Assembly: GCA_965212075.1 (NCBI GenBank)
Contig: OZ243043.1
Span: 260,933 to 324,932 of the forward strand
Direction of reading: 5' to 3'
DNA from: Alphaproteobacteria bacterium
GTDB taxonomy: Bacteria; Pseudomonadota; Alphaproteobacteria; JAPOUT01; G958296285
Length of the DNA stretch: 64,000 nucleotides
In this document: piece by piece, positions 1 to 64,000 of the stretch
Layout of the letters: every line of letters starts with the position of its first letter
How positions within the stretch are numbered: position 1 is the stretch's first letter
Position numbers and translations under genes: made by a program
The notes under the pieces: generated by a model
Database searches by the model: none
Told to the model about the DNA's origin: nothing
The model's input: the letters and a program-made list of their open reading frames with translations, nothing else

Positions 1-282
1 AGGGGCGGGCGCGTCATGTGCTTTATTGTTCAAGATGACGCTGACTTCGGCAATGTCGCGCGCCGAACGCAGAGAGGTGCCGGCGAAAATCACATCATCC
101 ATCTGTTTGCTGCGCAGGGATTTGGTTGACGCCTCGCCCATCACCCAGCGCAGGCTTTCGACGAGGTTGGATTTACCGCAGCCATTCGGGCCGACGATGC
201 CGGTCAGTCCGGGGAGAATGTCCAGCTCAACGGGCTCAACGAAGGATTTGAACCCGCTCATGCGAAATTTTTTAAATTCCAT
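1..282 (-). CDS. smc: chromosome segregation protein SMC, N-terminal fragment (continues past window start)
   Basis: Reverse-strand translation from the ATG at 282 reads [74 protein letters not shown]. It carries the SMC-type FKSF motif and Walker A (GPNGCGKSN). It is open to the window edge, so it is absent from the ORF track; the + ORF 26..349 is its shadow. Confidence 0.8.
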
Positions 283-294
283 AAAGTGCGTCCA

Positions 295-933
295 TTATTG
301 TGTAGCCTTCTCAAAAGCCTTTTCAATGGCGCTGCGCAGCACGGGATAAGGCTGGTTGCCTTGAATGAGCGTGTCGTTGATGAAAAAAGACGGCGTTGAC
401 TGGACGCCCATCTCAGTGCCGGCCACGCGGCTTGCATGGAGGCCGTTGAGGATTTTTTCATCATTAAAGCAGGCGGTGAAATCTTTTTCGCCGATTCCGG
501 CATGGCGCGCGAGGCCTTTAAGTGCGCTCATGCGATCTTGCGCGAGCACCCATTGAGGCTGCTGGTGAAATAACACAGATAGAAAGGCGAAAAAACGCTG
601 TGGATTAAATTTTTCCCCACCGGAATTGTCGCGGGAGCGGCTGACGCAGCGCGCCAGCATAGAGGCAGCGGTCGCCCATGGATCAAGCGGATATTCACGG
701 AAGATCAGCCGGACTTTTCCAGTATTGATGTAGTCTTTTTTCAGCAGAGGGTAGGTTTGCTTATGGAACTGCGCGCAATGGCTGCATGTCATTGAGGCAT
801 ATTCAATGATGATTACGGGCGCGTCCTTGTGTCCGATGGCCATTTCGGGCAGGAGGTTTTGCTGTGCTGCGGGGCTTTGTGTTTCCGAGCAGGCCAGCAA
901 AGTGGCGAAAAGAAAATAGGCTAAAATGCGCAT
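295..933 (-). CDS. DsbA-family thiol:disulfide oxidoreductase (periplasmic, signal peptide)
   Basis: Thioredoxin-fold CxxC (MTCSHCAQF). Start moved to MRILAYFLFATLLAC, which gives a signal peptide. Confidence 0.7.
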   Translation of the reverse strand: MRILAYFLFATLLACSETQSPAAQQNLLPEMAIGHKDAPVIIIEYASMTCSHCAQFHKQTYPLLKKDYINTGKVRLIFREYPLDPWATAASMLARCVSRSRDNSGGEKFNPQRFFAFLSVLFHQQPQWVLAQDRMSALKGLARHAGIGEKDFTACFNDEKILNGLHASRVAGTEMGVQSTPSFFINDTLIQGNQPYPVLRSAIEKAFEKATQ

Positions 934-982
934 AGATATCGTCCGGATCAAAGAGCGAATCACTCAAGATAAATATATCGCA

Positions 983-1303
983 TTATGAGTGTTGATGCGG
1001 CGGGCGCTGGACGATTTTGAGGCGCTGGATGTTGCCGTCACCGAGCAGATTGTTGGCGCGCTGGATGATTTGCGGAGCCTGATGCTGCAGCTCAATCGCC
1101 TCGCCGCCGCAGGCATGGACGGTCAAGGCGCGGTGGCCGATATATCGCGGCGCGCTGGCCTCGGCCAGCCCACCGGCGATTTCCGGCCAGTGTGCGGCAA
1201 TTTTAACGATTTGCGCGTCTCGGAGGCCATGACGCCTGAATGTCCGCGTCATGATTTTGGTGATCATTTGTCCGAGCGGACGCGGTGTATTTTGGCGAAT
1301 CAT
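983..1303 (-). CDS. DUF721/DciA-like small protein (tentative)
   Basis: 106-aa basic protein immediately upstream of, and divergent from, mutY. I recall this arrangement for DUF721 in alphaproteobacteria, but the family assignment is from memory only. Confidence 0.35.
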   Translation of the reverse strand: MIRQNTPRPLGQMITKIMTRTFRRHGLRDAQIVKIAAHWPEIAGGLAEASAPRYIGHRALTVHACGGEAIELQHQAPQIIQRANNLLGDGNIQRLKIVQRPPHQHS

Positions 1304-1341
1304 GGTTTGAGATTATCATATAAATGATATGACCGCATTAT

Positions 1342-2403
1342 ATGCCAGCACCGCAGAAATATTTAGCGCGCACTTTGCTGCGCTGGTTTGACCGCCATAA
1401 GCGGGCTTTGCCGTGGCGGAAAAAGACTTCTGACCCCTATCGGGTCTGGCTGAGCGAGATCATGCTGCAGCAGACCGTTGCAGCGGCGGTTGTGCCTTAT
1501 TTTGAGGCCTTCCTTGCGCGCTGGCCGAATTTGCGGTCTCTGGCGCGCGCGCCGCTTGATGAGGTTTTACGCGCTTGGGCGGGTCTGGGCTATTACGCGC
1601 GCGCGCGGTCATTGCATCGTTGCGCGGTCATTGTGGTCAAAGAGCATGGAGGGAATTTTCCCGAAGATGAAGAGGCTTTGCGCCGCCTGCCGGGCATTGG
1701 GCCTTATACCGCAGCGGCGGTCGCGGCGATCGCCTTCGGTCGGCCAGCGATCGTCGTAGATGGCAACATTAAGCGCGTGATGGCGCGCATGTTTGCGATT
1801 GAAGATATGGACGAGAAAGAAATCTATCATTATGCCGCGCAGATCACGCCGAAAAAACGCGCCGGAGATTATGCACAAGCCGTGATGGATTTGGGCGCGA
1901 CGATCTGCAGACCTCGCCATCCCGCTTGCGGCTTATGCCCTTGGCAAAAAAAATGCCTTGCGCATCAGCAGGGCAAGGCCGAGCTTTTTGGCCGCCGCGC
2001 GAAACAAAAGGCAAAGCCGCACCGCATTGGACAGATATTTATTCTCACGCGCAAAGACGGCGCGGTGCTGCTGCGCCGCCGTCCGCGCGATGGCTTGCTG
2101 GGCGCGATGATGGAATTCCCGTCCTGCGGCTGGGATAAGCAGGCAAAGATAGAAAACATAATGGCGAATATGTCCCCACCCGCGAAAAAGATCGGCGCGC
2201 CGGTGCGCCATATATTCACGCATTTTTCTCTTGAGCTGGATGTTTATCACGCCGCGCTGACACAAAGACAGACCGCGCAGCTTGCATCAATGCAAGACAG
2301 CAAATGGGTCAAACGCGATCAAGTGAGCGCGCAGGCGCTGCCCAGCCTCATGCAGAAGGTCTGGCGCCGTGCCTGCGCGCATGACGCAGCCGCCAAACTA
2401 TGA
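1342..2403 (+). CDS. mutY: A/G-specific adenine DNA glycosylase MutY
   Basis: HhH-GPD glycosylase N-terminus (LLRWFDRHKRALPWRK...PYRVWLSEIMLQQT). It has the 4Fe-4S Cys cluster (CRPRHPACGLCPWQKKC) and a C-terminal NUDIX-like domain. Confidence 0.9.
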   Translation: MPAPQKYLARTLLRWFDRHKRALPWRKKTSDPYRVWLSEIMLQQTVAAAVVPYFEAFLARWPNLRSLARAPLDEVLRAWAGLGYYARARSLHRCAVIVVKEHGGNFPEDEEALRRLPGIGPYTAAAVAAIAFGRPAIVVDGNIKRVMARMFAIEDMDEKEIYHYAAQITPKKRAGDYAQAVMDLGATICRPRHPACGLCPWQKKCLAHQQGKAELFGRRAKQKAKPHRIGQIFILTRKDGAVLLRRRPRDGLLGAMMEFPSCGWDKQAKIENIMANMSPPAKKIGAPVRHIFTHFSLELDVYHAALTQRQTAQLASMQDSKWVKRDQVSAQALPSLMQKVWRRACAHDAAAKL

Positions 2404-2429
2404 GAAACAGCAAGCTCATAAAGCGAACC

Positions 2430-3512
2430 TCACGAGGCAAGGCTTAGCCGTGCGCGCATTTCTTGGCGCAGATGATCTATCGGTGTCAGAGATTTTTTCT
2501 TCCGCAGATAATGCCAGAACGTCCAGCCATTGCAGCTTTCGCGCTGCAGCAGATGTGCGCCGAGCGCATGTATGGAGCCGGTCTGTCCCTGACAGATCAA
2601 GCTGCCGTCAATGCGCACACGCGCGGCAAAGCGGCGCGAAGCGTCATAGAGCAAAGCGCCCGGCGTGATGAGCTTTTCTTCAACGAGGCGGCCAAAAGGA
2701 ATGCGCATTTCGCGCCGCGCGCCTTGCGCCATTTGCAGCGCATCATCGGGCTGCACAGCCTGTGCGGCGATCCGCGCGCGCGCGGCTTTGAGATAATTCT
2801 CATCGCGCTCAATGCCGATATAATGCCGCCCAAGATGGCGCGCCACGCAGGCTGTCGTGCCGGTGCCTAAGAACGGGTCAAGCACAAGATCGCCGACATC
2901 GCTTGCGGTTAATATAACGCGCGCGATCAAAGCTTCAGGTTTTTGAGTCGCATGCAGCTTTTCGCCCTTTTTGTTTTTGAGCCGCTCATGGCCGGTGCAG
3001 AGTGAGAAGACCCAATCATCGGAGCGCATTTGCAGATCATCGTTGAGCGTTTTGAGCGCGGTATAATTAAAGCGATATTTGCTCGTCTGCGACTTCGCCG
3101 CCCAGATCAGAGTCTCATGCGCATTGGTGAAGCGTGTGCCGCGAAAGTTTGGCATCGGATTGGTTTTGCGCCAGATAATGTCATTGAGCACCCAAAAATC
3201 AAGGTCTTGCAGAGCCGTGCCCAAGCGAAAGATATTATGATAGGTGCCGATCACCCAGATCGTCCCGTGCGGTTTGAGCAGGCGGCGCGCTTCGTGCAGC
3301 CATTGCCGCGTGAAGTCGTCATAATCTTTGAAGCTGGCGAATTTATCCCACGCATCGTCAACGCCATTGACGCGGCTTTGATCGGGGCGGGTGAGCTGGC
3401 TGCGCAGCTGAAGATTATAGGGCGGGTCGGCGAAAATCATATCCACCGATTCTTCCGGCAAAGCGGTCATTTTCTTGATGCAATCGCCGAGGATGACTTT
3501 GTCTTTGAACAT
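2430..3512 (-). CDS. ccrM: N6-adenine DNA methyltransferase, CcrM-like (GANTC)
   Basis: DPPY catalytic motif (IFADPPYNLQL) and the FLGTGTT AdoMet motif. About 360 aa with a C-terminal extension typical of CcrM. Lies between mutY and rnhB. Confidence 0.85.
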   Translation of the reverse strand: MFKDKVILGDCIKKMTALPEESVDMIFADPPYNLQLRSQLTRPDQSRVNGVDDAWDKFASFKDYDDFTRQWLHEARRLLKPHGTIWVIGTYHNIFRLGTALQDLDFWVLNDIIWRKTNPMPNFRGTRFTNAHETLIWAAKSQTSKYRFNYTALKTLNDDLQMRSDDWVFSLCTGHERLKNKKGEKLHATQKPEALIARVILTASDVGDLVLDPFLGTGTTACVARHLGRHYIGIERDENYLKAARARIAAQAVQPDDALQMAQGARREMRIPFGRLVEEKLITPGALLYDASRRFAARVRIDGSLICQGQTGSIHALGAHLLQRESCNGWTFWHYLRKKKSLTPIDHLRQEMRARLSLAS

Positions 3513-3561
3513 TTATTTTCCTGCTCGGTTTCGCTGAACAGGAAGAGGTAATCATTGCAGG

Positions 3562-3590
3562 GTTAATTTTTTACTTTAAGTGGTTAAGGT
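3562..3590. promoter_or_regulatory. TTAA half-site cluster upstream of ccrM (possible CtrA-type site, imperfect spacing)
   Basis: GGTTAATTTTTTACTTTAAGTGGTTAAGG lies 20-50 nt upstream of the ccrM start. It has several TTAA half-sites, but none with an exact TTAA-N7-TTAAC spacing. Confidence 0.2.
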
Positions 3591-3591
3591 T

Positions 3592-4188
3592 TTATGAATT
3601 TTTGAGTGGTGCGAAAGATAGACGATGGAGTTTCGTCGCGCCGAACTTTTTGAGCGCGCGAAGATGTTCCGCCGTGCCATAGCCGACATTTTTGTGCCAG
3701 CCATAATGAGGATAAAGCTGCGCGGCGTGCTGCATCAGGCGATCGCGCGCGACTTTGGCGATGATGGAGGCGGCGGCTACCGAAAAAGATTTCTGGTCGC
3801 CGCGCACGAGCGGGTGTGCCGGACATAAAAGGTTTTCAGGAATGCGCGGCCCGTCAATCAGCAGGGCGGCGGGTTGGCGCGGCAGATTGGCGATCGCCCG
3901 CTTCATCGCCGCAAAGGTCGCCGCGACGATGCCGTTTTCATCAATGTCTTCGCGGCGCGCAGCACCCAGCCCGATATAGGCGCGCGCATAAAGCTGCGTG
4001 AAGGCCTGTGCGCGCTGCTGCGGCGAGAGTTTTTTAGAATCATTCAGGCCATCGGGGATGTCGGTCGCGTGAAGAATCACCGCAGCCGCAACGACCGGCC
4101 CGGCGAGCGCGCCGCGTCCGACTTCATCAACGCCGGCGATCTCAAGCTCCGGCGCGCCTAGTTTGCGCTCATATATGTAGGTGGGCAT
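3592..4188 (-). CDS. rnhB: ribonuclease HII
   Basis: LEIAGVDEVGRGALAGPVVAAAV catalytic N-terminus and C-terminal conservation. Start taken at MPTYIYERKL. Confidence 0.9.
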   Translation of the reverse strand: MPTYIYERKLGAPELEIAGVDEVGRGALAGPVVAAAVILHATDIPDGLNDSKKLSPQQRAQAFTQLYARAYIGLGAARREDIDENGIVAATFAAMKRAIANLPRQPAALLIDGPRIPENLLCPAHPLVRGDQKSFSVAAASIIAKVARDRLMQHAAQLYPHYGWHKNVGYGTAEHLRALKKFGATKLHRLSFAPLKNS

Positions 4189-4238
4189 GACGGTCTCCAT
4201 TTGAACTTGTGATCAGCGCGCGATAATCTCCTATCTCT

Positions 4239-4925
4239 ATGTCAGCGCGATCAGATATAAGAATAATCATTCCGAGCTTGAATGCGGAAAAGTTTTTGCA
4301 GCCTTTATTGTTATCGCTGCGGGGGTTTGCTGTGATCGTTGTGGATGGCGGCTCGGATGATCGCAGCGCCCAGATTGCGCGCGCCTGCGGCGTCAATTTG
4401 ATTGAGACGCGCGCTGGGCGCGGCCACCAGATGGCGCTTGGCGCGCAAAAACAAGATGAGGCGCGGGGTCAAGCGCGGGGTAAAATACATAGCTGGCTGC
4501 TTTTTCTTCATGCCGACAGCCGCCTAAGCGAAGGCTGGGAGCAGGAAGTGGATGATTTTATCGCGGCGCAAAAACAGCCTGTGGCCGTGTTCCGCTTTGC
4601 GCTGGATGATGAGCGCTGGCGCGCGCGCATTGTGGCGTTTTTTGTTTGGCTGCGCTGCATGATTTTTGCGCTGCCTTATGGGGATCAAGGGCTTTTGATC
4701 AGGCGCGATATTTATCACAAAATTGGCGGCTTTGCCGATATGCGGATGATGGAGGATGTTGCGCTGATCCGGCATTTTTCGCGCCGCGAGATTCATTTTT
4801 TCAAAACGACATTGACGACGAGCGCAGAGCGCTACCGCGCGCGCGGCTATATAAGGCAAATTTTGCGCAATTTTAGATTGCTGCTGTTTTATTATCTGGG
4901 CGGTTCAATAGCGGAGCGGCGATGA
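4239..4925 (+). CDS. family-2 glycosyltransferase (TIGR04283-like; partners with the following DUF2064 gene)
   Basis: GT2 motifs (IIIPSLNAE, VVDGGSDD). Its 4-nt overlap with the DUF2064 gene reproduces the known two-gene pair. Confidence 0.65.
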   Translation: MSARSDIRIIIPSLNAEKFLQPLLLSLRGFAVIVVDGGSDDRSAQIARACGVNLIETRAGRGHQMALGAQKQDEARGQARGKIHSWLLFLHADSRLSEGWEQEVDDFIAAQKQPVAVFRFALDDERWRARIVAFFVWLRCMIFALPYGDQGLLIRRDIYHKIGGFADMRMMEDVALIRHFSRREIHFFKTTLTTSAERYRARGYIRQILRNFRLLLFYYLGGSIAERR

Positions 4926-5497
4926 GGGCATCATTGATTATTATGGCGCGTGTGCCGCAACTCGGCGCGGTTAAGAAGAGGCTGGCGCGCGAAATCGGCG
5001 CTGTTGCGGCGGTGCGCCTTTACCGCAAAATGCTGCAGATATGCCTCGCACTTTCCTGCGATCATTTGTGGCGAACGTATATTGCGCTGACGCCTGATCA
5101 TATTGCCTATCCGCTCATTGTGCCGCGCGTGGCGCAGGGGCATGGGAATTTGGGACAGCGCATGGAAAGGCTGGCGCGGCACACTTTACGATATGGGCAA
5201 GGCGCGGTGATTTTTATTGGCTCGGATGCGCCGCTGATCCGTCCTCATCATATTCGCCAAGCTTTGCGCGGGCTTCAGCATCATGATGTGGTGTTCGGGC
5301 CGTCGTGTGATGGCGGCTATTGGCTGGTCGGATTGCGCAATCCGGCGCTGATGATGTTTCGCAATGTGCGCTGGTCAACACCGCACGCGCTCGCCGATAC
5401 AAAAGAAAATGTCGGTGCAAAGAAGATTCTTTTTCTAGAAACTTTGCGAGATATTGACGAGAAAGAGGATTTGCTCGCGCTGGCTAATCATTTGTGA
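4922..5497 (+). CDS. DUF2064 / TIGR04282-family glycosyltransferase-associated protein
   Basis: N-terminus ARVPQLGAVKKRLA and the VVFGPSCDGGYWLVGL motif. Coupled to the preceding GT2 gene. Confidence 0.65.
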   Translation: MRASLIIMARVPQLGAVKKRLAREIGAVAAVRLYRKMLQICLALSCDHLWRTYIALTPDHIAYPLIVPRVAQGHGNLGQRMERLARHTLRYGQGAVIFIGSDAPLIRPHHIRQALRGLQHHDVVFGPSCDGGYWLVGLRNPALMMFRNVRWSTPHALADTKENVGAKKILFLETLRDIDEKEDLLALANHL

Positions 5498-6011
5498 AGC
5501 GCGGCATGAGCTCAGCGAGATTGCAGGGACGGTAGCGCGCGTCAAGCAGATCGCGCAAAATGTGATCCCAGCCATCGCGGCACGCGCCGGGCGAACCGGG
5601 CAGCGAAAACAGGCAGACCGAACCGACCAATCCCGCCGATGCGCGCGACTGAATCGCCGACAAGCCAACTTTTTGCGCGCTGACATTATGAAACTCAAAC
5701 GCAAAGCCCGGAATTTCTTTTTGATATAAAGACGAAAAGGCCTCAAAGGTGACATCGCGCTCGGTCAGGCCGGTGCCGCCGGTCGCGATGATGACATTGA
5801 TGGCCTCGTCAGCCAGCCACCTTTTCACCTGTCGGGTGATCGCTCCATGGTCATCTTTGACGATCGCGCGCTCAGCCAGTTCGTGTCCGGCGGCGGCGAT
5901 CCTCTCGGCCAGCAAATCGCCGGAACGATCCGTCTCTTCGGTGCGGCTGTCAGAAACCGTCAGCACGCAGATCGCAAGCGGAATGAAATCTCGTGAATTG
6001 TCAATTGGCAT
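5484..6011 (-). CDS. moaB: molybdenum cofactor biosynthesis protein B (MoaB/MogA family)
   Basis: VLTVSDSR ... [13 protein letters not shown] motifs of the MoCF_biosynth fold. Confidence 0.8.
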
Positions 6012-6846
6012 CTTTATTCGCGTCGTGTTTTTGCTTCACCAGCAGCATATCATGCCAAGCGAGCGATTTCTGCGCTGGTTGGCGCAGCAAATAGGCCGGA
6101 TGCAAAGTCGGCAGCACATCAATTTCACGGCCTTTGATATTTGCTTTATGCCAGCGTCCGCGCAAACTCATAATGCCGCGCGTTGTGCTGAGCAGCTCTT
6201 TGGCAGCGACGCCGCCTAGACATATCAAAATTTTCGGCTGAATCAATTCAATATGCCGATCTAGGAATGGCCGACATACGTCTCTTTCTTCAGGCAGCGG
6301 ATTGCGATTGCCCGGCGGCCTCCAAGGCAGAATGTTGGCGATATAAACATTTTCTGCGCGGCTCAAGCCGATCGCGGCGAGCATTTTGTCCAGCAATTGG
6401 CCGGAACGGCCAACAAAGGGCAAGCCTTGACGATCCTCTTCTTGGCCGGGCGCTTCACCGATGAGCATGATCTGCGCTTGCGGATTGCCGTCGGCAAACA
6501 CAAGATTGCGCGCGGTTTTTTTCAGCGGGCAGAGATCAAATTGCGCGAGTGCAGCGCGCAAAGACGCAAGATCAGCAGCTTGCGCAGCAAGGCTTTCAGC
6601 TTCTTGAATCGCTATCGTTTGATCTTTGGCGGGTGTCTCCGCGCGCGGCATTTGGGGCTGGGGTGCTGTCTGAGTCGGCGGTGTTTGAACGGGCTGCTTT
6701 TGTGGGATCGCTTTTTCTTTTGGCTGCTGCGGCAGCTGATAAAAATTGACGGCCTCCTCACGGGCGCAATCACGCACACCGGCGAGAGCAAACCAGCGCG
6801 CATAAAAAGCGGCCTGTTGGAAGGTGAGGTCATTCTCATCGGTCAT
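6001..6846 (-). CDS. uracil-DNA glycosylase, family 4, with an N-terminal extension and a P/Q-rich linker
   Basis: Family-4 UDG motifs GEAPGQEED and [12 protein letters not shown] plus HPAYLLR. Preceded by about 100 aa containing a PQ-rich linker. Confidence 0.8.
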
Positions 6847-6956
6847 TATCTCATACCCCTATCGCATATCCCTTTTGCTCGCCTTTTTGGCCAAAACTAT
6901 ATATGATAAATCGCACGGGAGAGTCATCATCGCAATCATAAAGTGATGAGAGCAAC

Positions 6957-8681
6957 ATGACGCAGGAGAAAGATATGAGCGCACTGCCTCCAGAAGAAAT
7001 CAATGCACGGCAAGGCTTTGTTTTGACGGCCACAGGCCGCGAATCGATGGATTACGATGTGGTGATTGTCGGCGCTGGGCCTGCGGGGTTGGCTGCGGCG
7101 ATCCGGCTGCGGCAATTGGCTGAGGAGATGGAGAAAGATATTTCGGTCTGTGTTTTGGAGAAGGGATCGGAGGTGGGCGCGCATATTGTTTCCGGCGCGG
7201 TGATGGATCCGGCGGCGTTAACGCGCCTGCTGCCAAAATGGAAAGAGGAAGGTGCGCCGCTAAACACACGGGTCAAAAAGGATATTTTCTATCTGCTGGG
7301 CAAAAAAAGAGCATGGCGCATTCCGAGTTTATTTTTGCCGCCTTTGATGAAGAATCATAAGAATTATATTATTTCGCTGAGCAATTTATGCCGCTGGCTG
7401 GGGCAAAAGGCTGAAGCGATGGGGGTTGAAATTTATGCGGGCTTTGCGGCTGCCGAAGTGCTGTTTGATGATGATGGCCGCGTGCGCGGCGTCGCGACGG
7501 GTGATATGGGGATCAGCAAATCCGGCGAGAAAAAAGATAATTATACGCAAGGCGTTGAGATCACCGGCAAATATGTTTTATTCGCTGAAGGCGCGCGCGG
7601 ATCGCTGACGAAATTTTTGATAAGGCATTTCAAACTGGACGAGAATTGTGATCCGCAAAAATATGGCATCGGCCTCAAGGAGCTTTGGCGCGTGGATCCG
7701 AAAAAGCACCAGCCGGGTCTTGTGCAGCATTCTTTGGGCTGGCCTCTGGGCAATAAAGTGGGCGGCGGCTCGTTCATCTATCATTTTGGCGACAATCACG
7801 TAGCGGTTGGCTATGTTGTCGCGCTGGATTATCAAAATCCGTATTTTTCGCCGTTTGATGAGTTTCAGCGTTTTAAGACTCACAGCGCGATCAGGGATTT
7901 ATTCACGGGCGGCGAGCGCCTGTCCTATGGCGCGCGCGCGGTGACTCAAGGCGGCGCGCAATCGGTGCCGAAGCTGATTTTTCCGGGCGGCGCGCTGGTC
8001 GGCTGTGCGGCTGGGTTTATGAATGTTCCGCGCATTAAAGGCAGCCATAATGCCATTCATACCGGCATGCTCGCTGCGGAAGCGGCTGCCGATGCGCTCA
8101 AACAGGAGACGCCGCCGCCCTTGCTGGATAATTATTCCAAAGCCTATAAAGCCAGCGCGGTCTATCGTGAGCTGCGCCGTGTGCGCAATGTCAAACCGCT
8201 TTGGGCGCGGCTGGGCATTTTTCCCGGGATTATGCTCGCCGGCATAGATATGTGGCTGCGCACATTTTTTATTCGCCTGCCCTTCACCATGCATCATAAA
8301 GGCTTTGACTACCAATCGCTGAAGCCCGCGCGCGACTGCGAGAAAATAGATTATCCCAAGCCGGATGGCGAAATCAGCTTTGATAAATTATCATCGGTGT
8401 TCATTTCCGGCACCAATCATGGCGAGGACCAGCCGCCTCATCTGACTCTGCGCGACCCGCAGATTCCGATGACATCAAATTTGCCGGAATATGATGAGCC
8501 AGCGCAGCGTTATTGTCCGGCAGGTGTTTATGAAGTCGTTGAAGAGAACGGTGTGCCACAATTGCAAATTAACGCGCAAAATTGCGTCCATTGCAAAACC
8601 TGCGACATTAAAGACCCGGCGCAAAACATTAATTGGGTGGCGCCAGAAGGCGGTGGCGGCCCGAATTACTCAAATATGTGA
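6957..8681 (+). CDS. electron-transfer flavoprotein:ubiquinone oxidoreductase
   Basis: FAD dinucleotide fold (VVIVGAGPAGLAAAIRL). The C-terminal 4Fe-4S ferredoxin motif (CVHCKTCDIKDP) and overall length fit ETF-QO. Confidence 0.9.
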   Translation: MTQEKDMSALPPEEINARQGFVLTATGRESMDYDVVIVGAGPAGLAAAIRLRQLAEEMEKDISVCVLEKGSEVGAHIVSGAVMDPAALTRLLPKWKEEGAPLNTRVKKDIFYLLGKKRAWRIPSLFLPPLMKNHKNYIISLSNLCRWLGQKAEAMGVEIYAGFAAAEVLFDDDGRVRGVATGDMGISKSGEKKDNYTQGVEITGKYVLFAEGARGSLTKFLIRHFKLDENCDPQKYGIGLKELWRVDPKKHQPGLVQHSLGWPLGNKVGGGSFIYHFGDNHVAVGYVVALDYQNPYFSPFDEFQRFKTHSAIRDLFTGGERLSYGARAVTQGGAQSVPKLIFPGGALVGCAAGFMNVPRIKGSHNAIHTGMLAAEAAADALKQETPPPLLDNYSKAYKASAVYRELRRVRNVKPLWARLGIFPGIMLAGIDMWLRTFFIRLPFTMHHKGFDYQSLKPARDCEKIDYPKPDGEISFDKLSSVFISGTNHGEDQPPHLTLRDPQIPMTSNLPEYDEPAQRYCPAGVYEVVEENGVPQLQINAQNCVHCKTCDIKDPAQNINWVAPEGGGGPNYSNM

Positions 8682-8690
8682 GGCGCGGTT

Positions 8691-10418
8691 TTGATGAAGA
8701 TGAATCTGTCTGCGATAATTTTTTGCCTAGTTTCATTTTTGATTTGGAATTTGCCGCCTGCCTCTGCGGCGATTTCTCTTTTGCCCGACGGCGTGGCAGG
8801 AAAATATCTTTCGGCGCGCGTCGCGCTCGCGCGCGGCCAGTCTGGCGATGCGGCGCGCTTCATTGAGCGCGTTTGGCGTCAAGATGATCAGAATGTTGAT
8901 ATTTTGCGCCAGCTTCTTTTGCTGAAAATCACCACGGGAGATATGCCCGCCGCGTTCGGCCTAGGGCAGAAGCTGATGGCGCTGCGGCCGCATGATCATC
9001 TTGCGGTTTTGCTGCTGGGCATTGCGGCGGTGAAGGCGGAAGATTATTCCGCTGCCAAATCTTATTTTGAAGATTTTGCCAAAAGCCAGCCGAGAAATTG
9101 GACTCGCCGTCTATCTGTGTCCATGCTGAATGTGTGGGTTGCGGTCGCGCGCGGCGAGACGAAGGACGCACTGGCGACGCTTGCGCGTTTAAGGCAGCTT
9201 CATCCGCGCTTGCGTTCGCTGATGGATTTGCAGCAGGCTGTGACTTATGATCTTTTGTCCAAGCCGGACTTGGCGCGCTCATCTTATGAGCAGGCGGTGG
9301 AATCTTATAGCCGTTTATTTGGCCGCTTGGGCCGCATCGGTGAGGCTTATGGCCGTTTTTTAGAGCGTCATGGCAATCCGGCGCGCGCGCGGAAGATTTA
9401 TCAGGGTTTTGTCAGATTAGATGGCATTAACAAAGTGATCGGCGAAAAAGGTCTTGCGCGCCTTGCGCAAGGGAATAAGCCGCAGCCTTTGACAGCAAAC
9501 ATTCACGACGGCGTGGCGGAGACTCTTTATTATTATTCGAGTCTGGCATTTTTCAGCAGGCGGTTTGAGGAAGCTGTTCTCTATGCGCGTCTGGCTTTGT
9601 TTATGCGCGCATCGTTTGATGTGGCGCATTTGCGCCTTGCGGAAATTTTTAATCAAGGGAAGAATTTTCGTGCAGCGATCAAGAATTATCGGCAGATTGC
9701 CGCGCGCTCGGATTTTGCGCTGTTTGCGGGCGTGCGGATCGCCTTTGCCTATGAGGAGAGCGGCAGGCTGGATTTTGCGGAAAGCCAGCTTTTTGCTTTG
9801 GCGCGGCGGCATCGCGGTGCGGCGATGCCGCTTGCCGCGCTTGGGGAGATTTATCGCGCGCGCCGTTCGTTTGTGAAGTCGGCTGATGTCTACAGCGAGG
9901 CGATCGCGCGCGCTGCGCCGCAGGTTGATTGGGCTTTATATTTTTCGCGCGGCATCGCGCTGGAACGTTCGGGGCAGTGGGTGCTTGCGGAGAAAGATCT
10001 GCGTCTTGCGCTGTCTTTGTCGGATGAGAATCCGAGCGTATTGAATTATCTGGGCTATTCATGGCTAGATCGCGGCAGCCATCTTGACCGCGCGTTTGAA
10101 ATGATCAAGCTGGCGGTGCGCAAGGCGCCCAATCGCGGAGACATTGTGGACAGTCTGGGCTGGGCGCATTATCGGCTGGGGCGATTTGATCGGGCGGTGC
10201 ATTATTTGGAGCGCGCTGTTCAGCTCAGTCCGAGCGAGTCGGTCATCAACGATCATTTGGGCGATGCGCTATGGCAGGTCGGGCGCAAGGTGGAGGCGCG
10301 CTATCAGTGGCAGCGCGTGTTAGAGCTGGCACCGACGCAGGACATCAATCTGGATGATGTGCGCCGCAAGCTGGAGGAGGGGCTAGCCGCGCCTTCTGCG
10401 GCTAAACTGCGCTTATAA
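8691..10418 (+). CDS. secreted tetratricopeptide-repeat protein
   Basis: Signal peptide followed by multiple TPR-like repeats across about 575 aa. Confidence 0.6.
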   Translation: MMKMNLSAIIFCLVSFLIWNLPPASAAISLLPDGVAGKYLSARVALARGQSGDAARFIERVWRQDDQNVDILRQLLLLKITTGDMPAAFGLGQKLMALRPHDHLAVLLLGIAAVKAEDYSAAKSYFEDFAKSQPRNWTRRLSVSMLNVWVAVARGETKDALATLARLRQLHPRLRSLMDLQQAVTYDLLSKPDLARSSYEQAVESYSRLFGRLGRIGEAYGRFLERHGNPARARKIYQGFVRLDGINKVIGEKGLARLAQGNKPQPLTANIHDGVAETLYYYSSLAFFSRRFEEAVLYARLALFMRASFDVAHLRLAEIFNQGKNFRAAIKNYRQIAARSDFALFAGVRIAFAYEESGRLDFAESQLFALARRHRGAAMPLAALGEIYRARRSFVKSADVYSEAIARAAPQVDWALYFSRGIALERSGQWVLAEKDLRLALSLSDENPSVLNYLGYSWLDRGSHLDRAFEMIKLAVRKAPNRGDIVDSLGWAHYRLGRFDRAVHYLERAVQLSPSESVINDHLGDALWQVGRKVEARYQWQRVLELAPTQDINLDDVRRKLEEGLAAPSAAKLRL

Positions 10419-10420
10419 AT

Positions 10421-11266
10421 GTGCTTATGAGAGCGACCGCGCCTGCGAAGATCAATTTAACTTTGCGCATTGGCGCGCGGCGAAAAGATGGCCTGCATGA
10501 ATTGTCGAGTCTGGTTGTGTTTGCTGACCTTGCCGATCATTTGGATATTACCTGCGGTGATGACATATCAAAAAGCGCGCTTGATGTCAGCGGGCCATTT
10601 GCGGCTGTGGTGCCGCGCGGTGAAGACAACCTCGTGCTGAGGGCTTTAGAGTTTTTAGGAGAATTTTTAGAGCAGCCAGCGTCTATTCGGCTTGAGAAGA
10701 ACATACCGGTTGGCGCGGGTTTGGGTGGCGGTTCGGCGGATGCTGCGGCTCTGCTGCGCGCTTTAGGGGGCCAGCCCGATATGGTTCAGCTGATGAAACT
10801 GGGCGCTGATGTTCCGGCCTGTTATTTGTCGTGTCCTTTATGGATGTCGGGCGCGGGCGAGGTTCTGCGGCCCTTATCTGCGCTGCCGCCTTTATGGTGC
10901 GTGCTGATCTGCCCCGATATTCATATCAGCACGAGAGATATGTTCGCCTGCTGGGATGAGATGTTCGCGCATAAGCGGCATGATAAAACTTGCGACATCA
11001 AAGCGGATTTCAGCACTGCAGAAGATCTGTTTGCGTTTTGTGCGCGCTGCCACAATGATTTTGAGCCGCTTATATGCGCGCGTGTGCCGGAAGTGGGGCA
11101 GGCGCTTGATTTATTACAGGCGACCAAGCCGGCCTTTGCGGGCATGAGCGGGTCGGGCCCGGCTTGTTTTGGGCTTTATGCAGAGGAAGCGCGCGCACAA
11201 AATGCGGCGGATCATCTGCGCGCCGCGTCAAAACATTGGCTTTGGCTGGGTCAAATCAGAAGTTAA
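10421..11266 (+). CDS. ispE: 4-diphosphocytidyl-2-C-methyl-D-erythritol kinase
   Basis: APAKINLTL N-terminus and GHMP kinase motif (PVGAGLGGGSADAAALL). Confidence 0.9.
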   Translation: MLMRATAPAKINLTLRIGARRKDGLHELSSLVVFADLADHLDITCGDDISKSALDVSGPFAAVVPRGEDNLVLRALEFLGEFLEQPASIRLEKNIPVGAGLGGGSADAAALLRALGGQPDMVQLMKLGADVPACYLSCPLWMSGAGEVLRPLSALPPLWCVLICPDIHISTRDMFACWDEMFAHKRHDKTCDIKADFSTAEDLFAFCARCHNDFEPLICARVPEVGQALDLLQATKPAFAGMSGSGPACFGLYAEEARAQNAADHLRAASKHWLWLGQIRS

Positions 11267-12294
11267 AAATCACGGCTAATTGCAAAATCGGCCATATCCT
11301 CAAAGCCGCGCCGCCAGACATTGTCGGGAAACATAACAAGCGACGCGCGCGCGCGCTGCGCATAATCCAGCGCATGATCGCGCGTGGCCGCGAGCGCGCC
11401 ATGCCGCTCCATCAGCTTGCACGCTTTTTTGAAATCGGCGGGCTTGGTTGTCTCCGGCGCGGAAATCGCATTGCGCCAAAATTCTCGTTCAGCGCTGCCC
11501 GCATGCTGCCAGCAGACAATCATCGGCAGAGTCACTTTGCCTTCGCGAAAATCTCCACCGATCTGCTTGCCGAGTCTTGACAAAGTGCCGTCATAATCCA
11601 GCGCATCATCCATCAGCTGAAAGGCCATGCCGAGATTCTGCCCATAGTCAGCGAGCGCAGCGCGCTTTTGGTCAGAGCAGCGCGCGAGAATCGCGCCGGT
11701 TTCGGCGGCGGCGGCAAATAAAGAGGCGGTTTTTGCGGCGATGATTTTGAGAATATGAGCCTCGTCCATCTGGCTGTCATCATCTGCGGTCAGCTGCATC
11801 ACCTCGCCTTCGGCGATGATCGCGGCTGCGCGCGAGAGCACCTGAAGCGCATCAAATTGCGCGCTCGCCTTGCTGGCTGCGACCATGATCTCAAAGGCGC
11901 GCCCGAGCAGGAAATCGCCGACGAGAATGCTCGCTTGATTGCCCCACAACATCCGTGCGGTTGGCTGGCCGCGGCGGCGTGCATTATCATCCACGACATC
12001 ATCATGCAGCAAAGTCGCGGTATGGATCATCTCCACCGCAGCGGCCATGCGAATGGAATTTTCGTTTTGCGCGGCGTCAGTTTCGTGCGCGAGGTGAAAA
12101 GCCGCCAAGACGAGCATCGGGCGCAATCTCTTGCCGCCTGACGAAACCAGATGCTGTGCGATTTTTTGCGCGAGATCGCTCTGGCTTTTAAGATTTTCTG
12201 CGATGAGCGCATCCACCTGCGCCATCTCTTCGGCGAGATGGGCGCTCAGCTCTTCCAGCGCGGAATTGTTTTGCTTGATCGGGGCTGAACTCAT
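11263..12294 (-). CDS. ispB: polyprenyl diphosphate synthase (likely octaprenyl-diphosphate synthase IspB)
   Basis: GGKRLRP and two DDxxD motifs (LLHDDVVDDNARRRG; FQLMDDALD). Confidence 0.75.
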   Translation of the reverse strand: MSSAPIKQNNSALEELSAHLAEEMAQVDALIAENLKSQSDLAQKIAQHLVSSGGKRLRPMLVLAAFHLAHETDAAQNENSIRMAAAVEMIHTATLLHDDVVDDNARRRGQPTARMLWGNQASILVGDFLLGRAFEIMVAASKASAQFDALQVLSRAAAIIAEGEVMQLTADDDSQMDEAHILKIIAAKTASLFAAAAETGAILARCSDQKRAALADYGQNLGMAFQLMDDALDYDGTLSRLGKQIGGDFREGKVTLPMIVCWQHAGSAEREFWRNAISAPETTKPADFKKACKLMERHGALAATRDHALDYAQRARASLVMFPDNVWRRGFEDMADFAISRDF

Positions 12295-15032
12295 GATTTT
12301 TGAAACCTTCTTTTTTTATGGGCTCTTTTTTTAGGAGCCTGCCGCTGCGCCAAGATGGCCGCCTGTGCCGCCGCAAGCCGCGCAATCGGCACACGATAGG
12401 GCGAACAGGAAATATAATCCAATCCCAGCTCCTCGCATAGATGGATGCTGGTCGGATCGCCGCCATGCTCGCCGCATACGCCCAGCGTGATGTCCGCGCG
12501 GCGCTCGCGGCCTTTGGCGCAGGCCATTTCCATCATCGCGCCGACGCCGTCTCGGTCAATTGTCACGAAAGGATTGCGCTCGAAAAACCCATGCTGCGCA
12601 TAAACGCCGATGAAGCGCGCCGCATCATCGCGGCTGATGCCAAAAACCGTCTGCGTCAGATCGTTGGTGCCGAAGCTGAAAAAATCAGCGCTTTCGGCAA
12701 GCGCATCAGCGCATAAAGCCGCGCGCGGCAATTCAATCATCGTGCCGACATGATAATCTAAGCCCGCGCCTTTTTCTTCGGCGACCTCTTTGGCGATTTT
12801 ATCAACCAGATCTTTGATGAAAACCAGCTCGCTCTTCATCGCCACGAGCGGGATCATGATTTCAGGAAAAATATGCGCTTTGCCGTCTTGATGCGCGATA
12901 TAGGCAGCCTCAAGGATCGCGCGCGCCTGCATCTCGTAGATTTCCGGATAGGTGATCCCCAGCCGACAGCCGCGATGGCCGAGCATCGGGTTGGCCTCGG
13001 CGAGCTGCGCGACGCGGCGGCGCAGATAATCCTCCTCCACATCAAGCTCGCGCGCGACTTGCGGGATTTCATTTTCATGCGGCAAAAACTCATGCAAAGG
13101 CGGATCAAGCAGGCGGATCGTCACCGGAAAACCCGACATGATCTCAAACAATTCAACAAAATCCTGCCGCTGCAGAGGCATCAGCCGTGCTAGTGCAGCG
13201 CGGCGGCTCTCTTCATCGCGCGCGAGGATCATCTCGCGCATGATGCGCACGCGGCCAATATCAAAAAACATATGCTCAGTGCGGCACAGCCCAATGCCGT
13301 GCGCGCCAAAGGCGCGCGCGGTTTTGGTGTCGGCTTGGGTTTCGGCGTTGGCGCGCACCTCCATGCGGCGGAACTTATCGGCCCATTGCATAATCTTGGT
13401 GAAATTATCCGACATTTGCGCCTGCAATTGCGGCACTTCGCCAAGGATCACTTCACCGCTGCCGCCGTCAATCGTGATGATGTCGCCGACGGCGAGCGGG
13501 CGACCATCGATCTCAAACCTTTGCTTGGCCTGATCAATCCGGATGGCGCTCGCGCCAGCAACGCAAGGCCGCCCCATGCCGCGCGCGACGACAGCGGCGT
13601 GCGATGTCATGCCGCCGCGCGCGGTCAATATGCCTTCCGCGGCATGCATGCCGTGAATATCTTCGGGGCTGGTCTCGTGGCGCACCAAGATCACGCGCCG
13701 CCCTTGATTTTTGAGTTTTTCAGCATCAGCCGAAGTGAAAACGATTTCACCGCTGGCCGCGCCGGGTGAGGCGGGCAGGCCGCGCGTCAGCACATCGCGC
13801 GGCGCGTCGGGGTCAAGTGTCGGGTGAAGCAGCTGGTCAAGCGATGCGGGATCAATGCGTCCGACGGCTTCTTTTTCGGTGATGAGGCCTTCTGTGACCA
13901 TATCCGCCGCACAGCGCACCGCGGCTGCCGCCGTGCGCTTGGCCGCGCGGGTTTGGAGCATCCAAAGCTTGCCATTTTCAATGGTAAATTCAATATCCTG
14001 CATATCGTGATAATGCGCCTCTAATTTTGCGCGGATCGCAGAGAGTTCTTTGAAGGTTTTGGGCATCAGCTCTTCCATAGAGGGCTGCATATCGCCATGT
14101 TGTTCTTGCAGCGCGCGGCGGGCTTTTTGTGTGAGCGGCGTGGGTGTGCGCAGTCCGGCGACGACGTCTTCGCCCTGTGCATTGAGCAGGAACTCGCCAT
14201 AAAATTCGTTTTCGCCATTAGCGGGATTGCGGGTGAAAGCGACGCCGGTGGCGCTATTGTCGCCCATATTGCCGAAGACCATCGCTTGGATATTAACAGC
14301 CGTTCCCCATGTGTGGGGGATCGCATGCAGACGGCGGTAGGTTTGCGCGCGCTGATTATTCCAAGAATGAAAAACGGCTTTGAGCGCCCCCCAGAGCTGC
14401 TCTTGCGGCGATTGCGGAAACTCCGCGCCGGTTTTTTCCAAAGTGATCTGCTTATAAAGCTTGACGATCTCCTGCCAATCTTCGCCGGCCATGTTTGTGT
14501 CAAGCATATAGCCTTTGGACATTTTATGAGTCTCCAGCACGTCTTCAAACAGATGATGCTCAATGTTCAGCACGATGTCGGCATAGATCTGGATGAAGCG
14601 GCGATAGGAATCGTAGGCGAAGCGAATGTCCTGCGTGCGCTGCGCGAGTGCTGCGGTGGTGGCGTCGTTGAGGCCGAGATTGAGAACCGTATCCATCATG
14701 CCGGGCATCGATGCCCGCGCGCCTGAGCGCACCGAAAGCAGCAAAGGCCGCTTCTCATGGCCGAACTTCCCGCCGGTAATTTTTTCAATCCGCTTGAGCG
14801 CGCGCTGCACTTCTTTTTCAAGGCCGTCGGGGAATTTGTTGCCGGTTTCGTAGAAGGCGGTACAGGCCTCGGTGGTGATCGTGAAGCCGGGCGGCACCGG
14901 CAATTTGATCTGCGTCATCTCGGCGAGGTTCGCGCCCTTGCCGCCCAGCAAATCTCTCATATCGGCATTGCCTTCCGCGCGGCCATTGCCGAACAGATAT
15001 GTCCATTTCTTTTTGGGCTTCCTGCCGATCAT
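12291..15032 (-). CDS. ppdK: pyruvate, phosphate dikinase
   Basis: KWTYLFG...MRDLLGGKGANLAEM N-terminus, the catalytic His region (GGMTSHAAVVARGMG) and a PEP-utilising C-terminus. Start moved to the internal ATG at 15032, which gives an ATGA overlap with the glyS stop. Confidence 0.9.
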   Translation of the reverse strand: MIGRKPKKKWTYLFGNGRAEGNADMRDLLGGKGANLAEMTQIKLPVPPGFTITTEACTAFYETGNKFPDGLEKEVQRALKRIEKITGGKFGHEKRPLLLSVRSGARASMPGMMDTVLNLGLNDATTAALAQRTQDIRFAYDSYRRFIQIYADIVLNIEHHLFEDVLETHKMSKGYMLDTNMAGEDWQEIVKLYKQITLEKTGAEFPQSPQEQLWGALKAVFHSWNNQRAQTYRRLHAIPHTWGTAVNIQAMVFGNMGDNSATGVAFTRNPANGENEFYGEFLLNAQGEDVVAGLRTPTPLTQKARRALQEQHGDMQPSMEELMPKTFKELSAIRAKLEAHYHDMQDIEFTIENGKLWMLQTRAAKRTAAAAVRCAADMVTEGLITEKEAVGRIDPASLDQLLHPTLDPDAPRDVLTRGLPASPGAASGEIVFTSADAEKLKNQGRRVILVRHETSPEDIHGMHAAEGILTARGGMTSHAAVVARGMGRPCVAGASAIRIDQAKQRFEIDGRPLAVGDIITIDGGSGEVILGEVPQLQAQMSDNFTKIMQWADKFRRMEVRANAETQADTKTARAFGAHGIGLCRTEHMFFDIGRVRIMREMILARDEESRRAALARLMPLQRQDFVELFEIMSGFPVTIRLLDPPLHEFLPHENEIPQVARELDVEEDYLRRRVAQLAEANPMLGHRGCRLGITYPEIYEMQARAILEAAYIAHQDGKAHIFPEIMIPLVAMKSELVFIKDLVDKIAKEVAEEKGAGLDYHVGTMIELPRAALCADALAESADFFSFGTNDLTQTVFGISRDDAARFIGVYAQHGFFERNPFVTIDRDGVGAMMEMACAKGRERRADITLGVCGEHGGDPTSIHLCEELGLDYISCSPYRVPIARLAAAQAAILAQRQAPKKRAHKKRRFQKS

Positions 15033-17185
15033 GACCGCCCCGCAATCCCCGCAATAGATGAGAAATCCGCCGCGCGGCGCATGGTCGCATAGATCGCTGC
15101 ACATAGAGCGAGGCGATTTTGCCGCGTCTCATCATCATCGACATTGACGCGGACATGGTCAAAGAAGTCATCAACTGGCGCGCGCAGTGCGGCTAAGAGC
15201 CCGAAGGCGCGGGGAAAATCGTGTGCGGCAAGCGCTTGGTCATAGCCCTCCATCTGGAGCGCTTGGGCGAGTTTTTTCTCAGCCGGTTCGGTGAGAAGTG
15301 CTGCGGCAAGCGGAGCGCCGCTACGCGGAGCGCCGCTGCGCTGCCCGGCCTGTTTCGTATCTTTGAGAATGCCGGCAATGCGCCGCCACGCAATCATCAG
15401 ATGACCGCCATTTTCGTCTTTGAGAAAATCGGCGAGCGCGGCTAGACGCGCCTGAATCCGCGCAAGGTTGAGGCCGGTCTCGGCCTGCATCGCCGCATCA
15501 ACCAGATCGGCAGGCTGGTCTTGGCGGCGCAGATAAAATTTCAGCCGATCGGCAATGAAGCGGCGCAATTCGCTGAGGGTTTTTTTCTTATCTTTGACTT
15601 GATAAAGATCAAGCGCTTCGGAGAATAAATCATTGAGGTCAAGGTTTTGAAAATCATTTTGGTGTTCCAAAATGATCTGGATGATTGAGAGTGCGGCGCG
15701 GCGCAGCGCAAACGGGTCTTTGGAGCCGGTCGGCATTTCGCCAATGGAAAAGAAACCGACAAGCGTATCCGTTCTGCCGGCAAGCGCGAGTATCCGGCTT
15801 GCCTTTGTCGACGGCACGGTTTCATAATGATACAAGATAGCTTCTTTGATTGAGTCGCTTATGTCCTCACTGGGGGGATAATCACCAGGAATGTCGCTCA
15901 CTCTTGAATCTATTGGCCCGCTATTTTCCCTGTAATATAATTCCTCTGCAATCTGGCCAAGCGCTTCGGGAAATTCTCTGCCGCTTTGGCTTGCAATATC
16001 CACTTTGGCATAATGCGCCGCAGGCTGTATTACAGAGTCCCACTTTTTATCGGGCAATAGGTTGCGCAATGTTTGCCCTAAGGATAATTTTTTAAACCGC
16101 TCGGCTTTGTCCAAAATACTGCCTAGCTTGGGGTGAAAGGATATTTCCTTTAACTTCTCTCTCAAACGATCAAGGCCGATTTTATGATCGTTTTCTATGA
16201 AAAAAAGCGCGTCGTTCATTCTTGCGCGCAGAACGGTGGAGAAACCTGCAGCGATTACAGAATCGTTTTTTTTCTCTCCATCAATACAGGCAAGAAAATC
16301 TTTACCCCAAATATCTTTTGTAGGGAGTTGCAAACAGTTTTCTTTGAAAAAAATTGAATCTGTGATTTTATTTGGGAGGGAATGGATGTCTATCCTCTTC
16401 TCTTCGGGATTCAAATTAACTTTGGATTTTATCAAGGTTGGCTTTTCCGCAAGTCGTGCGATTTGATTGACAAAAAGATCAATATCTTCGGGCTGTACTT
16501 CCATATCTCCTTTGTTTTTTTCTATTTCTTGTCGGATTTTTTCGCGACGATCTTCGGCAAAGATCAAGACATGCGCTTTGCGCAATTTTTGCTGATAATC
16601 CTCAAAAGAAGAGATTTTGATTTTATCGGGCGCATCAAAGATATGGCCATAAGTGGTGTCGCCTGATTGAACGCCGCCAATGGAAAAAGGGACGATCTCG
16701 CCGTCCAGAAGGCACAAAATCGAACGCAGAGGCCGCACCCAGCGAAAATCTCCACTGCCATCTTTGTTTTGCGGCCAGCGCATGGATTTTGGCCAAGAGA
16801 ATGTCTTTAACAATTGCGGAATCATCTCGGCGAGCAGGGCATTCATCTCCATCGCCGGACGCTCAATCTGCGCAAAATAATAGCCGTCTTGCTCAAAGAT
16901 TTTGGCGCTGGCGCCGCTCAGAGATCGCTTGAAGCCGTCAATGGCCTGTTGGGGCGCGCTGGTTTTCGGCCCGCGTTTTGTTTCAGTCTGCGCTGCAAGC
17001 GAAGAGGGCAGTCCAGCAAACCGGATGCCTATCCGGCGCGGGGTTGAAAAATAATCACCCTGTTGCGCTTCGCAGCCCTGAGTTTTGAGCGCCTCGCGCA
17101 ATAGACGCTCGAGACTTTCGGCAGCGGGCTCTTGCATAGAAGGCGGGATTTCTTCCGACAATAATTCAAGCAGCAATTCAGCCAT
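15029..17185 (-). CDS. glyS: glycine--tRNA ligase beta subunit
   Basis: [16 protein letters not shown]-terminus and length typical of GlyS. Overlaps glyQ by 8 nt. Confidence 0.9.
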
Positions 17186-18062
17186 TTTGATTCTCTTGTT
17201 CTTCTTGCTTGGCCCACATTGCGGCGCATTGCGAGGCGAGGTCGCGCACTTTTTTGATGTAATCGGGCCGCGCCGAGTGGCCGATCACGCCGCGCGCATC
17301 GAGCAGGTTGAACAGATGGCTGGCCTTGACGCAATGGTCATAGGCGGGCAGCACGAGATCGCGCGCCAAAAGTGCTAAACATTCGGCCTGCATATCGTCA
17401 AAGTGGCGCTGGAGTATTTCGGTGTTGGCGGCTTCGTAATTATAGGCCGAGTGCTGCTGCTCGGCCTGCCGGAACACATCGCCATAAGAAACATCGCCGC
17501 CGAAGTTAAGCTCATAGATGCTGTTTTTATTTTGTTTGAACATAGCGAGCCGCTCCAGCCCGTAGGTGATTTCGCCCGAGACGGGGTCGCAGTCAATGCC
17601 GCCGATCTGTTGAAAATAGGTGAACTGCGAAACCTCCATCCCGTCGCAGCGCACTTCCCAGCCCAGACCCCACGCGCCCAGAGTCGGGCTTTCCCAATCA
17701 TCTTCAATGAATTTAATGTCGTGCTGCTGCGGGCCGATGTTGAGCTGGCTGAGGCTCTCCATATAAAGCTCGCGGATGTTCGGCGGCGCAGGCTTTAAGA
17801 TCACTTGAAATTGATAATAATGCTGCAGGCGGTTGGGGTTTTCGCCATAGCGGCCATCATCGGGGCGGCGCGCGGGCTGGACATAGGCGGCCTTCCAAGG
17901 CTTCCTGCCCAGCGCGCGCAGAGCCGTCGCCGGATGAAACGTGCCTGCGCCCATCTCCATATCATAGGGCTGTAGCAACACACAGCCTTGTCGGCCCCAG
18001 AATTTTTGCAAAGCGAGGATCATATTTTGGAAGCTGTCAGGATTGTCAGAATTATCGGTCAT
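17178..18062 (-). CDS. glyQ: glycine--tRNA ligase alpha subunit
   Basis: [13 protein letters not shown]-terminus plus [18 protein letters not shown]. Confidence 0.9.
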
Positions 18063-18103
18063 ATATTTTGATAGGCGTTTGAGCCGCCTGTGGTCAAGTC
18101 ATC

Positions 18104-20188
18104 TCATTCCGTCATCTTATGGGCGAGCAGAGCGAAAGCGTAGGCTTGGGCGACTTCCTCCAGCTTGAGGAATCGGCCCGATTTGCCGCCATGACCGGCC
18201 TGCATTTCGGTCTTGAGCAGGATCGGGGCTGGGCCTTGCTGTGCGGCGCGCAGGCGGGCGACCCATTTGGCGGCCTCCCAATAGCCGACGCGCGGATCGG
18301 TCAGCCCGCCGGTCGCGAAAATCCACGGATAAGATTGCGGCCTGACATTGTCATAGGGCGAATAGGCCGCGATCTGCCGATAGGCCTGCGCGCTTGCGAT
18401 CGGGTTGCCCCATTCGCGCCACTCCGGCGGCGTGAGCGGCAGGTCTTCGTCGAGCATCGTCGCGAGCACATCGACAAAAGGCACTTGCGCGATGATCGCG
18501 CGGAAAAGATCGGGCGCCATATTGGCGACCGCGCCCATCAACATGCCGCCCGCCGAGCCGCCTTGCGCGGTGATGTTGCCGCGCCGCACATAATCATGGC
18601 GCACCAGATATTCAGCCGCAGCGATGAAATCTTTGAAGCTGTTGGTTTTGCGCGCCAGCTTGCCGTCCTGATACCATTTGCGTCCTTTGGCGCTGCCGCC
18701 GCGAATATGCGCAATCGCAAACGCGACGCCGCGATCAACCAGCGATAGCCGCGCCGACGAAAAATAAGCGGGGACAGTGATGCCATAAGCGCCATAGCCG
18801 TAAAGCAATAGAGGCCGCGCGCTGTCGGGCGGGGTGCGCGCATTATATAAAAGCGAAATCGGAATCATTTCACCATCGGGCGCTTCGGCAAAGAGCCGCT
18901 TGGAGACGTAGTGTTCGGGCTCATGTCCGCCCGGAACTTTTTGCGTTTTGCGCAACACCCGCTTTTGGCTTTTCATGTTGATGTCATAGACCTGCTCCGG
19001 CTGGCGCATGGAGCTGTAATGGACGCGGAGATTGTCGGTTTGATAGAGCAGGCCCGGCGCAATATCCAAATCGTGCGGCTCATCGCTGAAAGCAAGCTCC
19101 GAGCCATCTCCCGTAGTTAAATCGCGGATCATCAAGCGCGGCAATCCGTTTTCGCGCTCAAGCCAGACCAGATGATCCTGATAAAGATAAAAATCCAAAA
19201 TATAAACGCCTTGACGCGCCGGAACGACCTCTTGCCATGATTGGAGATCATGTTCGGGCGCGGCCATGATCTTGAAGTCAAGCGCGCCGTCATTGGTCAG
19301 CATCAAAAACCTCTTGCGCGCGCGATCATGCTCAAGGCTATATTCAATGTTCTCGCGCCGCCGCATCACAAGCTGCGGCGGCTTTTCATAAACATGGGTG
19401 CTGATCAAATGAACTTCCGATGAGGTATGGTCATAAGAATTGATCGTGATGTAATCCTCGCTTTGCGTCTTGTCCAAAGATAGAAAATAAGCGGGGTTCG
19501 GCTCGCGCCAGATGGCCTCGTCGCGCGCGGGATCGCTGCCGATCAGATGGCGGCGCACCTCGCAGGGGCGGTGGTTTTGATCAACGTGGATATAAAATAG
19601 ATGACGGCCATCAGCCGCCCAAATGGCTGTGCCGTCGCTATGGGTGATCGTCTCACCGTTTTTTTGCGCCACTAATTGCGCCGCTAAATCACGGATATTT
19701 ATCGTATAATATTCCCCGCCCGACAAATCCGCCGACCAAGCCAGTTTCTGATGGTCAGGGCTATGCGCCGCGCCGCCTAATTTAAAAAAATCATGATTTT
19801 TCGCTTCTTGATTGCCGTCCAGCATCACCTTTTCGCCTTCCGCCCCTTTTTGCTTTCTACAGAGAAGCGGATGTTCATCCCCTGCGGAGAAGCGGTCATA
19901 ATAAAAATAATCTCCGTCCTGTTCGGGGACGCTTTTGTCATCAGGCGGGATGCGCGCCTTCATCTCCTGAAATAGAGCCTCTTGCAATTTGCCGACCGGC
20001 TTGAGCGCCTGCTCGGTATATTGATTTTCGGCCTCAAGGTGCGCGCGGATATTTTCGGGCAGTGCGCCGCCATCTTGCAAAACGTCCTGCCAATTATCGG
20101 CTTTGAGCCAAGCATATTCATCTTCGCGGGTGATGCCGTGCCAGTCATCCTGCATCGGCTTTTTAAGAGCGCGTGGCGGCGAACTCAT
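18104..20188 (-). CDS. ptrB: oligopeptidase B (S9 prolyl oligopeptidase family)
   Basis: N-terminal beta-propeller region and catalytic GGSAGG (GSAGGMLMG) with a C-terminal His/Asp region. Confidence 0.75.
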   Translation of the reverse strand: MSSPPRALKKPMQDDWHGITREDEYAWLKADNWQDVLQDGGALPENIRAHLEAENQYTEQALKPVGKLQEALFQEMKARIPPDDKSVPEQDGDYFYYDRFSAGDEHPLLCRKQKGAEGEKVMLDGNQEAKNHDFFKLGGAAHSPDHQKLAWSADLSGGEYYTINIRDLAAQLVAQKNGETITHSDGTAIWAADGRHLFYIHVDQNHRPCEVRRHLIGSDPARDEAIWREPNPAYFLSLDKTQSEDYITINSYDHTSSEVHLISTHVYEKPPQLVMRRRENIEYSLEHDRARKRFLMLTNDGALDFKIMAAPEHDLQSWQEVVPARQGVYILDFYLYQDHLVWLERENGLPRLMIRDLTTGDGSELAFSDEPHDLDIAPGLLYQTDNLRVHYSSMRQPEQVYDINMKSQKRVLRKTQKVPGGHEPEHYVSKRLFAEAPDGEMIPISLLYNARTPPDSARPLLLYGYGAYGITVPAYFSSARLSLVDRGVAFAIAHIRGGSAKGRKWYQDGKLARKTNSFKDFIAAAEYLVRHDYVRRGNITAQGGSAGGMLMGAVANMAPDLFRAIIAQVPFVDVLATMLDEDLPLTPPEWREWGNPIASAQAYRQIAAYSPYDNVRPQSYPWIFATGGLTDPRVGYWEAAKWVARLRAAQQGPAPILLKTEMQAGHGGKSGRFLKLEEVAQAYAFALLAHKMTE

Positions 20189-20191
20189 ATT

Positions 20192-20596
20192 TCAGTCTTT
20201 GTCGGGGATAAAATCAAGTGCGTGCCCGTTCATGCAATAGCGCAGGCCAGAGGGCGCCGGGCCGTCGGGGAAGACGTGGCCGAGATGGGCGTCGCATTTG
20301 GCGCAGTTCACTTCGGTGCGGCTCATCATCAGGCTGTTATCGGCGCGCGCGGCGATGGCCTCAGCGCTTCTGGGCGCATAGAAGCTGGGCCAGCCTGTGC
20401 CGCTGTCATATTTTGTTTCGGACGAGAATAGGGTTGCCCCGCAGCACACGCAGTTATAGACGCCGTCGCGCTTTTCGTCCCCATGAGGGCCGGAGAAGGG
20501 GGCTTCGGTTCCGGCTTCGCGGGTGATGTGATATTGCTCTGGCGAGAGCTTGTCGCGCCAGATTTTCTCCTGCTCTTTTTGTGCTGGCTTATTCAA
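20192..20596 (-). CDS. msrB: peptide-methionine (R)-S-oxide reductase MsrB
   Basis: SelR fold with two CxxC zinc pairs and the catalytic RYCMNG/HLGHVF motifs. Confidence 0.9.
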
Positions 20597-21041
20597 AGAG
20601 CAGGGTCAAAGTTTCGGCGACCATAGCCGGGCGGTCTTGGCCGTCAATTTCCATTGTGACTTCGGTGGTGCATTGCATACCGCCGGATTTTGGCTCGGCG
20701 TTGAGCAGCTTGACGCGCGCGCGGACTTTAGAATCGACCGGCACCATATTGGTGAAGCGGATTTTGTTCGCGCCATAATTGATGCCGCGGGTCACCGATT
20801 TGACGCGGCTAATGTCGGAGGTCATTTTGGGCAAAAGCGAGAGCGTCAGGAAGCCGTGAGCGATGGTCGGCATATTGAGCTCTTGTTTGCATTTTTCGGG
20901 ATTGATGTGGATCCATTGGTGATCGCCGGTGGCGTCGGCGAAATCGTTGATGCGCTTCTGGTCAATTTTGAACCATTCGCTGACGCCGATCTCTTGGCCT
21001 TTGCTGCTGACATAATCTTTGATATTTTCAAATTCACGCAT
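20589..21041 (-). CDS. MaoC-like (R)-specific enoyl-CoA hydratase / hotdog-fold dehydratase
   Basis: [17 protein letters not shown]...IAHGFLTLS hotdog motif. Confidence 0.8.
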
Positions 21042-21080
21042 TTTGTTTTTCTCCTGTTGAGTGGTTGTTATCTAGTGGGG

Positions 21081-22685
21081 CTAGACGATTTTGGATTGTT
21101 TATGTCCCCAATAGCGATCGCGGAGCAGCCGCTTATAGAGCTTTCCGGTGGCATGGCGAGGCAGCTCCCTTTCAAAGTCTACGGATTTGGGACATTTTAT
21201 TGAAGAAAGCTGTTTTTGGCAATAAGCGATGAGTTCGGCTTCGGTGTCGGGGGATGCGTCTTCCCATCGGGCGGGCTGGACGACGGCTTTGACTTCCTCG
21301 CCGAACTCTTCATTGGGGACGCCGATGACGGCGACATCGGCGACTTTGGGATGGTTGATGAGGATGTTTTCGGCTTCTTGGGGATAGATATTGACGCCGC
21401 CCGAGATGATCATATGCGCGCGGCGGTCGGTGAGGTAGAGGAAGCCGTCTTCATCGAGCCAGCCAATATCGCCGAGGGTTGACCAGTCTTCATGCTGCGG
21501 GTGTCGTGAATCTTGTGTTTTATCGGGATCGTTATGGTAGGAGAATTCGTTTTCATTTTCAAAATAGATGAGGCCTTCTTGGCGGGGCGGCAGCTCGCTG
21601 CCGTTTTTGTCGCAGATATGGAGAATGCCGGTGATCGCCGGTCCGACCGAGCCTTCATGTTCAAGCCATTGCTCGGCGTTGATAGCGCAAAAGCCATTGC
21701 CTTCGGTTCCGGCGTAATATTCGCAGATGACCGGCCCCCACCATTGGATCATTTTGTGTTTAATCTCAATCGGGCAGGGTGCAGCGGCGTGGATGGCGAT
21801 CTTCATTGAGGAGAGGTCGTATTTTGCGCGGATGTCGTCGGGCATTTTGAGCATGCGCACGAACATAGTCGGGACGAACTGGCTGTGGGTGATTTTATAT
21901 TTTTCAATGAGTCGGAGAGTTTCTTCGGGGTCAAAGTGCTCCATGATGATTGCGGTTCCGCCGCAGGCGATAGCGCCCATAGTGAAGCGCAGGGGAGCGG
22001 CGTGGTAGAGCGGTGCGGGGGAGAGGTAGGTTATTTCGGGGGAGAACTGATAGAGCAGGGTCAGCAAGTCAAGGAGGCGTCCGGGTTCATCAAAGGGCTC
22101 TTCGGGCAGAGGGCGTCGCACACCTTTGGGCCGTCCGGTGGTGCCGGAGGAGTAGAGCATATCCGCACCTGCGGCGGGGTTTTTGATGAGGTGCGTGGGC
22201 TGTTTTTGTCGGGCGGCGAGGTAATTTTCGAAGCCTTCAAGGGGTGTGCCGTCGCAGAAGGTTTTGATGTTGTCACTGATGATTTTTTTAATTTGGCTGG
22301 CGGTTGACTGGAGCGTATCGGAGACGAAGAGCATTTTGGCGTTGCAGTCATTGATGATGTAAGCGGCTTCGGGCGGGGTGAGGCGCGTGGACATGGGCGT
22401 GTAATAGACGCCAGCGCGCTGAGCGCCCCAGCAAATTTCGAGGAAAGCGGGTTTGTTATCCATAAAGAGCGCGATGCCATCGCCGCGCTGGAGTCCGGCG
22501 CTGCGGAGCAGATGAGCGATCTGGTTAGCGCGGGAGTCGAGTTCGGCATAAGAGATGGCCTCGCCGGTTGCGGCCATGATGAACGCGGGATGATCGGGCT
22601 GCGTTTTGGCGTGGTGATGCGGATGCACAGCCATGTCGGACATTGTCTGTGTCGGGCTTCCTATTTGGCTCCCTGTTTGGTTCAT
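21081..22685 (-). CDS. AMP-dependent acyl-CoA synthetase/ligase
   Basis: AMP-binding motif (YSSGTTGRPKGV) and C-terminal motifs. Confidence 0.85.
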   Translation of the reverse strand: MNQTGSQIGSPTQTMSDMAVHPHHHAKTQPDHPAFIMAATGEAISYAELDSRANQIAHLLRSAGLQRGDGIALFMDNKPAFLEICWGAQRAGVYYTPMSTRLTPPEAAYIINDCNAKMLFVSDTLQSTASQIKKIISDNIKTFCDGTPLEGFENYLAARQKQPTHLIKNPAAGADMLYSSGTTGRPKGVRRPLPEEPFDEPGRLLDLLTLLYQFSPEITYLSPAPLYHAAPLRFTMGAIACGGTAIIMEHFDPEETLRLIEKYKITHSQFVPTMFVRMLKMPDDIRAKYDLSSMKIAIHAAAPCPIEIKHKMIQWWGPVICEYYAGTEGNGFCAINAEQWLEHEGSVGPAITGILHICDKNGSELPPRQEGLIYFENENEFSYHNDPDKTQDSRHPQHEDWSTLGDIGWLDEDGFLYLTDRRAHMIISGGVNIYPQEAENILINHPKVADVAVIGVPNEEFGEEVKAVVQPARWEDASPDTEAELIAYCQKQLSSIKCPKSVDFERELPRHATGKLYKRLLRDRYWGHKQSKIV

Positions 22686-22850
22686 GAGGTTTCCCCTTTT
22701 CCCTTTAATTTTATTATATCCTATTTTGAGGTGCTTATGAGGCGAGACGCCGCCGCGCCACCTCCCGCGCAGCCCTGCTTTGATAGCGGGGTTTCAGGGG
22801 TATGAAAGCCAAAGATCAACTTTGAGCATAAGATTAGATTTTTGATTCAA

Positions 22851-22883
22851 GATCAATACTTGATCTGATCCGCCGATCCGATC
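22851..22883. repeat. cluster of five GATC tetranucleotides in 33 bp at the edge of the AT-rich islet
   Basis: GATCaatacttGATCtGATCcgccGATCcGATC, with a GATTC (GANTC) 5 nt upstream. It sits just past the stop codon of the small HTH gene. Confidence 0.6.
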
Positions 22884-22890
22884 AACGTTT

Positions 22891-23175
22891 TTATTTTTTT
22901 GTAAGCAGTTTGTCGGGTTCTATGCCACGCGAGCTAAGAGCTTTAATAAGACCTTGCAAAATTGGCCCTGGCGCTCCTGCTGGGGGTAGCTCGTCTTTTT
23001 CAGCAGGCATGACCCAGTGGAAATTAGCGCCTGTTGCTATTTCAGCGATCCGACCGCTATTGACACCAAAGAAAGCCGCAACGTCATGCTGGCGATCTCC
23101 TCGTTGTAGCATGCCTTTTGCAATGGCAGCGTCATGCTCATTTAATCTGTTTCCTGATGATTTTGCTCTTGTCAT
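22891..23175 (-). CDS. small HTH protein (resolvase/IS630-type HTH-like), partner of the DGQHR gene
   Basis: 94 aa. LNEHDAAIAKGMLQRGDRQHDVAAFFGVNSGRIAEI resembles a three-helix HTH. GC is lower than in flanking core genes. Confidence 0.5.
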   Translation of the reverse strand: MTRAKSSGNRLNEHDAAIAKGMLQRGDRQHDVAAFFGVNSGRIAEIATGANFHWVMPAEKDELPPAGAPGPILQGLIKALSSRGIEPDKLLTKK

Positions 23176-23220
23176 GGTTTTGCCCTCCGATGACTGTTGG
23201 TTTATGTTTGAGGTTGAATA

Positions 23221-24333
23221 TTATACGTTTAGTGCATTCTTGATTCTTTTGGTTATGATGTTTCTACCTTGCTCGCTGCTGAATTGACCAGCGGCTCCTT
23301 CATATCCTGCTCGCCAAAAATCAATGCCCTCAACTATTTCCCCTTCACTATTTTCTGCGCCTAATTTCTCAAGAGCCGGTTTGAGGATGTTTGCATATTC
23401 TTGTGGATCAGCAGGATCTTTTCCATCCATAACAATATTGATGAGAACAGATGGGATTAAAGCATGCAAAACATATACGCCAACAGTTTTCTGAATGGCG
23501 TAATTTTTTGGATTGTCTGTAAATGCCTCCTCAAATATGATTCTAATGCCTTTCCAGAGCGCATCAAGAATTTCCACTCTATCCTCGGTTTTGAATCTAG
23601 GTTGAATAAAACTTGATCCTTCACTTAGTGATCCTCGCAGAGAATTAACAATGGCGGCTGAGCCAATAATAGCTCCTTTAGTTTTTGTGTTCGGGAAACG
23701 GATAAGCCCTTTCCATATCTCTGTTTTATCTAGTTTTTCTGCGATGCTTTGAGCTTCCAACATCCAATCCAGCTTTTCTCTGGTTAGATATTCTTCGAGA
23801 TTCGATTCTGTTTGTGCCCTCTTTTTGAGTAGGGCGTAAGTGAGGTCAGTTTTGACGGATTTTGCTGTTGAATTAACGATGTGAAAGTGCTTCATTTCAT
23901 CTTCTTCATTAGCGCCAAGGAGACAGACGAACGGAAGCTGGTGATTCATCCACGTGTTATCATCGTGCTCTTCCTTAAGTTGCTTGAGGGCTTTTACACG
24001 ATGTTGCCCATCAATGATGAAAAATTTATCATTTTTGTTTTTTGGCAATGGTAGATGAAATCCACCTTTGTCTTTGAGTAAATCTTTCTCTGTGATGTTT
24101 CTTCTGTTAATAAGAATTGCTGTTGGCAGATCAGCTCGGCCTTGATGTAGGCTTTCAGCTAGTTGTGAAACACGCCTTTTATTGGCTTCGCGTTGATAGC
24201 CTTCTTTGGTTTCTTGGTCCCACTCGGGGATTTCAAAGTTTCTGAGGATGTGAATCACACTCATTGATCCGACAACGGTCGGTATCCTGCCTTCGATGAG
24301 GGGGCCTTCAACGACTTTAATTGAGTTTTCCAT
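23221..24333 (-). CDS. DGQHR-domain protein (DndB/DpdB-like, ParB/Srx nuclease superfamily), standalone
   Basis: Exact DGQHR motif (FFIIDGQHRVKALKQL) and a downstream HIVNSTAKSVKTDLTYALL block like DndB. About 370 aa. The gene is about 42% GC against about 57% for neighbours. Confidence 0.7.
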   Translation of the reverse strand: MENSIKVVEGPLIEGRIPTVVGSMSVIHILRNFEIPEWDQETKEGYQREANKRRVSQLAESLHQGRADLPTAILINRRNITEKDLLKDKGGFHLPLPKNKNDKFFIIDGQHRVKALKQLKEEHDDNTWMNHQLPFVCLLGANEEDEMKHFHIVNSTAKSVKTDLTYALLKKRAQTESNLEEYLTREKLDWMLEAQSIAEKLDKTEIWKGLIRFPNTKTKGAIIGSAAIVNSLRGSLSEGSSFIQPRFKTEDRVEILDALWKGIRIIFEEAFTDNPKNYAIQKTVGVYVLHALIPSVLINIVMDGKDPADPQEYANILKPALEKLGAENSEGEIVEGIDFWRAGYEGAAGQFSSEQGRNIITKRIKNALNV

Positions 24334-24532
24334 GGATATTATTTCCTAAATTGTTTGATGTTCTCTTGGAGTTAGATTGATGTTAGATTAGATCATATTT
24401 TAAGGATCTGTCAACAGAATAATGGAAAAAATATCTAATTTTACATATCTTGCATTGCTCGCTAATACAACCTATAATTGCATGTGTCATACTCATTCAA
24501 AGTGGTATAAACTATAAGAAGAAAGGGGGGCT

Positions 24533-25255
24533 ATGAAACAGAAAATCCAGTTGCTAGAAGCGTTTGATCGGCTCGGCGGCATCGCGGCGTTGCGCGACCT
24601 ATATCAGGAAACCGATATATCTCAATGGGAAACGAAGACGCCCTATGCGTCCATCCGGCGGCTCGTCCAGCAGGAGGAGGAGTTCTTTCGTCTGCGTCCG
24701 GGCCTCTACTGCCTCGCCAAGCGCGAGAAGCAATTCGCGCGCTTCAAGACCGGCACGAAGATAACCAAAGAGCATAATGATTTCCACAGCTATTATCAGG
24801 CGCGGCTTCTTGAGATAGGTCGGCTGCGTCATTTCCGCACCTATGCGCCTCCGCAGGACAGGCGAAAAAAGGTGTTTTCGGGCGGGCTGGTCGGCGATTT
24901 TTGCGATGAGGAAGAACTGCCCCCATTCAGCTATAAGAAGTTTCTGCAGAAGGCCAAGACGGTGGATGCGATTTGGTTTAATGATCGCAATATGCCGGCC
25001 AGCTTTTATGAGGTTGAGTTCACGACGAATTTCATCAACTCCTTGATGAAGTTCACCGAGCTGCAGGATTTCCATGCGGAGTTCATCATCGTCTCCGATG
25101 TTTCGCGCCGCCGCAGCTTTGATGACAAAATGGCCAGCGCGACCTTCCAGCCAATGAAGAAGCGGGTCAAGTTTAAGAGTTTTGATTTAATTGATAAGGA
25201 ATATAATGGCTATATGGAAATTTCATCGCCGAAAGATTTACAGGAGGGAAAGTGA
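24533..25255 (+). CDS. hypothetical protein: N-terminal Mrr_N-like winged helix plus possible restriction-endonuclease-like C-terminal region
   Basis: The N-terminus (KIQLLEAFDRLGGIAALRDLYQETDIS...FFRLRPGLYCLAK) fits a wHTH. The C-terminus (VDAIWFND...FYEVEFTT...K) is loosely PD-(D/E)xK-like. It overlaps the crotonase start in ATGA fashion. GC is host-like. Confidence 0.4.
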   Translation: MKQKIQLLEAFDRLGGIAALRDLYQETDISQWETKTPYASIRRLVQQEEEFFRLRPGLYCLAKREKQFARFKTGTKITKEHNDFHSYYQARLLEIGRLRHFRTYAPPQDRRKKVFSGGLVGDFCDEEELPPFSYKKFLQKAKTVDAIWFNDRNMPASFYEVEFTTNFINSLMKFTELQDFHAEFIIVSDVSRRRSFDDKMASATFQPMKKRVKFKSFDLIDKEYNGYMEISSPKDLQEGK

Positions 25256-26163
25256 TGAGCGCAAACTACCAAACAATTCTTGCCGACAAAAAGGACGGCA
25301 TCTTATTGATTACCTTGAACCGGCCCGCCAAGCTCAACGCGTTCACTGTGGAGATGATGCGCGAGATCATTGATGCTCTCGACAAAGCCGACCAAGATGA
25401 CGAGGTGCGCGTGATTATTTTCACCGGCGCGGGGCGGGGCTTTTGCGCGGGCGCGGATCTTTCGGCGGGCGCGGAAACCTTTGACTATGAAAAGCGCGAG
25501 GACAGGCCGGAGCGCCACACGCCGCGCCTCGCCGACGGCTCGCCCGATTATGCCAGCCAGAAAATGCGCGATGGCGGCGGCTTGACCTCGCTGCGGCTCT
25601 ACGGGTGTCTCAAGCCGATCATTGCGGCGTTTAACGGCCCGGCGGTCGGCGTCGGGATCACGATGATGCTGCCTGCGGATATTCGCTTAGCGTCGCATGA
25701 GGCGCGGTTCGGCTTTGTGTTCACGCGGCGCGGCGTGGTGGCGGAGGCCTGTTCGTCGTGGTTTTTGCCGCGCCTTGTCGGGATCGCGCAGGCGCAGGAG
25801 TGGATGTTGACAGGCCGCGTCTTTGATGCTGAGGAGGCGTGGCAGGGCGGCTTAGTGCGCTCGCTGCACGAGCCCGACGAGCTTCTCCCCGCCGCCTTCG
25901 CGCTGGCGCGCGAGATCGCCGACAACACCGCGCCGGTTTCGGTCACGATGGTGCGGCGGATGATGTGGTCGATGTTAGGCGCCGATCACCCGATGGAGGC
26001 GCATAAGGTTGATAGCCGCGGCATTTTCGCTTTAGGCCGCGCCGCCGATGCCCGCGAGGGCATCATGGCCTTTTTGGAAAAGCGCGCCGCGCAATTTCCG
26101 GGCAAGGTGAGCGAAGATATGCCCTCCTTTTTCCCTTGGGAGAAAAAGCGCGATTACAGCTAG
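25252..26163 (+). CDS. enoyl-CoA hydratase/isomerase (crotonase family)
   Basis: LITLNRPAKLNAF...FTGAGRGFCAGADL oxyanion-hole motifs. Confidence 0.85.
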   Translation: MMSANYQTILADKKDGILLITLNRPAKLNAFTVEMMREIIDALDKADQDDEVRVIIFTGAGRGFCAGADLSAGAETFDYEKREDRPERHTPRLADGSPDYASQKMRDGGGLTSLRLYGCLKPIIAAFNGPAVGVGITMMLPADIRLASHEARFGFVFTRRGVVAEACSSWFLPRLVGIAQAQEWMLTGRVFDAEEAWQGGLVRSLHEPDELLPAAFALAREIADNTAPVSVTMVRRMMWSMLGADHPMEAHKVDSRGIFALGRAADAREGIMAFLEKRAAQFPGKVSEDMPSFFPWEKKRDYS

Positions 26164-26169
26164 GCGTGT

Positions 26170-27429
26170 TTATAACTTGGTGGTTTTCTCGACATTATCC
26201 ACTTCGCGCTCCGACAGCCGGATGTTGAGCAGGTTAGAAAAGCACACCACCGAGAGCAGCACCGCGCCCATCCCGCCGACCGAGATCAGCGGCGCTTGGT
26301 GGACGCCGACTAGATCAACGCAGATGCCGGTCAGCAATGCCCCGAACGGCGCGCCGCCCATAAACGATAATTGATAGATGGAGAGGATTCGCGCGCGATG
26401 GCTGTCGGGCGCGCGGTTCTGGATAATCGTCCGCCCCGACGACATAGAACAGCCCGCCGCGATCCCCCAAAACACGCAAAGCGCGGCGAGCATCCAATAA
26501 GGCTTTTCAATGGAGAGCAGGAAGATCACCACAAGGCCGGAGCTGATGCCCATCGCGAGCAGCCGTCCGACTGAGGCGATCTGCCCGATCCGCAGCAGCA
26601 TGATCGTCGCGACAATCGTGCCCGCCCAGAACAGCATATTCAATATCGCGATGTCCGCCGCGTCGCCCTGATAATAATCGCGCACTAAGATCGGCAGCAG
26701 CACCAAAAACGTTCCGATATAAAAAATTGAAATCCCAAACTGCAAAATCAGAACCGGCGAGATGTCCTTATGGCCGAACGCGACTTTGATGCCGTCAATC
26801 ATTTCGGGCAGCCGCCGCGGCAGCGCGCCGGATAGCTCTGGCCGCTGGGCGAGATCGCGCGGCAGCCGAAACGCCGCATAGCTCGCCGCGATAAAGATAA
26901 AGCCCTGCATGATGGGCAGCCAGCCAATGTGGATGAACTCAGACAGCGCAGCCAAAGTCATGCCGGTCAGCATCGCCGTGAATTGCAGGCCCAGCGCGAT
27001 ATTGACCGCGCGCTGAATCTCGGCAATCCCGACAATGTGCGAGAGCAGCGCATCGCGCGCAGGCATCACAAACGAGCTGATCGTCCCCATCGCAACGCCA
27101 TAGACGATCAGGCCAAACAGGCTCAGCTGGTCGGCGAGCACCATATAGCCCAGCACGATCGGCGGAAAAAACGCGATGCTCTGCAGCCGCAATAATATGA
27201 TCCGGCCATCATTACGTTCGGCGGTGACTCCGGCGGGGAGCATTAAAAAGAGCGCGGGTATCAGCAGCGATGCCTGCGCGATGCCGAGCATCGTCGCGTC
27301 AAGCCCCAGCACCAGCGCGCCGATCGCTTGAAAGGCGACAAGCTGAATCCCATGGCAGAGAAACCAGAAGGCCTGTCCGCTCATATACCAAGCGAGCGGT
27401 GCGGTGTCAGGTTTGGCGGCCTCGCTCAT
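26170..27429 (-). CDS. MFS transporter (paralogue 1 of a tandem pair)
   Basis: About 12 predicted TM segments. The N-terminus WYMSGQAFWFLCHGIQLVAFQAIGALVLGL is strongly similar to that of the next gene. Confidence 0.7.
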   Translation of the reverse strand: MSEAAKPDTAPLAWYMSGQAFWFLCHGIQLVAFQAIGALVLGLDATMLGIAQASLLIPALFLMLPAGVTAERNDGRIILLRLQSIAFFPPIVLGYMVLADQLSLFGLIVYGVAMGTISSFVMPARDALLSHIVGIAEIQRAVNIALGLQFTAMLTGMTLAALSEFIHIGWLPIMQGFIFIAASYAAFRLPRDLAQRPELSGALPRRLPEMIDGIKVAFGHKDISPVLILQFGISIFYIGTFLVLLPILVRDYYQGDAADIAILNMLFWAGTIVATIMLLRIGQIASVGRLLAMGISSGLVVIFLLSIEKPYWMLAALCVFWGIAAGCSMSSGRTIIQNRAPDSHRARILSIYQLSFMGGAPFGALLTGICVDLVGVHQAPLISVGGMGAVLLSVVCFSNLLNIRLSEREVDNVEKTTKL

Positions 27430-28697
27430 ATTGGCTGCTCTACCTGCGGGGCTTCATCAAGTTTAATCGACCAGAGTCGCGTGAAAAAGATCGTGCCGCT
27501 TAAGACGACGAACATGCCGATCATGGGCACGAGGGGCGCAGCGTGGAGGTTGTTGATGATGTCAATCAGCGCGCCGAACATCAAAGCGCCGATGGGCGCG
27601 CCGCCGAGGAAGGCGAGCTGGTAGATGGATAAGAGCCGTCCGCGATGGCTTTCGGGCGCGCGGCTTTGGACGATCGTGCGACTCGCCGACATGAAGACGC
27701 CGCCGCCGCAGCCCCAGATGAAACACAGACCGGCAACCCACCAGAAAACGCCCGGAATTGACAATAAGATTAAAACGGTCAGGCCGGTGATTGCGGCAAA
27801 GACAAGCAGGCGGCCAAGATGTTGAACTCGTTTGGCGCGCAGCAGTGCGAAGGCGGAAAACACCATGCCGGCAAAAAACAAAATGTTGATGATCGCAAGG
27901 TCGCCAAGGTCGCTGGCATCGCCCTGATAATAATCGCGCACGATCAGCGGGAAGAAGACAAAAAACGTGCCCATATAAAACATGCTGATAAAGAACGTCA
28001 GGATGATGACCGGCGCGATTTCGCGATGCCTGAACGCAAGCCGCAGGCCGTCCATGATTTGCGCGGTGCGATGGGTGGAGGAATCGTAGGTTTGCTGCGA
28101 GGCCGACGGCATGAGCTGGTAGGGCAGGCGGTGTGTCACAAAGGCGGCCAGCACAAGAGCAAGCGCTTGGCACATTGGCATCCAGCCGATCTGAAACGCT
28201 GACAGGCCAACGAACGCCATGCCGATGACTTGGCCGACAAATTGCAATCCTATGGCGATCGTCACGGCGCGCTGGATTTCGTGCGGCGCGACGATGCGTG
28301 AGATGAGCGCATCGCGGGTGGGCATCACGAAAGAAAAGATGACGCCCATCACCATCGCATAGATGATGAGGCCGGTGAAATCCAGCTGCTGCGTGAGCAC
28401 CATGATGGATAAAACAAAAGGCGGCAAGACGGCAGCAAGCTGCAAGCGGATCAGCAGCAGACGGCCATCATTGCGCTCAGCCGCGACTCCGGCAGGCAGC
28501 ATGAAGAGCAGAGTCGGCAGCAGCAGCGCTGATTGCGCGATCCCCAATTGTGTGCCGCTGAGATTCAAAACGAGCGCACCGATCGCTTGAAAGGCGATAA
28601 ATTGGATGCCCATAGCGACAAACCAGAGGCTTTGCCCCATCATATACCAGCTAAGCACGGCGCGCTGGCTGGGTTGAATATCGGGCATTTCGCTCAT
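27426..28697 (-). CDS. MFS transporter (paralogue 2 of a tandem pair)
   Basis: WYMMGQSLWFVAMGIQFIAFQAIGALVLNL and matching blocks throughout. Overlaps paralogue 1 by 4 nt. AAGGAGG RBS 14 nt upstream. Confidence 0.7.
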   Translation of the reverse strand: MSEMPDIQPSQRAVLSWYMMGQSLWFVAMGIQFIAFQAIGALVLNLSGTQLGIAQSALLLPTLLFMLPAGVAAERNDGRLLLIRLQLAAVLPPFVLSIMVLTQQLDFTGLIIYAMVMGVIFSFVMPTRDALISRIVAPHEIQRAVTIAIGLQFVGQVIGMAFVGLSAFQIGWMPMCQALALVLAAFVTHRLPYQLMPSASQQTYDSSTHRTAQIMDGLRLAFRHREIAPVIILTFFISMFYMGTFFVFFPLIVRDYYQGDASDLGDLAIINILFFAGMVFSAFALLRAKRVQHLGRLLVFAAITGLTVLILLSIPGVFWWVAGLCFIWGCGGGVFMSASRTIVQSRAPESHRGRLLSIYQLAFLGGAPIGALMFGALIDIINNLHAAPLVPMIGMFVVLSGTIFFTRLWSIKLDEAPQVEQPI

Positions 28698-28875
28698 TTC
28701 GCTGACGGGAGGCCTCCTTTTTCGTGATTATGCCCGCGATTATGGCCGCATAACACGCTGCCCGCAAGGCTGAAGGGAGATGAGGGGGTAAGAAAAATTT
28801 AACCCTAGGGCTATAATGATAGAAGGCATTTTAAGGTGCATTTTAGGACGAGTCCGCATTAAGTTTCGGAACAAA

Positions 28876-29586
28876 AATATGAGCAAACAAGATCACAGTT
28901 TGGGCGCGGCCCTTTTGACCCTTGTCTTTTTTTTGGGCGGTTGCGGGACGACGGATGTGCAGTCTCTGCCCGATGATCTGTTGCAGAGCTTGGCCGCGCC
29001 CGATTCTTATGTAGCGACGCAAGATGGCGTGGCCACAAATAATGCACAGCCCGATTCTAGTCAAGTCAAAGGCAAAAATGGCGCAGCAGCCAAAGGCGGT
29101 CCGTTTGCGCGTCTTCGCCGTGCGCTTGAGCGCGGTGATTTTGATCCCAGTAAAATCAAAGCGCCTGAATATAACGTGCCGGTCTATAAGAGTGGAATCA
29201 AAAAGAAGCAGCAGCTTGGCGCGCTGATGGATTCGGCTTATGATGCTTATGAAAAAGTGACCGGAGATAAATGGTATCCGCGCCGCGCGCGCATTGGCAC
29301 AGGCAGGCCTTCGGGTGATCCTTTGCTCAATCCGAACTGGTGGCAGATTTATGCCGGCCAGACTCTGCAGCGAACATTGGCGACATGGGGCGCACGCGCG
29401 GGATGGCGCGTCGTGTGGAAGTCGGATTATGAATATCCGATTGAGGCCAACGCTGTTTTTATCGGAGACTTTCCCAAAGTGGTGCAGCGCGTTTTGGAGG
29501 TTTTTGAAAAAGAGCCGTCTCCGGTTCATGCGGTTTTTTATAAGAATCGCGTTGTTGTTATAGATAATCATGAAGGTAATGGATGA
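28876..29586 (+). CDS. lipoprotein with TcpQ-like C-terminal domain (PilL-like, type IVb pilus-associated)
   Basis: Start moved to MSKQDHSLGAALLTLVFFLGGCG (lipobox LGGC). The C-terminus TLQRTLATWGARAGWRVVWKSDYEYPIEANAVFIGDF matches the TcpQ/PilL family pattern as I remember it. Confidence 0.55.
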   Translation, partial: NMSKQDHSLGAALLTLVFFLGGCGTTDVQSLPDDLLQSLAAPDSYVATQDGVATNNAQPDSSQVKGKNGAAAKGGPFARLRRALERGDFDPSKIKAPEYNVPVYKSGIKKKQQLGALMDSAYDAYEKVTGDKWYPRRARIGTGRPSGDPLLNPNWWQIYAGQTLQRTLATWGARAGWRVVWKSDYEYPIEANAVFIGDFPKVVQRVLEVFEKEPSPVHAVFYKNRVVVIDNHEGNG

Positions 29587-31094
29587 TGCGTCGGTCTGCT
29601 TTTTTACTGGCTTTTTTACTGGCTCTGCCTCTGCTTGCAGGCTGCGCTGCGTTTTTTGAAGATGACGTCGTTTTTGATGATGCGGCGCAGCAGGCTGCAA
29701 ATGCAGAAAAAGATATTCAAGAATTCTATCAAGCGCTTCAGCAAAGCATAGACAAAGCGCCGCAGGCCAAGACAGCGCGCAAGAAGAAAAAGCGCGCGCG
29801 CACTTTGACGCGCTATGTGGATGAGGTTTGGCTTGGTGACAGGCCAAAATTTTTCATGCGCGGCCAGCAAAACCTGCCGGATAAGATCAAGCGCCAGCGC
29901 GGCTTGGTTTTTGTCAGCGCGGTAGATTTGGATATTCGTCTGATTGCCAGCCGGATTTCTGAAATGACAGGCATTCCGGTTCAAGTGAGGGGGTCGCATA
30001 TCAGGAATATCAAACTGATAAAGCGCGCGCGGTTGAATTATCGCGGCTCGCTGATCGGCCTTTTGAATGTCGTCGCGAATTCGTTTGAGGCGTCGTGGTC
30101 TTATGACGTAAAGAGCCGCAGCCTGATGTTCACGCGGCTGATGACGCGCGCATTTAATTTTTATGCGCCGCCTGATGAAACTGCATTCGCAACGCCCGTC
30201 GTCAAGACGGGCGAAGCCAAGCCGCGGTTTTTGAAGGCTGAGGCTTGGCGCAGAATTAAGCGCATTTTGACTGATGTGATGCCATCCGGCTCGCGCGCCA
30301 ACATATCTCCTGAAGCGGGCAAGATCACTGTCACGACCACACCGCCCGCAATGGAGCGTGTCGCGCAGCTTATTCGTGTTCACAATCAATATTTCACCCG
30401 TGAAGTTCACTTAAATGTTCAAGTGATTTCTTTTGATCTCAAAGATGATCTTGGCGCTGCGAACAGACGCCGTTTGAATCTGCCCACTTTGTTGAAGGCT
30501 GCGGGGCTGGATAGCCAAAAAATGCCGACCGACAAGAGCGAAGACAAAAAAAAGCTGTCGCAGATTGAGCTGATGAATGTTGATATTGGGCTGATCATTG
30601 CCGCTTTGCGCAAGATCGGCAAAGTATCGGTTTTGACGATCACCGATACGCAAACGAGAGACGGCAAGGTCACGCCGATCTCCATGACCTCGCAGCAGGC
30701 CTACCTGCCGCGGCCTGAGGAGGTGTCGACCAATGAAACCAATGCGCCGACAACCATCACGACGGGGTTTTCAATGCGTGTGCGCCCGCGCATTTTGCCG
30801 CGCGCGCGCGTGCAGCTGGATATGTCTATGTCGCTGCGCGTGCTTGACCAGATTAAGAGTTTGGGTGCAGACAATAATCGCGTGCAGATTCCTGAAATAT
30901 CAACAAATTCGTGGGCGCAAGAGACGATTATTCCCAATAGAGCGACTTTGCTCGTTGCGGGCTTTGAGCATGGCGGGCAAAAGGTGGGCGCGGCAAGAAA
31001 CCAAAACGCATTGCGCGCGCTGATGATCGTTTTGATCACGCCGACGATTATTGAACAGACCAACGCTGAAGAGGTGAGCGGTGCGGCGGGATAA
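29583..31094 (+). CDS. secretin-family outer-membrane lipoprotein (R64 PilN-like)
   Basis: Lipobox LLAGC after a signal peptide. The C-terminal secretin domain reads VSVLTITDTQTRDGKVTPISMTSQQAYLP...ATLLVAGFEH. 4-nt overlap with the upstream gene. Confidence 0.6.
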   Translation: MMRRSAFLLAFLLALPLLAGCAAFFEDDVVFDDAAQQAANAEKDIQEFYQALQQSIDKAPQAKTARKKKKRARTLTRYVDEVWLGDRPKFFMRGQQNLPDKIKRQRGLVFVSAVDLDIRLIASRISEMTGIPVQVRGSHIRNIKLIKRARLNYRGSLIGLLNVVANSFEASWSYDVKSRSLMFTRLMTRAFNFYAPPDETAFATPVVKTGEAKPRFLKAEAWRRIKRILTDVMPSGSRANISPEAGKITVTTTPPAMERVAQLIRVHNQYFTREVHLNVQVISFDLKDDLGAANRRRLNLPTLLKAAGLDSQKMPTDKSEDKKKLSQIELMNVDIGLIIAALRKIGKVSVLTITDTQTRDGKVTPISMTSQQAYLPRPEEVSTNETNAPTTITTGFSMRVRPRILPRARVQLDMSMSLRVLDQIKSLGADNNRVQIPEISTNSWAQETIIPNRATLLVAGFEHGGQKVGAARNQNALRALMIVLITPTIIEQTNAEEVSGAAG

Positions 31095-31581
31095 TCATAT
31101 CATCATGGCTCTTGCGGTGATGGGGCTGGCGGCTTCTACCGCACAAGCTACTGCACAGGCGCGTCCGGCGCCTAGCCAGATAGAGGAGCTGCTGCAGCAG
31201 CAGATCAATCAGGATCGTTTTCAAAAGCAGCAAGAGCGGCAAAAGCAGCTTCAAAGGGGGGTGCCTTTGCGCAGATCTTCATCTCAAGAGACACCACCGC
31301 GCACACCGCGCGCGCGCGCGGCTAAAGAGCAGCCTTATAGTGTGCTTATCATTGCAGGCAAGCGCAAGGCATTGCAGGCCGATTTAATTGACGAAAATCA
31401 AGAAGTGATCCGCGTCAAAGTGGGAGATCGCTTGACCACATCTTCATCGCAAGTTTTCTTTGTCAGAGCAATTACGGATAAAAGCGTGCAATTGGTGAAA
31501 GATGGCAGAGTCTTTTTTGCGCCGATGGCAACAGAAAAGAACATCAAGCCGCGCGCGCGTTCGCGCTCCTCAAACAGATGA
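31081..31581 (+). CDS. PilP-like periplasmic protein (secretin-associated beta-domain)
   Basis: Signal peptide (MALAVMGLAASTAQATAQA) and a C-terminal beta-rich block (YSVLIIAGKRKALQADL...VKVGDRL...VQLVKDG) resembling PilP/GspC. Confidence 0.45.
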   Translation: MRRDNHIIMALAVMGLAASTAQATAQARPAPSQIEELLQQQINQDRFQKQQERQKQLQRGVPLRRSSSQETPPRTPRARAAKEQPYSVLIIAGKRKALQADLIDENQEVIRVKVGDRLTTSSSQVFFVRAITDKSVQLVKDGRVFFAPMATEKNIKPRARSRSSNR

Positions 31582-32078
31582 GACGGCGGAAATTTCCTGA
31601 TACTTTTTTTGTGTTATCTATAGCGGCGGCGCTGATAGCGGGTCTGCTTGCATGGCGGCAGGGTTTTGATGCGGATAAAACCAGCCTATTGACGATGAGC
31701 ATAGAAGGGACTTTGGCGCAAATCCGCACGGATTTTGCTGCCGCGCGGGATTATAGCTTTTTGAGCACCGTCTATGATAGCCGCCGCAAAAATCCTTGGG
31801 GGAATTTTACTGTTAGAGCAAGCGCTTATAATGGCGGTGCGGGCGCTTCTCATGTTCAGATTCGCCTCACGCAGATTCCCGACAAAGTGTGCGAGAATTT
31901 ATTAAAAACTTTGGGTGCAGATCGTTTTTTTATTCATGTGATTGAAGATGCAGATGACATCGTTAATTGGAGCGCGGCGATCAGCGTTTCGGCGCGCAAT
32001 TGCCAGAGCTTTGCCAATCAGGCAAAAAACGCTGTCCAATTGATATGGATGAAATCTAAAGTTCACGGATCAAAATGA
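31578..32078 (+). CDS. small N-terminally anchored protein with a C-terminal Cys pair (possible pilin/pseudopilin-like)
   Basis: MRRRKFPD followed by a 20-residue hydrophobic segment. Two Cys about 39 residues apart near the C-terminus (CENLL ... ARNCQSF). No canonical G/FTLIE prepilin site. Confidence 0.3.
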   Translation: MRRRKFPDTFFVLSIAAALIAGLLAWRQGFDADKTSLLTMSIEGTLAQIRTDFAAARDYSFLSTVYDSRRKNPWGNFTVRASAYNGGAGASHVQIRLTQIPDKVCENLLKTLGADRFFIHVIEDADDIVNWSAAISVSARNCQSFANQAKNAVQLIWMKSKVHGSK

Positions 32079-32091
32079 CTGAGGGGAGTGA

Positions 32092-33069
32092 GTGATTATG
32101 AGTCTTTCCAACATTCGGATGAGAGATATTTATTTTACAGCAGATGGACGCGTGCTGCTTTCAATTGACGGTGATTTGTTTTCGCTTGAGCGTATTGTCG
32201 CGCCGGAAAATGCAGATTTTCTTTCGTCCATTTTAAAGGTGCAGACTAAGGATTTAACATTTGCGGCGCGGGCGATCATCACCGACAGCCAAGAGATTTA
32301 TGATTTGGCGCGCAAGAAAAATGAGGCGGCGGGCGAAATCCATCACGATGAAACTGTTTACCATTTTAGCCGCCTATTGCCGCACGAGGACTCGGCTTTG
32401 TTTCATTTGCGCCGCCTTGAGAGCGAGGTGCCTAATTTGGAGACTTTGGGTCTGTCGCGGAATCTGATCTGGCATATTGAGCAGACGTGCCAAAAAGCAG
32501 GCTTGGTGGTGGCGGTAGGTCTTGAGAATGCGCGGCGTTCGGCGCGCTTATCTTCTTTGCTGTATTCATTATTGCATGCACGAGGCAAATTGGCGTGGAC
32601 TTTGGAAAGCGCGCCTGCCTATCGGCTCGCCGGGCTTTATCATCACGATCACGATGATGGCTATTGCGTTCAAGCGCATGTTGCCCAGCCATTATGGGGC
32701 GAGACCATTCGCGCCGCGAGCGCCGCCGATGCGGATTATATTTTAATTGATGAGATCAAAGAGGCCGAATGTGCCGCGCAAGCTCTGACGGCGGCGAGTT
32801 CGGGGCATCTTGTTTTATCAGGGTTTTACGCTGAAACGATTCCCGAAGCTTTGTCGCGGCTTGCCGATTATGCGGCGTCGGTTTTGAGCGAGACTTTGGC
32901 GCGCAAATTGATTGCGCAGTCTTTTCTTTTGGCGTTTGATGATGAGGGCGCACTTTTTGCTGATCTTGAGGTGAAAAACAAAATCGCGGCGGGCAAATGG
33001 ATTATGCTGACGAGTGATATAGAAAGCCAGATGGAGCGCCTGCGGCATGGCCAGCCACCTTTTGCCTGA
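32092..33069 (+). CDS. GspE/PilB-family secretion ATPase homologue with degenerate Walker A (predicted catalytically inactive)
   Basis: Asp-box-like TLESAP and the Walker B/His-box region (ADYILIDEIKEAECAAQALTAASSGHLVLSGF) are present. The position where GPTGSGKST should be reads GLENARRS. About 325 aa, so it lacks the N-terminal domains. Confidence 0.55.
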   Translation: MIMSLSNIRMRDIYFTADGRVLLSIDGDLFSLERIVAPENADFLSSILKVQTKDLTFAARAIITDSQEIYDLARKKNEAAGEIHHDETVYHFSRLLPHEDSALFHLRRLESEVPNLETLGLSRNLIWHIEQTCQKAGLVVAVGLENARRSARLSSLLYSLLHARGKLAWTLESAPAYRLAGLYHHDHDDGYCVQAHVAQPLWGETIRAASAADADYILIDEIKEAECAAQALTAASSGHLVLSGFYAETIPEALSRLADYAASVLSETLARKLIAQSFLLAFDDEGALFADLEVKNKIAAGKWIMLTSDIESQMERLRHGQPPFA

Positions 33070-33083
33070 GGAAATAATGAAAG

Positions 33084-33503
33084 ATGGAAATGAAAGATAT
33101 GACATTAGAGCACGTCTTGGAAGATTTTGCTTTGTTTGATGCGTGGGAGGATAAATATCGCTATCTGATAGAGCTGGGCAAAGCGCTGCCGCCTTTATCA
33201 AAAAGCGAACAGATCGCTGCGAATAAAGTTTCGGGCTGTGTGAGTCAAGTTTGGTTGGTTTCGCAGATTGGCGCAGACGGGCAGCTCATCTTGCGCGGCA
33301 CAAGTGATGCGTATATTGTGAGCGGTCTCATCGCTTTGCTGCTGAAAATTTATGCCAGCAAAAGGCCGGAGGAGATTTTAACCACTGACGCCGAAGAGAT
33401 ATTTCAGCGTCTGGGATTTGCCGATCATCTGACGCCGCAGCGCTCAAGCGGCTTTTACGCGATGGTGCGCCGGATCAAAGCTGACGCACAGGCAGAAATC
33501 TAG
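33084..33503 (+). CDS. sufE: cysteine desulfuration protein SufE
   Basis: KYRYLIELGK...VSGCVSQVWL SufE active-site Cys motif. Confidence 0.85.
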   Translation: MEMKDMTLEHVLEDFALFDAWEDKYRYLIELGKALPPLSKSEQIAANKVSGCVSQVWLVSQIGADGQLILRGTSDAYIVSGLIALLLKIYASKRPEEILTTDAEEIFQRLGFADHLTPQRSSGFYAMVRRIKADAQAEI

Positions 33504-34258
33504 CGAATGATGTGATAATGGCGCGCAAGCTGTGTGAGCGCGATGCCGAGCACGATCTTGCCTGAACGTTTCGGCCAGCCCAATGCATTTTCGGCCTGTG
33601 TGAGGCCGCGCATGTGGCAGCATACTTTCATTGTAATTTCGGCAAGCTCCGGGCCTAAGGCTTTCAGCGCGCGCCCGAGGCGCATCCGTGCTGCCAGCGC
33701 GCGCTCATTCATCAGCAACCCGTCATGCGGCTGCCGTCCTGCCTGTTTATTAGCGGGCGGTGCTGTGAGGTCAATGGTCATGCGCGGGCGCATCGTGCTT
33801 TGCAAAAAATCATTTTGCAGCCGCGACGCCGCCTGTAGCTGCTCTGCGCTGATCAGACATTTGCCATCCGGCCCGCGCCGTCGGCTGAGCCAGAGCAAGG
33901 GATTTTCCACAATGTTGATCTCGCAGGACTCTTTTACAGGCCTGACCCTCATCTGATGCTGGCCGCGAAAAATATCCTTATCTTTGAGGCTGGCGCGTCT
34001 GAACCACATCGCGCCGGTTGGGCTCGCGGTTAATTTTTTGCCGGTCGCGGTCAAAAAGTCATGGGCGCGCATCGCGGAGATGAAATCCGCGCTGCATGTC
34101 ATCACAGGCTTGGCATTGGATCTGGCTGTGTGGAGTCCATAGGCGCCATCTTTTTGCGGCAGCAGATAAGCACGCGGCGCGAGCAGACGGCGCAGGATTT
34201 GCCGTGCTTGGCGTTCAAAAGCCTTGCGGCCAATTTGATCACCGGGAGCTGCGCGCAT
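33500..34258 (-). CDS. C-terminal sigma-region-4-like HTH protein (DUF6456-like), candidate GafZ-like half of a split GafA
   Basis: C-terminal HTH (GLTQAENALGWPKRSGKIVLGIALTQLARHY). Start taken at MRAAPGDQ to avoid an 89-nt overlap with the upstream gene; the longer start at 34369 is not excluded. Confidence 0.4.
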   Translation of the reverse strand: MRAAPGDQIGRKAFERQARQILRRLLAPRAYLLPQKDGAYGLHTARSNAKPVMTCSADFISAMRAHDFLTATGKKLTASPTGAMWFRRASLKDKDIFRGQHQMRVRPVKESCEINIVENPLLWLSRRRGPDGKCLISAEQLQAASRLQNDFLQSTMRPRMTIDLTAPPANKQAGRQPHDGLLMNERALAARMRLGRALKALGPELAEITMKVCCHMRGLTQAENALGWPKRSGKIVLGIALTQLARHYHIIR

Positions 34259-34280
34259 TATCAGCACAATGCTCTCTTCG

Positions 34281-34622
34281 CTAGTTGAGGCGCTTTGCAA
34301 TTTGTGCGAGGCCTTCTTCAAGTCGGCAGAGCTGCATATCAAAGCGAGGATCATCGCGTCTTTCCTCAATGATGCGGCAGGCGTGGGAGGCTGTGGTGCG
34401 ATCGCGTCCGAAACAGGCGCCGGTTCGTGTCAGCGAGACGCCCAGCGCGACATGGCTCAGATACATGGCCGTTTGCCGCGCAAAGGCGATCGGCGCTTTG
34501 CGTCTTGTCGGCGCGCGCATTTCGGCGAGTGCGACGTTAAAGGCTTGCGCAACGGCGGTTTGGGCCAAATTCACCCGCGCTTGTTCAGCGCGGCGGCTTA
34601 TTTGTGTGCGAACATCTTCCAT
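34281..34622 (-). CDS. DnaA domain-IV-like HTH protein, candidate GafY-like half of a split GafA
   Basis: AMYLSHVALGVSLTRTGACFGRDRTTASHACRIIEERRDD matches the DnaA C-terminal DNA-binding helix-turn-helix signature. Confidence 0.5.
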   Translation of the reverse strand: MEDVRTQISRRAEQARVNLAQTAVAQAFNVALAEMRAPTRRKAPIAFARQTAMYLSHVALGVSLTRTGACFGRDRTTASHACRIIEERRDDPRFDMQLCRLEEGLAQIAKRLN

Positions 34623-34692
34623 ATTTTCCTCCTTTGATATTCGTGAGTTTATTGTATATGCAATTTATAGTTGCATAAAAAGGTTATAAATA

Positions 34693-34725
34693 GAACATAC
34701 AAAGAACATATAAAGAATACAATAC
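34693..34725. repeat. three tandem about-11-bp units (GAACATAcAAA / GAACATAtAAA / GAAtACAATAC) in the AT-rich promoter region
   Basis: Direct reading. Spacing is about one helical turn. It lies between the divergent DnaA-C-like gene and dadA, followed by the CGCGGCG-N8-CGCCGCG inverted repeat at 34786-34807. Confidence 0.5.
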
Positions 34726-34854
34726 ACTTATTAAGTGCAATATACATAAGCTGCTTATGGACGGGGATATCAAAATCGCTTTTTTGTCAAAATATCGCGG
34801 CGCGAAACATCGCCGCGCGAATTGACACCCCGTCTAGAGGGGGTAAAAGCAGAA

Positions 34855-36114
34855 ATGAAAATAATTATTTTAGGCGCAGGGTTAGCGGGCATTTGTTCAA
34901 GCTGGACGCTCGCGCGCGATGGCCATGAGGTGGTCGTCATTGATCGCCATCCGGCGGCGGCGCGCGGCACGAGCTTTGCCAATGGCGGCCATATCGCGGC
35001 GAGCGAAGCTCTGCCTTGGTCGAGCAAGGTGATTTTGCGCCGCCTGCTTTTGAGCTTTGTCCGGCGTCAGGGCGCGATGCGGCTGCATTTGCGCGCTGAT
35101 CCGGCGCAGTGGTGGTGGCTGGCGCGCATGGTTGCCAATGCGTCCGCCGGAGCTTGGCGCTCCAACACACATCGTTTGTTATCGCTTGCCGCTTTGAGTC
35201 AGGCCTGCTTCGCGCAATGGCTGGACGAGATCAAAGACGAAGATTCTCACATCAACGATAATGGTGTTTTGCATATATTTTCGGGCCGCGGCGCGATGCA
35301 GCGTGCGAAAAAGCGCGCGGCACTCATGGAGGCCAACGGGATTGATGTGCAGGTTTTGGACGGACATCTCTGTATGCGCACCGAACCTGCGCTGACGAAG
35401 GCGGTGCAATATCGTCGGGTTGAGGCGGGGCTGTTTTTTGCCTCCGATAAGACAGGAGACGCGCGCGCTTTTACTGAGACATTGAGCACACATGCCGCCA
35501 AGAAGGGTGTGAAATTTTTGTTCAATCATCAATTGACGGGTGTTGTGATGGAGGGTCGCCGGATCAAATCCGTGTTGACGGATCGCGGTGAGGTGAAGGG
35601 TGATATTTTTATTTTGGCGCTGGGCACGGACAGCGCATCTTTTGCGAAACATTTTGGGCTTGATCTGCCGATCTATCCGGTGCGCGGCTATTCGGTGACG
35701 ATGGCGACCAATGGCGCGCACGCGCCCAAATTAGGATTGGTGGATGAATCGCGCCGCGTGGTTGTCAGCCGTCTGGGGGCGCAATTGCGTCTTGCGGGTC
35801 TTGCGGATATTGGCGCGGCAGGGCATGAGATTCCGAGTCACCGCGCGGATATGCTGATGCGCGCTTGGTCGGAATTGCTGCCTGAGAGCGCGGATCGCGC
35901 TTCGGCCAAATTTTGGATTGGCGAGCGTCCGATGACTCCCGACAGCCTGCCTCTGCTTGGCCGCGCGCAGATGACGGACAATCTTTATTTGAATACGGGT
36001 CATGGCGCGCTGGGCTGGACGTTATGCCATGCGAGCGCGCAACTCACTGCAGATTTGATCGCGCGCCGCGCGCCGCAGCTTGATCCGACGCCGTTCTCGC
36101 TCTCAAGATTTTAA
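34855..36114 (+). CDS. dadA: D-amino acid dehydrogenase small subunit
   Basis: Start moved to MKIIILGAGLAGICSSW (FAD Rossmann fold). Length and C-terminus typical of DadA. Confidence 0.8.
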   Translation: MKIIILGAGLAGICSSWTLARDGHEVVVIDRHPAAARGTSFANGGHIAASEALPWSSKVILRRLLLSFVRRQGAMRLHLRADPAQWWWLARMVANASAGAWRSNTHRLLSLAALSQACFAQWLDEIKDEDSHINDNGVLHIFSGRGAMQRAKKRAALMEANGIDVQVLDGHLCMRTEPALTKAVQYRRVEAGLFFASDKTGDARAFTETLSTHAAKKGVKFLFNHQLTGVVMEGRRIKSVLTDRGEVKGDIFILALGTDSASFAKHFGLDLPIYPVRGYSVTMATNGAHAPKLGLVDESRRVVVSRLGAQLRLAGLADIGAAGHEIPSHRADMLMRAWSELLPESADRASAKFWIGERPMTPDSLPLLGRAQMTDNLYLNTGHGALGWTLCHASAQLTADLIARRAPQLDPTPFSLSRF

Positions 36115-36119
36115 GCGGG

Positions 36120-36608
36120 TTATTTTTTGGCGCGCAGTTCCCAGATCGTCTTGCCGCCCTGTGTTGGCTGGTACCAGAGCGAAAAGTCAGAGGTCGCCTT
36201 TTGCCATAGATCTTCATCTGCACCGTCGGGCAGAGCAAAGGCGTTAAAGCCGCAGCGCAGCATAAAAAACGCCTGATCTGCCAAAAGATCGCCGGTGGCG
36301 CGCAGCTCGCCTTCAAATCCCATCTCTTCGCGCAGGATGCGCGCCTGCGAAAAAGCGCGGCCATCGCGGAACGCCGGAAAGGAAAGCGCGATCAGCTGAA
36401 AATGCGCCAGATCATCGGCGAGAAGCTGCGGATCTTCCTCGTTCGGGAATAAAATGCCCAGCGCGGCGTTGCTCTGCAGCAGCCTCTGGCGCTCTTTCTG
36501 CCATTTTTCCCATGGGACAATAATTTGATCATGATCGGGCAGGGCGTCTTGATCTTCAAGCTGCCGCCAATCATCTTTGATGAAATCGTTGTTTTTAAGA
36601 AGCGGCAT
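36120..36608 (-). CDS. DUF934 protein (sulfite-reductase-associated)
   Basis: Start moved to MPLLKNNDFIKDDW, the family-typical N-terminus. Immediately downstream of the sulfite reductase gene. Confidence 0.6.
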   Translation of the reverse strand: MPLLKNNDFIKDDWRQLEDQDALPDHDQIIVPWEKWQKERQRLLQSNAALGILFPNEEDPQLLADDLAHFQLIALSFPAFRDGRAFSQARILREEMGFEGELRATGDLLADQAFFMLRCGFNAFALPDGADEDLWQKATSDFSLWYQPTQGGKTIWELRAKK

Positions 36609-38250
36609 AAAGCCGTTCTTTGAAAGGCGCATTGCCGACCCGCCGCCATGTCTGCAAGAAGGTTTCCTGATCGCGGCGCAGCGCGCGATAAGTTTCCACG
36701 ATGGTTTCAATCGCGTCAACGATTTCGTCTTCAGTGAAGGCCGGGCCGATAAGCTTGCCGATGGCGGTGTTTTCATCCGCCGAGCCGCCCAGAGTGACCT
36801 GATAATATTCGGTGCCTTTTTTATCAACGCCCAATATGCCGATATGGCCGACATGGTGATGGCCGCAGGCATTCATGCAGCCGGAGATTTTGATTTTCAT
36901 CGCACCGATATCCTCCTGCCGCGCGGGGTCGGCAAAGCGTTTGGCGATATTTTGCGCAATCGGAATGGAGCGCGCATTCGCGAGGTTGCAATAATCAAGT
37001 CCGGGGCAGGTGATCTGGTCGGAGATCAGGCCGATATTCGGCGTGGCGAGGTCGTGCTTTTTGAGCTCCTGCCAGAGCGCGGCGAGGTCTTGTTTGCGGA
37101 CATGGGCGAGGGTCAAGTTTTGTTCATGCGTGACGCGCACTTCACCGAAGCTGAATCGCTCGGCGATGTCGGCGACGGCCTCCATCTGCTCGCTGCTGGC
37201 GTCGCCGGGCGCGATGTCGTGAGTCTTGAGAGAGATATTGACGATCGCATAATTCGGGATTTTATGCGGCGCGGTGTTGATGCGCAAAAACCGATCAAAC
37301 TCCTGATCATCCTGTGAATCATCTTGTTGCGGCATCGGGGCATCGCCGGTTTCGTAAGGCGGCGGGGCGAAATAGGCGCGAATGCGCTGCTCTTCTTCTT
37401 CGGGCAAGCGGAGCTTTGTTTTGTCGCGGATTCCGGCAAAGGCTTCGGCGACTTGTTTGCGCATCTCTTCCGCGCCGATCGCATGGACAAGAATTTTGAT
37501 CCGCGCTTTGAACAGATTGTCGCGCCGCCCATGGCGATTATAAACGCGCATGATCGCTTCAAGATAGGGCAGAAGGTCGACTTTGGAAACAAAAAGCGAC
37601 ATCTCCTGCGCGACCATCGGGGTGCGGCCTTGTCCGCCTCCGGCATAAACAGCAAAGCCGACTTCGCCTTGATCGCTCTTGACGATGCGAATGCCGATAT
37701 CATGCGCCAAGATCGCCGCGCGATCATGCGCGCAGCCGGTGACGGCGATTTTGAATTTGCGCGGCAGAAAAGAAAATTCCGGATGAAAGGTGGACCATTG
37801 GCGGATGATCTCCGCCCAGATGCGCGGATCTTCCACTTCGTCTGCGGCGACGCCGGCATAATGGTCGGCGGTGACGTTGCGGATGCAATTGCCGCTGGTC
37901 TGGATGCAGTGCATCTCCACTTCGGCGAGCGCTTCCAATATAGCGGGGACGTCTTTAAGCTTGGGCCAGTTGAGCTGGATGTTTTGCCGCGTCGTGAAAT
38001 GGCCATAGCCGCGATCATATTTGCGCGCGATCATCGCAAGCTGCCGCATTTGCTGCGCGGAGAGCGTCCCATAAGGCACGGCGATCCGCAGCATATAAGC
38101 GTGAAGCTGGAGATAGAGTCCGTTCATCAAGCGCAAAGGTTTGAACTGATCATCGCTCAGCTCGCCGCGCAGACGGCGCGCGACTTGGCCGCGAAATTGC
38201 TCAATCCGCTCTTTGACGATCTGGTGATCAAATTCATCATAGCGATACAT
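36595..38250 (-). CDS. cysI: nitrite/sulfite reductase hemoprotein (CysI-type)
   Basis: Ferredoxin-like half-domains and the siroheme Cys cluster region (TGCAHDRA...ISGCMNACGHH). Confidence 0.85.
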   Translation of the reverse strand: MYRYDEFDHQIVKERIEQFRGQVARRLRGELSDDQFKPLRLMNGLYLQLHAYMLRIAVPYGTLSAQQMRQLAMIARKYDRGYGHFTTRQNIQLNWPKLKDVPAILEALAEVEMHCIQTSGNCIRNVTADHYAGVAADEVEDPRIWAEIIRQWSTFHPEFSFLPRKFKIAVTGCAHDRAAILAHDIGIRIVKSDQGEVGFAVYAGGGQGRTPMVAQEMSLFVSKVDLLPYLEAIMRVYNRHGRRDNLFKARIKILVHAIGAEEMRKQVAEAFAGIRDKTKLRLPEEEEQRIRAYFAPPPYETGDAPMPQQDDSQDDQEFDRFLRINTAPHKIPNYAIVNISLKTHDIAPGDASSEQMEAVADIAERFSFGEVRVTHEQNLTLAHVRKQDLAALWQELKKHDLATPNIGLISDQITCPGLDYCNLANARSIPIAQNIAKRFADPARQEDIGAMKIKISGCMNACGHHHVGHIGILGVDKKGTEYYQVTLGGSADENTAIGKLIGPAFTEDEIVDAIETIVETYRALRRDQETFLQTWRRVGNAPFKERLYAAS

Positions 38251-38272
38251 TTTATGATCCTCTTATGATTCT

Positions 38273-38593
38273 CTATTTTCCTTCAGCCTGTTTGCCGAGG
38301 TCAAGCCGGACGGTCGGGCCTTTGGCGCGGATGCGCTCGCGTTCGCTGACAGGCTGCGGCGTGTTCTGATCGGCGGTCACCTCAAACAGATAAGGCTCCA
38401 CGACGACCCGCTTGGCTGCGCTGGTCTCGCCTTTTGCGAGCAAAGTCTGCGCTGCTGCTTCATCACCGAAGGCGGCGTCTTTGATCGACTCCGACCATTC
38501 TCCCGATGATGACAGATAGACCACCACGCCGTCAATCAGCCGGTTGGCCGTTAATGCCTGTAAGGCGGCTTTTTTTCGCGTGTGCTGTGCCAT
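38273..38593 (-). CDS. DUF2849 protein (upstream partner of sulfite reductase)
   Basis: 106 aa in the position conserved in alphaproteobacterial cysI operons. From memory. Confidence 0.5.
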   Translation of the reverse strand: MAQHTRKKAALQALTANRLIDGVVVYLSSSGEWSESIKDAAFGDEAAAQTLLAKGETSAAKRVVVEPYLFEVTADQNTPQPVSERERIRAKGPTVRLDLGKQAEGK

Positions 38594-38673
38594 AAATTTT
38601 TGCCCAGATGAAGATATCCTCGGTTGACAGCGCGGCGATATGATCCCATCTCCACTCTATCTGCCGGAGAAAG

Positions 38674-38701
38674 CATCGGGAGATCCCCCTATCTCCCGAT
38701 G
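38674..38701. promoter_or_regulatory. perfect 11-bp-arm inverted repeat CATCGGGAGAT-cccccT-ATCTCCCGATG upstream of GTA g1, candidate operator
   Basis: Read directly. A partial third copy (GATCCCCTAACTATCT) follows. It lies about 35 nt upstream of the first GTA gene and has no T-run, so it is unlikely to be a terminator. Confidence 0.5.
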
Positions 38702-38736
38702 CGATCCCCTAACTATCTGCATATTTTAATTGCTTT

Positions 38737-39042
38737 GTGTTGTCAAACTTCAGCGATCAGGCGCATTTATACGACCTTTTGGCGCGCATTCATGCCCTGA
38801 TGGAAAGATATTTTGACGCGCTTGAAAACAATCTCGCACATAAGGATTATCGCTTCGAGCAGCGCGAGCGCGACGCCCGTGTGTTTAGCACACTCGCGCG
38901 CACTTTGGAAAAATTAACTCACGTTGAACAGCTTATCACAGAACCGCCGCGCGCCGCAGACAGCGACGCCGAAACGCGAAAACGTCTTGAGCAGAGACTG
39001 GCTCGGCTCATTGACATCCCAACAGAGAGAGAAGTTTCTTAA
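38737..39042 (+). CDS. GTA g1-like small helical protein (putative small terminase)
   Basis: 101-aa ORF directly upstream of, and overlapping, the large-terminase start region. Confidence 0.4.
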   Translation: MLSNFSDQAHLYDLLARIHALMERYFDALENNLAHKDYRFEQRERDARVFSTLARTLEKLTHVEQLITEPPRAADSDAETRKRLEQRLARLIDIPTEREVS

Positions 39043-40318
39043 CAGCCTCAATCATGAAGAAGCACAATGGATCATGGCTTACTGGCCGCTCTGGGCGCGC
39101 GCAGACCAGCTCCCGCCTGAGCGGCGGCGGCACACGCACTGGACGAGCTGGCTCATCCTCGGCGGACGCGGCGCAGGCAAAACCCGCGCCGGCGCCGAAT
39201 GGATCCGCGCCGCGGCCACAAAAAATTTCGCGGGTCAAGCCTCATCCGGACCATTGCGTATCGCACTCGTCGGCGAAACATATCTGGCGGCGCGCGCCGT
39301 TATGGTGGAAGGCGAAAGCGGATTGTTGAACATTGGCAGTGAAAAGACGCGGCCTGCGTTCCAGCCATCGCGGCGGCAGCTGCGCTGGCCAAGCGGCGCG
39401 ATCGCTGAATTGTTTTCCGCTGAAGACCCCGAAGCTCTGCGCGGGCCGCAATTTCATTTTGCGTGGTGCGATGAGCTCTGCAAATGGCGCTATGCCGATG
39501 AAACATGGAATATGCTGCAATTTGCCTTGAGGCTTGGTGAACGGCCTCAGCAGGTCATCACGACGACGCCGCGCACGATGCCTTTGCTCAAAAAACTGAT
39601 GGCCGCGCCCGACACCGTCATCACCCATGCGACGACCTATGCCAATCGCGGCAACCTCGCGCCGTCATTTTTTGACTCGATCATTCGCAACTATGAAGGC
39701 ACGCGGCTTGGCCGACAGGAACTTGATGCGGAGCTGATGGAAGATGATCCCGATGCTCTCTGGACACGAGAAATGATCGAGCGCAGCCGCTGTGCGGCGG
39801 CGCCGTCAGATTTGGCGCGCATCATTGTCGCTGTTGATCCGCCGGTGACCGGCACGAAAACCTCAGACGAATGCGGGATCATCGTCGCCGCTTTGGATGA
39901 GGCGCAAAAAGAGATTTATGTACTCGCCGATCATTCGGCAGGCGATCTGTCGCCGACCCAATGGGCCGAGCGCGCGGTGCGCGCTTTGCGCATGCACAAA
40001 GCCGACCGCATTGTTGCTGAGGTGAATCAAGGCGGTGATATGGTTGAGACGATCATCCGGCAGATTGCGCCCTCGGTGCCATTTCGCGCGGTGCGCGCGA
40101 GCCGCAGCAAGCGCCTGCGCGCCGAGCCCGTCGCCGCGCTTTACGAACAAAGGCGGGTTTATCATGTTGGCGCTTTGCCGCAGCTTGAAGATCAAATGTG
40201 CTCTTTTACCGGCAGCGGCAATGCGCCCAGCCCCGATCGCTTGGATGCGCTCGTCTGGGCGATCACCGATTTAATGTTCAGCGGCGCGAGCGGCCTCGCG
40301 CGCATGAGACGGCTTTAA
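38924..40318 (+). CDS. GTA large terminase
   Basis: FLNSLNHEEAQW...WARADQLPP N-terminus and Walker A (GGRGAGKTRAGAEW). Start (TTG at 38924) is uncertain. Confidence 0.8.
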   Translation: MNSLSQNRRAPQTATPKRENVLSRDWLGSLTSQQREKFLNSLNHEEAQWIMAYWPLWARADQLPPERRRHTHWTSWLILGGRGAGKTRAGAEWIRAAATKNFAGQASSGPLRIALVGETYLAARAVMVEGESGLLNIGSEKTRPAFQPSRRQLRWPSGAIAELFSAEDPEALRGPQFHFAWCDELCKWRYADETWNMLQFALRLGERPQQVITTTPRTMPLLKKLMAAPDTVITHATTYANRGNLAPSFFDSIIRNYEGTRLGRQELDAELMEDDPDALWTREMIERSRCAAAPSDLARIIVAVDPPVTGTKTSDECGIIVAALDEAQKEIYVLADHSAGDLSPTQWAERAVRALRMHKADRIVAEVNQGGDMVETIIRQIAPSVPFRAVRASRSKRLRAEPVAALYEQRRVYHVGALPQLEDQMCSFTGSGNAPSPDRLDALVWAITDLMFSGASGLARMRRL

Positions 40319-40336
40319 AAATTTCGCCAAAACAGC

Positions 40337-41566
40337 TTGAAGGATAAACCTATGAAACTTTGGCCATTCAACACCGCGCCCGAGAAAAAAACCGGACGCG
40401 GCGAGCGCCTTGTCGCGCTGCATATGCAGGGACGGCCTGTCTGGACGCCGCGCAACATCGAGTCTTTGGCGCGCGAGGGCTTCATCCGCAATGCGATCGT
40501 CTATCGCTGCGTGCGCATGATCGCCGAAGCGGCGGCCCATATCCCTTGGCTGCTCTACGACAATAAAGTCGAGATGCACGAACATCCGATGTTGGAGCTG
40601 CTCCACCATCCCAATAGCGGCCAGAGCGGCATTGATCTGATGGAAAGCTGGTATGGCCATTTGCAGCTCTCGGGCAATGGCTATTTGGAGATCGTCGATA
40701 TTGGCGCCGCGCGGCGCGAGCTTCATGTGCTGCGTCCGGATCGGATGCGGGTCGTGCCTGACAAAAGAGGCTGGCCGTCCGGCTATGAATATCGCGTCGG
40801 TGGGCGGCGAATGATCTATCCGGGGCGCGATGCCAAAAACCTCGCGCCGATTTTGCATATGCGTCTTTTCCACCCGATCAATGATTATTACGGCATGAGC
40901 CCGATTGAAGCCGCCGCCTATGGCATCGACATTCATAATGCGGCCGGCAGCTGGAGCAAAGCCCTGTTGGATAATTCGGCGCGGCCTTCGGGCGCGCTTG
41001 TTTATAAAGGGCCTGACGGCGCGCCGAACCTGACGCAGGATCAGTTTGCGCGCCTGAAGCGCGAATTGGAGGAAAATTACGAGGGCGCAAACAATGCTGG
41101 CCGGCCTTTATTATTGGAAGGCGGACTTGAATGGGCGTCTATGGGCCATTCGCCGCGCGATATGGATTTCATTGACACGAAGCATGTGGCCGCGCGCGAG
41201 ATTGCACTCGCCTTTGGCGTGCCGCCAATGTTGCTGGGCATCCCCGGAGATAATACCTTCGCCAATTACGCTGAGGCCAATCGGACTTTCTGGCGGCAGA
41301 CGATTTTGCCTCTGGTCACGCGCACCGCCGCAACTTTGACGCAATGGCTCACCCCGCGTTTTGGCCGCTCTTTGCGCCTGTCGTTTGACAGCGACCGGAT
41401 CGATGCGCTTGCCAGTGAACGTGAGTCTTTGTGGAAGCGCATTGCGGATTCGGATTTCTTGACGATCAACGAAAAGCGCGCTGCGATGGGCTATGAGCCG
41501 ATCACGGGCGGAGACGCGCTCGGCAGCATGAGCGCTTCGGGCGCGCGCAATCCATCACAGATATAA
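40337..41566 (+). CDS. GTA portal protein (HK97 family)
   Basis: Length and conserved blocks (GNGYLEIV...MSPIEAAAYGIDIHNAAG). Confidence 0.8.
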   Translation: MKDKPMKLWPFNTAPEKKTGRGERLVALHMQGRPVWTPRNIESLAREGFIRNAIVYRCVRMIAEAAAHIPWLLYDNKVEMHEHPMLELLHHPNSGQSGIDLMESWYGHLQLSGNGYLEIVDIGAARRELHVLRPDRMRVVPDKRGWPSGYEYRVGGRRMIYPGRDAKNLAPILHMRLFHPINDYYGMSPIEAAAYGIDIHNAAGSWSKALLDNSARPSGALVYKGPDGAPNLTQDQFARLKRELEENYEGANNAGRPLLLEGGLEWASMGHSPRDMDFIDTKHVAAREIALAFGVPPMLLGIPGDNTFANYAEANRTFWRQTILPLVTRTAATLTQWLTPRFGRSLRLSFDSDRIDALASERESLWKRIADSDFLTINEKRAAMGYEPITGGDALGSMSASGARNPSQI

Positions 41567-41593
41567 AAAACAAATATAGCCAATAGATATAAA

Positions 41594-41881
41594 ATGAGTT
41601 TAACCGAACAAAAATGGAATCTAGATCGCCGCGTGCCGCTGGTTTTTATCTTGGCGCTGATCGTGCAAAGCGGCGCAGCACTTCTCTGGGTCGGGCAGAT
41701 CACGCAGCGCATCAATCATATAGAACAGGCCACCGGCTTCGCCGCTGATATTGGCGAGCGCATCGTTCGCCTTGAGGCCAACACTTCTTTTATGCGCGCG
41801 ACCCTCCAGCGTGTGGAGCGCAAAATTGACCTGCTGCACGCACAAAAAAATGCCGCCAGACACCGCGGAGGCGGAGAATAA
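41594..41881 (+). CDS. GTA g3.5-like small membrane protein
   Basis: 95 aa, one TM, lying between portal and protease as in RcGTA. Confidence 0.5.
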   Translation: MSLTEQKWNLDRRVPLVFILALIVQSGAALLWVGQITQRINHIEQATGFAADIGERIVRLEANTSFMRATLQRVERKIDLLHAQKNAARHRGGGE

Positions 41882-42463
41882 ATGAATCTTGATTTTTCCC
41901 GCTCAGGCCGGTTTCGCGGCTATGCGAGCATTTTTAACAGCCCCGATCTGGCGCATGATGTGATTATGCCGGGCGCGTTTGCGCGCTCGCTGCACCGCCG
42001 CGGCACGAAGCGCGTGCGCATGCTCTACCAGCATGAGGCCGCGCAGCCGATCGGCATCTGGCACGAACTCAAAGAAGATGGGCAGGGCCTTTTGGTTGAA
42101 GGCTCTTTGCTGCTTGATGTTGAGCGCGCGCATGATGTCTGGAAGCTCATCGGTGCCGGCGCGATTGACGGCCTGTCCATCGGCTTTCGCACGATTCGCT
42201 CCGGCACGGCGCGGCAGCATGGTGTGCGCGTCGTCCATGAAATTGACCTTGTTGAAATTTCCATCGTCACATTCCCGATGCACCCGCAGGCGCGCGTGAG
42301 CCGCCTCGGAGCAATTACGCCGATTCCACAAAATTTACCTTCACAAAACTTAATGGCACAAAACTTAATGGCACAAAACTTAATGGCACAAAACTTAATG
42401 GCACAAAACTTAATGGCACAAAAATTACGCGATGCGGCGAAACATATTTCACCGCATTTTTAA
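41882..42463 (+). CDS. GTA prohead protease (HK97 family) with C-terminal (QNLMA)5 repeat tail
   Basis: HK97 protease blocks (FRGYASIFN...DLAHDVIMPGAF; AIDGLSIGF) and a 25-aa C-terminal repeat. Confidence 0.8.
   Translation: MNLDFSRSGRFRGYASIFNSPDLAHDVIMPGAFARSLHRRGTKRVRMLYQHEAAQPIGIWHELKEDGQGLLVEGSLLLDVERAHDVWKLIGAGAIDGLSIGFRTIRSGTARQHGVRVVHEIDLVEISIVTFPMHPQARVSRLGAITPIPQNLPSQNLMAQNLMAQNLMAQNLMAQNLMAQKLRDAAKHISPHF
42327..42431 (+). repeat. 15-bp tandem repeat CACAAAACTTAATGG x5 (plus degenerate flanks), coding (QNLMA)n
   Basis: Five perfect copies at 42342-42416. The repeat is AT-rich in a GC-rich gene and lies at the 3' end of the protease ORF, upstream of the capsid RBS. Confidence 0.9.
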
Positions 42464-42494
42464 CCCCCACCGGAAACTAACAAAGGAGACCCTT

Positions 42495-43787
42495 ATGAAT
42501 TCCGAAACCCCCAACCATGAAATCAAGGCGCTCGGCGCTGACGGCCATGATGCCCATGAAGTCCGCCACGCGCTCAACGAGCTGATGCGCGCATTTGAAG
42601 CCTTCAAAGAGGCCAATAATGATCGCCTCGCCCAGATTGATCGCCGCCTGAGCGCCGACGTCGTCACCGAAGATAAAATCCACCGTCTCAATGAGACGAT
42701 GGACACGCATCAAAAAATGCTCGACGATTTCGCGATCGCACAGCAGCGCCCGGCGCTGGACAGCTATGTCGGCTCCGCCGAGCGTGAGCACAAAGCCGCG
42801 TTTGACTCTTATCTGCGCAAAGGCATCACCAGCGGCCTCGACAGCTTTGAGAGCAAAGCGCTGTCGACAGCAACAGACTCGGCAGGCGGATATGTCGTGC
42901 CTGAAACGGTGATGCTCGCTGTCACCGATCGTCTCGCGAGCGCATCGCCTTTTCGCCGCCTCGCGACCGTCCAGCAAGTCTCGACGACATCGTTCAAGAA
43001 AGTGCTTACGGCCTCAGGCCCGGACGTCCGATGGGCAATGTCAGAAAGCAATGATGGCACGATCGGAAACCCAGATGGCAGTTTTGCTGAACGCGCCTTC
43101 AACTTCGGGCGGCTGGTCGCCACACCTGTCGCGACGCAAAGCCTGCTTGATGACAGCGCCATTGATCTCGAAAAATGGCTCGCCGACGAAATCTATATCG
43201 GCTTTGCTGAAAAAGAAGCCGAAGCTTTTGTCAAAGGCGATTCCAGCCCGCCTTCGCCGAAGGGCTTTTTGCAGGAGGCCATTGCTGCGCAGGGTGATTC
43301 TCTCACCAATAGCCAGATCGGCTATATTCCGACTGGCAAAAGCGCGGATTGGCCTCTAGATGGCGCCGACGGCGGCGGCAGAATGGCCAAATTGCTTGAA
43401 GTGGTCTATGCGCTCAAAGCGGCTTATCGCACGCAGGCGAGCTGGCTCATGAACAAGACGAGCATTGCCGTCGTGCGCAGCTGGACGGATGCCGAGGGCA
43501 ACGCGCTCTGGCAGCCGCCAACCCAGCTCGGCGCGTCTGCGACTTTGCTGGACTATCCGGTTGCTGAAGTTGAGGATATGCCCAACAAGAATACGTCCGG
43601 CCTTGCTTACCCGCTGGCCTTCGGCAATTGGCAGCGCGGCTATCTGATCGCTGATCGCATGGATATGCGCATCTTGCGCGATCCTTATTCCAGCAAGCCG
43701 AATGTGGTGTTCTATACGACGAAGACCCTCGGCGGCGGCGTGATGGAGCACAGCGCGATCAAACTGCTCAAATGTTCGGTTAACTAA
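42495..43787 (+). CDS. GTA major capsid protein (HK97 family)
   Basis: Start moved to MNSETPNHEIK, 7 nt after an AAGGAG RBS. Conserved capsid blocks throughout. Confidence 0.8.
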   Translation: MNSETPNHEIKALGADGHDAHEVRHALNELMRAFEAFKEANNDRLAQIDRRLSADVVTEDKIHRLNETMDTHQKMLDDFAIAQQRPALDSYVGSAEREHKAAFDSYLRKGITSGLDSFESKALSTATDSAGGYVVPETVMLAVTDRLASASPFRRLATVQQVSTTSFKKVLTASGPDVRWAMSESNDGTIGNPDGSFAERAFNFGRLVATPVATQSLLDDSAIDLEKWLADEIYIGFAEKEAEAFVKGDSSPPSPKGFLQEAIAAQGDSLTNSQIGYIPTGKSADWPLDGADGGGRMAKLLEVVYALKAAYRTQASWLMNKTSIAVVRSWTDAEGNALWQPPTQLGASATLLDYPVAEVEDMPNKNTSGLAYPLAFGNWQRGYLIADRMDMRILRDPYSSKPNVVFYTTKTLGGGVMEHSAIKLLKCSVN

Positions 43788-43866
43788 CCACAAGTGAACA
43801 AAATGCCCGTCCGTTTTACTGCGGGCGGGCATTTAACTTGAGCATTTAACGGGAAAAATTTTTACG

Positions 43867-44421
43867 ATGTTTCTTTCACTCAAAACCGGACCGGCCATTG
43901 AGCCGGTGAGCCTTGCTGAAGCCAAAGCGCATCTGCGCATGGATGGCACCGATGAAGACGGGCTGATCAATTCGCTGATCACCGCCGCGCGCCTGATGGT
44001 GGAGGCGCACACGGCGCGCGCACTGATCACACAGGCTTGGCTGCTTCATTTGGACAATACATATTTGGACAGCCCATCAGGATTTTATGAGTTGCCGCTT
44101 CAGCCGGCAAAGGAGATCACCGGCGTCAAAGTTTTCGCCAAAGATGGCGCCGAGACCCCGCTCAGCGCGGAGGATTACATCACCGAAATGCGTGGCGAAA
44201 CGATGAGGGTGAAGCTTCACCGCACCGCGCACCGCGCTGAAGTAGCCTTTGTCGTCGGCTATGGCGACGAGGCGTCAAATGTGCCGGCACCTTTGACGCA
44301 GGCGATTTTGCAGCTGACCGCTAATTGGTTTGAAAATCGCGGCAATGCGTCTTTGATGGGCAGCGCCATGCCTAAGGCGGTTTCGGTTTTGCTCGCTCCT
44401 TATCGCAGTGTGCACTTATGA
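43867..44421 (+). CDS. GTA head-tail connector (gp6-like)
   Basis: Position and size in the GTA order. Confidence 0.6.
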   Translation: MFLSLKTGPAIEPVSLAEAKAHLRMDGTDEDGLINSLITAARLMVEAHTARALITQAWLLHLDNTYLDSPSGFYELPLQPAKEITGVKVFAKDGAETPLSAEDYITEMRGETMRVKLHRTAHRAEVAFVVGYGDEASNVPAPLTQAILQLTANWFENRGNASLMGSAMPKAVSVLLAPYRSVHL

Positions 44422-44756
44422 TCGGTCGCTTGCGGCATCGCTTGACTTTGCAAAGACCGGTTCTCACCGCCGATGGCGCGGGCGGCCAAAACCGCAGCTG
44501 GGAGGAGGCCGCAAAAGTCTGGGCCGATCTGCGCGACATATCGGGCGCGCAAGCCGGATTTGCCGAAGGCCTCGCCGCGACGACGCGCACGCGCATCACC
44601 ATTCGCTGGCGCGCTGATCTGACCGCGGTGATGCGCTTTTCCGACGGCCAGCGAATATTCAATATCATCTCGGTGCTTGACCAGACGGGCGTGAAAAGAT
44701 TCCTCACCTGCATTTGTGAAGAAGATCTGCGCGAACGCGAGGCGGGGGCGCAATGA
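44418..44756 (+). CDS. GTA head-tail adaptor
   Basis: Position and size. 4-nt overlaps on both sides. Confidence 0.6.
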   Translation: MIGRLRHRLTLQRPVLTADGAGGQNRSWEEAAKVWADLRDISGAQAGFAEGLAATTRTRITIRWRADLTAVMRFSDGQRIFNIISVLDQTGVKRFLTCICEEDLREREAGAQ

Positions 44757-45184
44757 AATCTTTATCTTTGGTTTTGCAAAAGGCGCTGCACCAGAAATTG
44801 TCTGCTGCTTTGCGAGAGGGGAATTTGCGCGAGGGTAAAGCGGTGAAGGTCTATGACGGCGCGCCGCCGGAGGCCGCCTTCCCCTATGTGACGATCGGGG
44901 AAGGGCGCGTGCGGATTGAGGCGCTCGATCAGATCAGCCTCTATGATCATCTATGCGATGTGTTTGTTTTCTCACAGCATACAGGCATCAGCGAGACCAA
45001 AGAGATTCTTGAAACCATTTACGATGTGCTCGCAGGAGATGATCCCCTATCTATTGACGGCCATCATCTCACTTTGCTGACGATCACCGAAATGCGATTT
45101 CAATCCATGAGCGATGGAAAAACTTGGCGCGGACAATTAACGTTCCGCGCTCTCACTGAACCCGAAACAAAATCTGCGGCTTAA
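44753..45184 (+). CDS. GTA DUF3168 tail-completion protein
   Basis: Position and size. Confidence 0.55.
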   Translation: MKSLSLVLQKALHQKLSAALREGNLREGKAVKVYDGAPPEAAFPYVTIGEGRVRIEALDQISLYDHLCDVFVFSQHTGISETKEILETIYDVLAGDDPLSIDGHHLTLLTITEMRFQSMSDGKTWRGQLTFRALTEPETKSAA

Positions 45185-45222
45185 CCCAGCCAAAGCAACC
45201 AATTACCTTAAAGGAGAAAAAT

Positions 45223-45660
45223 ATGACTGCTCAAAAAGGCAAAGATATTCTGATCAAGCTGCTTGTGTCGGCGGCGGATGCACAGAACAAAGTCTATTCA
45301 ACGATGGCCGGGCTGCGCGCGCATAACATTTCGCTGAACGCGGCCTCTATAGATGTGTCTCATGCCGCGCAGACGCATCAGTGGCGCGAGCTTTTGGATG
45401 GCGGCGGCATTAAAACGATGAGCGTTTCAGGCGAAGGCGTGTTCCGCGATGACGACGCCGACGACAAAGTGCGCCGCCAATTTGTCGATGGCGCGATCAG
45501 CGAATGGCTGATCCATATTCCGGATTTCTACAATGTGACCGGCAACTTTCAAGTGACCGGTCTGGAATATGCCGGTGAATATGACGGCGAAGTGACGTGG
45601 CGGCTGTCGCTGGAATCAGCCGGCGCGCTGTCATTCGATGCAACTTCCGTATCTGAATAA
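45223..45660 (+). CDS. GTA major tail protein (TP901-1 family)
   Basis: Position and size. Confidence 0.6.
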   Translation: MTAQKGKDILIKLLVSAADAQNKVYSTMAGLRAHNISLNAASIDVSHAAQTHQWRELLDGGGIKTMSVSGEGVFRDDDADDKVRRQFVDGAISEWLIHIPDFYNVTGNFQVTGLEYAGEYDGEVTWRLSLESAGALSFDATSVSE

Positions 45661-46049
45661 TGCATAAGGTTCGCAATCACTGGCGCGGCGACTTGGAGGC
45701 CGTTTTAGGCGATAAGCCCTATCGGCTCTGTTTGACTCTGGGCGCGCTGGCCGAGCTGGAATCTTTGCTGGCGGATGAAGACATCATCGCCTTCACTGAA
45801 AGATTGAGCGAAGGCCGCATTCGCGCGACAGATGTCAAACATGTATTTGCCTGCGCGCTGCGCGGCGGCGGCCATGAGATCAGCGATGACGAGGTCGCGT
45901 CTTTGATGCCCGCAGGCGGACTCAGCGAAGCGATTCAAATCGTCGGACAGTTGATTTCTTTATCTTTTGGTGGTGCGGCCACAGGTGGAGACGAGGCCAC
46001 CTCGGTGGGAAAGCCCGCGCCGAAAGCGCCTTCCCGTGGTCGCGCATGA
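45660..46049 (+). CDS. GTA tail assembly chaperone (g10)
   Basis: Position and size. Confidence 0.55.
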   Translation: MHKVRNHWRGDLEAVLGDKPYRLCLTLGALAELESLLADEDIIAFTERLSEGRIRATDVKHVFACALRGGGHEISDDEVASLMPAGGLSEAIQIVGQLISLSFGGAATGGDEATSVGKPAPKAPSRGRA

Positions 46050-46225
46050 TGGCTTTGGGGCTGGGCACATGCAGGCTCGCGCCGAAAGACTTTTGGGCGA
46101 TGACCGCATTTGAATTTTTGACCGCAGCAGGGCTAGTGCATCAAGGCGGTGCGCCCTTCACGCGCGCAAAACTTGAACAGATGATAAAAGATCATCCTGA
46201 TATGAAGCCATATACGAAGCGATAG
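46046..46225 (+). CDS. GTA g10.1-like small protein (TIGR02216-like), 59 aa, absent from the ORF track
   Basis: Found by reading. Its ATG overlaps the g10 stop as ATGA. Translation: MMALGLGTCRLAPKDFWAMTAFEFLTAAGLVHQGGAPFTRAKLEQMIKDHPDMKPYTKR. It ends 8 nt before the TMP start. Confidence 0.5.
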   Translation: MMALGLGTCRLAPKDFWAMTAFEFLTAAGLVHQGGAPFTRAKLEQMIKDHPDMKPYTKR

Positions 46226-46233
46226 GAGAAAAT

Positions 46234-46836
46234 ATGCCCACACAAAATGATAATACGAAAATTGTTTTTGACTTTATTCAAAGCAATCTAGCTCTTTTGC
46301 GCATGGCAAGCGATCAAGCAAAAAAAAGCGCGCAATCTGCGGGCGCAAAAATCAAAGAAGTTGAAAAAAAAGATTTGAGCGATATTTTTGACAAAAAATT
46401 TCAGAAGATCGCCAATCAAGCGGGCAAGAGCTTAAATCGCGCGCTTGAGGACCTCATTTTGGAAGGTGAATCATTCAAATCGGTGTTCAAACAGCTCGGC
46501 TCAGATTTGCTGCGCAATGTGTTGAACAATATCCCTTATGGCAACATTGGGGCGTCAATTTTGCCTTTTGCGCGCGGCGGTGTTTTGCATGCGCCGACAT
46601 TGTTTCCGTTAGGGCGCGGCGCGGGTCTTGCCGGAGAGGCTGGACCAGAGGCAATTCTGCCGCTTGCGCGCAGCGCTGACGGAAAACTGGGTGTGCGCGC
46701 GCAAAATGGACATAATGCGGGCATGCAAATCAATGTCAATATCACGACGCCCGATGTTCAAGGCTTTCACCGCAGCCAGACGCAGGTCGCGGGCATGCTG
46801 CGCCGCGCGGTGATGCGCGGCCAGCGTAATATCTAA
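46234..46836 (+). CDS. GTA tape-measure protein (short)
   Basis: Position. Helical N-terminus and Gly-rich C-terminus. Confidence 0.55.
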   Translation: MPTQNDNTKIVFDFIQSNLALLRMASDQAKKSAQSAGAKIKEVEKKDLSDIFDKKFQKIANQAGKSLNRALEDLILEGESFKSVFKQLGSDLLRNVLNNIPYGNIGASILPFARGGVLHAPTLFPLGRGAGLAGEAGPEAILPLARSADGKLGVRAQNGHNAGMQINVNITTPDVQGFHRSQTQVAGMLRRAVMRGQRNI

Positions 46837-46860
46837 AATTTTCATTGGTAGAAAAATCAA

Positions 46861-47517
46861 ATGAGTTTTCATGACATTCGCTTTCCGGTGGATATTTCGC
46901 TGGGGTCGTCGGGCGGTCCGGAGCGGCGCACGGACATTATCACTCTGGCCTCCGGCCATGAAGAGCGCAACACGCAATGGCAATCGTCGCGGCGGCGCTA
47001 TAATGCCGGCTATGGCATCCGCTCGCTTGATGACATTCATAAGATCATTCATTTTTTTGAATGTCGCCGCGGGCGGCTGCACGGATTTCGCTGGCGGGAT
47101 CCGACGGATTGGAAGTCATGTGCGCCATCAGCGGAGCCTTCCCATCTTGACCAGCTCATCGGGATTGGCGACAGCACGAAAAAAAATTTTCCACTGACAA
47201 AAACCTATCACTCTACGGCTGACGTGCTGATCCCTGACTCAAATTGGATGCGCATCATCAAAAAACCCGTTTGGGGGCAAGTAAAAATTGCCGTCAATGG
47301 AATCGCGCAAATTGCGGCAAGGCACTTCACGCTGGATCCTCTTGCCGGTGAGGTGCGTTTTCACGACGAGCATGTCCCTGCGCCGCGCGCGCAGATCACT
47401 GCGGGGTTTGAGTTTGATGTTCCTGTGCGGTTTGATACCGATTATCTTGAAATTGATCTTGCCGCTTTTCGCGCGGGTCAAATACCCGACATTCCGCTTG
47501 TGGAAATCAGGCTGTAG
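46861..47517 (+). CDS. GTA distal tail protein (DUF2460/TIGR02217)
   Basis: Position and size. Confidence 0.6.
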   Translation: MSFHDIRFPVDISLGSSGGPERRTDIITLASGHEERNTQWQSSRRRYNAGYGIRSLDDIHKIIHFFECRRGRLHGFRWRDPTDWKSCAPSAEPSHLDQLIGIGDSTKKNFPLTKTYHSTADVLIPDSNWMRIIKKPVWGQVKIAVNGIAQIAARHFTLDPLAGEVRFHDEHVPAPRAQITAGFEFDVPVRFDTDYLEIDLAAFRAGQIPDIPLVEIRL

Positions 47518-47525
47518 GAGTCTTT

Positions 47526-48401
47526 ATGAAAAAACTCAATGCGAATATGGCCGCCATGGTTGCGAGCGGCACGACGAGCTTATGCCATTGCTGGAAGCTG
47601 ACTTGCAAACCCACCTCGCCGTCGCAGCACGAGATGGTTCATGGCTTTACCGACCATGACCAGCCGCTTGTTTTTGACGGCGTCACCTTTGAAGCCGCCA
47701 GCGGCTTCACCGCGAGCGCCATTGAGAGCGGTTTAGGCCTTCAAGTGGATAATCTTGAGGTGGAGGGCGCTTTGTCTTCGGGCAGACTAGATGAAGCGGC
47801 GATCACCAAAGGTCTTTATGATGATGCGGAAGTGGAAATTTACCGCGTCAATTGGCGCGACACAGCGCAGCGCGTTTTGCTGCGCAAAGGGTCTTTAGGG
47901 GAGATCAGGCGGACATCATGGGGGTTCACCGCCGAGCTGCGCGGGCTTGCGCATAAATTGTCCCAGCCCTCCGGACGGCTTTATCAAAATCTTTGCGACG
48001 CCGACCTAGGAGATCAACGCTGCGGTGTGCGCTTGTCCGATTATCGGCGCTCTGCGCACGTTTTTGCGTTAGAGCAGCAAGGCCATGTCTTGATCTTGCG
48101 CGATGAGCTGACCGATCTGGAATCGGGCTGGTTTGCCGGCGGAAAATTGACGTTTACGTCAGGAAAAAATCAGGGACAAAACTTTGATCTGCGCACGCAT
48201 TTTAAATTGGGCAGGAAGGTGGAAATAGAGCTCTGGCAGGCTGCGCCGCAAGATGTTCAGGTCGGCGATCAATTTGATATGCTGCCCGGATGCAATAAGA
48301 CTTTTCCCATCTGCCGCAGGAAGTTTGGCAATCAGATAAATTTTCAAGGTTTTCCGCACATTCCCGGCAATGACTTTGTCCAACATTATCCTCGTTCTTG
48401 A
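47526..48401 (+). CDS. GTA hub protein (DUF2163)
   Basis: Position and size. Confidence 0.6.
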   Translation: MKKLNANMAAMVASGTTSLCHCWKLTCKPTSPSQHEMVHGFTDHDQPLVFDGVTFEAASGFTASAIESGLGLQVDNLEVEGALSSGRLDEAAITKGLYDDAEVEIYRVNWRDTAQRVLLRKGSLGEIRRTSWGFTAELRGLAHKLSQPSGRLYQNLCDADLGDQRCGVRLSDYRRSAHVFALEQQGHVLILRDELTDLESGWFAGGKLTFTSGKNQGQNFDLRTHFKLGRKVEIELWQAAPQDVQVGDQFDMLPGCNKTFPICRRKFGNQINFQGFPHIPGNDFVQHYPRS

Positions 48402-48862
48402 TGAGTTTCAGACAGGACATCATCACATGCGCGCGATCATGGATCGGCACGCCCTATCGGCATAATGCCTGCTTAAAATCTGTCGGCGCGGATTGTCTCG
48501 GCCTGCTGCGCGGTGTCTACCAAGAAATTTACGGCACGGCACCCGCACCGCCGCCTTATACGCCCGACTGGGGAGAAACACCCGATGCAGACGGAAAATT
48601 TCCGGAGCTTTTGCTTGAGGCGACACGGCTTTATTTGCAGCCTTGCGTACTTGCTGATCGCGCGCCCGGCGATGTGATTTTGTTTCGCATATTCACTCAT
48701 GGCCCGATCAAACATTGCGCGTTTTTATCGTCGCCGCAGAAAATGATTCATGCCTATACCGGACATGATGTCCGTGAATCTCATATCGGGCTTTGGTGGG
48801 AGCGGCGGATCACGCATGCTTTTCGGTTTCCCGAAAAAATTCAAGATAAAGGGAAGGCGTAA
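48398..48862 (+). CDS. GTA NlpC/P60 cell-wall peptidase
   Basis: Cys...His arrangement (ADCLGLLRG ... HCAFL) typical of NlpC/P60. Confidence 0.65.
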   Translation: MMSFRQDIITCARSWIGTPYRHNACLKSVGADCLGLLRGVYQEIYGTAPAPPPYTPDWGETPDADGKFPELLLEATRLYLQPCVLADRAPGDVILFRIFTHGPIKHCAFLSSPQKMIHAYTGHDVRESHIGLWWERRITHAFRFPEKIQDKGKA

Positions 48863-48867
48863 GACAT

Positions 48868-51800
48868 ATGGCAACAATTGTTTTTTCCACTTTGGGCGGT
48901 GCTATCGGCGCGTCCATCGGCGGCCCGGCTGGCGCTGTGATAGGCCAATCTGTTGGCGCTTTGGGCGGCCAATTAATTGATCGCGCGCTGTTTGCGCCCT
49001 CCGAACGATCGCCCGCGCAGTCATCAGCAGGCGACATCCATGTGCAAACTTCAACCGAAGGTGCGCCTATATTGGAAATATTTGGCACGATGCGCATCGC
49101 CGGACAGGTCATTTGGGCGACGCCTTTTGTAAAACATACCCGCTCTTCAGGGCAGGGCAAGGGCGGCGGCAGTGGCGGCGGCAGTTCATCGGAAAGCTAT
49201 TATACCGTGTCGGTTGCGATCGCGCTTGCACGCGGCGAGCTCCGTGCACCGCAGCGCATGTGGGCTGATGGGCAGCCGTTTGAAACCTCCAGAGCGACGT
49301 GGCGCTTTCATTCCGGCACGTCCGATCAGCAGCCCGACCCGGGGATTGAACGCACACGGAAATATGTGCCGGCCTATCGCGGACTGGCCTATGTGGTGTT
49401 TGAAAACCTTGATCTATCCATGTTCGGCAATCGCCTGCCGCAATTTTCGTTTGAGGTGACGCGCGCTGCGCTCGACACGATGCAGCGTGTGCGTTCTGTG
49501 TCGCTCATTCCTGCTGCCACAGAGTTCGGCTATGAGCCTAGGGAAGTGTTCCGCATCTTAAACTTAGGCGGAATTTTGTCTGAAAACAGGCATAATGATC
49601 TTGGCAAGACCGACTGGGAAGCCTCGCTCGACCAGCTCGCTGAAACCTGCCCCAATTGCACGACGGTGTCGCTTATTGTGGCGTGGTTCGGAACAAGTGT
49701 ATCTACACATAGCTGCAAAATCAAACCAGAAGTGCTGGTAAAGGCTAGGCTCAATCATCCTTATCAATGGTCTGTGGGCGAACTTTCCCGCAGTCAGGCG
49801 CGCCTCGTGAGTCACATAGATTCTCGTCCGGCTTATGGCGGCTCGCCATCTGACAGGTCGGTGATTGCCGCAATTAGAGATTTGAAGCAGCGCGGCTATA
49901 AAGTGGTCTTTCACCCTTTTATTATGATGGATGTGCCTCCGAGTTATCCGTGGCGCGGTGAAATTTCTACACAGGCTGCTTTGGGCACCCAAAGCGTGAA
50001 AGATGAAATTAATTCCTTTTTTAGCACACCGCCTCTTACGGCTTTTACCGTTGACAGGAGAAAGGAAACAGTGATTTTTGACACAACGTTGCGCAGACGC
50101 TGGCATTTTGGACGATTTATTTTACATTGCGCATTTTTATGTGATTTGGCTGGTGGCGTTGATGCTTTTTTGCTCGGCAGTGAATTGGGCGGTATAACAC
50201 GCGCTTATTCTGCGCCCGGCGTCTATCCTGCGGTTGACAGGCTGATTGAGCTAGCTTCCCTCGTGAAGCAAATTTTGCCAAATACGAAAATATCTTATGG
50301 TGCCAACTGGGATGAATATCGCGGGCATGATCTCGGCGGTGGCAGGTTTTATTTTCACCTTGATCCACTTTGGGCGCATCGGGACATTGACTTCGTTGGC
50401 ATCAATTATTATATGCCGCTCGCTGATTGGCGCAGCGGCAAGGTTCATAAAGATTTGAGTGCAGGGCGCAGCACGTCCATTTATGATACTGACTATCTCA
50501 GAAGCAACATCGCCAGCGGTGAAGGCTATGATTTTTATTACCGCAATCGGGCTGAGCGCGATCAACAAATTCGCACACCGATCACTGATAGCCACAATAA
50601 GCCATGGGTGTTTCGCTGGAAGGATATCAGCTCTTGGTGGCGCCACCTTCACTATAATCGCCCCGATGGCCGCGAAGCCTCAACCCCGACAGCGTGGCAG
50701 GCCGGTATGAAGCCCATCTGGTTCACCGAAGCTGGATGCGCCGCTATTGATAAAGGCGCCAACCAGCCCAACATATTTGTTGACAAAAACAGGCCTGATT
50801 CAAGTGTCGCTGGCCTGCCTTACTATTCTTCCGGCGATCGGGATGACTTCATGCAAAGCAGTTATCTTGAGGCGCTGCTGACAGCCTTTGATGAAACGCA
50901 TTCGCGTCATCTGGCAGGCTTTAATGTCAAGATTGGCAATGTGCGCATGGTTGATGTGGAGAACATCTCCATTTGGTGCTGGGATGCGCGGCCTTACCCC
51001 TATTTTCCCGACAAGCTGGACATATGGACCGATGGTGTGAATTGGGGGCAGGGACACTGGATCACAGGCCGCCCGGCCTTTGCCTCCGTGTCGGATACCG
51101 TCAAGCAAATTATGGAGCGCCATAATTTTCAAGATTATGACATTAGCGATTTGCGCTTTAGCCTCAAAGGCTTTCGCATTGACCGCATCGGTGCAGCGCG
51201 TGATGCGTTTGAAGCGCTGATGCGCTTTTATTTCTTTGACGCGGTTGAGCGCGATGGAAAAATTCATTTTATTCATCGCGACAAAGAGCCGATCGCTGAA
51301 ATCACCGCTGAAGAATGTGTCATCCAAGAAAATGGCGAGCCGGGTTATCAGTTAATTCGCGCGCAAGAAGCGGAGCTGCCTAAATCTGTCAAACTGCTTC
51401 ATATTCTTGATATAAAAGATTATCGCCAAGCCGTCGCTGAAGCGCGCCGCCAGACCGGCGCGAGCGCTTATGTCGCTGAGGCGAGCCTGCCGATCGTCGC
51501 AAGCCAAGCTGAAGCGCTCATGGCAGCGCAGAGCTGGCTGCACGAAACGCTCGTTGCACGCGAACGCGCAATTTTGCATTTGCCGCCCTCGCGGCTGGCG
51601 CTTGATCCGGGTGATGTCATCGTGTTTGTCAGCACTGACGGGCAGCGGCGCAAAATGCGCATCCTCTCAATTCGCGATGAGGGCGTGCGGATCGTTGAGG
51701 CTGTCGCGGTGGATCCCAACGTCTATCGCCGCGGCCCTATCTCGGATATTTATAAAAGCCCGCCGCCGCGCACAACAATGCTGCCTGAGCGCGATCTATC

Positions 51801-52794
51801 AACCGATCCCGAGTTGATGCCGCAGCCTGTCTATGGCCCTCCTTATGTTGAGATGATGGACTTGCCGCATTTGCGCGGCGACGAAACTCTTGCACCGCAC
51901 ATCGCCATTCATGCGCAGCCGCGCCCTGACGTTTTTGCCGTCTATCGCTCACTCAATGGCCAATATGGCTGGCAGCATAATGCGACGATTGACGCGCAGG
52001 CCGTGATCGGAATCATCACCTCGCCGCCTGCTTCCGGACGCGAAGCCTGCTGGGATCACGCTAATTCCTTTCATGTGCGCATGCTCGCCGGCGAGTTGAT
52101 GTCGCGCTCTGAGCAGGATGTGCTCGCCGGTGCCAATTACGCTGCAATAAAACATCAAAACGAAAAATGGGAAATCATTCAATTTCGCCATGCCACGCTT
52201 GTGCAGGGCGAAGAATCCGATGCGATCTATTATCAAATTTCCGGCCTTCTGCGCGGTCTGGCCGGAACCGAAAGCGAAATGCGCGCGTCATTTGATTCCG
52301 ACGCGCCCTTTATTTTGCTTGACGGTAATAATATCCCTCAGCTCAATTTGACGCCGGTTGAGCGCAATGTCCCTTATCATTGGCGCATTGGCGCAGCCAG
52401 CCAGCCTTATAATTCCGTTGCTTATCAGCCGCTTGAATATGTTTATCGCGGCGTCAATTTGCGGCCTTTGTCGCCGGTGCGCGCGCGCGCGCAGCGGCGC
52501 GCCAATGGCGACATCGCGCTTGACTGGATCCGCCGCACCCGCAGCGTCATCAATGATGGCTGGGGCGAGCAGGATGTCACTTTGGGTGAAGAATATGAAT
52601 CCTATGAGATTGACATTCTTAAAGCAGGTGAAGTGATCCGCACTTTGAACGCCGCGCAGCCGCGCGCCCTATATACCGCCGCCCAGCAGACGCAGGATTT
52701 TGAAACGAAAATTGATCAACTATCTATTTGCATCTATCAAGTCAGCGCCGCTTTCGGGCGCGGCTCACCGAGGAAGGAGACGTTAAATGTCTAA
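48868..52794 (+). CDS. GTA host-specificity / megatron tail protein
   Basis: About 1300 aa in the g15 position, with Gly-rich N-terminus and central glycoside-hydrolase-like region. Confidence 0.75.
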   Translation: MATIVFSTLGGAIGASIGGPAGAVIGQSVGALGGQLIDRALFAPSERSPAQSSAGDIHVQTSTEGAPILEIFGTMRIAGQVIWATPFVKHTRSSGQGKGGGSGGGSSSESYYTVSVAIALARGELRAPQRMWADGQPFETSRATWRFHSGTSDQQPDPGIERTRKYVPAYRGLAYVVFENLDLSMFGNRLPQFSFEVTRAALDTMQRVRSVSLIPAATEFGYEPREVFRILNLGGILSENRHNDLGKTDWEASLDQLAETCPNCTTVSLIVAWFGTSVSTHSCKIKPEVLVKARLNHPYQWSVGELSRSQARLVSHIDSRPAYGGSPSDRSVIAAIRDLKQRGYKVVFHPFIMMDVPPSYPWRGEISTQAALGTQSVKDEINSFFSTPPLTAFTVDRRKETVIFDTTLRRRWHFGRFILHCAFLCDLAGGVDAFLLGSELGGITRAYSAPGVYPAVDRLIELASLVKQILPNTKISYGANWDEYRGHDLGGGRFYFHLDPLWAHRDIDFVGINYYMPLADWRSGKVHKDLSAGRSTSIYDTDYLRSNIASGEGYDFYYRNRAERDQQIRTPITDSHNKPWVFRWKDISSWWRHLHYNRPDGREASTPTAWQAGMKPIWFTEAGCAAIDKGANQPNIFVDKNRPDSSVAGLPYYSSGDRDDFMQSSYLEALLTAFDETHSRHLAGFNVKIGNVRMVDVENISIWCWDARPYPYFPDKLDIWTDGVNWGQGHWITGRPAFASVSDTVKQIMERHNFQDYDISDLRFSLKGFRIDRIGAARDAFEALMRFYFFDAVERDGKIHFIHRDKEPIAEITAEECVIQENGEPGYQLIRAQEAELPKSVKLLHILDIKDYRQAVAEARRQTGASAYVAEASLPIVASQAEALMAAQSWLHETLVARERAILHLPPSRLALDPGDVIVFVSTDGQRRKMRILSIRDEGVRIVEAVAVDPNVYRRGPISDIYKSPPPRTTMLPERDLSTDPELMPQPVYGPPYVEMMDLPHLRGDETLAPHIAIHAQPRPDVFAVYRSLNGQYGWQHNATIDAQAVIGIITSPPASGREACWDHANSFHVRMLAGELMSRSEQDVLAGANYAAIKHQNEKWEIIQFRHATLVQGEESDAIYYQISGLLRGLAGTESEMRASFDSDAPFILLDGNNIPQLNLTPVERNVPYHWRIGAASQPYNSVAYQPLEYVYRGVNLRPLSPVRARAQRRANGDIALDWIRRTRSVINDGWGEQDVTLGEEYESYEIDILKAGEVIRTLNAAQPRALYTAAQQTQDFETKIDQLSICIYQVSAAFGRGSPRKETLNV

Positions 52795-53116
52795 AACGCA
52801 CACACTTGATCTGCCGCTCGTTCAGGAGCGGCAGGCGCAAAAACATATCACCGTCAATGAGGGGCTGAAAATCCTCGACGTGCTTGTTCAATTAACGGTT
52901 GAAGCGATCAGCGATGATCCTCCCGCTAATGCTGAAGCGGGCGCTGTCTATATCGTCGCCGCCAATCCGACCGGCGCGTGGGCGGAGCGCGCTCATCATT
53001 TGGCGGTTTGGGATGGATATTGGGCCTTCTTTGCGCCGCAAACCGGCTGGACGGCATGGAACAAAAGCGATAATCGCCGCTGGACCTATTATAATAATGT
53101 TTGGAACGTAACTTAA
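52787..53116 (+). CDS. DUF2793 protein (GTA-associated)
   Basis: Small gene overlapping the g15 end, as seen in other GTA clusters. From memory. Confidence 0.5.
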   Translation: MSKTHTLDLPLVQERQAQKHITVNEGLKILDVLVQLTVEAISDDPPANAEAGAVYIVAANPTGAWAERAHHLAVWDGYWAFFAPQTGWTAWNKSDNRRWTYYNNVWNVT

Positions 53117-53131
53117 AGCGCGCCGCGTTTA

Positions 53132-54241
53132 TTATTTTGGCGTGATGCGCAAAAGCTGTCCCTTCGTTTCAGCGAGCACATAGAGCGCGCCATCCGGCCC
53201 GGTGCGCACATCACGCAGACGGGGGTCGAGATCTTTGAACAAAATCTCACTGCCGACGATTTTACCATTTTCCAGATCAAGCCGCTCAATATGGCCAAAC
53301 ACCAAAGAGGTGACAAACAAATCGCCGCGCCACTGTCTGAAGAGCCGCCCCTCATAGATTGTCATCCCCGAAGGGGCGATGGAGGGCGTCCATTGCCATA
53401 AAGGCTGCTCCATGCCTTTGCGGTGAGTCCAAGGCGAGATCGTCGCGCCGCTATAATCTTTGCTGTAGGTGATGACCGGCCAGCCATAATTCTTTTTCGG
53501 CGACAGAAGATTCACCTCATCACCGCCGCGCGCGCCGTGCTCGTTGAGAAAGACGCGGCCACGCCGATCCACCAAAATCGCCTGCGCATTGCGATGGCCG
53601 TAAGTCCAAATCTCCGGCAGCGCTCCTGCTTTCCCGACGAACGGATTGTCTGAGGGCACTTTGCCGTCATCGGTCAGGCGCACGACCGTGCCGTAATGGG
53701 TTTTCAGGTTTTGCGCCTGTTCGCGATAGTCAAAGCCGTCGCCGATGGTCAGCACAAAGGTGCCGTCGCGCATGAAGGCCATGCGCGCGCCATAATGGAC
53801 CGGCGTGTCTTTGCGGGGGTTCGCGCGAAAAATCACTTTCCGATTTTCAAGCCGCGTCCCGTTGAGGCGCGCGCGCATCACATAGGTCGCATTTTCGTCG
53901 GAATTGCCGCCCGCATAGGTCAGATAGATCAAGCGATTGCGGCGATAATTCGGATGCGGCACAACATCCATCAAGCCGCCCTGACCGGCATAATAAACCT
54001 CCGGCACGTTTTGAACCGTCTCAGCCTTCCCGCTGCCGCGCCGAATAAGCCGCAGCTGTCCCGACAATTCGGTGACCAGCATATCGCCATTGGGCAAAAA
54101 CGCCAAAGACCATGGCGTATCAAATCCTTCGGCGACCACCTCAACCTTATAGTCTGGCGCAGCTCTAGCGGCCACCGCCACCACGCTGGCCATCATCGCC
54201 ACGATTAAGACGATGATAATGATTTTGCTGTTTTTGCGCAT
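53132..54241 (-). CDS. PQQ-dependent soluble sugar (aldose/sorbosone) dehydrogenase
   Basis: Start moved to MRKNSKIIIIVLIV (signal peptide). Beta-propeller blocks (PWSLAFLPNGDMLVTE, HRNAQ). Confidence 0.75.
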   Translation of the reverse strand: MRKNSKIIIIVLIVAMMASVVAVAARAAPDYKVEVVAEGFDTPWSLAFLPNGDMLVTELSGQLRLIRRGSGKAETVQNVPEVYYAGQGGLMDVVPHPNYRRNRLIYLTYAGGNSDENATYVMRARLNGTRLENRKVIFRANPRKDTPVHYGARMAFMRDGTFVLTIGDGFDYREQAQNLKTHYGTVVRLTDDGKVPSDNPFVGKAGALPEIWTYGHRNAQAILVDRRGRVFLNEHGARGGDEVNLLSPKKNYGWPVITYSKDYSGATISPWTHRKGMEQPLWQWTPSIAPSGMTIYEGRLFRQWRGDLFVTSLVFGHIERLDLENGKIVGSEILFKDLDPRLRDVRTGPDGALYVLAETKGQLLRITPK

Positions 54242-54343
54242 ATCCTTTCCTCTTCTTTCCCCCACGAACTCTCCCGACAAGTATATCGTAGAAATATCCC
54301 ACATTTTGCTATAAAAAGAAAGAATAGAAGAATATAGGAGGGG

Positions 54344-54853
54344 ATGATGTCTTTTGTTTATTCCATTTTGCGTCCTGTGGGGGCGTTTATTATCGCATGG
54401 CTCGTTTTTGTTGTGGTCGGCGTTTCGGTGAGCACACAGTATATATTGGCCGAGCTGACAGCGCTCGGCGCTGATGTTCCTTTCGGGCTGCGGCTTCAAG
54501 TGACCGGCGAAGACATTATCGGGATGCAGCCTCTTTATGGGATGATTTTTGGCGTCGGCCTGCTGATTGCGGTGGTTGCCGCTTGGGGCATCATCAAATT
54601 AGGCGCGCCGAAGCCGCATATTGTCTTTGCGGCGGCGGGGTTTATTTCTGTCATCGTCACTTTGCTGGCGATGGGCATTCTGCTCGGCATCGGGATCGGC
54701 AAAGCCTTTGCCATCACCCCGATCGCCTCGACGCGCTCAATAGACGGCTTCTTGATGCAATGTCTGGTCGGCGGGCTTGCCGGATATGTCTATATTCGCG
54801 CGCGTGAAAAGTTAGGTGATTTGCTGCCGCCTCCTCAACAGACATCTTTTTAG
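54344..54853 (+). CDS. hypothetical membrane protein (4-5 TM)
   Basis: Hydrophobic segments only. Confidence 0.4.
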   Translation: MMSFVYSILRPVGAFIIAWLVFVVVGVSVSTQYILAELTALGADVPFGLRLQVTGEDIIGMQPLYGMIFGVGLLIAVVAAWGIIKLGAPKPHIVFAAAGFISVIVTLLAMGILLGIGIGKAFAITPIASTRSIDGFLMQCLVGGLAGYVYIRAREKLGDLLPPPQQTSF

Positions 54854-54880
54854 TAAATTTTTTGAGGAAGAGAGAAGCTG

Positions 54881-55708
54881 ATGTCAGAAAAATTGAAAGA
54901 CCGCATCGCGCTCATTACCGGCGGCGCGCGCGGGCTTGGATTCGCAATCGCCGACGCGCTCGCTGCTGAAGGCGCGCGGGTCATCATCGCCGACCGGCTT
55001 GAGAAAGAAGCCCATGAGGCTACAGCCAGCCTCGACAAAAAACATGGACAGGGCACAGCGCGTTTTTATCCCCTGAACGTCACCGATGAAAAAAATTGGC
55101 AGACCCTCGCCGACCAGCTCGCAAAAGATTTCGGCGCGCTTGATATCCTCGTCAATAATGCCGGAATCTATCAGGCCGCCCCGATTGAAGAAATGAAGCT
55201 CGCCGACTGGCAGTCTATATTCGCCGTCAATGTTGACGGCGTGTTCTTAGGCTGCAAGCACATCATCCCTCTGCTGCAAAAAAACGCCGCCAAATGGAAG
55301 GGCGGTGGCGCCGTGATCAACCTTTCGTCAGTGGCTGGCCTTGTCGGCTCGCCGCGTCACGCCGCCTATTGCGCTTCCAAAGCCGCCGTGCGCCTGATGA
55401 CCAAAGCCATCGCTATGGAATATGCCCAAAAACACGCCCAAGAGGGCGCACCGCTCGTGCGCGTCAACTCGGTTCATCCCGGCGTCATTGATACGATGAT
55501 GGGCGATCAAGTCGTGCAGACCATCCAAGAGGCTGGCATCGCTGATAACCCGCAAGGCGCAAAAATGGCGCTGGAACTCAATCATCCGGTCGGGCGGCTG
55601 GGACGGCCCGAAGAAGTCGCCGCCGCCGTGCTCTATCTCGCAAGCGATGATTCCTCTTTCTCCACCGGTTCCGAATTGGTCGTGGATGGCGGGCTCACGA
55701 TTACATAA
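54881..55708 (+). CDS. SDR-family oxidoreductase
   Basis: TGGARGLG cofactor motif, the NNAG motif and the YxxxK active site. Confidence 0.85.
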   Translation: MSEKLKDRIALITGGARGLGFAIADALAAEGARVIIADRLEKEAHEATASLDKKHGQGTARFYPLNVTDEKNWQTLADQLAKDFGALDILVNNAGIYQAAPIEEMKLADWQSIFAVNVDGVFLGCKHIIPLLQKNAAKWKGGGAVINLSSVAGLVGSPRHAAYCASKAAVRLMTKAIAMEYAQKHAQEGAPLVRVNSVHPGVIDTMMGDQVVQTIQEAGIADNPQGAKMALELNHPVGRLGRPEEVAAAVLYLASDDSSFSTGSELVVDGGLTIT

Positions 55709-55756
55709 AGACTGCATAAAGAAGACTAGATAAAGAAATAATCAAAAAGGGCATAT

Positions 55757-56434
55757 ATGAAAGTTTCCGAAGCTGTCGCCACCCGCATTTCGTGCCGCCG
55801 CTTTCTTGATCGCGACGTGTCGCGCGAGACCATCCGCGACATTATCAGCCAAGCGCGCCGCGCGCCGTCGGGAGGCAATCTGCAGCCTTGGCTCGTTCAT
55901 GTGCTTAACCGCTCTGCTGCGCAAAAACTTTCGCAGGTCATCGTTGAAAAAGTCCAGTCGGGCATAAGAGGCGAAAAGTCCGAATATGACGTCTATCCCC
56001 CCGACCTCAAAGAGCCTTACAGAACGCGCCGCTATCGGGTCGGCGAACAGCTTTATGGCCTGCTGAACATTCCGCGCGAGGATAAAGCCGGTCGGCTTCA
56101 ACAATTCGCCGACAATTTTCAATTTTTCAACGCGCCGATCGCGATGTTCTTTTCTATTGACCGTGAAATGTGCGAGGGGCAATGGTCGGACCTCGGCATG
56201 TTCATCCAGACCATCATGCTGCTCGCGCGCGAGAAGGGACTCCATACCTGCGCGCAGGAAGCATGGGCGATCTGGACGCCCACCGTGCGCGATTATCTCA
56301 AACTGCCCGAAAGCCATATGTTTTTTTGCGGCATGGCGGTCGGCTATATGGACGAGACCAGTGCCATCAACCGGCTGCGCACCGAACGCGCCGCTGAAGA
56401 AGAGTTCGCCGCTTGGATCGGGTTTGACGGGTGA
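55757..56434 (+). CDS. nitroreductase-family protein
   Basis: RRAPSGGNLQPW motif. Confidence 0.8.
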   Translation: MKVSEAVATRISCRRFLDRDVSRETIRDIISQARRAPSGGNLQPWLVHVLNRSAAQKLSQVIVEKVQSGIRGEKSEYDVYPPDLKEPYRTRRYRVGEQLYGLLNIPREDKAGRLQQFADNFQFFNAPIAMFFSIDREMCEGQWSDLGMFIQTIMLLAREKGLHTCAQEAWAIWTPTVRDYLKLPESHMFFCGMAVGYMDETSAINRLRTERAAEEEFAAWIGFDG

Positions 56435-56970
56435 ATCAAAAGCGGGTGAACCAAAAAATTGCGCGCGCCGCTGTATATTTGGCTGTATATTTGCTGGTCG
56501 GCCAGTTCGCTTTCGCGCAATTTGCGCTGGCGATGACGCCGCCGCCCGATGCCGCGACCATCAACTTTGATCGCGGCATCCAAAATTTCAGGCTGGGACA
56601 TTTCCAAAAGGCGCTCAAAGATTTTAATCGCGCGATCAGGTTTAATCCCAAGCTCGCCGCCGCTTATGCCGGTCGCGCCAATGCCAGATTTGGGCTGATG
56701 GATTATCGCCGCGCCATCAAAGATTTTGACCGCGCGATCAAGCTCATGCCCCATGTGGCGGATTTTTACCGCGATCGCGCCACCGCCAAATATCGGCTCC
56801 AGCGATATCACGAGGCCATCCAAGATTATACCCAAGCTATTCGGCTCAATCCTGACGATACGCAGTCCTATTATTATCGCGGCTTCGCAAAAAAGGAACT
56901 CGGACAGCTTGACGCTGCCGAAAGAGATATTTTTCGCGGCAAAAAGCGCGGCGGGCTGTCAAACCCTTAA
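56431..56970 (+). CDS. secreted TPR-repeat protein
   Basis: Signal peptide and four 34-aa repeats (AxxDFxRAIxLxP). Confidence 0.6.
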   Translation: MNQKRVNQKIARAAVYLAVYLLVGQFAFAQFALAMTPPPDAATINFDRGIQNFRLGHFQKALKDFNRAIRFNPKLAAAYAGRANARFGLMDYRRAIKDFDRAIKLMPHVADFYRDRATAKYRLQRYHEAIQDYTQAIRLNPDDTQSYYYRGFAKKELGQLDAAERDIFRGKKRGGLSNP

Positions 56971-57022
56971 TTTGATATTTCCGCTAAATCAAATTATGAT
57001 ATGAGATCAATTAAAGGGGGCA

Positions 57023-57583
57023 GTGATGCAGCCAATCAAAATTACGATGTTTCGCTGGGCCGGCAAATGGGGCCCGTTTGAAGTCAAGATCCCGTGCGGA
57101 GAATGCGCGGTCACCCAAGATATTTTGCAAGATGTGATTGACAAAGAGCTTGACGGTGTGCCGATTGAGCTCGATGTGCGCGAATGGCTCAGCGAATGGT
57201 GGAAGCCTTTAAGGCGCGGCGCATGGCACGCGCCGATCGTTATGGTGGAAGGCCATGTCGTCTCCGAAGGCGAGGCCATCAATCGCGGCGTGTTGTGCCA
57301 GAAAATTACCGAGCTTTATACCAAGCGCGCTCAGCTTGAAGGCAACATCATGTTCGGCAAGCAGACCTGTCCGCATTGTCATCGCGCCAAACAGATGCTG
57401 GATGATAAAAATATGGATTATCGCTACCATGATGTCGTTGAGAATCCGCGCGCGCTTTATGAAATGTTCGCGCGCGTCAAGCCGATCGTCGGGCCAAAAA
57501 CGCCGATCACCGTGCCGCAAATCTGGCTTGATGGCAGCTATGTTGGCGGCGCCGATCAGCTCGCCGCACATTTTGCGTCCTGA
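57023..57583 (+). CDS. glutaredoxin-domain protein with a novel N-terminal domain
   Basis: C-terminal CPHC glutaredoxin motif (GKQTCPHCHRAKQML). The N-terminal 100 aa are unassigned. Confidence 0.55.
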   Translation: MMQPIKITMFRWAGKWGPFEVKIPCGECAVTQDILQDVIDKELDGVPIELDVREWLSEWWKPLRRGAWHAPIVMVEGHVVSEGEAINRGVLCQKITELYTKRAQLEGNIMFGKQTCPHCHRAKQMLDDKNMDYRYHDVVENPRALYEMFARVKPIVGPKTPITVPQIWLDGSYVGGADQLAAHFAS

Positions 57584-57615
57584 ATCCCCACATGATTTAT
57601 TAGTGAGGACAAAGC

Positions 57616-58281
57616 GTGCTTTGGATTCTGTTCGCTATTTTTGCCGCTGCCTGTGTGCTCTGGATTCTTCTGCCTTTACGCCATCATCAGGCACATCACG
57701 ATCAGGCGCATCACGATCAGGCGCATCACAACAAATTCGCCATGCTGGCTGTGATGACTTTCATTCCGCTTGGCGCTTTGGTGATTTATCTTTTCTCCGG
57801 CGCGCCGCAGATTGACGGCGCGCCGCAGGCCGAAAGGCTGGCCGCTGACAATCTGCCTCCGGTGGCTCTCGCCGCAAAAATTGAAAATCACCTCGCGCAA
57901 AACACAGGAGATTCTAAAGGCTGGCATTTGCTCGCCGCGCTCTATATGGCGCTGGGCAATTACCCGCAGGCCGAAGAAGCCTATCAGCGCGCGCGCGCGC
58001 TTATCGGCGATGAGCCGCCTCTGCTCACCGGACAGGCGCAGGCGATCATTTTTCAAAATCGCGGCGTCATCAGCCAGCGCGCCGACCAGCTTTTGAAGCG
58101 CGCATGGCAAAAAGCGCCAAATGATCTCGCAACGCTCTATTTTCTCGGCGAGGCCGCGCGGCAGGACACAAAAAAATCCCGCGCCCGCCAATTTTGGCGC
58201 AAGGCACTGCAGCAGGCGCGCAAGCAAAAAGACAAAGAATGGCAGGACATTCTACAGCGTAAACTTGCCGACTCAAAATAA
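57616..58281 (+). CDS. ccmI: CcmI/CycH-like cytochrome c maturation protein (2 TM plus periplasmic TPR) with a His-rich loop
   Basis: Two TM helices flank an HHQAHHDQAHHDQAHH loop, followed by a TPR-like periplasmic region. ccmEFH lie downstream. Confidence 0.45.
   Translation: MLWILFAIFAAACVLWILLPLRHHQAHHDQAHHDQAHHNKFAMLAVMTFIPLGALVIYLFSGAPQIDGAPQAERLAADNLPPVALAAKIENHLAQNTGDSKGWHLLAALYMALGNYPQAEEAYQRARALIGDEPPLLTGQAQAIIFQNRGVISQRADQLLKRAWQKAPNDLATLYFLGEAARQDTKKSRARQFWRKALQQARKQKDKEWQDILQRKLADSK
57688..57732 (+). repeat. 15-bp tandem repeat CAGGCGCATCACGAT x about 3, coding (AHHDQ)n
   Basis: Direct reading. It lies in the loop between the TM helices of the CcmI-like protein. Confidence 0.8.
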
Positions 58282-58364
58282 ATTGCAAATTCGTAAATCC
58301 GCAAATCCGTAAATCAATATCAGGGCGCGCTTTTTTTCTGTGGTGCACGTGATATAATTTTCGC

Positions 58365-59114
58365 ATGATTCGCGCCGCTGAAAATGCTAAAAGCTCCCGC
58401 CATGCCGGCACACTCCTGAAGCCGAAAAGCTGGCGCGCCGTCTTGGCTGATCTTCTGCCCGAAGAATGGGTCTTTGATCCTCTTGAAGATGATGTGTTGC
58501 ATAAGCCCGATTCCGCCGCAAGCTGGTTCGCGCTCGCGCGCGCCGAGCACCAGCGCGGATATTATGAAGATGCGCTCATCCATTATTCTTCCGCCATTGA
58601 CCTAAATATAGACTTTGCCCAAGCCCTCTTTTACCGTGGATGCGTTCAGCTCGCGCTGCGGCAATACCAAGAAGCGATTGAGGATTTCTCCCGCGCCATT
58701 GAAATTGACCCGCGCTATCTGCAAGCCTATTCGCAGCGCGGCATCGCGAAAGAGCGCCTGCTCCTCTACGAAGATGCCATTCAAGATCATAACACCGCCT
58801 TGATCCTTAAAGGCCGCCCCGTGCGCGCCAAACCGCGCCGCTCTCTCACGAGCGAACTCATTGGCCGCACCGCCAATGCAACACGTCTTTATATCATTCA
58901 GCCGCTTCAAGCTTTCATTGAAAAATATATCCGCGCCAATCGGCCTATTCCCTCGGTGCGCGCCAAAGCCAAAAAGAAAAAAATCACACCGAAAAAAGCC
59001 AGCAGTCTGGCAAAAACTCTGGCGGCCAAATACGCGTCCGCCGTGAAACTTATGCACACCTTCCGCGAGCGCCTTATGATGAGGCTATGGAAAAAGGGTG
59101 TGAAAAAAAGCTGA
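58365..59114 (+). CDS. TPR-repeat protein with a basic C-terminus
   Basis: Three TPR units (YYEDALIHYSSAIDLN...) and a Lys-rich tail. Confidence 0.5.
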   Translation: MIRAAENAKSSRHAGTLLKPKSWRAVLADLLPEEWVFDPLEDDVLHKPDSAASWFALARAEHQRGYYEDALIHYSSAIDLNIDFAQALFYRGCVQLALRQYQEAIEDFSRAIEIDPRYLQAYSQRGIAKERLLLYEDAIQDHNTALILKGRPVRAKPRRSLTSELIGRTANATRLYIIQPLQAFIEKYIRANRPIPSVRAKAKKKKITPKKASSLAKTLAAKYASAVKLMHTFRERLMMRLWKKGVKKS

Positions 59115-60031
59115 CCTTTTTGCAGGCGCGCACCGCGCAGGCGATTATCTGCGTGTTTGAGACAGGCCGCCCGCAGCCCGATTATGGCCGCGTCACTTAT
59201 CTCCCCGGCGATTATGGCCAGCTCTCTTATGGCCGCTCGCAATTTACGCTCACTTCCGGCTCGCTCTATCTGCTGATCAAGAGTTTCACCGCGCAAATGG
59301 CGGAACAGAAACACCCGCGGGTGGAACACCCGCTCGCGGCCTATTTGCCGCAATTTGAGGCCGCCGACCCCGCCCTCAATTACGACCTGACTCTGCGCGC
59401 TCTGCTCCAAGATGCCGCCCATGATCCCGCAATGCAAAAGGCTCAAGACCAGCTCGCTCAGCGCTTCTACTGGACGCCCGCCTGCAACGAAGCCGCGCGG
59501 TTCGGCTTGCACGAGCCGCTCGCCATCACGATCGTCTATGACAGCATCGTCCATGGCTCGTGGCCGCTCATCCGCCGCCGGACGAGCGATAAACATGGCG
59601 AACCCCAAAATATCGGCGCGCGCGACTGGGCGCTCTGCTACATCAAAGAGCGCCGCGCTTGGCTCATCGGCCATAAAAACCAGCTCCTCCATCACACCGC
59701 CTATCGTATGCGCGCGCTCAAGCGCCTCGCCGAACAAGGCAATTGGCGCTTAGACCTGCCTCTCTCGGTGCGCGGCATTACCATTGACCGCGCCGCCGTC
59801 TGCCAGCGCCCGCCGCAGCCCGCGCTCGCCGCCCAAGCGCCTCTGCTCCGCTTGACCCAGCCGCCGCTTGAGAGTCCCGAAATCGCCCAGATCGCCGCTC
59901 TGGTCGGCGCGCCCCAGCAAAATGTCTTTAACCGCGTCTTGGAAGGCCACATCAAAAAATTCCAAGCCGAGAACGGCCTCGTCTGTGATGGCATCGTCGG
60001 CCCGGCAACCCGCGCCGCGCTGGGGATATAG
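59087..60031 (+). CDS. GH46 chitosanase-like glycoside hydrolase fused to a peptidoglycan-binding domain
   Basis: N-terminal IICVFETG...YGRVTYLPGDYGQLSYGRSQFTLTSG resembles the GH46 catalytic N-lobe. C-terminal PG_binding_1 motif (ENGLVCDGIVGPATRAALG). Confidence 0.45.
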   Translation: MEKGCEKKLTFLQARTAQAIICVFETGRPQPDYGRVTYLPGDYGQLSYGRSQFTLTSGSLYLLIKSFTAQMAEQKHPRVEHPLAAYLPQFEAADPALNYDLTLRALLQDAAHDPAMQKAQDQLAQRFYWTPACNEAARFGLHEPLAITIVYDSIVHGSWPLIRRRTSDKHGEPQNIGARDWALCYIKERRAWLIGHKNQLLHHTAYRMRALKRLAEQGNWRLDLPLSVRGITIDRAAVCQRPPQPALAAQAPLLRLTQPPLESPEIAQIAALVGAPQQNVFNRVLEGHIKKFQAENGLVCDGIVGPATRAALGI

Positions 60032-60124
60032 TCTTAATTGGACTCTATAATTACCCGTGATAGGCTTGAAACCATCAAACGGGGGAAATGAAAGTGAAGC
60101 ATAACTTATGCTATTGAAGCTGGT

Positions 60125-60715
60125 ATGGCTGAAGAGAAAAAACAACACGAAAAAGAAGAAGATTTTGTCCCGAAACTTAGTCGGAGCACGATGATTTTGC
60201 GCCGTAATCTAATGGCTGTATCAACTCTTACCTTAATGGCATTAGTTTTTGATCTTGAGATCAATGCATCCAACATTTTAGGAATCAGCATAGATGGTTT
60301 AACAAAAAATGAAATCTATGCGGCAGCACTTATTTTTCTTGGATATTTTACGTTGCATTTTACTTGGAATGCTGTCATTGAATGGCGCGAATTGCGCATC
60401 AAATCAGTTGTTTTATTTAGTGAAGTTACTTCAGATGAAACAGAAATTAAATTAACCCCTTTTAAGACTATAAGAAGAGCTATATATGACCTTCAAGATG
60501 AAGCAAATTATTTTCCATTAGAAGACCATCCACCAGGCTACGAAGAAATAAGAACGTCGATAAGCGGAGAAGAGTTGAACAACTTATGGAGGATGCTAAA
60601 ATATGCTGCCATTCGTTTTTATGGTCTTGAAATAGGATTGCCTCTTTTTATGGCCATCTGTGCTATGGGGTGGCTTGCTTGGTCAATCATTGTGGCGACG
60701 TTCTTTCCTCATTAA
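60125..60715 (+). CDS. hypothetical 3-TM membrane protein in an AT-rich islet
   Basis: GC is visibly below the flanks. Hydrophobic segments: STLTLMALVF, AAALIFLGYF, PLFMAICAMGWLAWSIIV. Confidence 0.45.
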   Translation: MAEEKKQHEKEEDFVPKLSRSTMILRRNLMAVSTLTLMALVFDLEINASNILGISIDGLTKNEIYAAALIFLGYFTLHFTWNAVIEWRELRIKSVVLFSEVTSDETEIKLTPFKTIRRAIYDLQDEANYFPLEDHPPGYEEIRTSISGEELNNLWRMLKYAAIRFYGLEIGLPLFMAICAMGWLAWSIIVATFFPH

Positions 60716-60817
60716 GTGCCGGTTTTGGTGTAAAACGATTGTTCCCGCCGCCGCCCGTTCGCTGGATTCCCGCTGATAGAAGAATCGCCGAGAGCCTCGC
60801 CATTCGTTGCGGGAATG

Positions 60818-60840
60818 ACGGCGCTGGCGCGCCGTTTCTA
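60818..60840 (+). terminator. candidate intrinsic terminator ACGGCGC-tggc-GCGCCGT + TTTCT
   Basis: Perfect 7-bp stem, 4-nt loop and a weak T-run, about 100 nt after the membrane-protein gene. Confidence 0.35.
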
Positions 60841-60968
60841 GTAATGATGGCGCGGCCTCGTCGAGGCAAGCCTCCGAGAGGCTCGCGCCTTCATGCCATA
60901 GTCCTATAGCCTCGCGCGGCTTCGTGCTAATCTCCTGAAAAACATCCACCCCTTAGCGGAGAGCTCCC

Positions 60969-61391
60969 ATGACTTTGCGCGCGCAACGCGCTCTTTTGAT
61001 TACCGTTTTTGTCGGTCTCATTGCCGCCGCTGTCGCGCTCATCGCTTCGGCGCTGAGCTCTGATATCACTTTCTATAAAACTCCCAAAGAGATCGCCGCC
61101 GCTCACCCCGCTTTGGTCGGCACGCGGCTGCGCATTGGCGGCTTTGTCGAGCGCGGCTCGGTCAAAAAGCGCGGCGTTGAAATCTCTTTCTCCGTGACCG
61201 ATTTCTCCCAGCAGATCACGATCAGCTATCGCGGCATCCTCCCCGACCTTTTCCGCGAAGGGCAGGGCGTCATCGCTGAAGGCGAGCTCGTCAATCAAAA
61301 TTTTTTGCGCGCCGATAAAATTTTCGCCAAACATGACGAAAATTATCGCCCGCCAAATTTGCCTCACGCTGAACCGCTAGCAAAGCCATGA
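60969..61391 (+). CDS. ccmE: cytochrome c-type biogenesis protein CcmE
   Basis: TM anchor, OB-fold and the conserved heme-binding His region. Confidence 0.85.
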   Translation: MTLRAQRALLITVFVGLIAAAVALIASALSSDITFYKTPKEIAAAHPALVGTRLRIGGFVERGSVKKRGVEISFSVTDFSQQITISYRGILPDLFREGQGVIAEGELVNQNFLRADKIFAKHDENYRPPNLPHAEPLAKP

Positions 61392-63319
61392 TCGCTGAAT
61401 CGGGTCAATTTTTTCTGGCACTCGCTTTTGTCGCTGCATCAGCGCAAATGATGTTCGCGTTATTTGCCGGTTTGCGCGCGCCCTTCCAGCCTCCTTATGC
61501 CGCCGCCGCGCGCCAAGCCGCTTATGCGCATGGCTTTTTGCTGCTCTGCGCTTTTTTGGCGCTCGTTATTCTTTTTTTGCGATCGGATTTTTCCGTTGCG
61601 CTGGTTGCGCATCATTCCCATTCCACCAAGCCGCTGCTTTATAAAATCTCGGCAAGCTGGGGCAATCATGAGGGCTCGCTTTTGCTCTGGTCGTTATTTC
61701 TTGGCATCTGTTCGGCGGCGCTCGCTTTTTTTGCGCGCGCTGCCGACACATCTTATGGATCAAAATTGAAGCTGAGCGCGCTCTCCTGTCAAGGCGCAAT
61801 TTCAATTCTCTTTTTGGCTTTTTTGATCTTCGCCTCCAATCCTTTCGCGCGGCTGGTTCCGATCCCTTTTCAAGGCGCTGGCCTCAATCCGATCTTGCAA
61901 GACCCCGCGCTCGCAATCCATCCGCCGATTTTATATGTCGGCTATGTCGGTTTCTCTTTGGCTTTTTCTTTCGCCATCGCCGCTCTATGCCTCGCCCGCC
62001 GCACAGAGGATGCCCGCGCATGGGCCAACATCACACGATGGCCGATCCAGATCTCTTGGGTCGCTTTGACCGGCGGCGTCGCGCTGGGCTCGTGGTGGGC
62101 CTATCGCGAATTAGGCTGGGGCGGATTTTGGTTCTGGGATCCGGTTGAAAATGCCGCTCTGATGCCTTGGCTTGCCGGAACTGCTTTGTTGCACGCGGTC
62201 ATCATCACGCAAAAGCGCGGCAGCGCTCTGTCTTGGGCGGTGCTGCTGTCTATCTTGACCTTCTCTTTATCCATGCTCGGAACTTTTTTGACCCGATCGG
62301 GCATCATCGTCTCGGTCCACTCCTTCGCCAGCGATCCGACCCGCGGGATTTTTATTTTGCTGATCTTGACTCTGCTTTGCGGCGGCGGCTTTGCTTTGTT
62401 TGCTGCGCGCGCTCATCTTTTGGCGCGCGCCGGTTTGCCGACCAGCCTCAACAGCCGCGAGGCGGCCATCATGGCGAACAGCCTCTTTTTGATTGCCGCC
62501 TTGAGCGCCGTGCTCACCGGCACGCTCTACCCGATCATCTTTGAGGCGCTCACCGGCGAGACCATCGCCGTCGGCGCGCCCTATTTCAACGCGACCTTTA
62601 TTCCCATCATGCTGCCGCTCTTGCTGCTGATGCCGCTCGCCCCTTTTTTCGCTTGGGCGGGACAGCGCGCCGGTGCGGTGATCCGGCCTCTGGTTCCGGC
62701 GGCTCTCGCCGCTTTGCTCGGCGGGTTGCTCGTCGCTTTTGCGTTTGAGCCGCGTGGCATGGCGCTGGCTCTGGCATCGGCGCTTTCTGTCTGGGTCGTC
62801 GCCGGAGCGCTGACACGGCTCTGGGTGATGCGCCGCAACCTCGCTGCCGAAGCTGCGATGATCTGCGCTCATATCGGGGTTGGCCTCTTGCTGGCCGGAG
62901 TCATCGGCGCGGGTGCCGGACAAATAGAACACACAAAAGCCTTCGCCAAAGGCGAGGCCATCATGTTCGCCGGATATAAAATCAGCTTTGAGGGCGTCGC
63001 GCCGCATTTCGGCGCTGACTATCGCGCCGAGCGCGCAAAAGTGCTGATCCGCAATGTTCAAGGGGATGCTCTATTGGCTGAACTCACGCCGGAAGTCCGC
63101 CATTATATCGCGCGCGCCACGCCGACGCGCGAGGCGGCGATCAAGACATTTCTTTTTCCTCCCGCCGACCTCCATGCGATTTTGGGCGATCGGCTTGATA
63201 GTAATAAGCGCACGATGAAGTTTTATTATAACCCGCTCGCGCCTTTATTATGGCTGGGCGCTTTTATGATGGCGCTGGGTGGGGTTCTCTCTCTGATCCG
63301 GCGGGTGCGGAGGACATGA
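61388..63319 (+). CDS. ccmF: cytochrome c-type biogenesis protein CcmF (heme lyase)
   Basis: About 640 aa polytopic protein with the WGGFWFWDPVEN tryptophan-rich motif. Confidence 0.9.
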   Translation: MIAESGQFFLALAFVAASAQMMFALFAGLRAPFQPPYAAAARQAAYAHGFLLLCAFLALVILFLRSDFSVALVAHHSHSTKPLLYKISASWGNHEGSLLLWSLFLGICSAALAFFARAADTSYGSKLKLSALSCQGAISILFLAFLIFASNPFARLVPIPFQGAGLNPILQDPALAIHPPILYVGYVGFSLAFSFAIAALCLARRTEDARAWANITRWPIQISWVALTGGVALGSWWAYRELGWGGFWFWDPVENAALMPWLAGTALLHAVIITQKRGSALSWAVLLSILTFSLSMLGTFLTRSGIIVSVHSFASDPTRGIFILLILTLLCGGGFALFAARAHLLARAGLPTSLNSREAAIMANSLFLIAALSAVLTGTLYPIIFEALTGETIAVGAPYFNATFIPIMLPLLLLMPLAPFFAWAGQRAGAVIRPLVPAALAALLGGLLVAFAFEPRGMALALASALSVWVVAGALTRLWVMRRNLAAEAAMICAHIGVGLLLAGVIGAGAGQIEHTKAFAKGEAIMFAGYKISFEGVAPHFGADYRAERAKVLIRNVQGDALLAELTPEVRHYIARATPTREAAIKTFLFPPADLHAILGDRLDSNKRTMKFYYNPLAPLLWLGAFMMALGGVLSLIRRVRRT

Positions 63320-63723
63320 TGGCGCGCTATTTTTCCCGTTATTTTTCCCGTTATTTTTTTGTGGCCGCCTTTGCGGTGTTGTTGATGGGCTTCGTGCCTG
63401 ACCAAGCTCTGCCCGATCCCGAAAAAGAGGCGCAAGCGCAATATATCATTGCGCAATTGCGCTGCTTTGTCTGTCAGGGACAGCCGCTTGCGCAATCGGA
63501 TGTCGCTTTGGCGCGCGATCTGCGCCGCCTCGTGCGCGACAAAATCGCCGAAGGGCAAAGCACACAGCAAATCATATCTTTCATCACCGACCGCTATGGC
63601 CGCGATGTGCTGATGAACCCGCCTTTTGATCGGCAGACTTTCATCTTATGGCTGCTGCCTTTTATCGTTTTTGTGCTGGGAGGTATTTGGCTCTGGCGCA
63701 TAACTTCTGGCCGCCGCGCATGA
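63316..63723 (+). CDS. ccmH: cytochrome c-type biogenesis protein CcmH/CcmL
   Basis: Start moved to MMARYF (ATGA overlap with the ccmF stop). LRCFVCQGQ CxxC motif. Confidence 0.8.
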   Translation: MMARYFSRYFSRYFFVAAFAVLLMGFVPDQALPDPEKEAQAQYIIAQLRCFVCQGQPLAQSDVALARDLRRLVRDKIAEGQSTQQIISFITDRYGRDVLMNPPFDRQTFILWLLPFIVFVLGGIWLWRITSGRRA

Positions 63724-64000
63724 GCTGGGACGAAATCGCTCGTCAGTCTCTTCCGCGCGCCTTTGACCAAGCGCGCGCGCAAAGGATGACGGAAACATTG
63801 GAGATGAGCGCATCGCCGCAGCGCGATTTGCTCATCGCTGCCTTTGGCAATTCCGATTATCTCACGCGCCTCGTGCGGATTGCGCCCGATATGATCCCGT
63901 TTATATTCTCCGCCGCGCCCGAAGACATTTTGCGCCAAATATGCCGCGACGTTGCAAATTGCGCGCAGATGCAAGATAGAGATGCTTTCATGCGCGCTCT
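63720..64000 (+). CDS. glnE: probable glutamine synthetase adenylyltransferase GlnE, N-terminal fragment (continues past window end)
   Basis: ATGA overlap with the ccmH stop. AFGNSDYLTRLVRIAPDMI resembles the GlnE N-terminal region. Weak, from memory. Confidence 0.35.
   Translation, partial: MSWDEIARQSLPRAFDQARAQRMTETLEMSASPQRDLLIAAFGNSDYLTRLVRIAPDMIPFIFSAAPEDILRQICRDVANCAQMQDRDAFMRA

Follow-up and report, generated by a model that had tools for sequence, protein, structure and literature searches.

The operon of five genes at 28816-33069 of the window, the 64,000-nucleotide stretch of alphaproteobacterial DNA analyzed here, is the remnant of a complete type IVb-like pilus cluster that was reduced by deletion. 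The overall reading, to which a probability of roughly 0.6 is assigned, is that deletion took place in situ and that the remaining genes were kept as a pilus-independent secretin module of the cell envelope. The deletion origin, the homologies of the products, the loss of catalytic and processing motifs and the purifying selection on the genes are established, and it is highly probable that the operon as a unit is a deletion remnant under selection. That the retained module works independently of a pilus is probable, while a specific role as a channel or conduit is a tentative assignment.

Inspection of the sequence showed five tightly packed ORFs on the plus strand (Table 1), and both the ORFs and the three start/stop overlaps of the preliminary description were recovered exactly. 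The overlaps are ATGA at 29583-29586 (p1/p2), 14 nt at 31081-31094 (p2/p3) and ATGA at 31578-31581 (p3/p4). Translation of p1 likely begins at the ATG at 28879 and not at the upstream ATG at 28816, because the orthologues begin there and a conserved upstream motif precedes it. The likely start of p5 is the ATG at 32098, as it lies 9 nt past the Shine-Dalgarno sequence GAGGGGAG, with a GTG at 32092 as the alternative. The G+C content of the operon is 51.5%, compared with 54.6% for the window. The earlier view of a chromosomal, non-ICE operon with host-like composition stands in its first part, but the G+C content is slightly low and not identical to that of the host.

Table 1. Features of the operon and its upstream region in the window
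Feature	ORF	Likely extent	Strand	Description
Upstream motif AATTTAACCCT		28796..28806	+	Conserved; resembles CtrA half-site TTAACCAT
p1	28816-29586	28879..29586	+	PilL-like outer-membrane lipoprotein, C-terminal TcpQ domain
p2	29583-31094	29583..31094	+	PilN-like lipoprotein secretin (putative outer-membrane channel)
p3	31081-31581	31081..31581	+	PilP-like periplasmic protein, Sec signal peptide
p4	31578-32078	31578..32078	+	Degenerate type IV pilin, without prepilin cleavage site and Glu5
p5	32092-33069	32098..33069	+	Predicted catalytically dead PilT-like ATPase homologue (pseudo-ATPase)

Complete clusters occupy the same locus in relatives, all of which are uncultured MAGs. The order in L002/L007 is a TcpQ protein, the secretin, a 432-aa protein, PilP, a 930-aa T2SSE ATPase and the T2SSF platform, after which come two prepilins and a 335-aa T2SSE ATPase and then two further proteins, one of 188 aa and one, prepilin-like, of 252 aa. 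This corresponds to PilL-N-O-P-Q-R, then pilins, a second ATPase (ATPase2) and minor pilins; a gene for a prepilin peptidase is close by. The cluster lies between the window's own flanking genes, ECH-MFS upstream and sufE-DUF6456-DnaA_C...sulfite reductase-GTA downstream. A Peptidase_A24 gene is located just past DnaA_C, where the window has a gene for a DAO-family oxidoreductase and, beyond it, the DUF934 and sulfite reductase genes common to both. L008 represents a second complete lineage with the same set of downstream flanking genes, and its A24 gene likewise adjoins DnaA_C. The products of the window operon map collinearly onto the L002/L007 cluster, which bears out the R64-like gene order proposed earlier. 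Since two complete lineages match the window in locus and flanks, the operon is a derivative formed by deletion in situ. It is neither an artefact nor a separate type of system; the preliminary description had named the presence of a full pil cluster here in relatives as an observation that would speak against its interpretation.

Queried by tblastn with all proteins of the complete clusters, the window yielded no relics of the missing pilus genes, and neither this search nor Pfam scans of genes lying upstream and far downstream detected other type IV pilus components in the 64 kb. The T4bP model for MacSyFinder by Denise et al. 2019 lists pilD, pilB, pilA, pilC plus pilQ as mandatory, with a quorum of 4 (PMC6668835). 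Within the 64-kb window, neither a T2SSF platform (pilC; tblastn with the L002 and L008 proteins) nor a Peptidase_A24 (pilD; tblastn) gave a match, in agreement with what had been reported for both. The window also holds no counterpart of the 930-aa assembly ATPase (pilB class), p5 being the only T2SSE homologue.

The placement of p1, p2 and p3 as a TcpQ lipoprotein, a lipobox-bearing PilN-like secretin and a PilP-like protein holds, with p3 below the family threshold and p2 below the PilN cut-off. p1 carries the lipobox FLGGC and matches Pfam TcpQ (PF10671) at residues 176-250 with 77.5 bits (E 8.1e-22; gathering threshold 27); orthologues were found in every reduced and full locus. A central block of p1, FDP...AYDAY...WYP, is conserved in the alignment in the reduced lineages only, which suggests a newly acquired constraint. 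p2 has the lipobox LLAGC, shares 32% identity with the secretin of the complete cluster and scores 30.9 bits against Pfam Secretin (cut-off 27.5), which places it in the pilQ class of the T4bP model. Judged by sequence, PilN (TIGR02520; 8.5e-34, 117 bits) is the closest NCBIfam family, although the score is well under the equivalog cut-off of 287.65 and does not certify membership. The secretin of the complete lineage, at 230 bits, is also under this cut-off, and the match of the window protein has drifted from there. p3 scores 20.5 bits against PilP TIGR03021 (E 7.6e-4; cut-off 34.65), and the 312-aa PilP at the collinear position in the complete cluster reaches 28.6 bits (E 2.3e-6). The two align in the C-terminal domain and the ME..L..QI..R motif, and p3 is shortened relative to this ancestral form. 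AlphaFold models of p2 and p4 are of low confidence (pLDDT 44 and 47) and lend the folds no independent support.

The operon had been described as lacking a pilin, with p4 as a small anchored protein of unassigned family bearing a Cys pair. The N-terminal hydrophobic helix and the pair (Cys105, Cys142) are present, together with a globular domain, but the protein is identified by homology as a derivative of a type IV pilin. It matches the 193-aa prepilin of the complete cluster (ERG|VTLVE) by blastp with E 5e-6, occupies the collinear position, and aligns with the pilin in profile-profile comparison (probability 85%, E 6.7e-6), D8 of p4 falling on E5 of the pilin. The match to Pfam PilS pilin (PF08805; E 8.4e-4) is sub-threshold. 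The N-terminus, MRRRKFPDT..., has no G-1, and the Glu5 position is Asp in the window and Tyr or Leu in other lineages. G-1 and E5 are missing in every reduced lineage, divergent relatives included, and the class III signal peptide (G-1, Glu5) of a T4bP major pilin is absent from p4.

p5 matches Pfam T2SSE (PF00437) with 34.2 bits (cut-off 24.9) and has PilT/PilU (TIGR01420; 1e-13) as its best NCBIfam family, which is also the best-scoring family of its intact ATPase2 orthologues. It aligns over its full length with the 335-aa PilT-like ATPase2 of the complete cluster (31% identity, E 2e-54). This orthology rules out the earlier assignment of p5 as a PilQ-type assembly ATPase, that is, as a counterpart of the 930-aa protein. 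The absence of a P-loop noted before extends to every other catalytic motif. Walker A reads GLENARRSA, compared with G(S/A/P)TGxGKTT in intact relatives (consensus GxxGxGK[ST]); the Asp box WTLESAPA, compared with YTIEDPPE; Walker B DYILIDEIK, compared with RYILVGEIR, the glycine being changed; and the His box SGHLVLSGFYA, compared with SGHLVxSTIHA, the second histidine being changed. Arginines are altered as well. Among the reduced loci p5 is kept only in the window and L001 (68% identity, dN/dS 0.195). As it is absent from eight of ten, it falls outside the conserved core. Its distribution points to at least two losses in reduced lineages, and because of this repeated loss its retention in the window lineage may be transient.

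The upstream motif is the sole block that can be aligned across the intergenic regions between the MFS gene and p1 in all reduced lineages. Its consensus is AAAAATTAACC(A/C/T)T, and L011, L013 and L014 carry an exact TTAACCAT, the consensus of the CtrA half-site (PMC3692519). It may be the regulatory site of the operon, as a candidate CtrA-type element. The extended motif recurs at 3559-3569, 5' of a CcrM-like methylase gene.

The operon might still serve a filament machine (a type IV pilus, Tad or T2SS) whose other parts are encoded elsewhere in the genome. The searches for missing components covered 64 kb out of 1.61 Mb of genome, and trans-acting pilus or T2SS parts could lie in the remainder; T4bP models permit systems spread over several loci, with the peptidase as a 'loner' (PMC6668835). 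A CtrA-like motif is also typical of alphaproteobacterial pilus genes. This explanation is nevertheless considered unlikely, since p4 has neither a cleavage site nor Glu5 in any reduced lineage, and the cognate PilO, PilQ and PilR were deleted together with the minor pilins and the A24 peptidase linked to the locus. Tad and T2SS systems, moreover, normally carry their own secretins. ATPase searches, of low sensitivity in this respect, returned no further member of the T2SSE family on this contig.

In all lineages, full or reduced, the cluster adjoins sufE and a GafA-like GTA activator split into DUF6456 and a DnaA_C-like gene, DUF6456 corresponding to GafA (PMC9638019), and an RcGTA-like structural cluster lies within a few kb. 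The secretin module may have been taken over for a GTA-linked task, for example as an outer-membrane gate that is co-regulated by CtrA and passes DNA or particle-related traffic. In other alphaproteobacteria GTA genes are under the control of CtrA, with which the upstream motif would agree. Synteny by itself is weak support, however; known release of GTA particles is by lysis, and their known uptake proceeds via ComEC/ComF/ComM/DprA and is not known to involve a secretin. The linkage is older than the reduction and does not account for which subset of genes stayed. A GTA-linked role is considered quite improbable.

The four-gene core p1 to p4 was present in all ten reduced contigs recovered (the window and L001, L003, L004, L009, L010, L011, L012, L013 and L014), which represent at least seven distinct lineages. 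Of the five ORFs whose conservation had been in question, only p5 (two of ten) departs from this pattern. Identity of flanking genes among the core-bearing loci falls to about 40-55% in the fastest-evolving flanks, and chromosomal synteny is kept on both sides in 12 of 12 distinct related loci. Purifying selection acts on each of the five genes, as the dN/dS comparison proposed earlier shows, p5 being judged from the window and L001. In the unsaturated pair L003-L004 (dS 0.25-0.42), dN/dS is 0.24 for p1, 0.27 for p2, 0.27 for p3 and 0.16 for p4, and 0.06-0.22 for flanking genes; for L013-L014, pN is well under pS in every gene. Compared with their neighbors, the proteins of the operon change at 2-3 times the rate, which indicates weaker constraint.

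That faster evolution, the weakening matches to family models, the small genomes (1.6-1.9 Mb; circular relatives 1.85-1.87 Mb) and the stepwise loss from complete cluster to five and then four genes would all suit a functionless relic of genome reduction, merely not yet deleted or disrupted. Such a relic is largely refuted by dN/dS values of 0.16-0.27 at unsaturated divergence. Intact ORFs of 130-540 codons also persist in at least seven lineages despite saturation of synonymous sites, conservation extends to the upstream motif and to translational coupling, and the p1 block is conserved specifically in the reduced lineages. A functionless relic is accordingly rated very unlikely, and of the two alternatives in the preliminary description, a decayed relic or a repurposed secretin with a pseudo-ATPase, purifying selection favors the second.

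An orphan fragment of a thin-pilus block of the R64 or PAPI-1 type, acquired horizontally with an ICE or plasmid, would fit the order L-N-(O)-P-(Q-R)-S and a G+C content about 3 points under the window mean, but is scarcely credible. A recent acquisition, already rejected in the preliminary description, is refuted by flanks syntenic on both sides across all relatives (12 loci, complete-cluster ones included), by the lack of integrase, tRNA and transfer genes near the operon and by an operon phylogeny that broadly follows that of the flanks; an ancient transfer into the ancestor of the clade is possible.

As an in situ deletion derivative, the operon goes back to a chromosomal type IVb-like pilus cluster of R64 gene order at the present locus, which has lost PilO and the assembly ATPase together with platform, minor pilins and prepilin peptidase. 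The parts kept are the envelope-facing outer ones, namely the lipoprotein secretin of PilN type, the TcpQ-domain lipoprotein as its partner and the PilP-like periplasmic connector, with the pilin-fold p4, presumably no longer processable or polymerizable. The lineage of the window and L001 additionally keeps a PilT-like ATPase homologue predicted to be incapable of ATP hydrolysis, which would act as a dispensable, non-catalytic accessory protein. The retained proteins may still form a filament-free, secretin-based complex of the outer membrane and periplasm, most likely as a gated outer-membrane conduit or an envelope-spanning scaffold, with expression perhaps under CtrA-type control. Because selection has preserved the secretin and three or four partner proteins throughout an uncultured alphaproteobacterial group, their present function is probably independent of a pilus.

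Among known systems, the type IVb clusters of R64 and PAPI-1 (pilL-M-N-O-P-Q-R-S-T-U-V) contain, like the window and in matching relative order, a TcpQ-domain PilL lipoprotein, a lipoprotein secretin of PilN type, PilP and a PilS-like pilin, and the complete relatives L007 and L008 add PilO, assembly ATPase, platform, minor pilins and peptidase. Unlike these clusters, the operon is chromosomal and vertically inherited within an alphaproteobacterial clade and not plasmid- or ICE-borne, its copy in the window lacks O, Q, R, U and V, and its pilin is predicted to be unprocessable. The ancestral cluster also has a second PilT-like ATPase, which the R64 cluster is not known to carry. p5 resembles the PilT/PilU retraction ATPases in full-length homology and domain layout, but its catalytic motifs are replaced and no platform or pilus is left at the locus to act on. 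A precedent for pilus-free reuse of subsets of type IV pilus parts is the cage that PilM/N/O homologues reportedly form around flagellar motors (PMC10823254); there, inner-membrane alignment proteins surround a known host machine, whereas here a secretin module is involved. In the toxin-coregulated pilus (TCP) of Vibrio cholerae, as in p1 and p2, a lipoprotein secretin (TcpC) is paired with a TcpQ-domain protein. TcpQ is required for stability and localization of that secretin. TCP is a complete pilus machine with ATPase, platform, peptidase and pilins, whereas the window keeps the outer part only, in which the relationship of p1 to p2 most likely resembles, by analogy, that of TcpQ to TcpC.

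The five-gene operon of the preliminary description was recovered, both as open reading frames and as family matches. It encodes a TcpQ lipoprotein (p1), a PilN-like secretin (p2), a PilP-like protein (p3), a degenerate pilin (p4) and a PilT-like pseudo-ATPase (p5). The start/stop overlaps listed there are all present (ATGA at p1/p2, 14 nt at p2/p3, ATGA at p3/p4). A gap of 13-19 nt with a strong Shine-Dalgarno sequence, GAGGGGAG, precedes p5, and the p5 stop codon lies 14 nt from the start of sufE. A promoter/terminator consensus scan found no convincing terminator in the p5-sufE interval and fewer promoter-like sites than in shuffled sequence; sufE may be co-transcribed with the operon. The G+C content of the operon is 51.5%, as against 54.6% for the window. 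At the gathering threshold, Rfam detected no RNA family in the window, hence no rRNA or tRNA marking an integration site.

Features of the window discussed in the text, with their coordinates
Feature	Position (nt)	Strand	Remark
CcrM-like N6_N4 methyltransferase gene	2430-3512	-	RAMA domain
AAATTAACCCT	3559-3569	-	CtrA half-site-like; just upstream of the methyltransferase gene
Low-GC islet	23221-25255		42-45% G+C
DndB-like gene	23221-24333	-	in the islet
240-aa gene	24533-25255	+	in the islet; position of the relatives' NmeDI_C-like genes
Upstream motif	28796-28806		candidate CtrA half-site, written AAAAATTAACCNT
p1	28816/28879-29586	+	ORF
p1 central block	29180-29380		residues ~100-165
p2	29583-31094	+	ORF
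p3	31081-31581	+	ORF
p4	31578-32078	+	ORF
p5	32092/32098-33069	+	ORF
DUF6456 protein gene	33500-34369	-	adjoins sufE
Small DnaA_C-like protein gene	34281-34622	-	adjacent to the DUF6456 gene
DAO-family FAD oxidoreductase gene	34822-36114	+	after the DnaA_C-like gene
RcGTA-like GTA structural cluster	~38924-52794	+	syntenic with terminase and portal genes called in relatives
GTA large terminase	38924-40318	+	in the RcGTA-like cluster
GTA portal	40337-41566	+	in the RcGTA-like cluster
1308-aa protein gene	48868-52794	+	in the RcGTA-like cluster
Low-GC stretch	60001-61000		44.8% G+C
196-aa ORF	60125-60715		between a GH46/peptidoglycan-binding protein gene and ccmF

In HMM scans the TcpQ domain of p1 scored far above the Pfam threshold, and the protein carries a lipobox. 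p2, which has the canonical lipobox LLAGC, exceeded the Pfam Secretin threshold by a small margin; the best NCBIfam match, PilN type IVB secretin, reached 117 bits, short of the cut-off of 288. The only match of p3 was a sub-threshold one to PilP, and p4 matched PilS (type IVb pilin) below threshold. A T2SSE domain was found in p5, with the PilT/PilU family as best NCBIfam match. An alignment of p5 with twelve relatives agrees with the earlier statement that the P-loop is missing, and every catalytic signature is replaced. Walker A reads GLENARRSA for G(S/A/P)TGxGKTT in the intact family, the Asp box WTLESAPA for YTIEDPPE, Walker B DYILIDEIK for RYILVGEIR and the His box ...SGFYA for ...STIHA; the arginine-rich ALRSRPRY segment is lost. 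Judged from this alignment, p5 is predicted to be unable to act as an enzyme.

A word-indexed search with the p2 secretin found only ten relatives among 5.8 billion proteins. The genome-contig scan gave no match with the single secretin as query; with alignment A1 it returned only L005, on the same contig as L001, and L006, which belongs to the species of L002 (nucleotide identity 98%), and the metagenome-contig scan with that alignment gave no match. The preliminary description had counted a complete pil cluster at this locus in relatives as evidence against its reading, and such clusters are present in two lineages, L002/L007 and L008. In L002/L007, on a contig of 1.72 Mb, the secretin is 32% identical to p2 and the flanks are those of the window: enoyl-CoA hydratase (ECH) and MFS transporter genes upstream, and sufE, DUF6456, DnaA_C-like, DUF934, sulfite reductase, DUF2849 and GTA terminase and portal genes downstream. 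In gene order, the products of the cluster begin with a TcpQ lipoprotein and the secretin. A 432-aa protein occupies the PilO position, and after it come a 312-aa PilP, a 930-aa assembly-type T2SSE ATPase and a T2SSF platform. Two prepilins follow, of 193 aa (ERG|VTLVE) and 163 aa, then a 335-aa PilT-like ATPase whose Walker A is intact (ATPase2), and the series closes with a 188-aa protein and a 252-aa prepilin-like protein. Immediately past the DnaA_C-like gene there is a Peptidase_A24 gene. In L008 an equivalent cluster precedes the same sufE...A24 arrangement. At 930-933 aa, the assembly ATPase encoded in the complete clusters (L007, 4299-7091; L008, 323-3124) is unusually long; ahead of its T2SSE domain it carries three N-terminal segments that are internal repeats, with Pro/Ala-rich linkers between them.

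The window proteins map onto the complete cluster as follows: p1 onto the TcpQ protein, p2 onto the secretin, p3 onto the C-terminal domain of PilP and p4 onto the 193-aa prepilin (E 5e-6). The preliminary description had labelled p5 'PilQ*'; its counterpart is ATPase2 (31% identity over the full length, E 2e-54), not the 930-aa ATPase. In a profile-profile comparison the p4 family matched the prepilins with a probability of 85% (E 6.7e-6, 109 columns); Asp8 of p4 was paired with pilin Glu5, and the first cysteines of the two families were paired as well. The earlier statement that pilin, platform and peptidase are lacking thus holds for platform and peptidase in the window but not for the pilin, from which p4 derives; this and the reassignment of p5 are among the corrections to an interpretation that is partly supported. 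The p4 profile gave chance matches only against PDB sequences. AlphaFold2 models were too poor for fold searches (pLDDT 47 for p4 from a single sequence, 44 for p2 from an 8-sequence alignment); the low-confidence p4 model, which is not evidence, has a long N-terminal helix followed by strands, a pilin-compatible pattern. An AxA-like site follows the hydrophobic helix of p4 in several orthologues.

When all proteins of the two complete clusters were used as tblastn queries, no trace of the missing cluster genes was detected anywhere in the window. The DAO gene stands where L007 and L008 have the Peptidase_A24 gene, and does so too in eight reduced loci with the gene order of the window (listed: L001, L003, L004 and L009-L012); in L013 the order of the downstream stretch is reversed, with the DAO gene at a greater distance. 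Because the mapping is collinear, the flanks are the same and the missing genes have left no traces, the window operon is, by these signs, an in-situ derivative of the complete cluster. Clean deletions removed PilO, PilQ together with PilR, the second pilin, the two distal genes and the peptidase.

The reduced form is spread over several lineages, all of them uncultured. L001 has the same five genes (secretin identity 58%), and L003, L004, L009 and L010 (secretin ~55%) have four only, with 22 nt between the p4 stop codon and sufE. An exhaustive phmmer search with p4 of 1.84 billion representatives added four far more divergent relatives (28-41% identity over the matched stretches), none with the G-1/Glu5 motif (prepilin cleavage-site glycine and conserved glutamate). 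On all of their contigs, L011-L014, the same four-gene operon has the two MFS genes on one side and sufE on the other. With L002/L007 as root, neighbour joining of six flanking proteins gave the topology (L012, ((L011,(L013,L014)), ((window,L001),(L003,L004)))). With p5 confined to the window and L001, this tree implies that three lineages lost it separately; the tree of the operon proteins differs in topology and implies two losses, so that p5 was lost independently at least twice. The core therefore does not need p5, and its strong conservation between the two lineages that retain it argues for a non-catalytic role there. A central block of p1, FDPxxIxAPxY...YK...LLxELMxSAYDAYxxVxGxxWYPxR, is nearly invariant in all reduced lineages (orthologues of L001, L003, L004 and L011-L014), unalignable in the complete-cluster lineage and matched by no Pfam family, which hints at a constraint gained after reduction.

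At this locus all components for building, energising or processing a filament are gone or disabled. The remaining parts would face the envelope: an outer-membrane secretin, a TcpQ lipoprotein, a PilP-type connector and a pilin-fold protein with a hydrophobic N-terminal helix. In the TcpQ-TcpC pair the lipoprotein stabilises and localises the secretin, and p1 may by analogy do either. The evidence best supports a retained secretin subcomplex whose function is pilus-independent, and its predicted role is most likely that of a gated outer-membrane conduit or an envelope scaffold. In its most specific form, to which we give a probability of only about 0.15, these four components would make up an autonomous envelope device without motor or filament, exapted from a type IVb pilus in a small-genome alphaproteobacterial clade. 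It may be controlled by CtrA and linked in function to the neighbouring GafA/GTA system, for instance by giving DNA or some other macromolecule a gated passage across the outer membrane, with the dead PilT homologue as a regulator in some lineages. On an improbable alternative account, the operon would be complemented in trans by a second system encoded elsewhere in the genome; the view covers 64 kb of that genome, and a pilin neither processable nor polymerisable is hard to square with such a role.

For a GTA-linked function the only pointers are the conserved neighbourhood, with a split GafA-like activator and the RcGTA-like cluster (~38.9-52.8 kb), and the CtrA-like motif. DUF6456 is the annotation of GafA, a direct activator of gene transfer agents (PMC9638019). 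The DUF6456/DnaA_C-like pair, which looks like a split GafA (GafZ/GafY-like), adjoins the pil-derived operon in all relatives. In the MFS-p1 intergenic region AAAAATTAACC(A/C/T)T is the sole part alignable across all reduced lineages, and the conserved block reads exactly TTAACCAT in three of them, which is the published CtrA half-site (PMC3692519). The extended-motif pattern has 8 matches in the window, above every shuffle (mean 2.6). The extended motif upstream of the CcrM-like methyltransferase gene is the same as that before the operon; ccrM is a classical CtrA target in Caulobacter. From these motifs we infer that the operon may be under CtrA control.

From around the ECH gene as far as the MFS genes, the relatives carry cargo that differs (a ZorA-like/OmpA pair, an ABC/DUF4435 protein, HNH-methylases, a type I R-M system, Fic and TPS-domain proteins), and the region of the low-GC islet resembles a hot spot of defence or variable genes. 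The 196-aa ORF in the distal low-GC stretch had no Pfam match.

The preliminary description had left a decayed relic as one of two readings. Nei-Gojobori estimates on codon alignments gave, for the unsaturated pair L003-L004 (dS 0.25-0.42), dN/dS values of 0.24 (p1), 0.27 (p2), 0.27 (p3) and 0.16 (p4), with 0.06-0.22 for the flanking genes. For p5, window against L001, dN/dS was 0.195 (approximate, dS 1.2), close to sufE and the DUF6456 gene in that pair; in L013-L014 pN was well under pS for all four genes. The operon proteins evolve 2-3 times faster than their neighbours, and between the window and L011 the secretin is 38% identical and the flanking proteins 57-82%. The genes are intact in every lineage but L014, with a possibly truncated p4 (10001-10405; 134 aa, without the second cysteine; truncation or error on a 4x-coverage contig). 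Low dN/dS and intact genes across lineages rule out neutral decay, and both these values and the breadth of conservation speak against a functionless relic. Synteny on both sides contradicts an ICE fragment; a recent ICE insertion and an assembly artefact were rejected, the same architecture occurring on independent long contigs, some circular, from several samples.

Secretins are usually seen as a passive outer door, with the machine behind it powered at the inner membrane. In this operon, selection has preserved the secretin and its periplasmic fittings long after the loss of motor, platform, peptidase and working pilins, together with a pilin unable to act as a pilin and, in two lineages, an ATPase unable to act as an ATPase. 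Retention under selection is unexpected, and the evolutionary series is clean. The genomes with the complete cluster, five genes and four genes form a comparative system for the interactions that hold the outer subcomplex together. If active, the module would show what a secretin subcomplex does alone, and would be a clean natural example of exapted type IV filament parts. Precedent for type IV pilus parts re-used without a pilus exists (e.g. PMC10823254).

Searches of the literature on TcpQ and secretin in Alphaproteobacteria and on orphan secretins found nothing relevant, and no description of a conserved secretin-PilL-PilP-pseudopilin module was found. The published T4bP model has pilD, pilB, pilA, pilC plus pilQ as mandatory genes and a quorum of 4 (PMC6668835). 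The window operon supplies the secretin only and falls short of the quorum, and should therefore be classed not as a type IVb pilus but as a reduced derivative of such a system. The ancestral, complete cluster is nearest in content and order to type IVb pili of the R64/PAPI-1 type. T4bP were not reported in Alphaproteobacteria in a 2019 survey of type IV filament systems (PMC6668835), and with the complete relatives the range of R64-type type IVb clusters appears to reach into the chromosomes of this class.

Follow-up and report, generated by a model that had tools for sequence, protein, structure and literature searches.

The window, the whole 64-kb stretch of alphaproteobacterial DNA analysed here, carries a gene for a short protein of the BfpF/PilT type in which the motifs of the nucleotide site are degenerate. 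We read this protein as the descendant of a retraction ATPase that is catalytically dead, is held under purifying selection and serves as a non-motor scaffold or regulator in the pilus-less remnant of a type IVb pilus (T4bP) operon. The probability of this joint reading is, in our estimate, roughly 0.6. The gene is located as follows:

32098..33069, + strand: pseudo-ATPase gene, encoding a BfpF/PilT-fold protein of 323 aa (ORF, ribosome-binding site, profile and fold matches)

The longest mechanical ORF at this place begins with a GTG at 32092 (32092..33069, + strand, 325 aa) and contains all the strings on which an earlier, sequence-only reading of this DNA was built, namely AGLVVAVGLENARRSARL, TLESAP, ADYILIDEIKE and SGHLVLSGF. 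The likely start is nevertheless the ATG at 32098, giving 323 aa. It is preceded by a ribosome-binding site, GAGGGGAG, at 32081-32088 and agrees with both the database gene call and the orthologue described below, which open with MSLS.

That reading had proposed a secretion-ATPase homologue with a replaced P-loop, and this is supported by profile and structure searches. The Pfam T2SSE profile PF00437 was matched with 34.2 bits, above its gathering score of 24.9, but the alignment is partial, covering only residues 204-263 (the Walker B/His-box region) on profile positions 202-261 of 370. The best NCBIfam family was that of PilT/PilU (TIGR01420 pilT_fam, E 1e-13 over residues 95-269), with a score of 51.3 bits that lies below the curated cut-off of 319.1. 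In a phmmer search against PDB, Thermus PilT2 (5fl3, E 8.6e-9) was aligned over residues 53-279, GLENARRS falling under GPTGSGKS column for column. An AlphaFold2 model built from a 60-sequence alignment gave a very confident and compact bilobed fold (mean pLDDT 96.2, pTM 0.91), composed of an N2-type domain and a RecA-like C-terminal domain. Foldseek against PDB returned full-length matches to PilT (2ewv, 3jvv), PilT4, PilT2 and PilU over 312-336 columns with TM-scores of 0.65-0.70, PilT being the best match (2ewv, E 2e-17 over 321 columns). Such full-length matches to the PilT/PilU/PilT4 fold imply that the protein has an ATPase domain at its C-terminus and an N2-type domain in front of it.

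These results change the class to which the protein was assigned. It had been described as a short protein of GspE/PilB type lacking the N1 and N2 domains. N1 is indeed absent, which is normal for the short BfpF/PilT-like clade, but an N2-type domain is there. Nor is the protein short for its clade: an exhaustive HMMER search of 1.84 billion representatives gave 2465 relatives, and the best 150 of these are mostly 300-350 aa long. A truncated GspE/PilB without N2 is therefore ruled out by the structural matches and the family lengths, and the protein belongs, at full length, to the short BfpF/PilT-like clade of retraction ATPases. Its closest relatives with a name are short BfpF-like ATPases from T4bP operons. 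BfpF forms its own clade beside PilT/PilU (McCallum et al. 2017, PMC5424180). The window protein is 29% identical to BfpF of EPEC (E 2e-24), and P0016, its nearest intact relative, is 36% identical to it.

Conservation was scored in the 60-sequence alignment, a column being considered conserved when at least 80% of the 58 active relatives agreed (n = 38 columns). The window protein keeps 23 of the 38 and is changed in the other 15, all of which lie in or adjoin the nucleotide-site motifs of the family. The kept columns are structural ones together with E170, the catalytic E219, R105 and H237. The motif regions are the following:

32518..32541, + strand: former Walker A, G141-L-E-N-A-R-R-S148, where the family has GxTGxGK[ST] (alignment to PilT and to 58 relatives)
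32599..32622, + strand: degenerate Asp box, T168-L-E-S-A-P-A-Y175, consensus TIEDPPEY (family alignment)
32737..32763, + strand: Walker B region, Y214-ILIDEIKE-222 (family alignment)
32800..32832, + strand: His box remnant, S235-GHLVLSGFYA-245 (family alignment)

The sequence-only reading had located the damage at Walker A. Walker A is changed, but the damage is wider and also includes the Asp box, an arginine of the N-terminal domain, the Walker B glycine and the second histidine of the His box. In Walker A, conservation of the G, G, K and T columns across the family is 81-100%, and the window protein differs in all four (G144N, G146R, K147R and T149A). The Asp box retains E170 and carries D171S, P172A and E174A, giving ESAPA in place of EDPxE; the E174 column is Glu in 100% of the 58 relatives and Ala in the window protein. 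In the Walker B region the catalytic Glu, E219, is kept, Asp stands in place of the preceding Gly (G218D) and R221K follows. The family's Walker B is itself atypical (hhhhG), and G218D turns it into a canonical-looking hhhhDE. The His box keeps its first histidine, H237, and has lost the second one (H244Y, in a column that is His in 100% of the 58 relatives) as well as a threonine (T242G). In the N-terminal domain, the conserved arginine of 'YRV' is replaced (R89H) while R105 is maintained. R209A, P212A and one gap account for the remaining changed columns.

According to McCallum et al. (PMC5424180), PilT-like ATPases keep without exception Walker A, Walker B, the catalytic Glu, a pair of arginine fingers and an Asp-box Glu, the last of these coordinating Mg2+, while the gamma-phosphate is contacted by a His of the His box. 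Judging from motif spacing and position, E174 would be this Mg-coordinating Glu and R89 one of the two arginine fingers. The protein is predicted to be unable to hydrolyse ATP in the canonical way, and it is probably unable to bind it canonically either. To our knowledge, no PilT-like ATPase works without GxxxxGK[ST]. Since the catalytic features of the BfpF-like family are broken, we class the protein among pseudo-enzyme derivatives rather than among secretion ATPases.

A single close orthologue, P0002 (66% identity), was found in an 'Alphaproteobacteria bacterium' MAG (contig CBDBUR010000001). No further member beyond these two proteins was returned by a word-indexed search of 5.8 billion clustered proteins or by the full HMMER search of 1.84 billion representatives, and a scan of the genome contigs of species representatives, among which the window's own genome does not figure, gave only the same MAG. 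P0002 has GLDEMRRA at the place of the former P-loop, followed by ESRPA, DEIK and GLYA in the other motifs, so that almost all active-site changes are common to both proteins; at position 209, P0002 keeps the family Arg, unlike the window protein. The losses common to the two genomes predate their split. The sequence-only reading had considered that a conserved pseudo-ATPase would imply a structural or regulatory role. The substitution is indeed common to the orthologue, but since only two genomes carry the protein, conservation here means a single pairwise comparison.

The gene belongs to an operon of five tightly packed genes with 4-bp overlaps. Besides the pseudo-ATPase gene, it includes:

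28816..29586, + strand: TcpQ/PilL-like gene, first of the operon (Pfam TcpQ, E 8e-22, 77.5 bits)
29583..31094, + strand: type IVb (PilN-family) secretin (Pfam Secretin, 30.9 bits; TIGR02520, 117 bits, below its cut-off)
31081..31581, + strand: PilP-like protein of 166 aa (TIGR03021 pilP_fam, E 8e-4)
31578..32078, + strand: pilin homologue of 166 aa (Pfam PilS, E 8e-4)

The secretin operon suggested as context by the sequence-only reading is thus real, and the pair typical of type IVb pili, a TcpQ/PilL-like protein with a PilN-type secretin, is present in the window. The TcpQ-like protein is 61% identical to its MAG orthologue (dN/dS 0.19-0.30) and contains a possible lipobox, FLGGC. The secretin, whose gene overlaps the upstream one by 4 bp, shows 32% full-length identity to the secretin of L004, one of the complete operons described below, has a dN/dS of 0.15-0.24 and carries another possible lipobox, LLAGC. 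The PilP-like protein is a shortened homologue of the 312- and 542-aa PilP-like genes of complete operons, and its C-terminal domain aligns with L003 1591-3219 and L004 3347-4285.

The pilin homologue has lost the signature of a processed pilin. In alignment with the pilins of L003 and L004, the Gly(-1) of the prepilin cleavage site and Glu5 are missing, RRKFPDTFFV replacing ERG|VTLVEV; the homologue has K/A-F-P-D-T-F/L-F where those pilins have G-V-T-L-V-E. Two cysteines, C105 and C142, are invariant in the same alignment and the dN/dS is 0.23. Neither a class III pilin signal nor an A24 prepilin peptidase is thus found at the locus, and the absence of Gly(-1) and Glu5 fits a loss of the peptidase and of filament assembly. 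No A24 gene lies at the syntenic slot or elsewhere in the window, and tblastn together with an ATPase HMM detected no other T2SSE, T2SSF or A24 genes or fragments in a search that covered the 64-kb window and the 21 kb of the MAG locus; the extension ATPase and platform protein partners are absent from both, without fragments. When the L004 extension ATPase was used as query for a relocated copy, none of the 120 best matches lay on the 1,613,014-bp or the 711,217-bp contig, a weak negative because the query's own parent protein was also unreturned.

The MAG carries the same five genes in the same order, with the same downstream neighbours: SufE, DUF6456, a DnaA_C-like gene, DAO, sulfite reductase and a gene transfer agent (GTA) cluster. 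A functional link of the operon to this GTA cluster was considered and rejected, as the adjacency is ordinary conserved synteny that is present beside complete operons too.

The next relatives of the pseudo-ATPase, P0015 and P0016, are about 31% identical to it over the full length (E about 1e-47) and have an intact P-loop (GATGSGKT or GSTGAGKT). Their genes occupy the same slot, with pilus genes on one side and SufE-DUF6456-DnaA_C-sulfite reductase on the other, but the T4bP operons that contain them are complete (L003 and L004). The order there is TcpQ, secretin, a 432-aa gene, PilP-like gene, extension ATPase, T2SSF, two pilins and the short ATPase; two further genes come next and an A24 prepilin peptidase lies a few genes downstream. 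The 432-aa gene had no family match in profile searches and is taken to be the counterpart of PilO2 of Bosea, from its equal position. The extension ATPases of the complete operons, of 602-930 aa, are 41% identical to BfpD-type proteins. Of the L003/L004 pilins, one has a near-threshold N-methyl motif and three have a cleavage site of the ERG|VTLVEV type. The two genes after the short ATPase, one of them with a near-threshold N-methyl motif, probably encode minor pilins. The same architecture, including PilO2 and PilV, is found in the PGAP-annotated operon of a Bosea sp. RAC05 plasmid (L006).

Taken together, these comparisons suggest the following course. In the common ancestor of the window genome and the MAG, the extension ATPase, the platform protein, PilO2, the minor pilins and the prepilin peptidase disappeared from a chromosomal T4bP operon, and its major-pilin homologue lost the signature for cleavage and assembly. 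In the short ATPase, the nucleotide site was dismantled at Walker A, at the Asp and Glu of the Asp box, at the N-domain Arg and at the second His-box His, whereas the bilobed PilT fold and its best-conserved core were retained, and the gene has evolved under purifying selection since. The loss of catalysis is part of the dismantling of a whole machine, and not a regulatory addition to a working one. The pseudo-ATPase most likely acts as a non-motor protein, scaffold or regulator, and may work with the four co-retained envelope genes for the TcpQ-like protein, the secretin, the PilP-like protein and the uncleavable pilin-like protein. The functional link to the secretin module is an uncertain one. 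The usual docking partners of PilT-like proteins, the platform protein and cytoplasmic anchors of the PilO2/BfpC type, are absent at the locus, which leaves a physical contact between the pseudo-ATPase and the module without a known route; of the co-retained proteins, only short N-terminal tails would reach into the cytoplasm.

A bolder version, which we regard as rather unlikely, is that the five genes together make up an envelope apparatus of a new kind, which descends from a T4bP, needs no ATP and serves a task other than pilus dynamics. In it, a secretin channel would be paired with TcpQ, a PilP-like protein would act as periplasmic connector and a pilin domain would be membrane-anchored and non-polymerising, with the dead PilT-fold ring as a scaffold or signalling module on the cytoplasmic side. 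Were it true, possible tasks of the apparatus would include passive uptake, or export, through the outer membrane, and a recurrent inactivation of BfpF-like proteins, of which P0155 (see below) would be a second case, would point to a general non-catalytic role for the clade.

One could alternatively expect the gene to be a functionless relic of the dismantled operon, which is still open by chance, because its inactivation was recent, or owing to polar or translational-coupling constraints on neighbouring genes. All motor partners are gone from the locus and the active site is destroyed, as this explanation requires. The pattern of substitutions argues otherwise. Between the window and the MAG, the dN/dS of the pseudo-ATPase gene is 0.20 (NG86) or 0.13 (YN00) at a dS of 1.2-1.8, values that are approximate because dS is near saturation. 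They equal those of the flanking genes for SufE (0.19-0.21), DUF6456 (0.17-0.22) and DUF934 (0.12-0.15), as expected for a selected pseudo-ATPase rather than a decaying pseudogene; the five remnant genes have dN/dS values of 0.14-0.30. In a neutral simulation, none of 2000 ORFs stayed open and amino acid identity did not exceed 46% even at d = 0.5, compared to open frames in both genomes and an observed identity of 66-68%. A decaying pseudogene is thus made unlikely by both approaches.

Conservation between the window protein and P0002 is also patchy. Identity peaks at 85-90% in residues 214-260, which take in Walker B, the His box and the helix after it; the Walker B stretch is the best-conserved part of the protein. 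At the N-terminus it is 80%. The former P-loop is among the more variable segments, with 5 of 10 residues identical (50%) and the RR pair kept, which a relic would explain. So would the somewhat faster evolution of the operon proteins (43-66% identity between window and MAG) compared to the housekeeping neighbours (69-91%). Such patchiness rather indicates that selection acts on the fold and on some surfaces, but not on the P-loop. Since the predicted fold is moreover compact and very confident and the genes adjoin closely without remains of pseudogenes between them, we consider a relic unlikely. A purifying selection of this strength makes the non-motor role a sensible reading. On the stem branch, a burst of change is apparent: the short ATPase of this clade is 30-32% identical to those of L003 and L004, which are 48% identical to each other, and no comparable excess is seen in the housekeeping neighbours.

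Some features count against a dead site, namely the retained catalytic Glu, one conserved Arg and the first His, together with the hhhhDE generated by G218D. An enzyme that still binds or hydrolyses nucleotide through a rewired site could be imagined, in which the Walker B Asp would replace the Asp-box Glu for Mg2+ and the Arg-Arg pair would replace the P-loop Lys. In addition to E219, R105 and H237, E170 is retained; G218D and the RR pair are kept in both orthologues, and the independent relative P0155 has the same K-to-R and G-to-D combination. However, both invariant P-loop glycines after the first Gly are replaced, one by N or E and the other by R, and at the [ST] position one orthologue has Ser, the other Ala. 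The N-domain Arg, the second His-box His and the His-box Thr are gone, and the P-loop motif is reported to be completely conserved across PilT-like ATPases (PMC5424180). We hold such a rewired enzyme to be quite improbable.

The absence of a GxxxxGK[ST] noted by the sequence-only reading was confirmed over the whole window protein. A relaxed [GA]xxxx[GA][KR][ST] pattern was not found either in the six frames of the window gene without crossing stop codons. In the MAG gene there is no Gly-rich P-loop; the relaxed pattern is matched there by three non-glycine strings, all away from the P-loop position, one being AHQLIARS in the helix that follows the His box and the other two lying on the reverse strand. 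No P-loop is therefore hidden by a frameshift. That a sequencing, assembly or gene-calling error conceals a real one has a negligible probability, given the same substitution pattern in an independent MAG assembly with a continuous alignment, the chance nature of the three MAG matches and a PilT alignment that passes through the region ungapped. An Rfam scan of the window gave no matches, and a promoter and terminator scan of the operon gave nothing usable.

A natural PilT-family pseudo-ATPase was not found described in a full-text literature search, although a negative result of text searching is weak evidence. The protein would work unlike any characterised member of the family. The locus offers an evolutionary series, from complete T4bP operons with an active short ATPase to a stripped operon with a dead but selected one. 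As a natural experiment, it bears on the capacities that are left to a PilT-fold protein, and to a secretin module, when there is no ATP turnover. For annotation it is also a warning, as a T2SSE match does not imply a motor. The scope is narrow, since the case concerns two uncultured or poorly described alphaproteobacterial genomes known from their sequence. The evolutionary story, clear and unusual for the family, is set in the loss of a machine and rests on these two genomes.

Among known systems, the type IVa retraction ATPases PilT and PilU (2ewv, 3jvv, 6ojx and 9n32) are the best structural matches, over the full length and with TM-scores of 0.65-0.70, but they are only 16-21% identical in sequence to the window protein, whose nucleotide site is absent. 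BfpF of the EPEC bundle-forming type IVb pilus (pMAR2, WP_001183608) is closer in design. It has 331 aa compared to 323 and the same short two-domain layout, neither protein having N1; their 29% identity extends over 235 aa, and its gene likewise lies inside a T4bP operon, after pilin or platform genes. BfpF has GATGSGKS, EDPPE, GEIR and the second His of the His box, where the window protein has GLENARRS, ESAPA, DEIK and Tyr. It also works with BfpD, BfpE and BfpC, whose counterparts are missing at the window locus. The operons of P0015, P0016 and Bosea share the TcpQ, secretin, PilP-like and pilin families with that of the window. Unlike the window protein, their short ATPases keep Walker A (GATGSGKT/GSTGAGKT) and all other motifs, and these operons keep PilO2, the 602-930 aa extension ATPase, T2SSF, N-methyl pilins and the A24 peptidase.

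P0155, from a metagenome contig (L007), is a second short ATPase that is independently degenerate. As in the window protein, the Walker A Lys is changed to Arg (GEASSGRT), the Walker B Gly to Asp (YILIDEI) and His-box histidines are lost; in contrast to it, the P-loop glycines and EDPIE are kept. Its operon is of the R64 type and apparently complete, with T2SSF, bundlin/PilS, PilM, a shufflon PilV and SLT. The degeneracy of P0155 hints that loss of catalysis may recur in the BfpF-like clade.

The position that follows the DnaA_C-like gene differs between locus types. It is occupied by an A24 prepilin peptidase gene in L003 and L004, the alphaproteobacterial loci with complete type IVb pilus (T4bP) operons, versus a gene for a DAO-family FAD oxidoreductase in the window and in the MAG (locus L001) that carries the same pilus remnant.

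Window 34822-36114: DAO-family FAD oxidoreductase gene, after the DnaA_C-like gene
L003 14283-15020; L004 14392-15141: A24 prepilin peptidase gene, after the DnaA_C-like gene

The complete operons also differ from each other. The L003 PilP-like protein carries a tail of PQGG[FVL]-type repeats, about 300 residues in all, that neither the L004 protein nor the 166-aa version in the window has. The extension ATPase is 930 aa long in L004, compared to 602 aa for its L003 orthologue; its T2SSE core begins only around residue 460, and no Pfam assignment was obtained for the long N-terminal region.

L003 1591-3219: PilP-like gene of the complete operon
L004 4299-7091: extension ATPase gene of the complete operon

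Some 6 kb downstream of the window remnant lies a gene-transfer-agent (GTA)-type cluster encoding large terminase, portal, S78 protease and major capsid, in which the GTA_TIM, Phage-tail_3 and Rcc01698_C domains are all carried by one 1308-aa protein. Since such a cluster also adjoins the complete pilus operon in L004, and is likewise adjacent in the MAG, its proximity to pilus genes looks like conserved synteny rather than a functional link.

Window 38924-52794: GTA-type head-tail cluster

The MAG harbors three extra genes (a weak ZorA-like match, a faint OmpA-like match and a DUF8245 gene) that have no counterpart in the window, where positions 26163-26170 correspond; this segment may represent a Zorya-type defence insertion. 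A window ORF with a 35-bit DndB match and weak GmrSD_N matches is possibly a DNA-modification or restriction-associated gene.

L001 1397-3785: three extra MAG genes, flanked by the enoyl-CoA hydratase gene and the MFS pair
Window 23221-24333, minus strand: 370-aa ORF

A scan of window 28400-34800 gave 26 terminator-like hairpins, in excess of the 9.6 ± 2.9 found in shuffles. None was convincingly sited between operon genes, and the excess probably stems from sequence composition, through GC-rich palindromes.

In the pseudo-ATPase itself, Asp218 replaces the atypical Walker B glycine of the family and restores a canonical hhhhDE motif. This substitution is common to both orthologues (the window protein and P0002 of the MAG) and to P0155, a short T4bP ATPase that is degenerate independently of them. 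The window protein carries Asp218 while lacking the Asp-box Glu, 100% conserved in the 58 relatives aligned. Asp218 may reflect compensatory rewiring, or may form a salt bridge with the conserved Arg146/Arg147 pair.

Window 32749-32751: Asp218 of the pseudo-ATPase
L007 2788-3777: P0155

A further protein, P0115, reads GASGARKT at Walker A, with Arg in place of the second Gly. P0155, encoded on metagenome contig L007, combines a GEASSGRT Walker A (Lys to Arg) and a YILIDEI Walker B (Gly to Asp) with the loss of the His-box histidines, and the R64-type operon in which it lies appears complete, with T2SSF, bundlin/PilS, PilM, shufflon PilV and SLT.

Follow-up and report, generated by a model that had tools for sequence, protein, structure and literature searches.

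A gafY–gafZ-type gene pair near an RcGTA-type cluster in a small-genome alphaproteobacterium, with candidate control elements in its promoter

The analyzed sequence, called the window below, is a 64-kb stretch (64,000 nucleotides) of an alphaproteobacterial contig. On its minus strand lies a gafY-like gene (34281..34622), encoding a stand-alone, 113-aa helix-turn-helix protein that resembles DnaA domain IV, followed by a gafZ-like gene (33500..34258), whose 252-aa product carries DUF6456, a domain with a C-terminal sigma-region-4-like helix-turn-helix. An earlier note, made from the letters of the sequence, had described a DnaA-C-like 113-aa ORF and a same-strand helix-turn-helix gene, and both are present. 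A ribosome-binding site, AAGGAGG (34628..34634, minus strand), read from the sequence, is located 5 nt before the gafY ATG; it is identical in L081 and missing in L082, the two closest relatives. On its other side, gafZ is convergent with sufE (33084..33503, plus strand; Pfam SufE, E = 3.7e-42). Of 82 loci (the window and 81 that were fetched), 68 have a sufE homologue in the flanks retrieved, nearly always convergent and just 3' of gafZ. The search that produced these loci was seeded with 8 sequences, because an 18-sequence alignment was too diverse to seed it. Rfam and tRNA scans of the window returned no matches.

Upstream of the pair, between 34855 and 38593, Pfam identified four housekeeping genes: a DAO-family oxidoreductase on the plus strand, and DUF934, NIR_SIR sulfite reductase and DUF2849 genes on the minus strand. 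Their order is identical in L081 and L082. The earlier note had counted only dadA and cysI in this interval, which falls short of the four genes found. Beyond them lies an RcGTA-type head–tail cluster (38740..52794, plus strand; Pfam matches from 38924 to 52794), the presumed target of the pair. The cluster starts 4.1 kb away, in keeping with the roughly 4 kb given in the earlier note, and is transcribed divergently, in the direction opposite to gafYZ. It contains a g1-like gene, the large terminase, portal, prohead protease and capsid genes, g12 (DUF2460), a g13-like gene, g14 (NlpC/P60) and g15 (GTA_TIM tail protein); the g1-like ORF, read from TTG 38740, shows codon-level conservation. The linkage between gafYZ and the GTA cluster is common to the window, L081, L082 and a further locus, L050.

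The 113-aa protein matched Pfam Bac_DnaA_C over residues 21–84 (E = 3.8e-16, above the curated cutoff), as well as solved DnaA domain IV structures (E = 2e-8 to 4e-8). For BLASTP comparisons, reference GafY, GafZ and GafA sequences were taken from Supplementary Fig. 8 of Tran and Le (2024), as machine-read PDF text in which a few residues were lost. The 113-aa protein aligned with Caulobacter GafY (53% over 60 aa, E = 1e-16) and with the N-terminus of Rhodobacter GafA (35% over 62 aa, E = 0.002). The GafZ-like protein, taken as the 33500..34369 ORF, matched Pfam DUF6456 (E = 3.3e-42), Caulobacter GafZ (40% over 136 aa, E = 7e-24) and the GafA C-terminus (38% over 138 aa, E = 2e-22), with no BLASTP alignment to GafA residues 70–225. 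These alignments support the homology to GafA, GafY and GafZ that the earlier note had suggested, with significant pairwise similarity to Caulobacter GafY and GafZ.

No solved relative of the GafZ-like protein was found by sequence. Its AlphaFold (AF2) model (pLDDT 83.6) has a C-terminal four-helix unit, with helices 183–247 at pLDDT above 90, and the best credible PDB matches found by Foldseek were the −35-binding domains of ECF sigma factors (probability 0.94–0.99). The closest, 3vfz_A, matched with a target TM of 0.88, an rmsd of 1.2 Å and a probability of 0.99, at whole-chain E-values of only 0.4–0.6. These matches bear out the sigma-region-4-like label that the protein had been given. Both regulators retain every residue that is invariant across the alignments made here. 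On sequence comparison, the two genes are homologues of the characterized Caulobacter and Rhodobacter regulators.

In Rhodobacter, GafA is one polypeptide (PMC9632790), and the longest gafZ-like ORF in the window (33500..34369, 289 aa from a TTG start) overlaps gafY by 89 nt in another frame. The earlier note had left a choice between a split activator and a frameshifted fusion. It is extremely improbable that a once fused gafA was split into these two ORFs by a frameshift or a sequencing error. The 89-nt overlap arises because the longest ORF is taken as gene 2; with gafZ starting at ATG 34258, the two genes are adjacent, separated by 22 nt. This ATG is aligned with the start codons of both L081 and L082, and the residues that follow it are conserved, whereas the preceding 37 codons are not. 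Both relatives have the same two genes, overlapping by 4 or 20 nt, and the sole difference at the junction is the GafY tail, which is non-conserved and of variable length. In 79 of 80 other genomes the GafZ-like gene is directly preceded by a GafY-like ORF, and the public annotation calls separate genes of exactly 113 aa and of 252 aa, the latter from ATG 34258. The overlap at 34281–34369 showed no frameshift; gene 1 keeps its stop codon and gene 2 its ATG. Of the two arrangements considered earlier, adjacency from a downstream start therefore stands and the overlap is an artefact of choosing the longest ORF. From this layout, the frameshifted fusion is rejected, and the split activator is the right reading.

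The region upstream of gafY (34623–34854) is AT-rich and contains repeats, as the earlier note had observed; these are direct repeats with an 11-bp period. Within it, 147 nt before the ATG of gafY, is a DnaA-box-like sequence, GATATCCCCG (34762..34771, minus strand), a candidate GafY-binding element for autoregulation. In 55 of 79 loci the 200 bp preceding gafY contain TATCCCC (0.94 expected), and gafY promoters hold 64 of the 177 copies present in 1.43 Mb. The box is in the forward orientation in 66 of the 82 loci and reversed in 9, with consensus TTATCCCCG and a median position of −116.

A second copy is found in front of the GTA cluster, where the putative promoter core consists of a box, GATATCCTC, 2 nt, and a −35-like hexamer, TTGACAGCG (38613..38632, plus strand). 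This core is conserved in L081 and L082, and L050 has GGATATCCCCTCTTGTAA at the corresponding place; all promoter positions given here are predicted. Of 40 metagenomic GTA loci, 9 had the same extended box at 758–839 nt before terL (0.24 expected, Poisson 6e-12). In eight metagenomic loci it lies 96–109 nt upstream of the same TTGACAGCG, and a −10-like TATAnn follows TTGACA by 17 nt in seven aligned GTA loci, six of them among those eight. Conversely, the box was absent at the metagenomic position upstream of terL in 31 of the 40 metagenomic loci and in all 43 IMG/VR GTA loci that had enough upstream sequence. Within 800 nt, the IMG/VR set (54 loci) yielded one off-position box, and within 1600 nt (43 loci) two; its GTA upstream regions had no strong shared k-mer. 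Because of these absences, we rejected the box as a general element of GTA promoters; its support there comes from a subset of the metagenomic loci. We infer that TTATCCCCG is a candidate GafY-binding site, present upstream of gafY and of some GTA clusters, including this one. Neither of the two Caulobacter papers could derive a GafY or GafYZ motif (Gozzi et al., 2022; Tran and Le, 2024), and a literature search for the motif string returned only papers on CRISPR repeats.

The Caulobacter orthologue of the 113-aa protein was first called HdaB, because its overexpression affected replication (cited in PMC9632790). The 113-aa protein is a DnaA domain IV homologue, and gafYZ does not adjoin the GTA cluster in most genomes; it might then be a DnaA-related modulator of replication, and not a GTA activator, with its GTA neighborhood incidental. 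We regard this as very unlikely: the HdaB phenotypes have been re-explained by GTA induction (Gozzi et al.), gafY and gafZ invariably go together (79 of 80 genomes), and gafY and GTA-cluster promoters have a box in common. A role of the pair in GTA activation is preferred.

Between the box and the gafY start codon are direct repeats of the form ATTC-N7-GTTC-N7-GTTC (34693..34718, minus strand; 11-bp period), which we consider a candidate repressor operator of gafYZ because they include, at 34707..34693, an exact match to GTTC-N7-GTTC, the consensus of the alphaproteobacterial LexA (SOS) box (PMC12700426). This is the single copy in the 64-kb window, where 1.34 would be expected by chance, so the weight of the match comes wholly from its position and its conservation. 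Of 81 gafY promoters, 11 contain GTTC-N7-GTTC, compared with an expectation of about 0.9 (background 0.011 per 300 bp); the carriers are L081, L082, L050 and eight Parvibaculaceae-type loci. At the same promoter position, 25 other loci have ATTCCTA/TAGGAAT, which resembles the Caulobacter RogA site and never occurs together with GTTC-N7-GTTC. ATTCCTA/TAGGAAT is absent from the clade of the window, and the gafY promoter in the window has no RogA-type GGAA-N4-TTCC. None of the ten ORFs of 190–275 aa in the window is lexA or rogA. Other copies of GTTC-N7-GTTC in the fetched loci do not precede recognizable SOS genes, and these loci contain no known SOS genes. RogA itself is a LexA-like repressor (PMC9632790). 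Judging by the repeat, a repressor of gafYZ acting at GTTC-N7-GTTC would be LexA or a LexA-like paralogue.

Both assignments could be wrong in the identity of the binding protein: the box may be bound by DnaA or some other factor instead of GafY, and GTTC-N7-GTTC by a protein other than LexA, such as a RogA homologue of changed specificity. The likeness of the box to the DnaA box TTATCCACA, its lack in most GTA promoters sampled and the LexA-like nature of RogA all give this some force, and it has an appreciable, though minor, share of the probability. TTATCCCCG agrees with the DnaA box at 7 of 9 positions and differs at the other two, position 7 being C and position 9 G. At position 7, 60 loci have C (TATCCCC) and only 2 have A (the canonical DnaA-type TATCCAC), contrary to the preference of DnaA. 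In all five aligned GafY proteins the signature is RDRTT, as opposed to RDHTT in DnaA. Finally, the box in eight GTA promoters sits where the GafY element is located in Caulobacter. GafY remains our preferred, if tentative, candidate for the protein that binds the box.

Further downstream in the GTA promoter, about 45 nt past the −35-like hexamer, is a perfect 11-bp inverted repeat, CATCGGGAGAT / ATCTCCCGATG, with a 6-nt spacer (38674..38701, plus strand). It is identical in L081 and absent in L050, while L082 lacks one base of it but keeps the pairing. The predicted RNA fold has an energy of −29.8 kcal/mol (z = −5.0), and the likeliest role of the repeat is as a hairpin in the GTA leader RNA or as an operator. 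Equivalence to the GafZ-binding element is unlikely, because the repeat lies downstream of the −35-like hexamer, a different position from that of the Caulobacter GafZ element. For covariation analysis of the hairpin, there were no metagenomic relatives above 60% terL identity. The spacer after TTGACA contains only an imperfect AGCG-N3-CGAT, where distant GTA promoters have AGCG-N3-CGCT. Neither the gafY nor the GTA promoter has a match to the IHF consensus WATCAANNNNTTR, which is of the E. coli type. Within the cluster, terminator-like hairpins on the plus strand, such as that at 43809–43830 just after the capsid gene, number 34 against 21.7 in shuffled sequences (sd 4.9), mildly above expectation.

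The genome appears small (a 1.61-Mb contig), which raises the question of whether the pair is an idle remnant, with the GTA of this small-genome lineage no longer produced and its regulators decaying. The g1-like gene is without the N-terminal part that it has elsewhere, the GTA promoter is about 100 nt shorter between box and −35, and GafY is 12–13 aa shorter than in the closest relatives. We nevertheless find decay improbable, considering that the cluster ORFs are all full length with strong Pfam matches, that the two regulators keep their alignment-invariant residues, and that the promoter elements persist in the relatives L081 and L082, whose proteins are about 70% identical.

From the homology of the proteins, the conserved two-gene layout and the intact GTA cluster nearby, we conclude with good confidence that the locus is a gafY–gafZ operon, the two-gene form of GafA, belonging to the RcGTA-type cluster 4 kb away. 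By analogy with the Caulobacter system (Gozzi et al., 2022; Tran and Le, 2024), GafY would bind in front of both the gafYZ operon and the GTA cluster, recruiting RNA polymerase via sigma-70, and GafZ would load onto the polymerase at the GTA promoter, enabling it to read through terminators in the 14-kb cluster. GafY probably recognizes the DnaA-box variant TTATCCCCG, as GATATCCCCG in the gafY promoter and as GATATCCTC next to the GTA −35. The operon is probably kept off by a repressor bound at GTTC-N7-GTTC between the box and the start codon, and DNA damage could switch the system on if that repressor is LexA or LexA-like.

Split gafA genes in Rhizobiales were reported by Fogg in 2019. The split form is the commoner one (Gozzi et al., 2022). 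Since the arrangement has been known from 2019 and 2022, the gene pair itself is a further member of an already described group and adds nothing new. What might be added is the proposal that TTATCCCCG is the GafY recognition sequence, retained in front of gafY in the majority of Hyphomicrobiales-type genomes and in front of a subset of GTA clusters, and that a LexA box has replaced the RogA operator in the clade of the window and in Parvibaculaceae; we hold this only tentatively, at somewhat below even chances. If true, the comparison anchored on the window would provide what single-genome studies in Caulobacter could not, a GafY recognition sequence and a change of repressor, and the LexA box would wire GTA production directly to DNA damage in these lineages. 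In R. capsulatus, LexA acts through cckA, and direct LexA control of gafYZ or gafA is undescribed in the literature examined. The LexA box suggests a connection, open to testing, between DNA damage and GTA induction, so far known only indirectly, via cckA in Rhodobacter. The DnaA-box-like motif, conserved in dozens of species, gives a concrete sequence for EMSA or mutation and would allow GafY regulons to be predicted from sequence. The presence of the pair also marks the neighboring GTA of this small-genome alphaproteobacterium as live and probably regulated.

Tran and Le (2024) likened GafZ to lambda Q, Q21 and Pseudomonas AlpA, in which a promoter DNA element loads the factor onto polymerase; Q21 shares the sigma-region-4-like fold with GafZ, according to a later preprint. 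None of the three has a sequence relationship to the GafZ-like protein of the window, and, unlike the element of these promoter-loaded processive antiterminators, a GafZ-binding palindrome could not be placed confidently here. With DnaA, the GafY-like protein shares domain IV only, without the AAA+ or other DnaA domains. The N-terminal DnaA-like and C-terminal sigma-like parts of R. capsulatus GafA (rcc01865) each match one protein of the window, but GafA is a single 382-aa polypeptide whose central region binds the omega subunit of RNA polymerase, whereas the window has two genes and no match to that region. The repeat in the gafY promoter is an exact, position-conserved match to the SOS box, and it occupies the slot of the RogA-like motif in the 25 other loci, in place of the GGAA-N4-TTCC RogA sites of the Caulobacter gafY promoter.

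The closest counterpart is the Caulobacter crescentus operon of GafY (CCNA_01111, formerly HdaB) and GafZ (CCNA_01112), which has the same gene order and domain content, DnaA domain IV-like and then DUF6456 with a sigma-region-4-like helix-turn-helix, although Caulobacter GafZ does not align to the N-terminal 110 residues of the GafZ-like protein. There, GafY contacts sigma-70 domains 3–4, requires IHF and binds the GTA and gafYZ promoters, and GafZ acts in antitermination in the GTA cluster with NusA, NusG and NusE; its binding element is a palindrome between −35 and −10 of the GTA promoter. The Caulobacter gafYZ promoter carries GATATCCTG and CTATCCACA, TATCC-type boxes as in the window; on one strand of the mapped GafY element the sequence is CAATCCCCATAG, which has only the ATCCCC core, on the other strand, in common with the window box. 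That element is about 120 nt upstream of the −35 with an IHF site between, whereas the candidate box in the window abuts the −35. A further difference from Caulobacter is that the operon in the window lies 4 kb from its GTA cluster.

The homology of the pair to known gene transfer agent (GTA) activators, proposed in the earlier note, was borne out for both proteins. The 113-aa protein matched Bac_DnaA_C in Pfam (E = 3.8e-16) and solved DnaA DNA-binding domains at E values of about 2e-8, and the 252-aa protein matched DUF6456 (Pfam, E = 3.3e-42), with no solved-structure relative of the DUF6456 protein detectable by sequence. The sequences of Caulobacter GafY and GafZ and Rhodobacter GafA published by Tran and Le 2024 (Supplementary Fig. 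8; machine-read, with a few residues lost) were compared with the pair by BLASTP. The 113-aa protein was 53% identical to GafY over 60 aa (E = 1e-16) and 35% identical to the GafA N-terminus over 62 aa (E = 0.002); the 252-aa protein was 40% identical to GafZ over 136 aa (E = 7e-24) and 38% identical to the GafA C-terminus over 138 aa (E = 2e-22). A rival, older reading of the 113-aa protein gives it an HdaB-type role in replication.

The AlphaFold model of the 252-aa protein (pLDDT 83.6, built from 28 homologues) has an N-terminal helix-and-strand domain (residues 11–92), followed by a poorly predicted linker and a C-terminal unit of four helices (residues 183–247). The best credible PDB matches to this unit were to the -35-binding region 4 of ECF sigma factors, including 3vfz_A (target TM 0.88, rmsd 1.2 Å, probability 0.99), although the whole-chain E value was weak (0.4–0.6). 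The Pfam, DnaA-structure and BLASTP matches and the predicted fold therefore uphold the labels first given to the two proteins, DnaA-domain-IV-like and sigma-region-4-like HTH. The earlier note was correct both in what it saw and in how it read it, and the pair represents an ordinary gafYZ operon.

The gene structure points the same way. On the minus strand, ORF1 (34622..34281) encodes the 113-aa DnaA domain IV homologue, and the longest form of ORF2 (34369..33500) encodes 289 aa from the first possible start, a TTG. The public gene call (P0001) starts at ATG 34258, giving the 252-aa DUF6456 protein. When the DNA was aligned with L081 and L082, the two closest relatives, both metagenome-assembled, this ATG and the codons after it were conserved, and the sequence before it was not. 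Because the public call and the conserved start coincide, gafY and gafZ are 22 nt apart; the 89-nt overlap noted previously holds for the longest ORF2 only. In L081 and L082, GafY is 12–13 residues longer, with a non-conserved tail overlapping gafZ by 4 or 20 nt, and the shorter GafY of the window reflects an earlier TAG. A frameshifted or broken fusion gene was rejected on the conserved ATG, the variable tail and the earlier TAG, and there was no sign of a frameshift.

A complete RcGTA-type cluster lies at 38740 to 52794 on the plus strand. Four genes separate it from gafY, encoding a DAO-family oxidoreductase, DUF934, a sulfite reductase and DUF2849, and not only the dadA and cysI first counted. 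At its longest, the DUF934 ORF (36120–36872, minus strand) encodes 250 aa and shares 278 nt with the end of the sulfite reductase gene; its true start is probably well downstream, since the relatives' calls are 165–168 aa. Gene order was the same in L081 and L082, whose GafZ proteins are 70% and 66% identical, and in L050, a related 1.73-Mb MAG chromosome, except that L050 lacks the oxidoreductase. As a rival reading, the gafYZ and GTA system could be a decaying remnant.

Among 80 species-representative genomes with a GafZ relative (34–50% identical over the segment that aligned best; Methyloligellaceae, Hyphomicrobiaceae, Parvibaculaceae and others), 79 had a GafY-like ORF directly upstream. 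The large terminase gene terL was within 10 kb of gafYZ in only two fetched loci outside the window clade (the window, L081, L082 and L050), and gafYZ was missing from the flanks of all 160 GTA terminase loci taken from IMG/VR and metagenomes; the 4-kb linkage is therefore special to this small-genome clade. On the other side of the pair, a sufE homologue (33084–33503, plus strand in the window) occurs in the fetched flanks of 68 of 82 loci across families, nearly always convergent and just 3' of gafZ, a conserved neighbourhood with no obvious functional reason. Beside sufE, 28816–33069 (plus strand) carries, from Pfam and a relative's annotation, a compact pilus or secretion module: TcpQ-like, a secretin, a pair of small ORFs, of which one is weakly PilS-like, and a short, 325-aa fragment of a T2SSE/PilT-like ATPase. 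The whole set recurs in L081, and L082 has all of it but the ATPase.

The AT-rich, repeat-bearing promoter reported upstream of the pair was confirmed: alignment with L081 and L082 showed three conserved blocks in variable AT-rich sequence at 34600–34870. These are a box, GATATCCCCG (34771..34762), a direct repeat, ATTC-N7-GTTC-N7-GTTC (34718..34693), both on the minus strand, and a ribosome-binding site (AAGGAGG) 5 nt ahead of the gafY start codon, common to the window and L081 and not found in L082. Between the oxidoreductase gene and the promoter, two tandem 15-nt repeats (AAATATCGCGGCGCG / AAACATCGCCGCGCG) at 34790–34819 make up a GC-rich palindrome, scored as terminator-like on the minus strand and not kept in L081 or L082.

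In an unbiased k-mer count, the box core TATCCCC occurred within 200 bp upstream of gafY in 55 of 79 loci, against 0.94 expected, and 64 of its 177 copies in 1.43 Mb of fetched loci fell in gafY promoters. The consensus is TTATCCCCG, with variable flanks. Of 82 loci, 66 have it in gene orientation and 9 in reverse, and its median position is -116 from the start codon. It is a variant of the DnaA box TTATCCACA: canonical TATCCAC was found in only 2 loci versus 60 for TATCCCC, and the DnaA signature RDHTT is RDRTT in all five aligned GafY proteins. Further full boxes, (A/C)TTATCCCCGC, lie upstream of gafY in several loci at similar distances, 550–830 nt and about 3 kb (e.g. L004, L018, L037, L061, L063; L014, L055). 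Some are on the other strand, and neighbouring genes of the same regulon may be what they serve. L050 has about nine tandem GATTTTTR copies just upstream of its gafY box (9340–9415), with nothing similar in the window. A contig titled Leptospira interrogans (L052, JBNOAI010000003.1) contains a gafY-gafZ locus of alphaproteobacterial type, together with the TTATCCCCG box and sufE, and is probably a contaminant or misassigned.

The direct repeat contains GTTC-N7-GTTC, the LexA box of Caulobacter and other Alphaproteobacteria (PMC12700426). Its single occurrence in the 64-kb window is at chance level; among 81 related gafY promoters, however, 11 had it in the same orientation, versus about 0.9 expected. 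It was carried by the window clade and by eight loci of Parvibaculaceae type, seven of them from Parvibaculaceae and one from an unclassified Hyphomicrobiales MAG. Counted from the box, the repeat starts 49–51 bp downstream in the Parvibaculaceae-type loci and 62 bp downstream in the window and in L081 and L082; L050 has it 12 bp downstream. Another 25 loci have ATTCCTA/TAGGAAT, resembling the operator of the Caulobacter repressor RogA, GGAATAGGAATATCTTCC, and beginning 42–49 bp after the box in the 20 that have one; the two motifs never shared a locus. Proteins other than GafY and a LexA-type repressor could bind the box and the repeat, respectively.

Within 38594–38739, ahead of the GTA cluster, a second box, GATATCCTC (38613–38621, plus strand), stands 2 nt upstream of TTGACAGCG; the combination is conserved in L081 and L082 and reads GGATATCCCCTCTTGTAA in L050. 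GATATCCYC occurs four times in the window (0.55 expected), two of these being in the gafY and GTA promoters, each in the direction of its genes. As this motif was chosen after viewing the window, it was retested in other GTA loci. Nine of 40 metagenomic loci had the full consensus, (A/C)CTTATCCCCGC, 758–839 nt upstream of terL (0.24 expected, Poisson 6e-12); at that position it was found in none of 43 IMG/VR loci with enough upstream sequence, which gave two off-position matches. In eight metagenomic loci it lay 96–109 nt upstream of TTGACAGCG, and seven aligned loci (six among those eight) had an AT-rich stretch in between and, 17 nt past TTGACA, a -10-like TATAnn. This layout mirrors Caulobacter, with its GafY element at -123 to -113, an IHF site between that element and the core, and the GafZ element in the spacer; in the window clade the box would have moved next to the -35. 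On one strand, the GafY element of Caulobacter is CAATCCCCATAG, and the gafYZ promoter there has GATATCCTG and CTATCCACA, 12 bp apart. Together, the gafY-promoter, metagenomic and Caulobacter evidence therefore makes TTATCCCCG the best candidate for the GafY recognition sequence.

About 30–45 nt after TTGACAGCG, nine metagenomic GTA loci (L210–L216, L218 and L224) have AGCG-N3-CGCT in the -35/-10 spacer and a second -10-like TATA(A/G)C about 12 nt after the -10, an arrangement reminiscent of the sigma-dependent pause element through which Q is loaded at lambda PR'; at matching offsets the window reads CATCTC and TATCTG. The inverted repeat at 38674–38701 (11-bp perfect arms; RNA fold -29.8 kcal/mol, z = -5.0) is identical in L081, has one base deleted with pairing kept in L082, and is absent in L050. 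Its position, some 45 nt past the -35-like hexamer, probably places it in the transcribed leader and not, like the Caulobacter GafZ element, between -35 and -10. A role as leader hairpin or operator is likelier for this repeat than one as GafZ site. The first cluster gene, g1-like (38740–39042, plus strand, TTG start), shares 119 nt with the longest terL ORF, which begins at 38924, and lacks the N-terminal 'EQWAEARRLR...' HTH-like part of g1 in distant clusters. A terminator-like hairpin of 8 pairs (43809–43830, plus strand), placed within the short gap that directly follows the capsid gene, is a candidate internal attenuator for an antiterminator to pass.

By analogy with Caulobacter, GafY would activate the gafYZ and GTA promoters and GafZ would make polymerase resistant to termination across the cluster. 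From the promoter comparison, GafY presumably binds the TATCCYC boxes, and a LexA-type repressor may hold gafYZ off. Homology, gene structure, neighbourhood and motif conservation form the observed basis of this scheme. In Rhizobiales, gafA is often two ORFs, a DnaA-like and a sigma-like half (Fogg 2019, PMC6363796). The Caulobacter pair, named GafY and GafZ, is necessary and sufficient for GTA production, and 494 of 759 GafZ homologues have an adjacent GafY, the split form being commoner than the fused (Gozzi et al. 2022, PMC9632790). GafY and IHF activate the gafYZ and GTA promoters via sigma-70 domains 3–4, and GafZ is an antiterminator loaded at a palindrome between -35 and -10 (Tran and Le 2024, PMC11150451). 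The window pair therefore adds a member to a known kind, and the novelty, modest and testable, comes from the promoter comparison and not from the gene pair.
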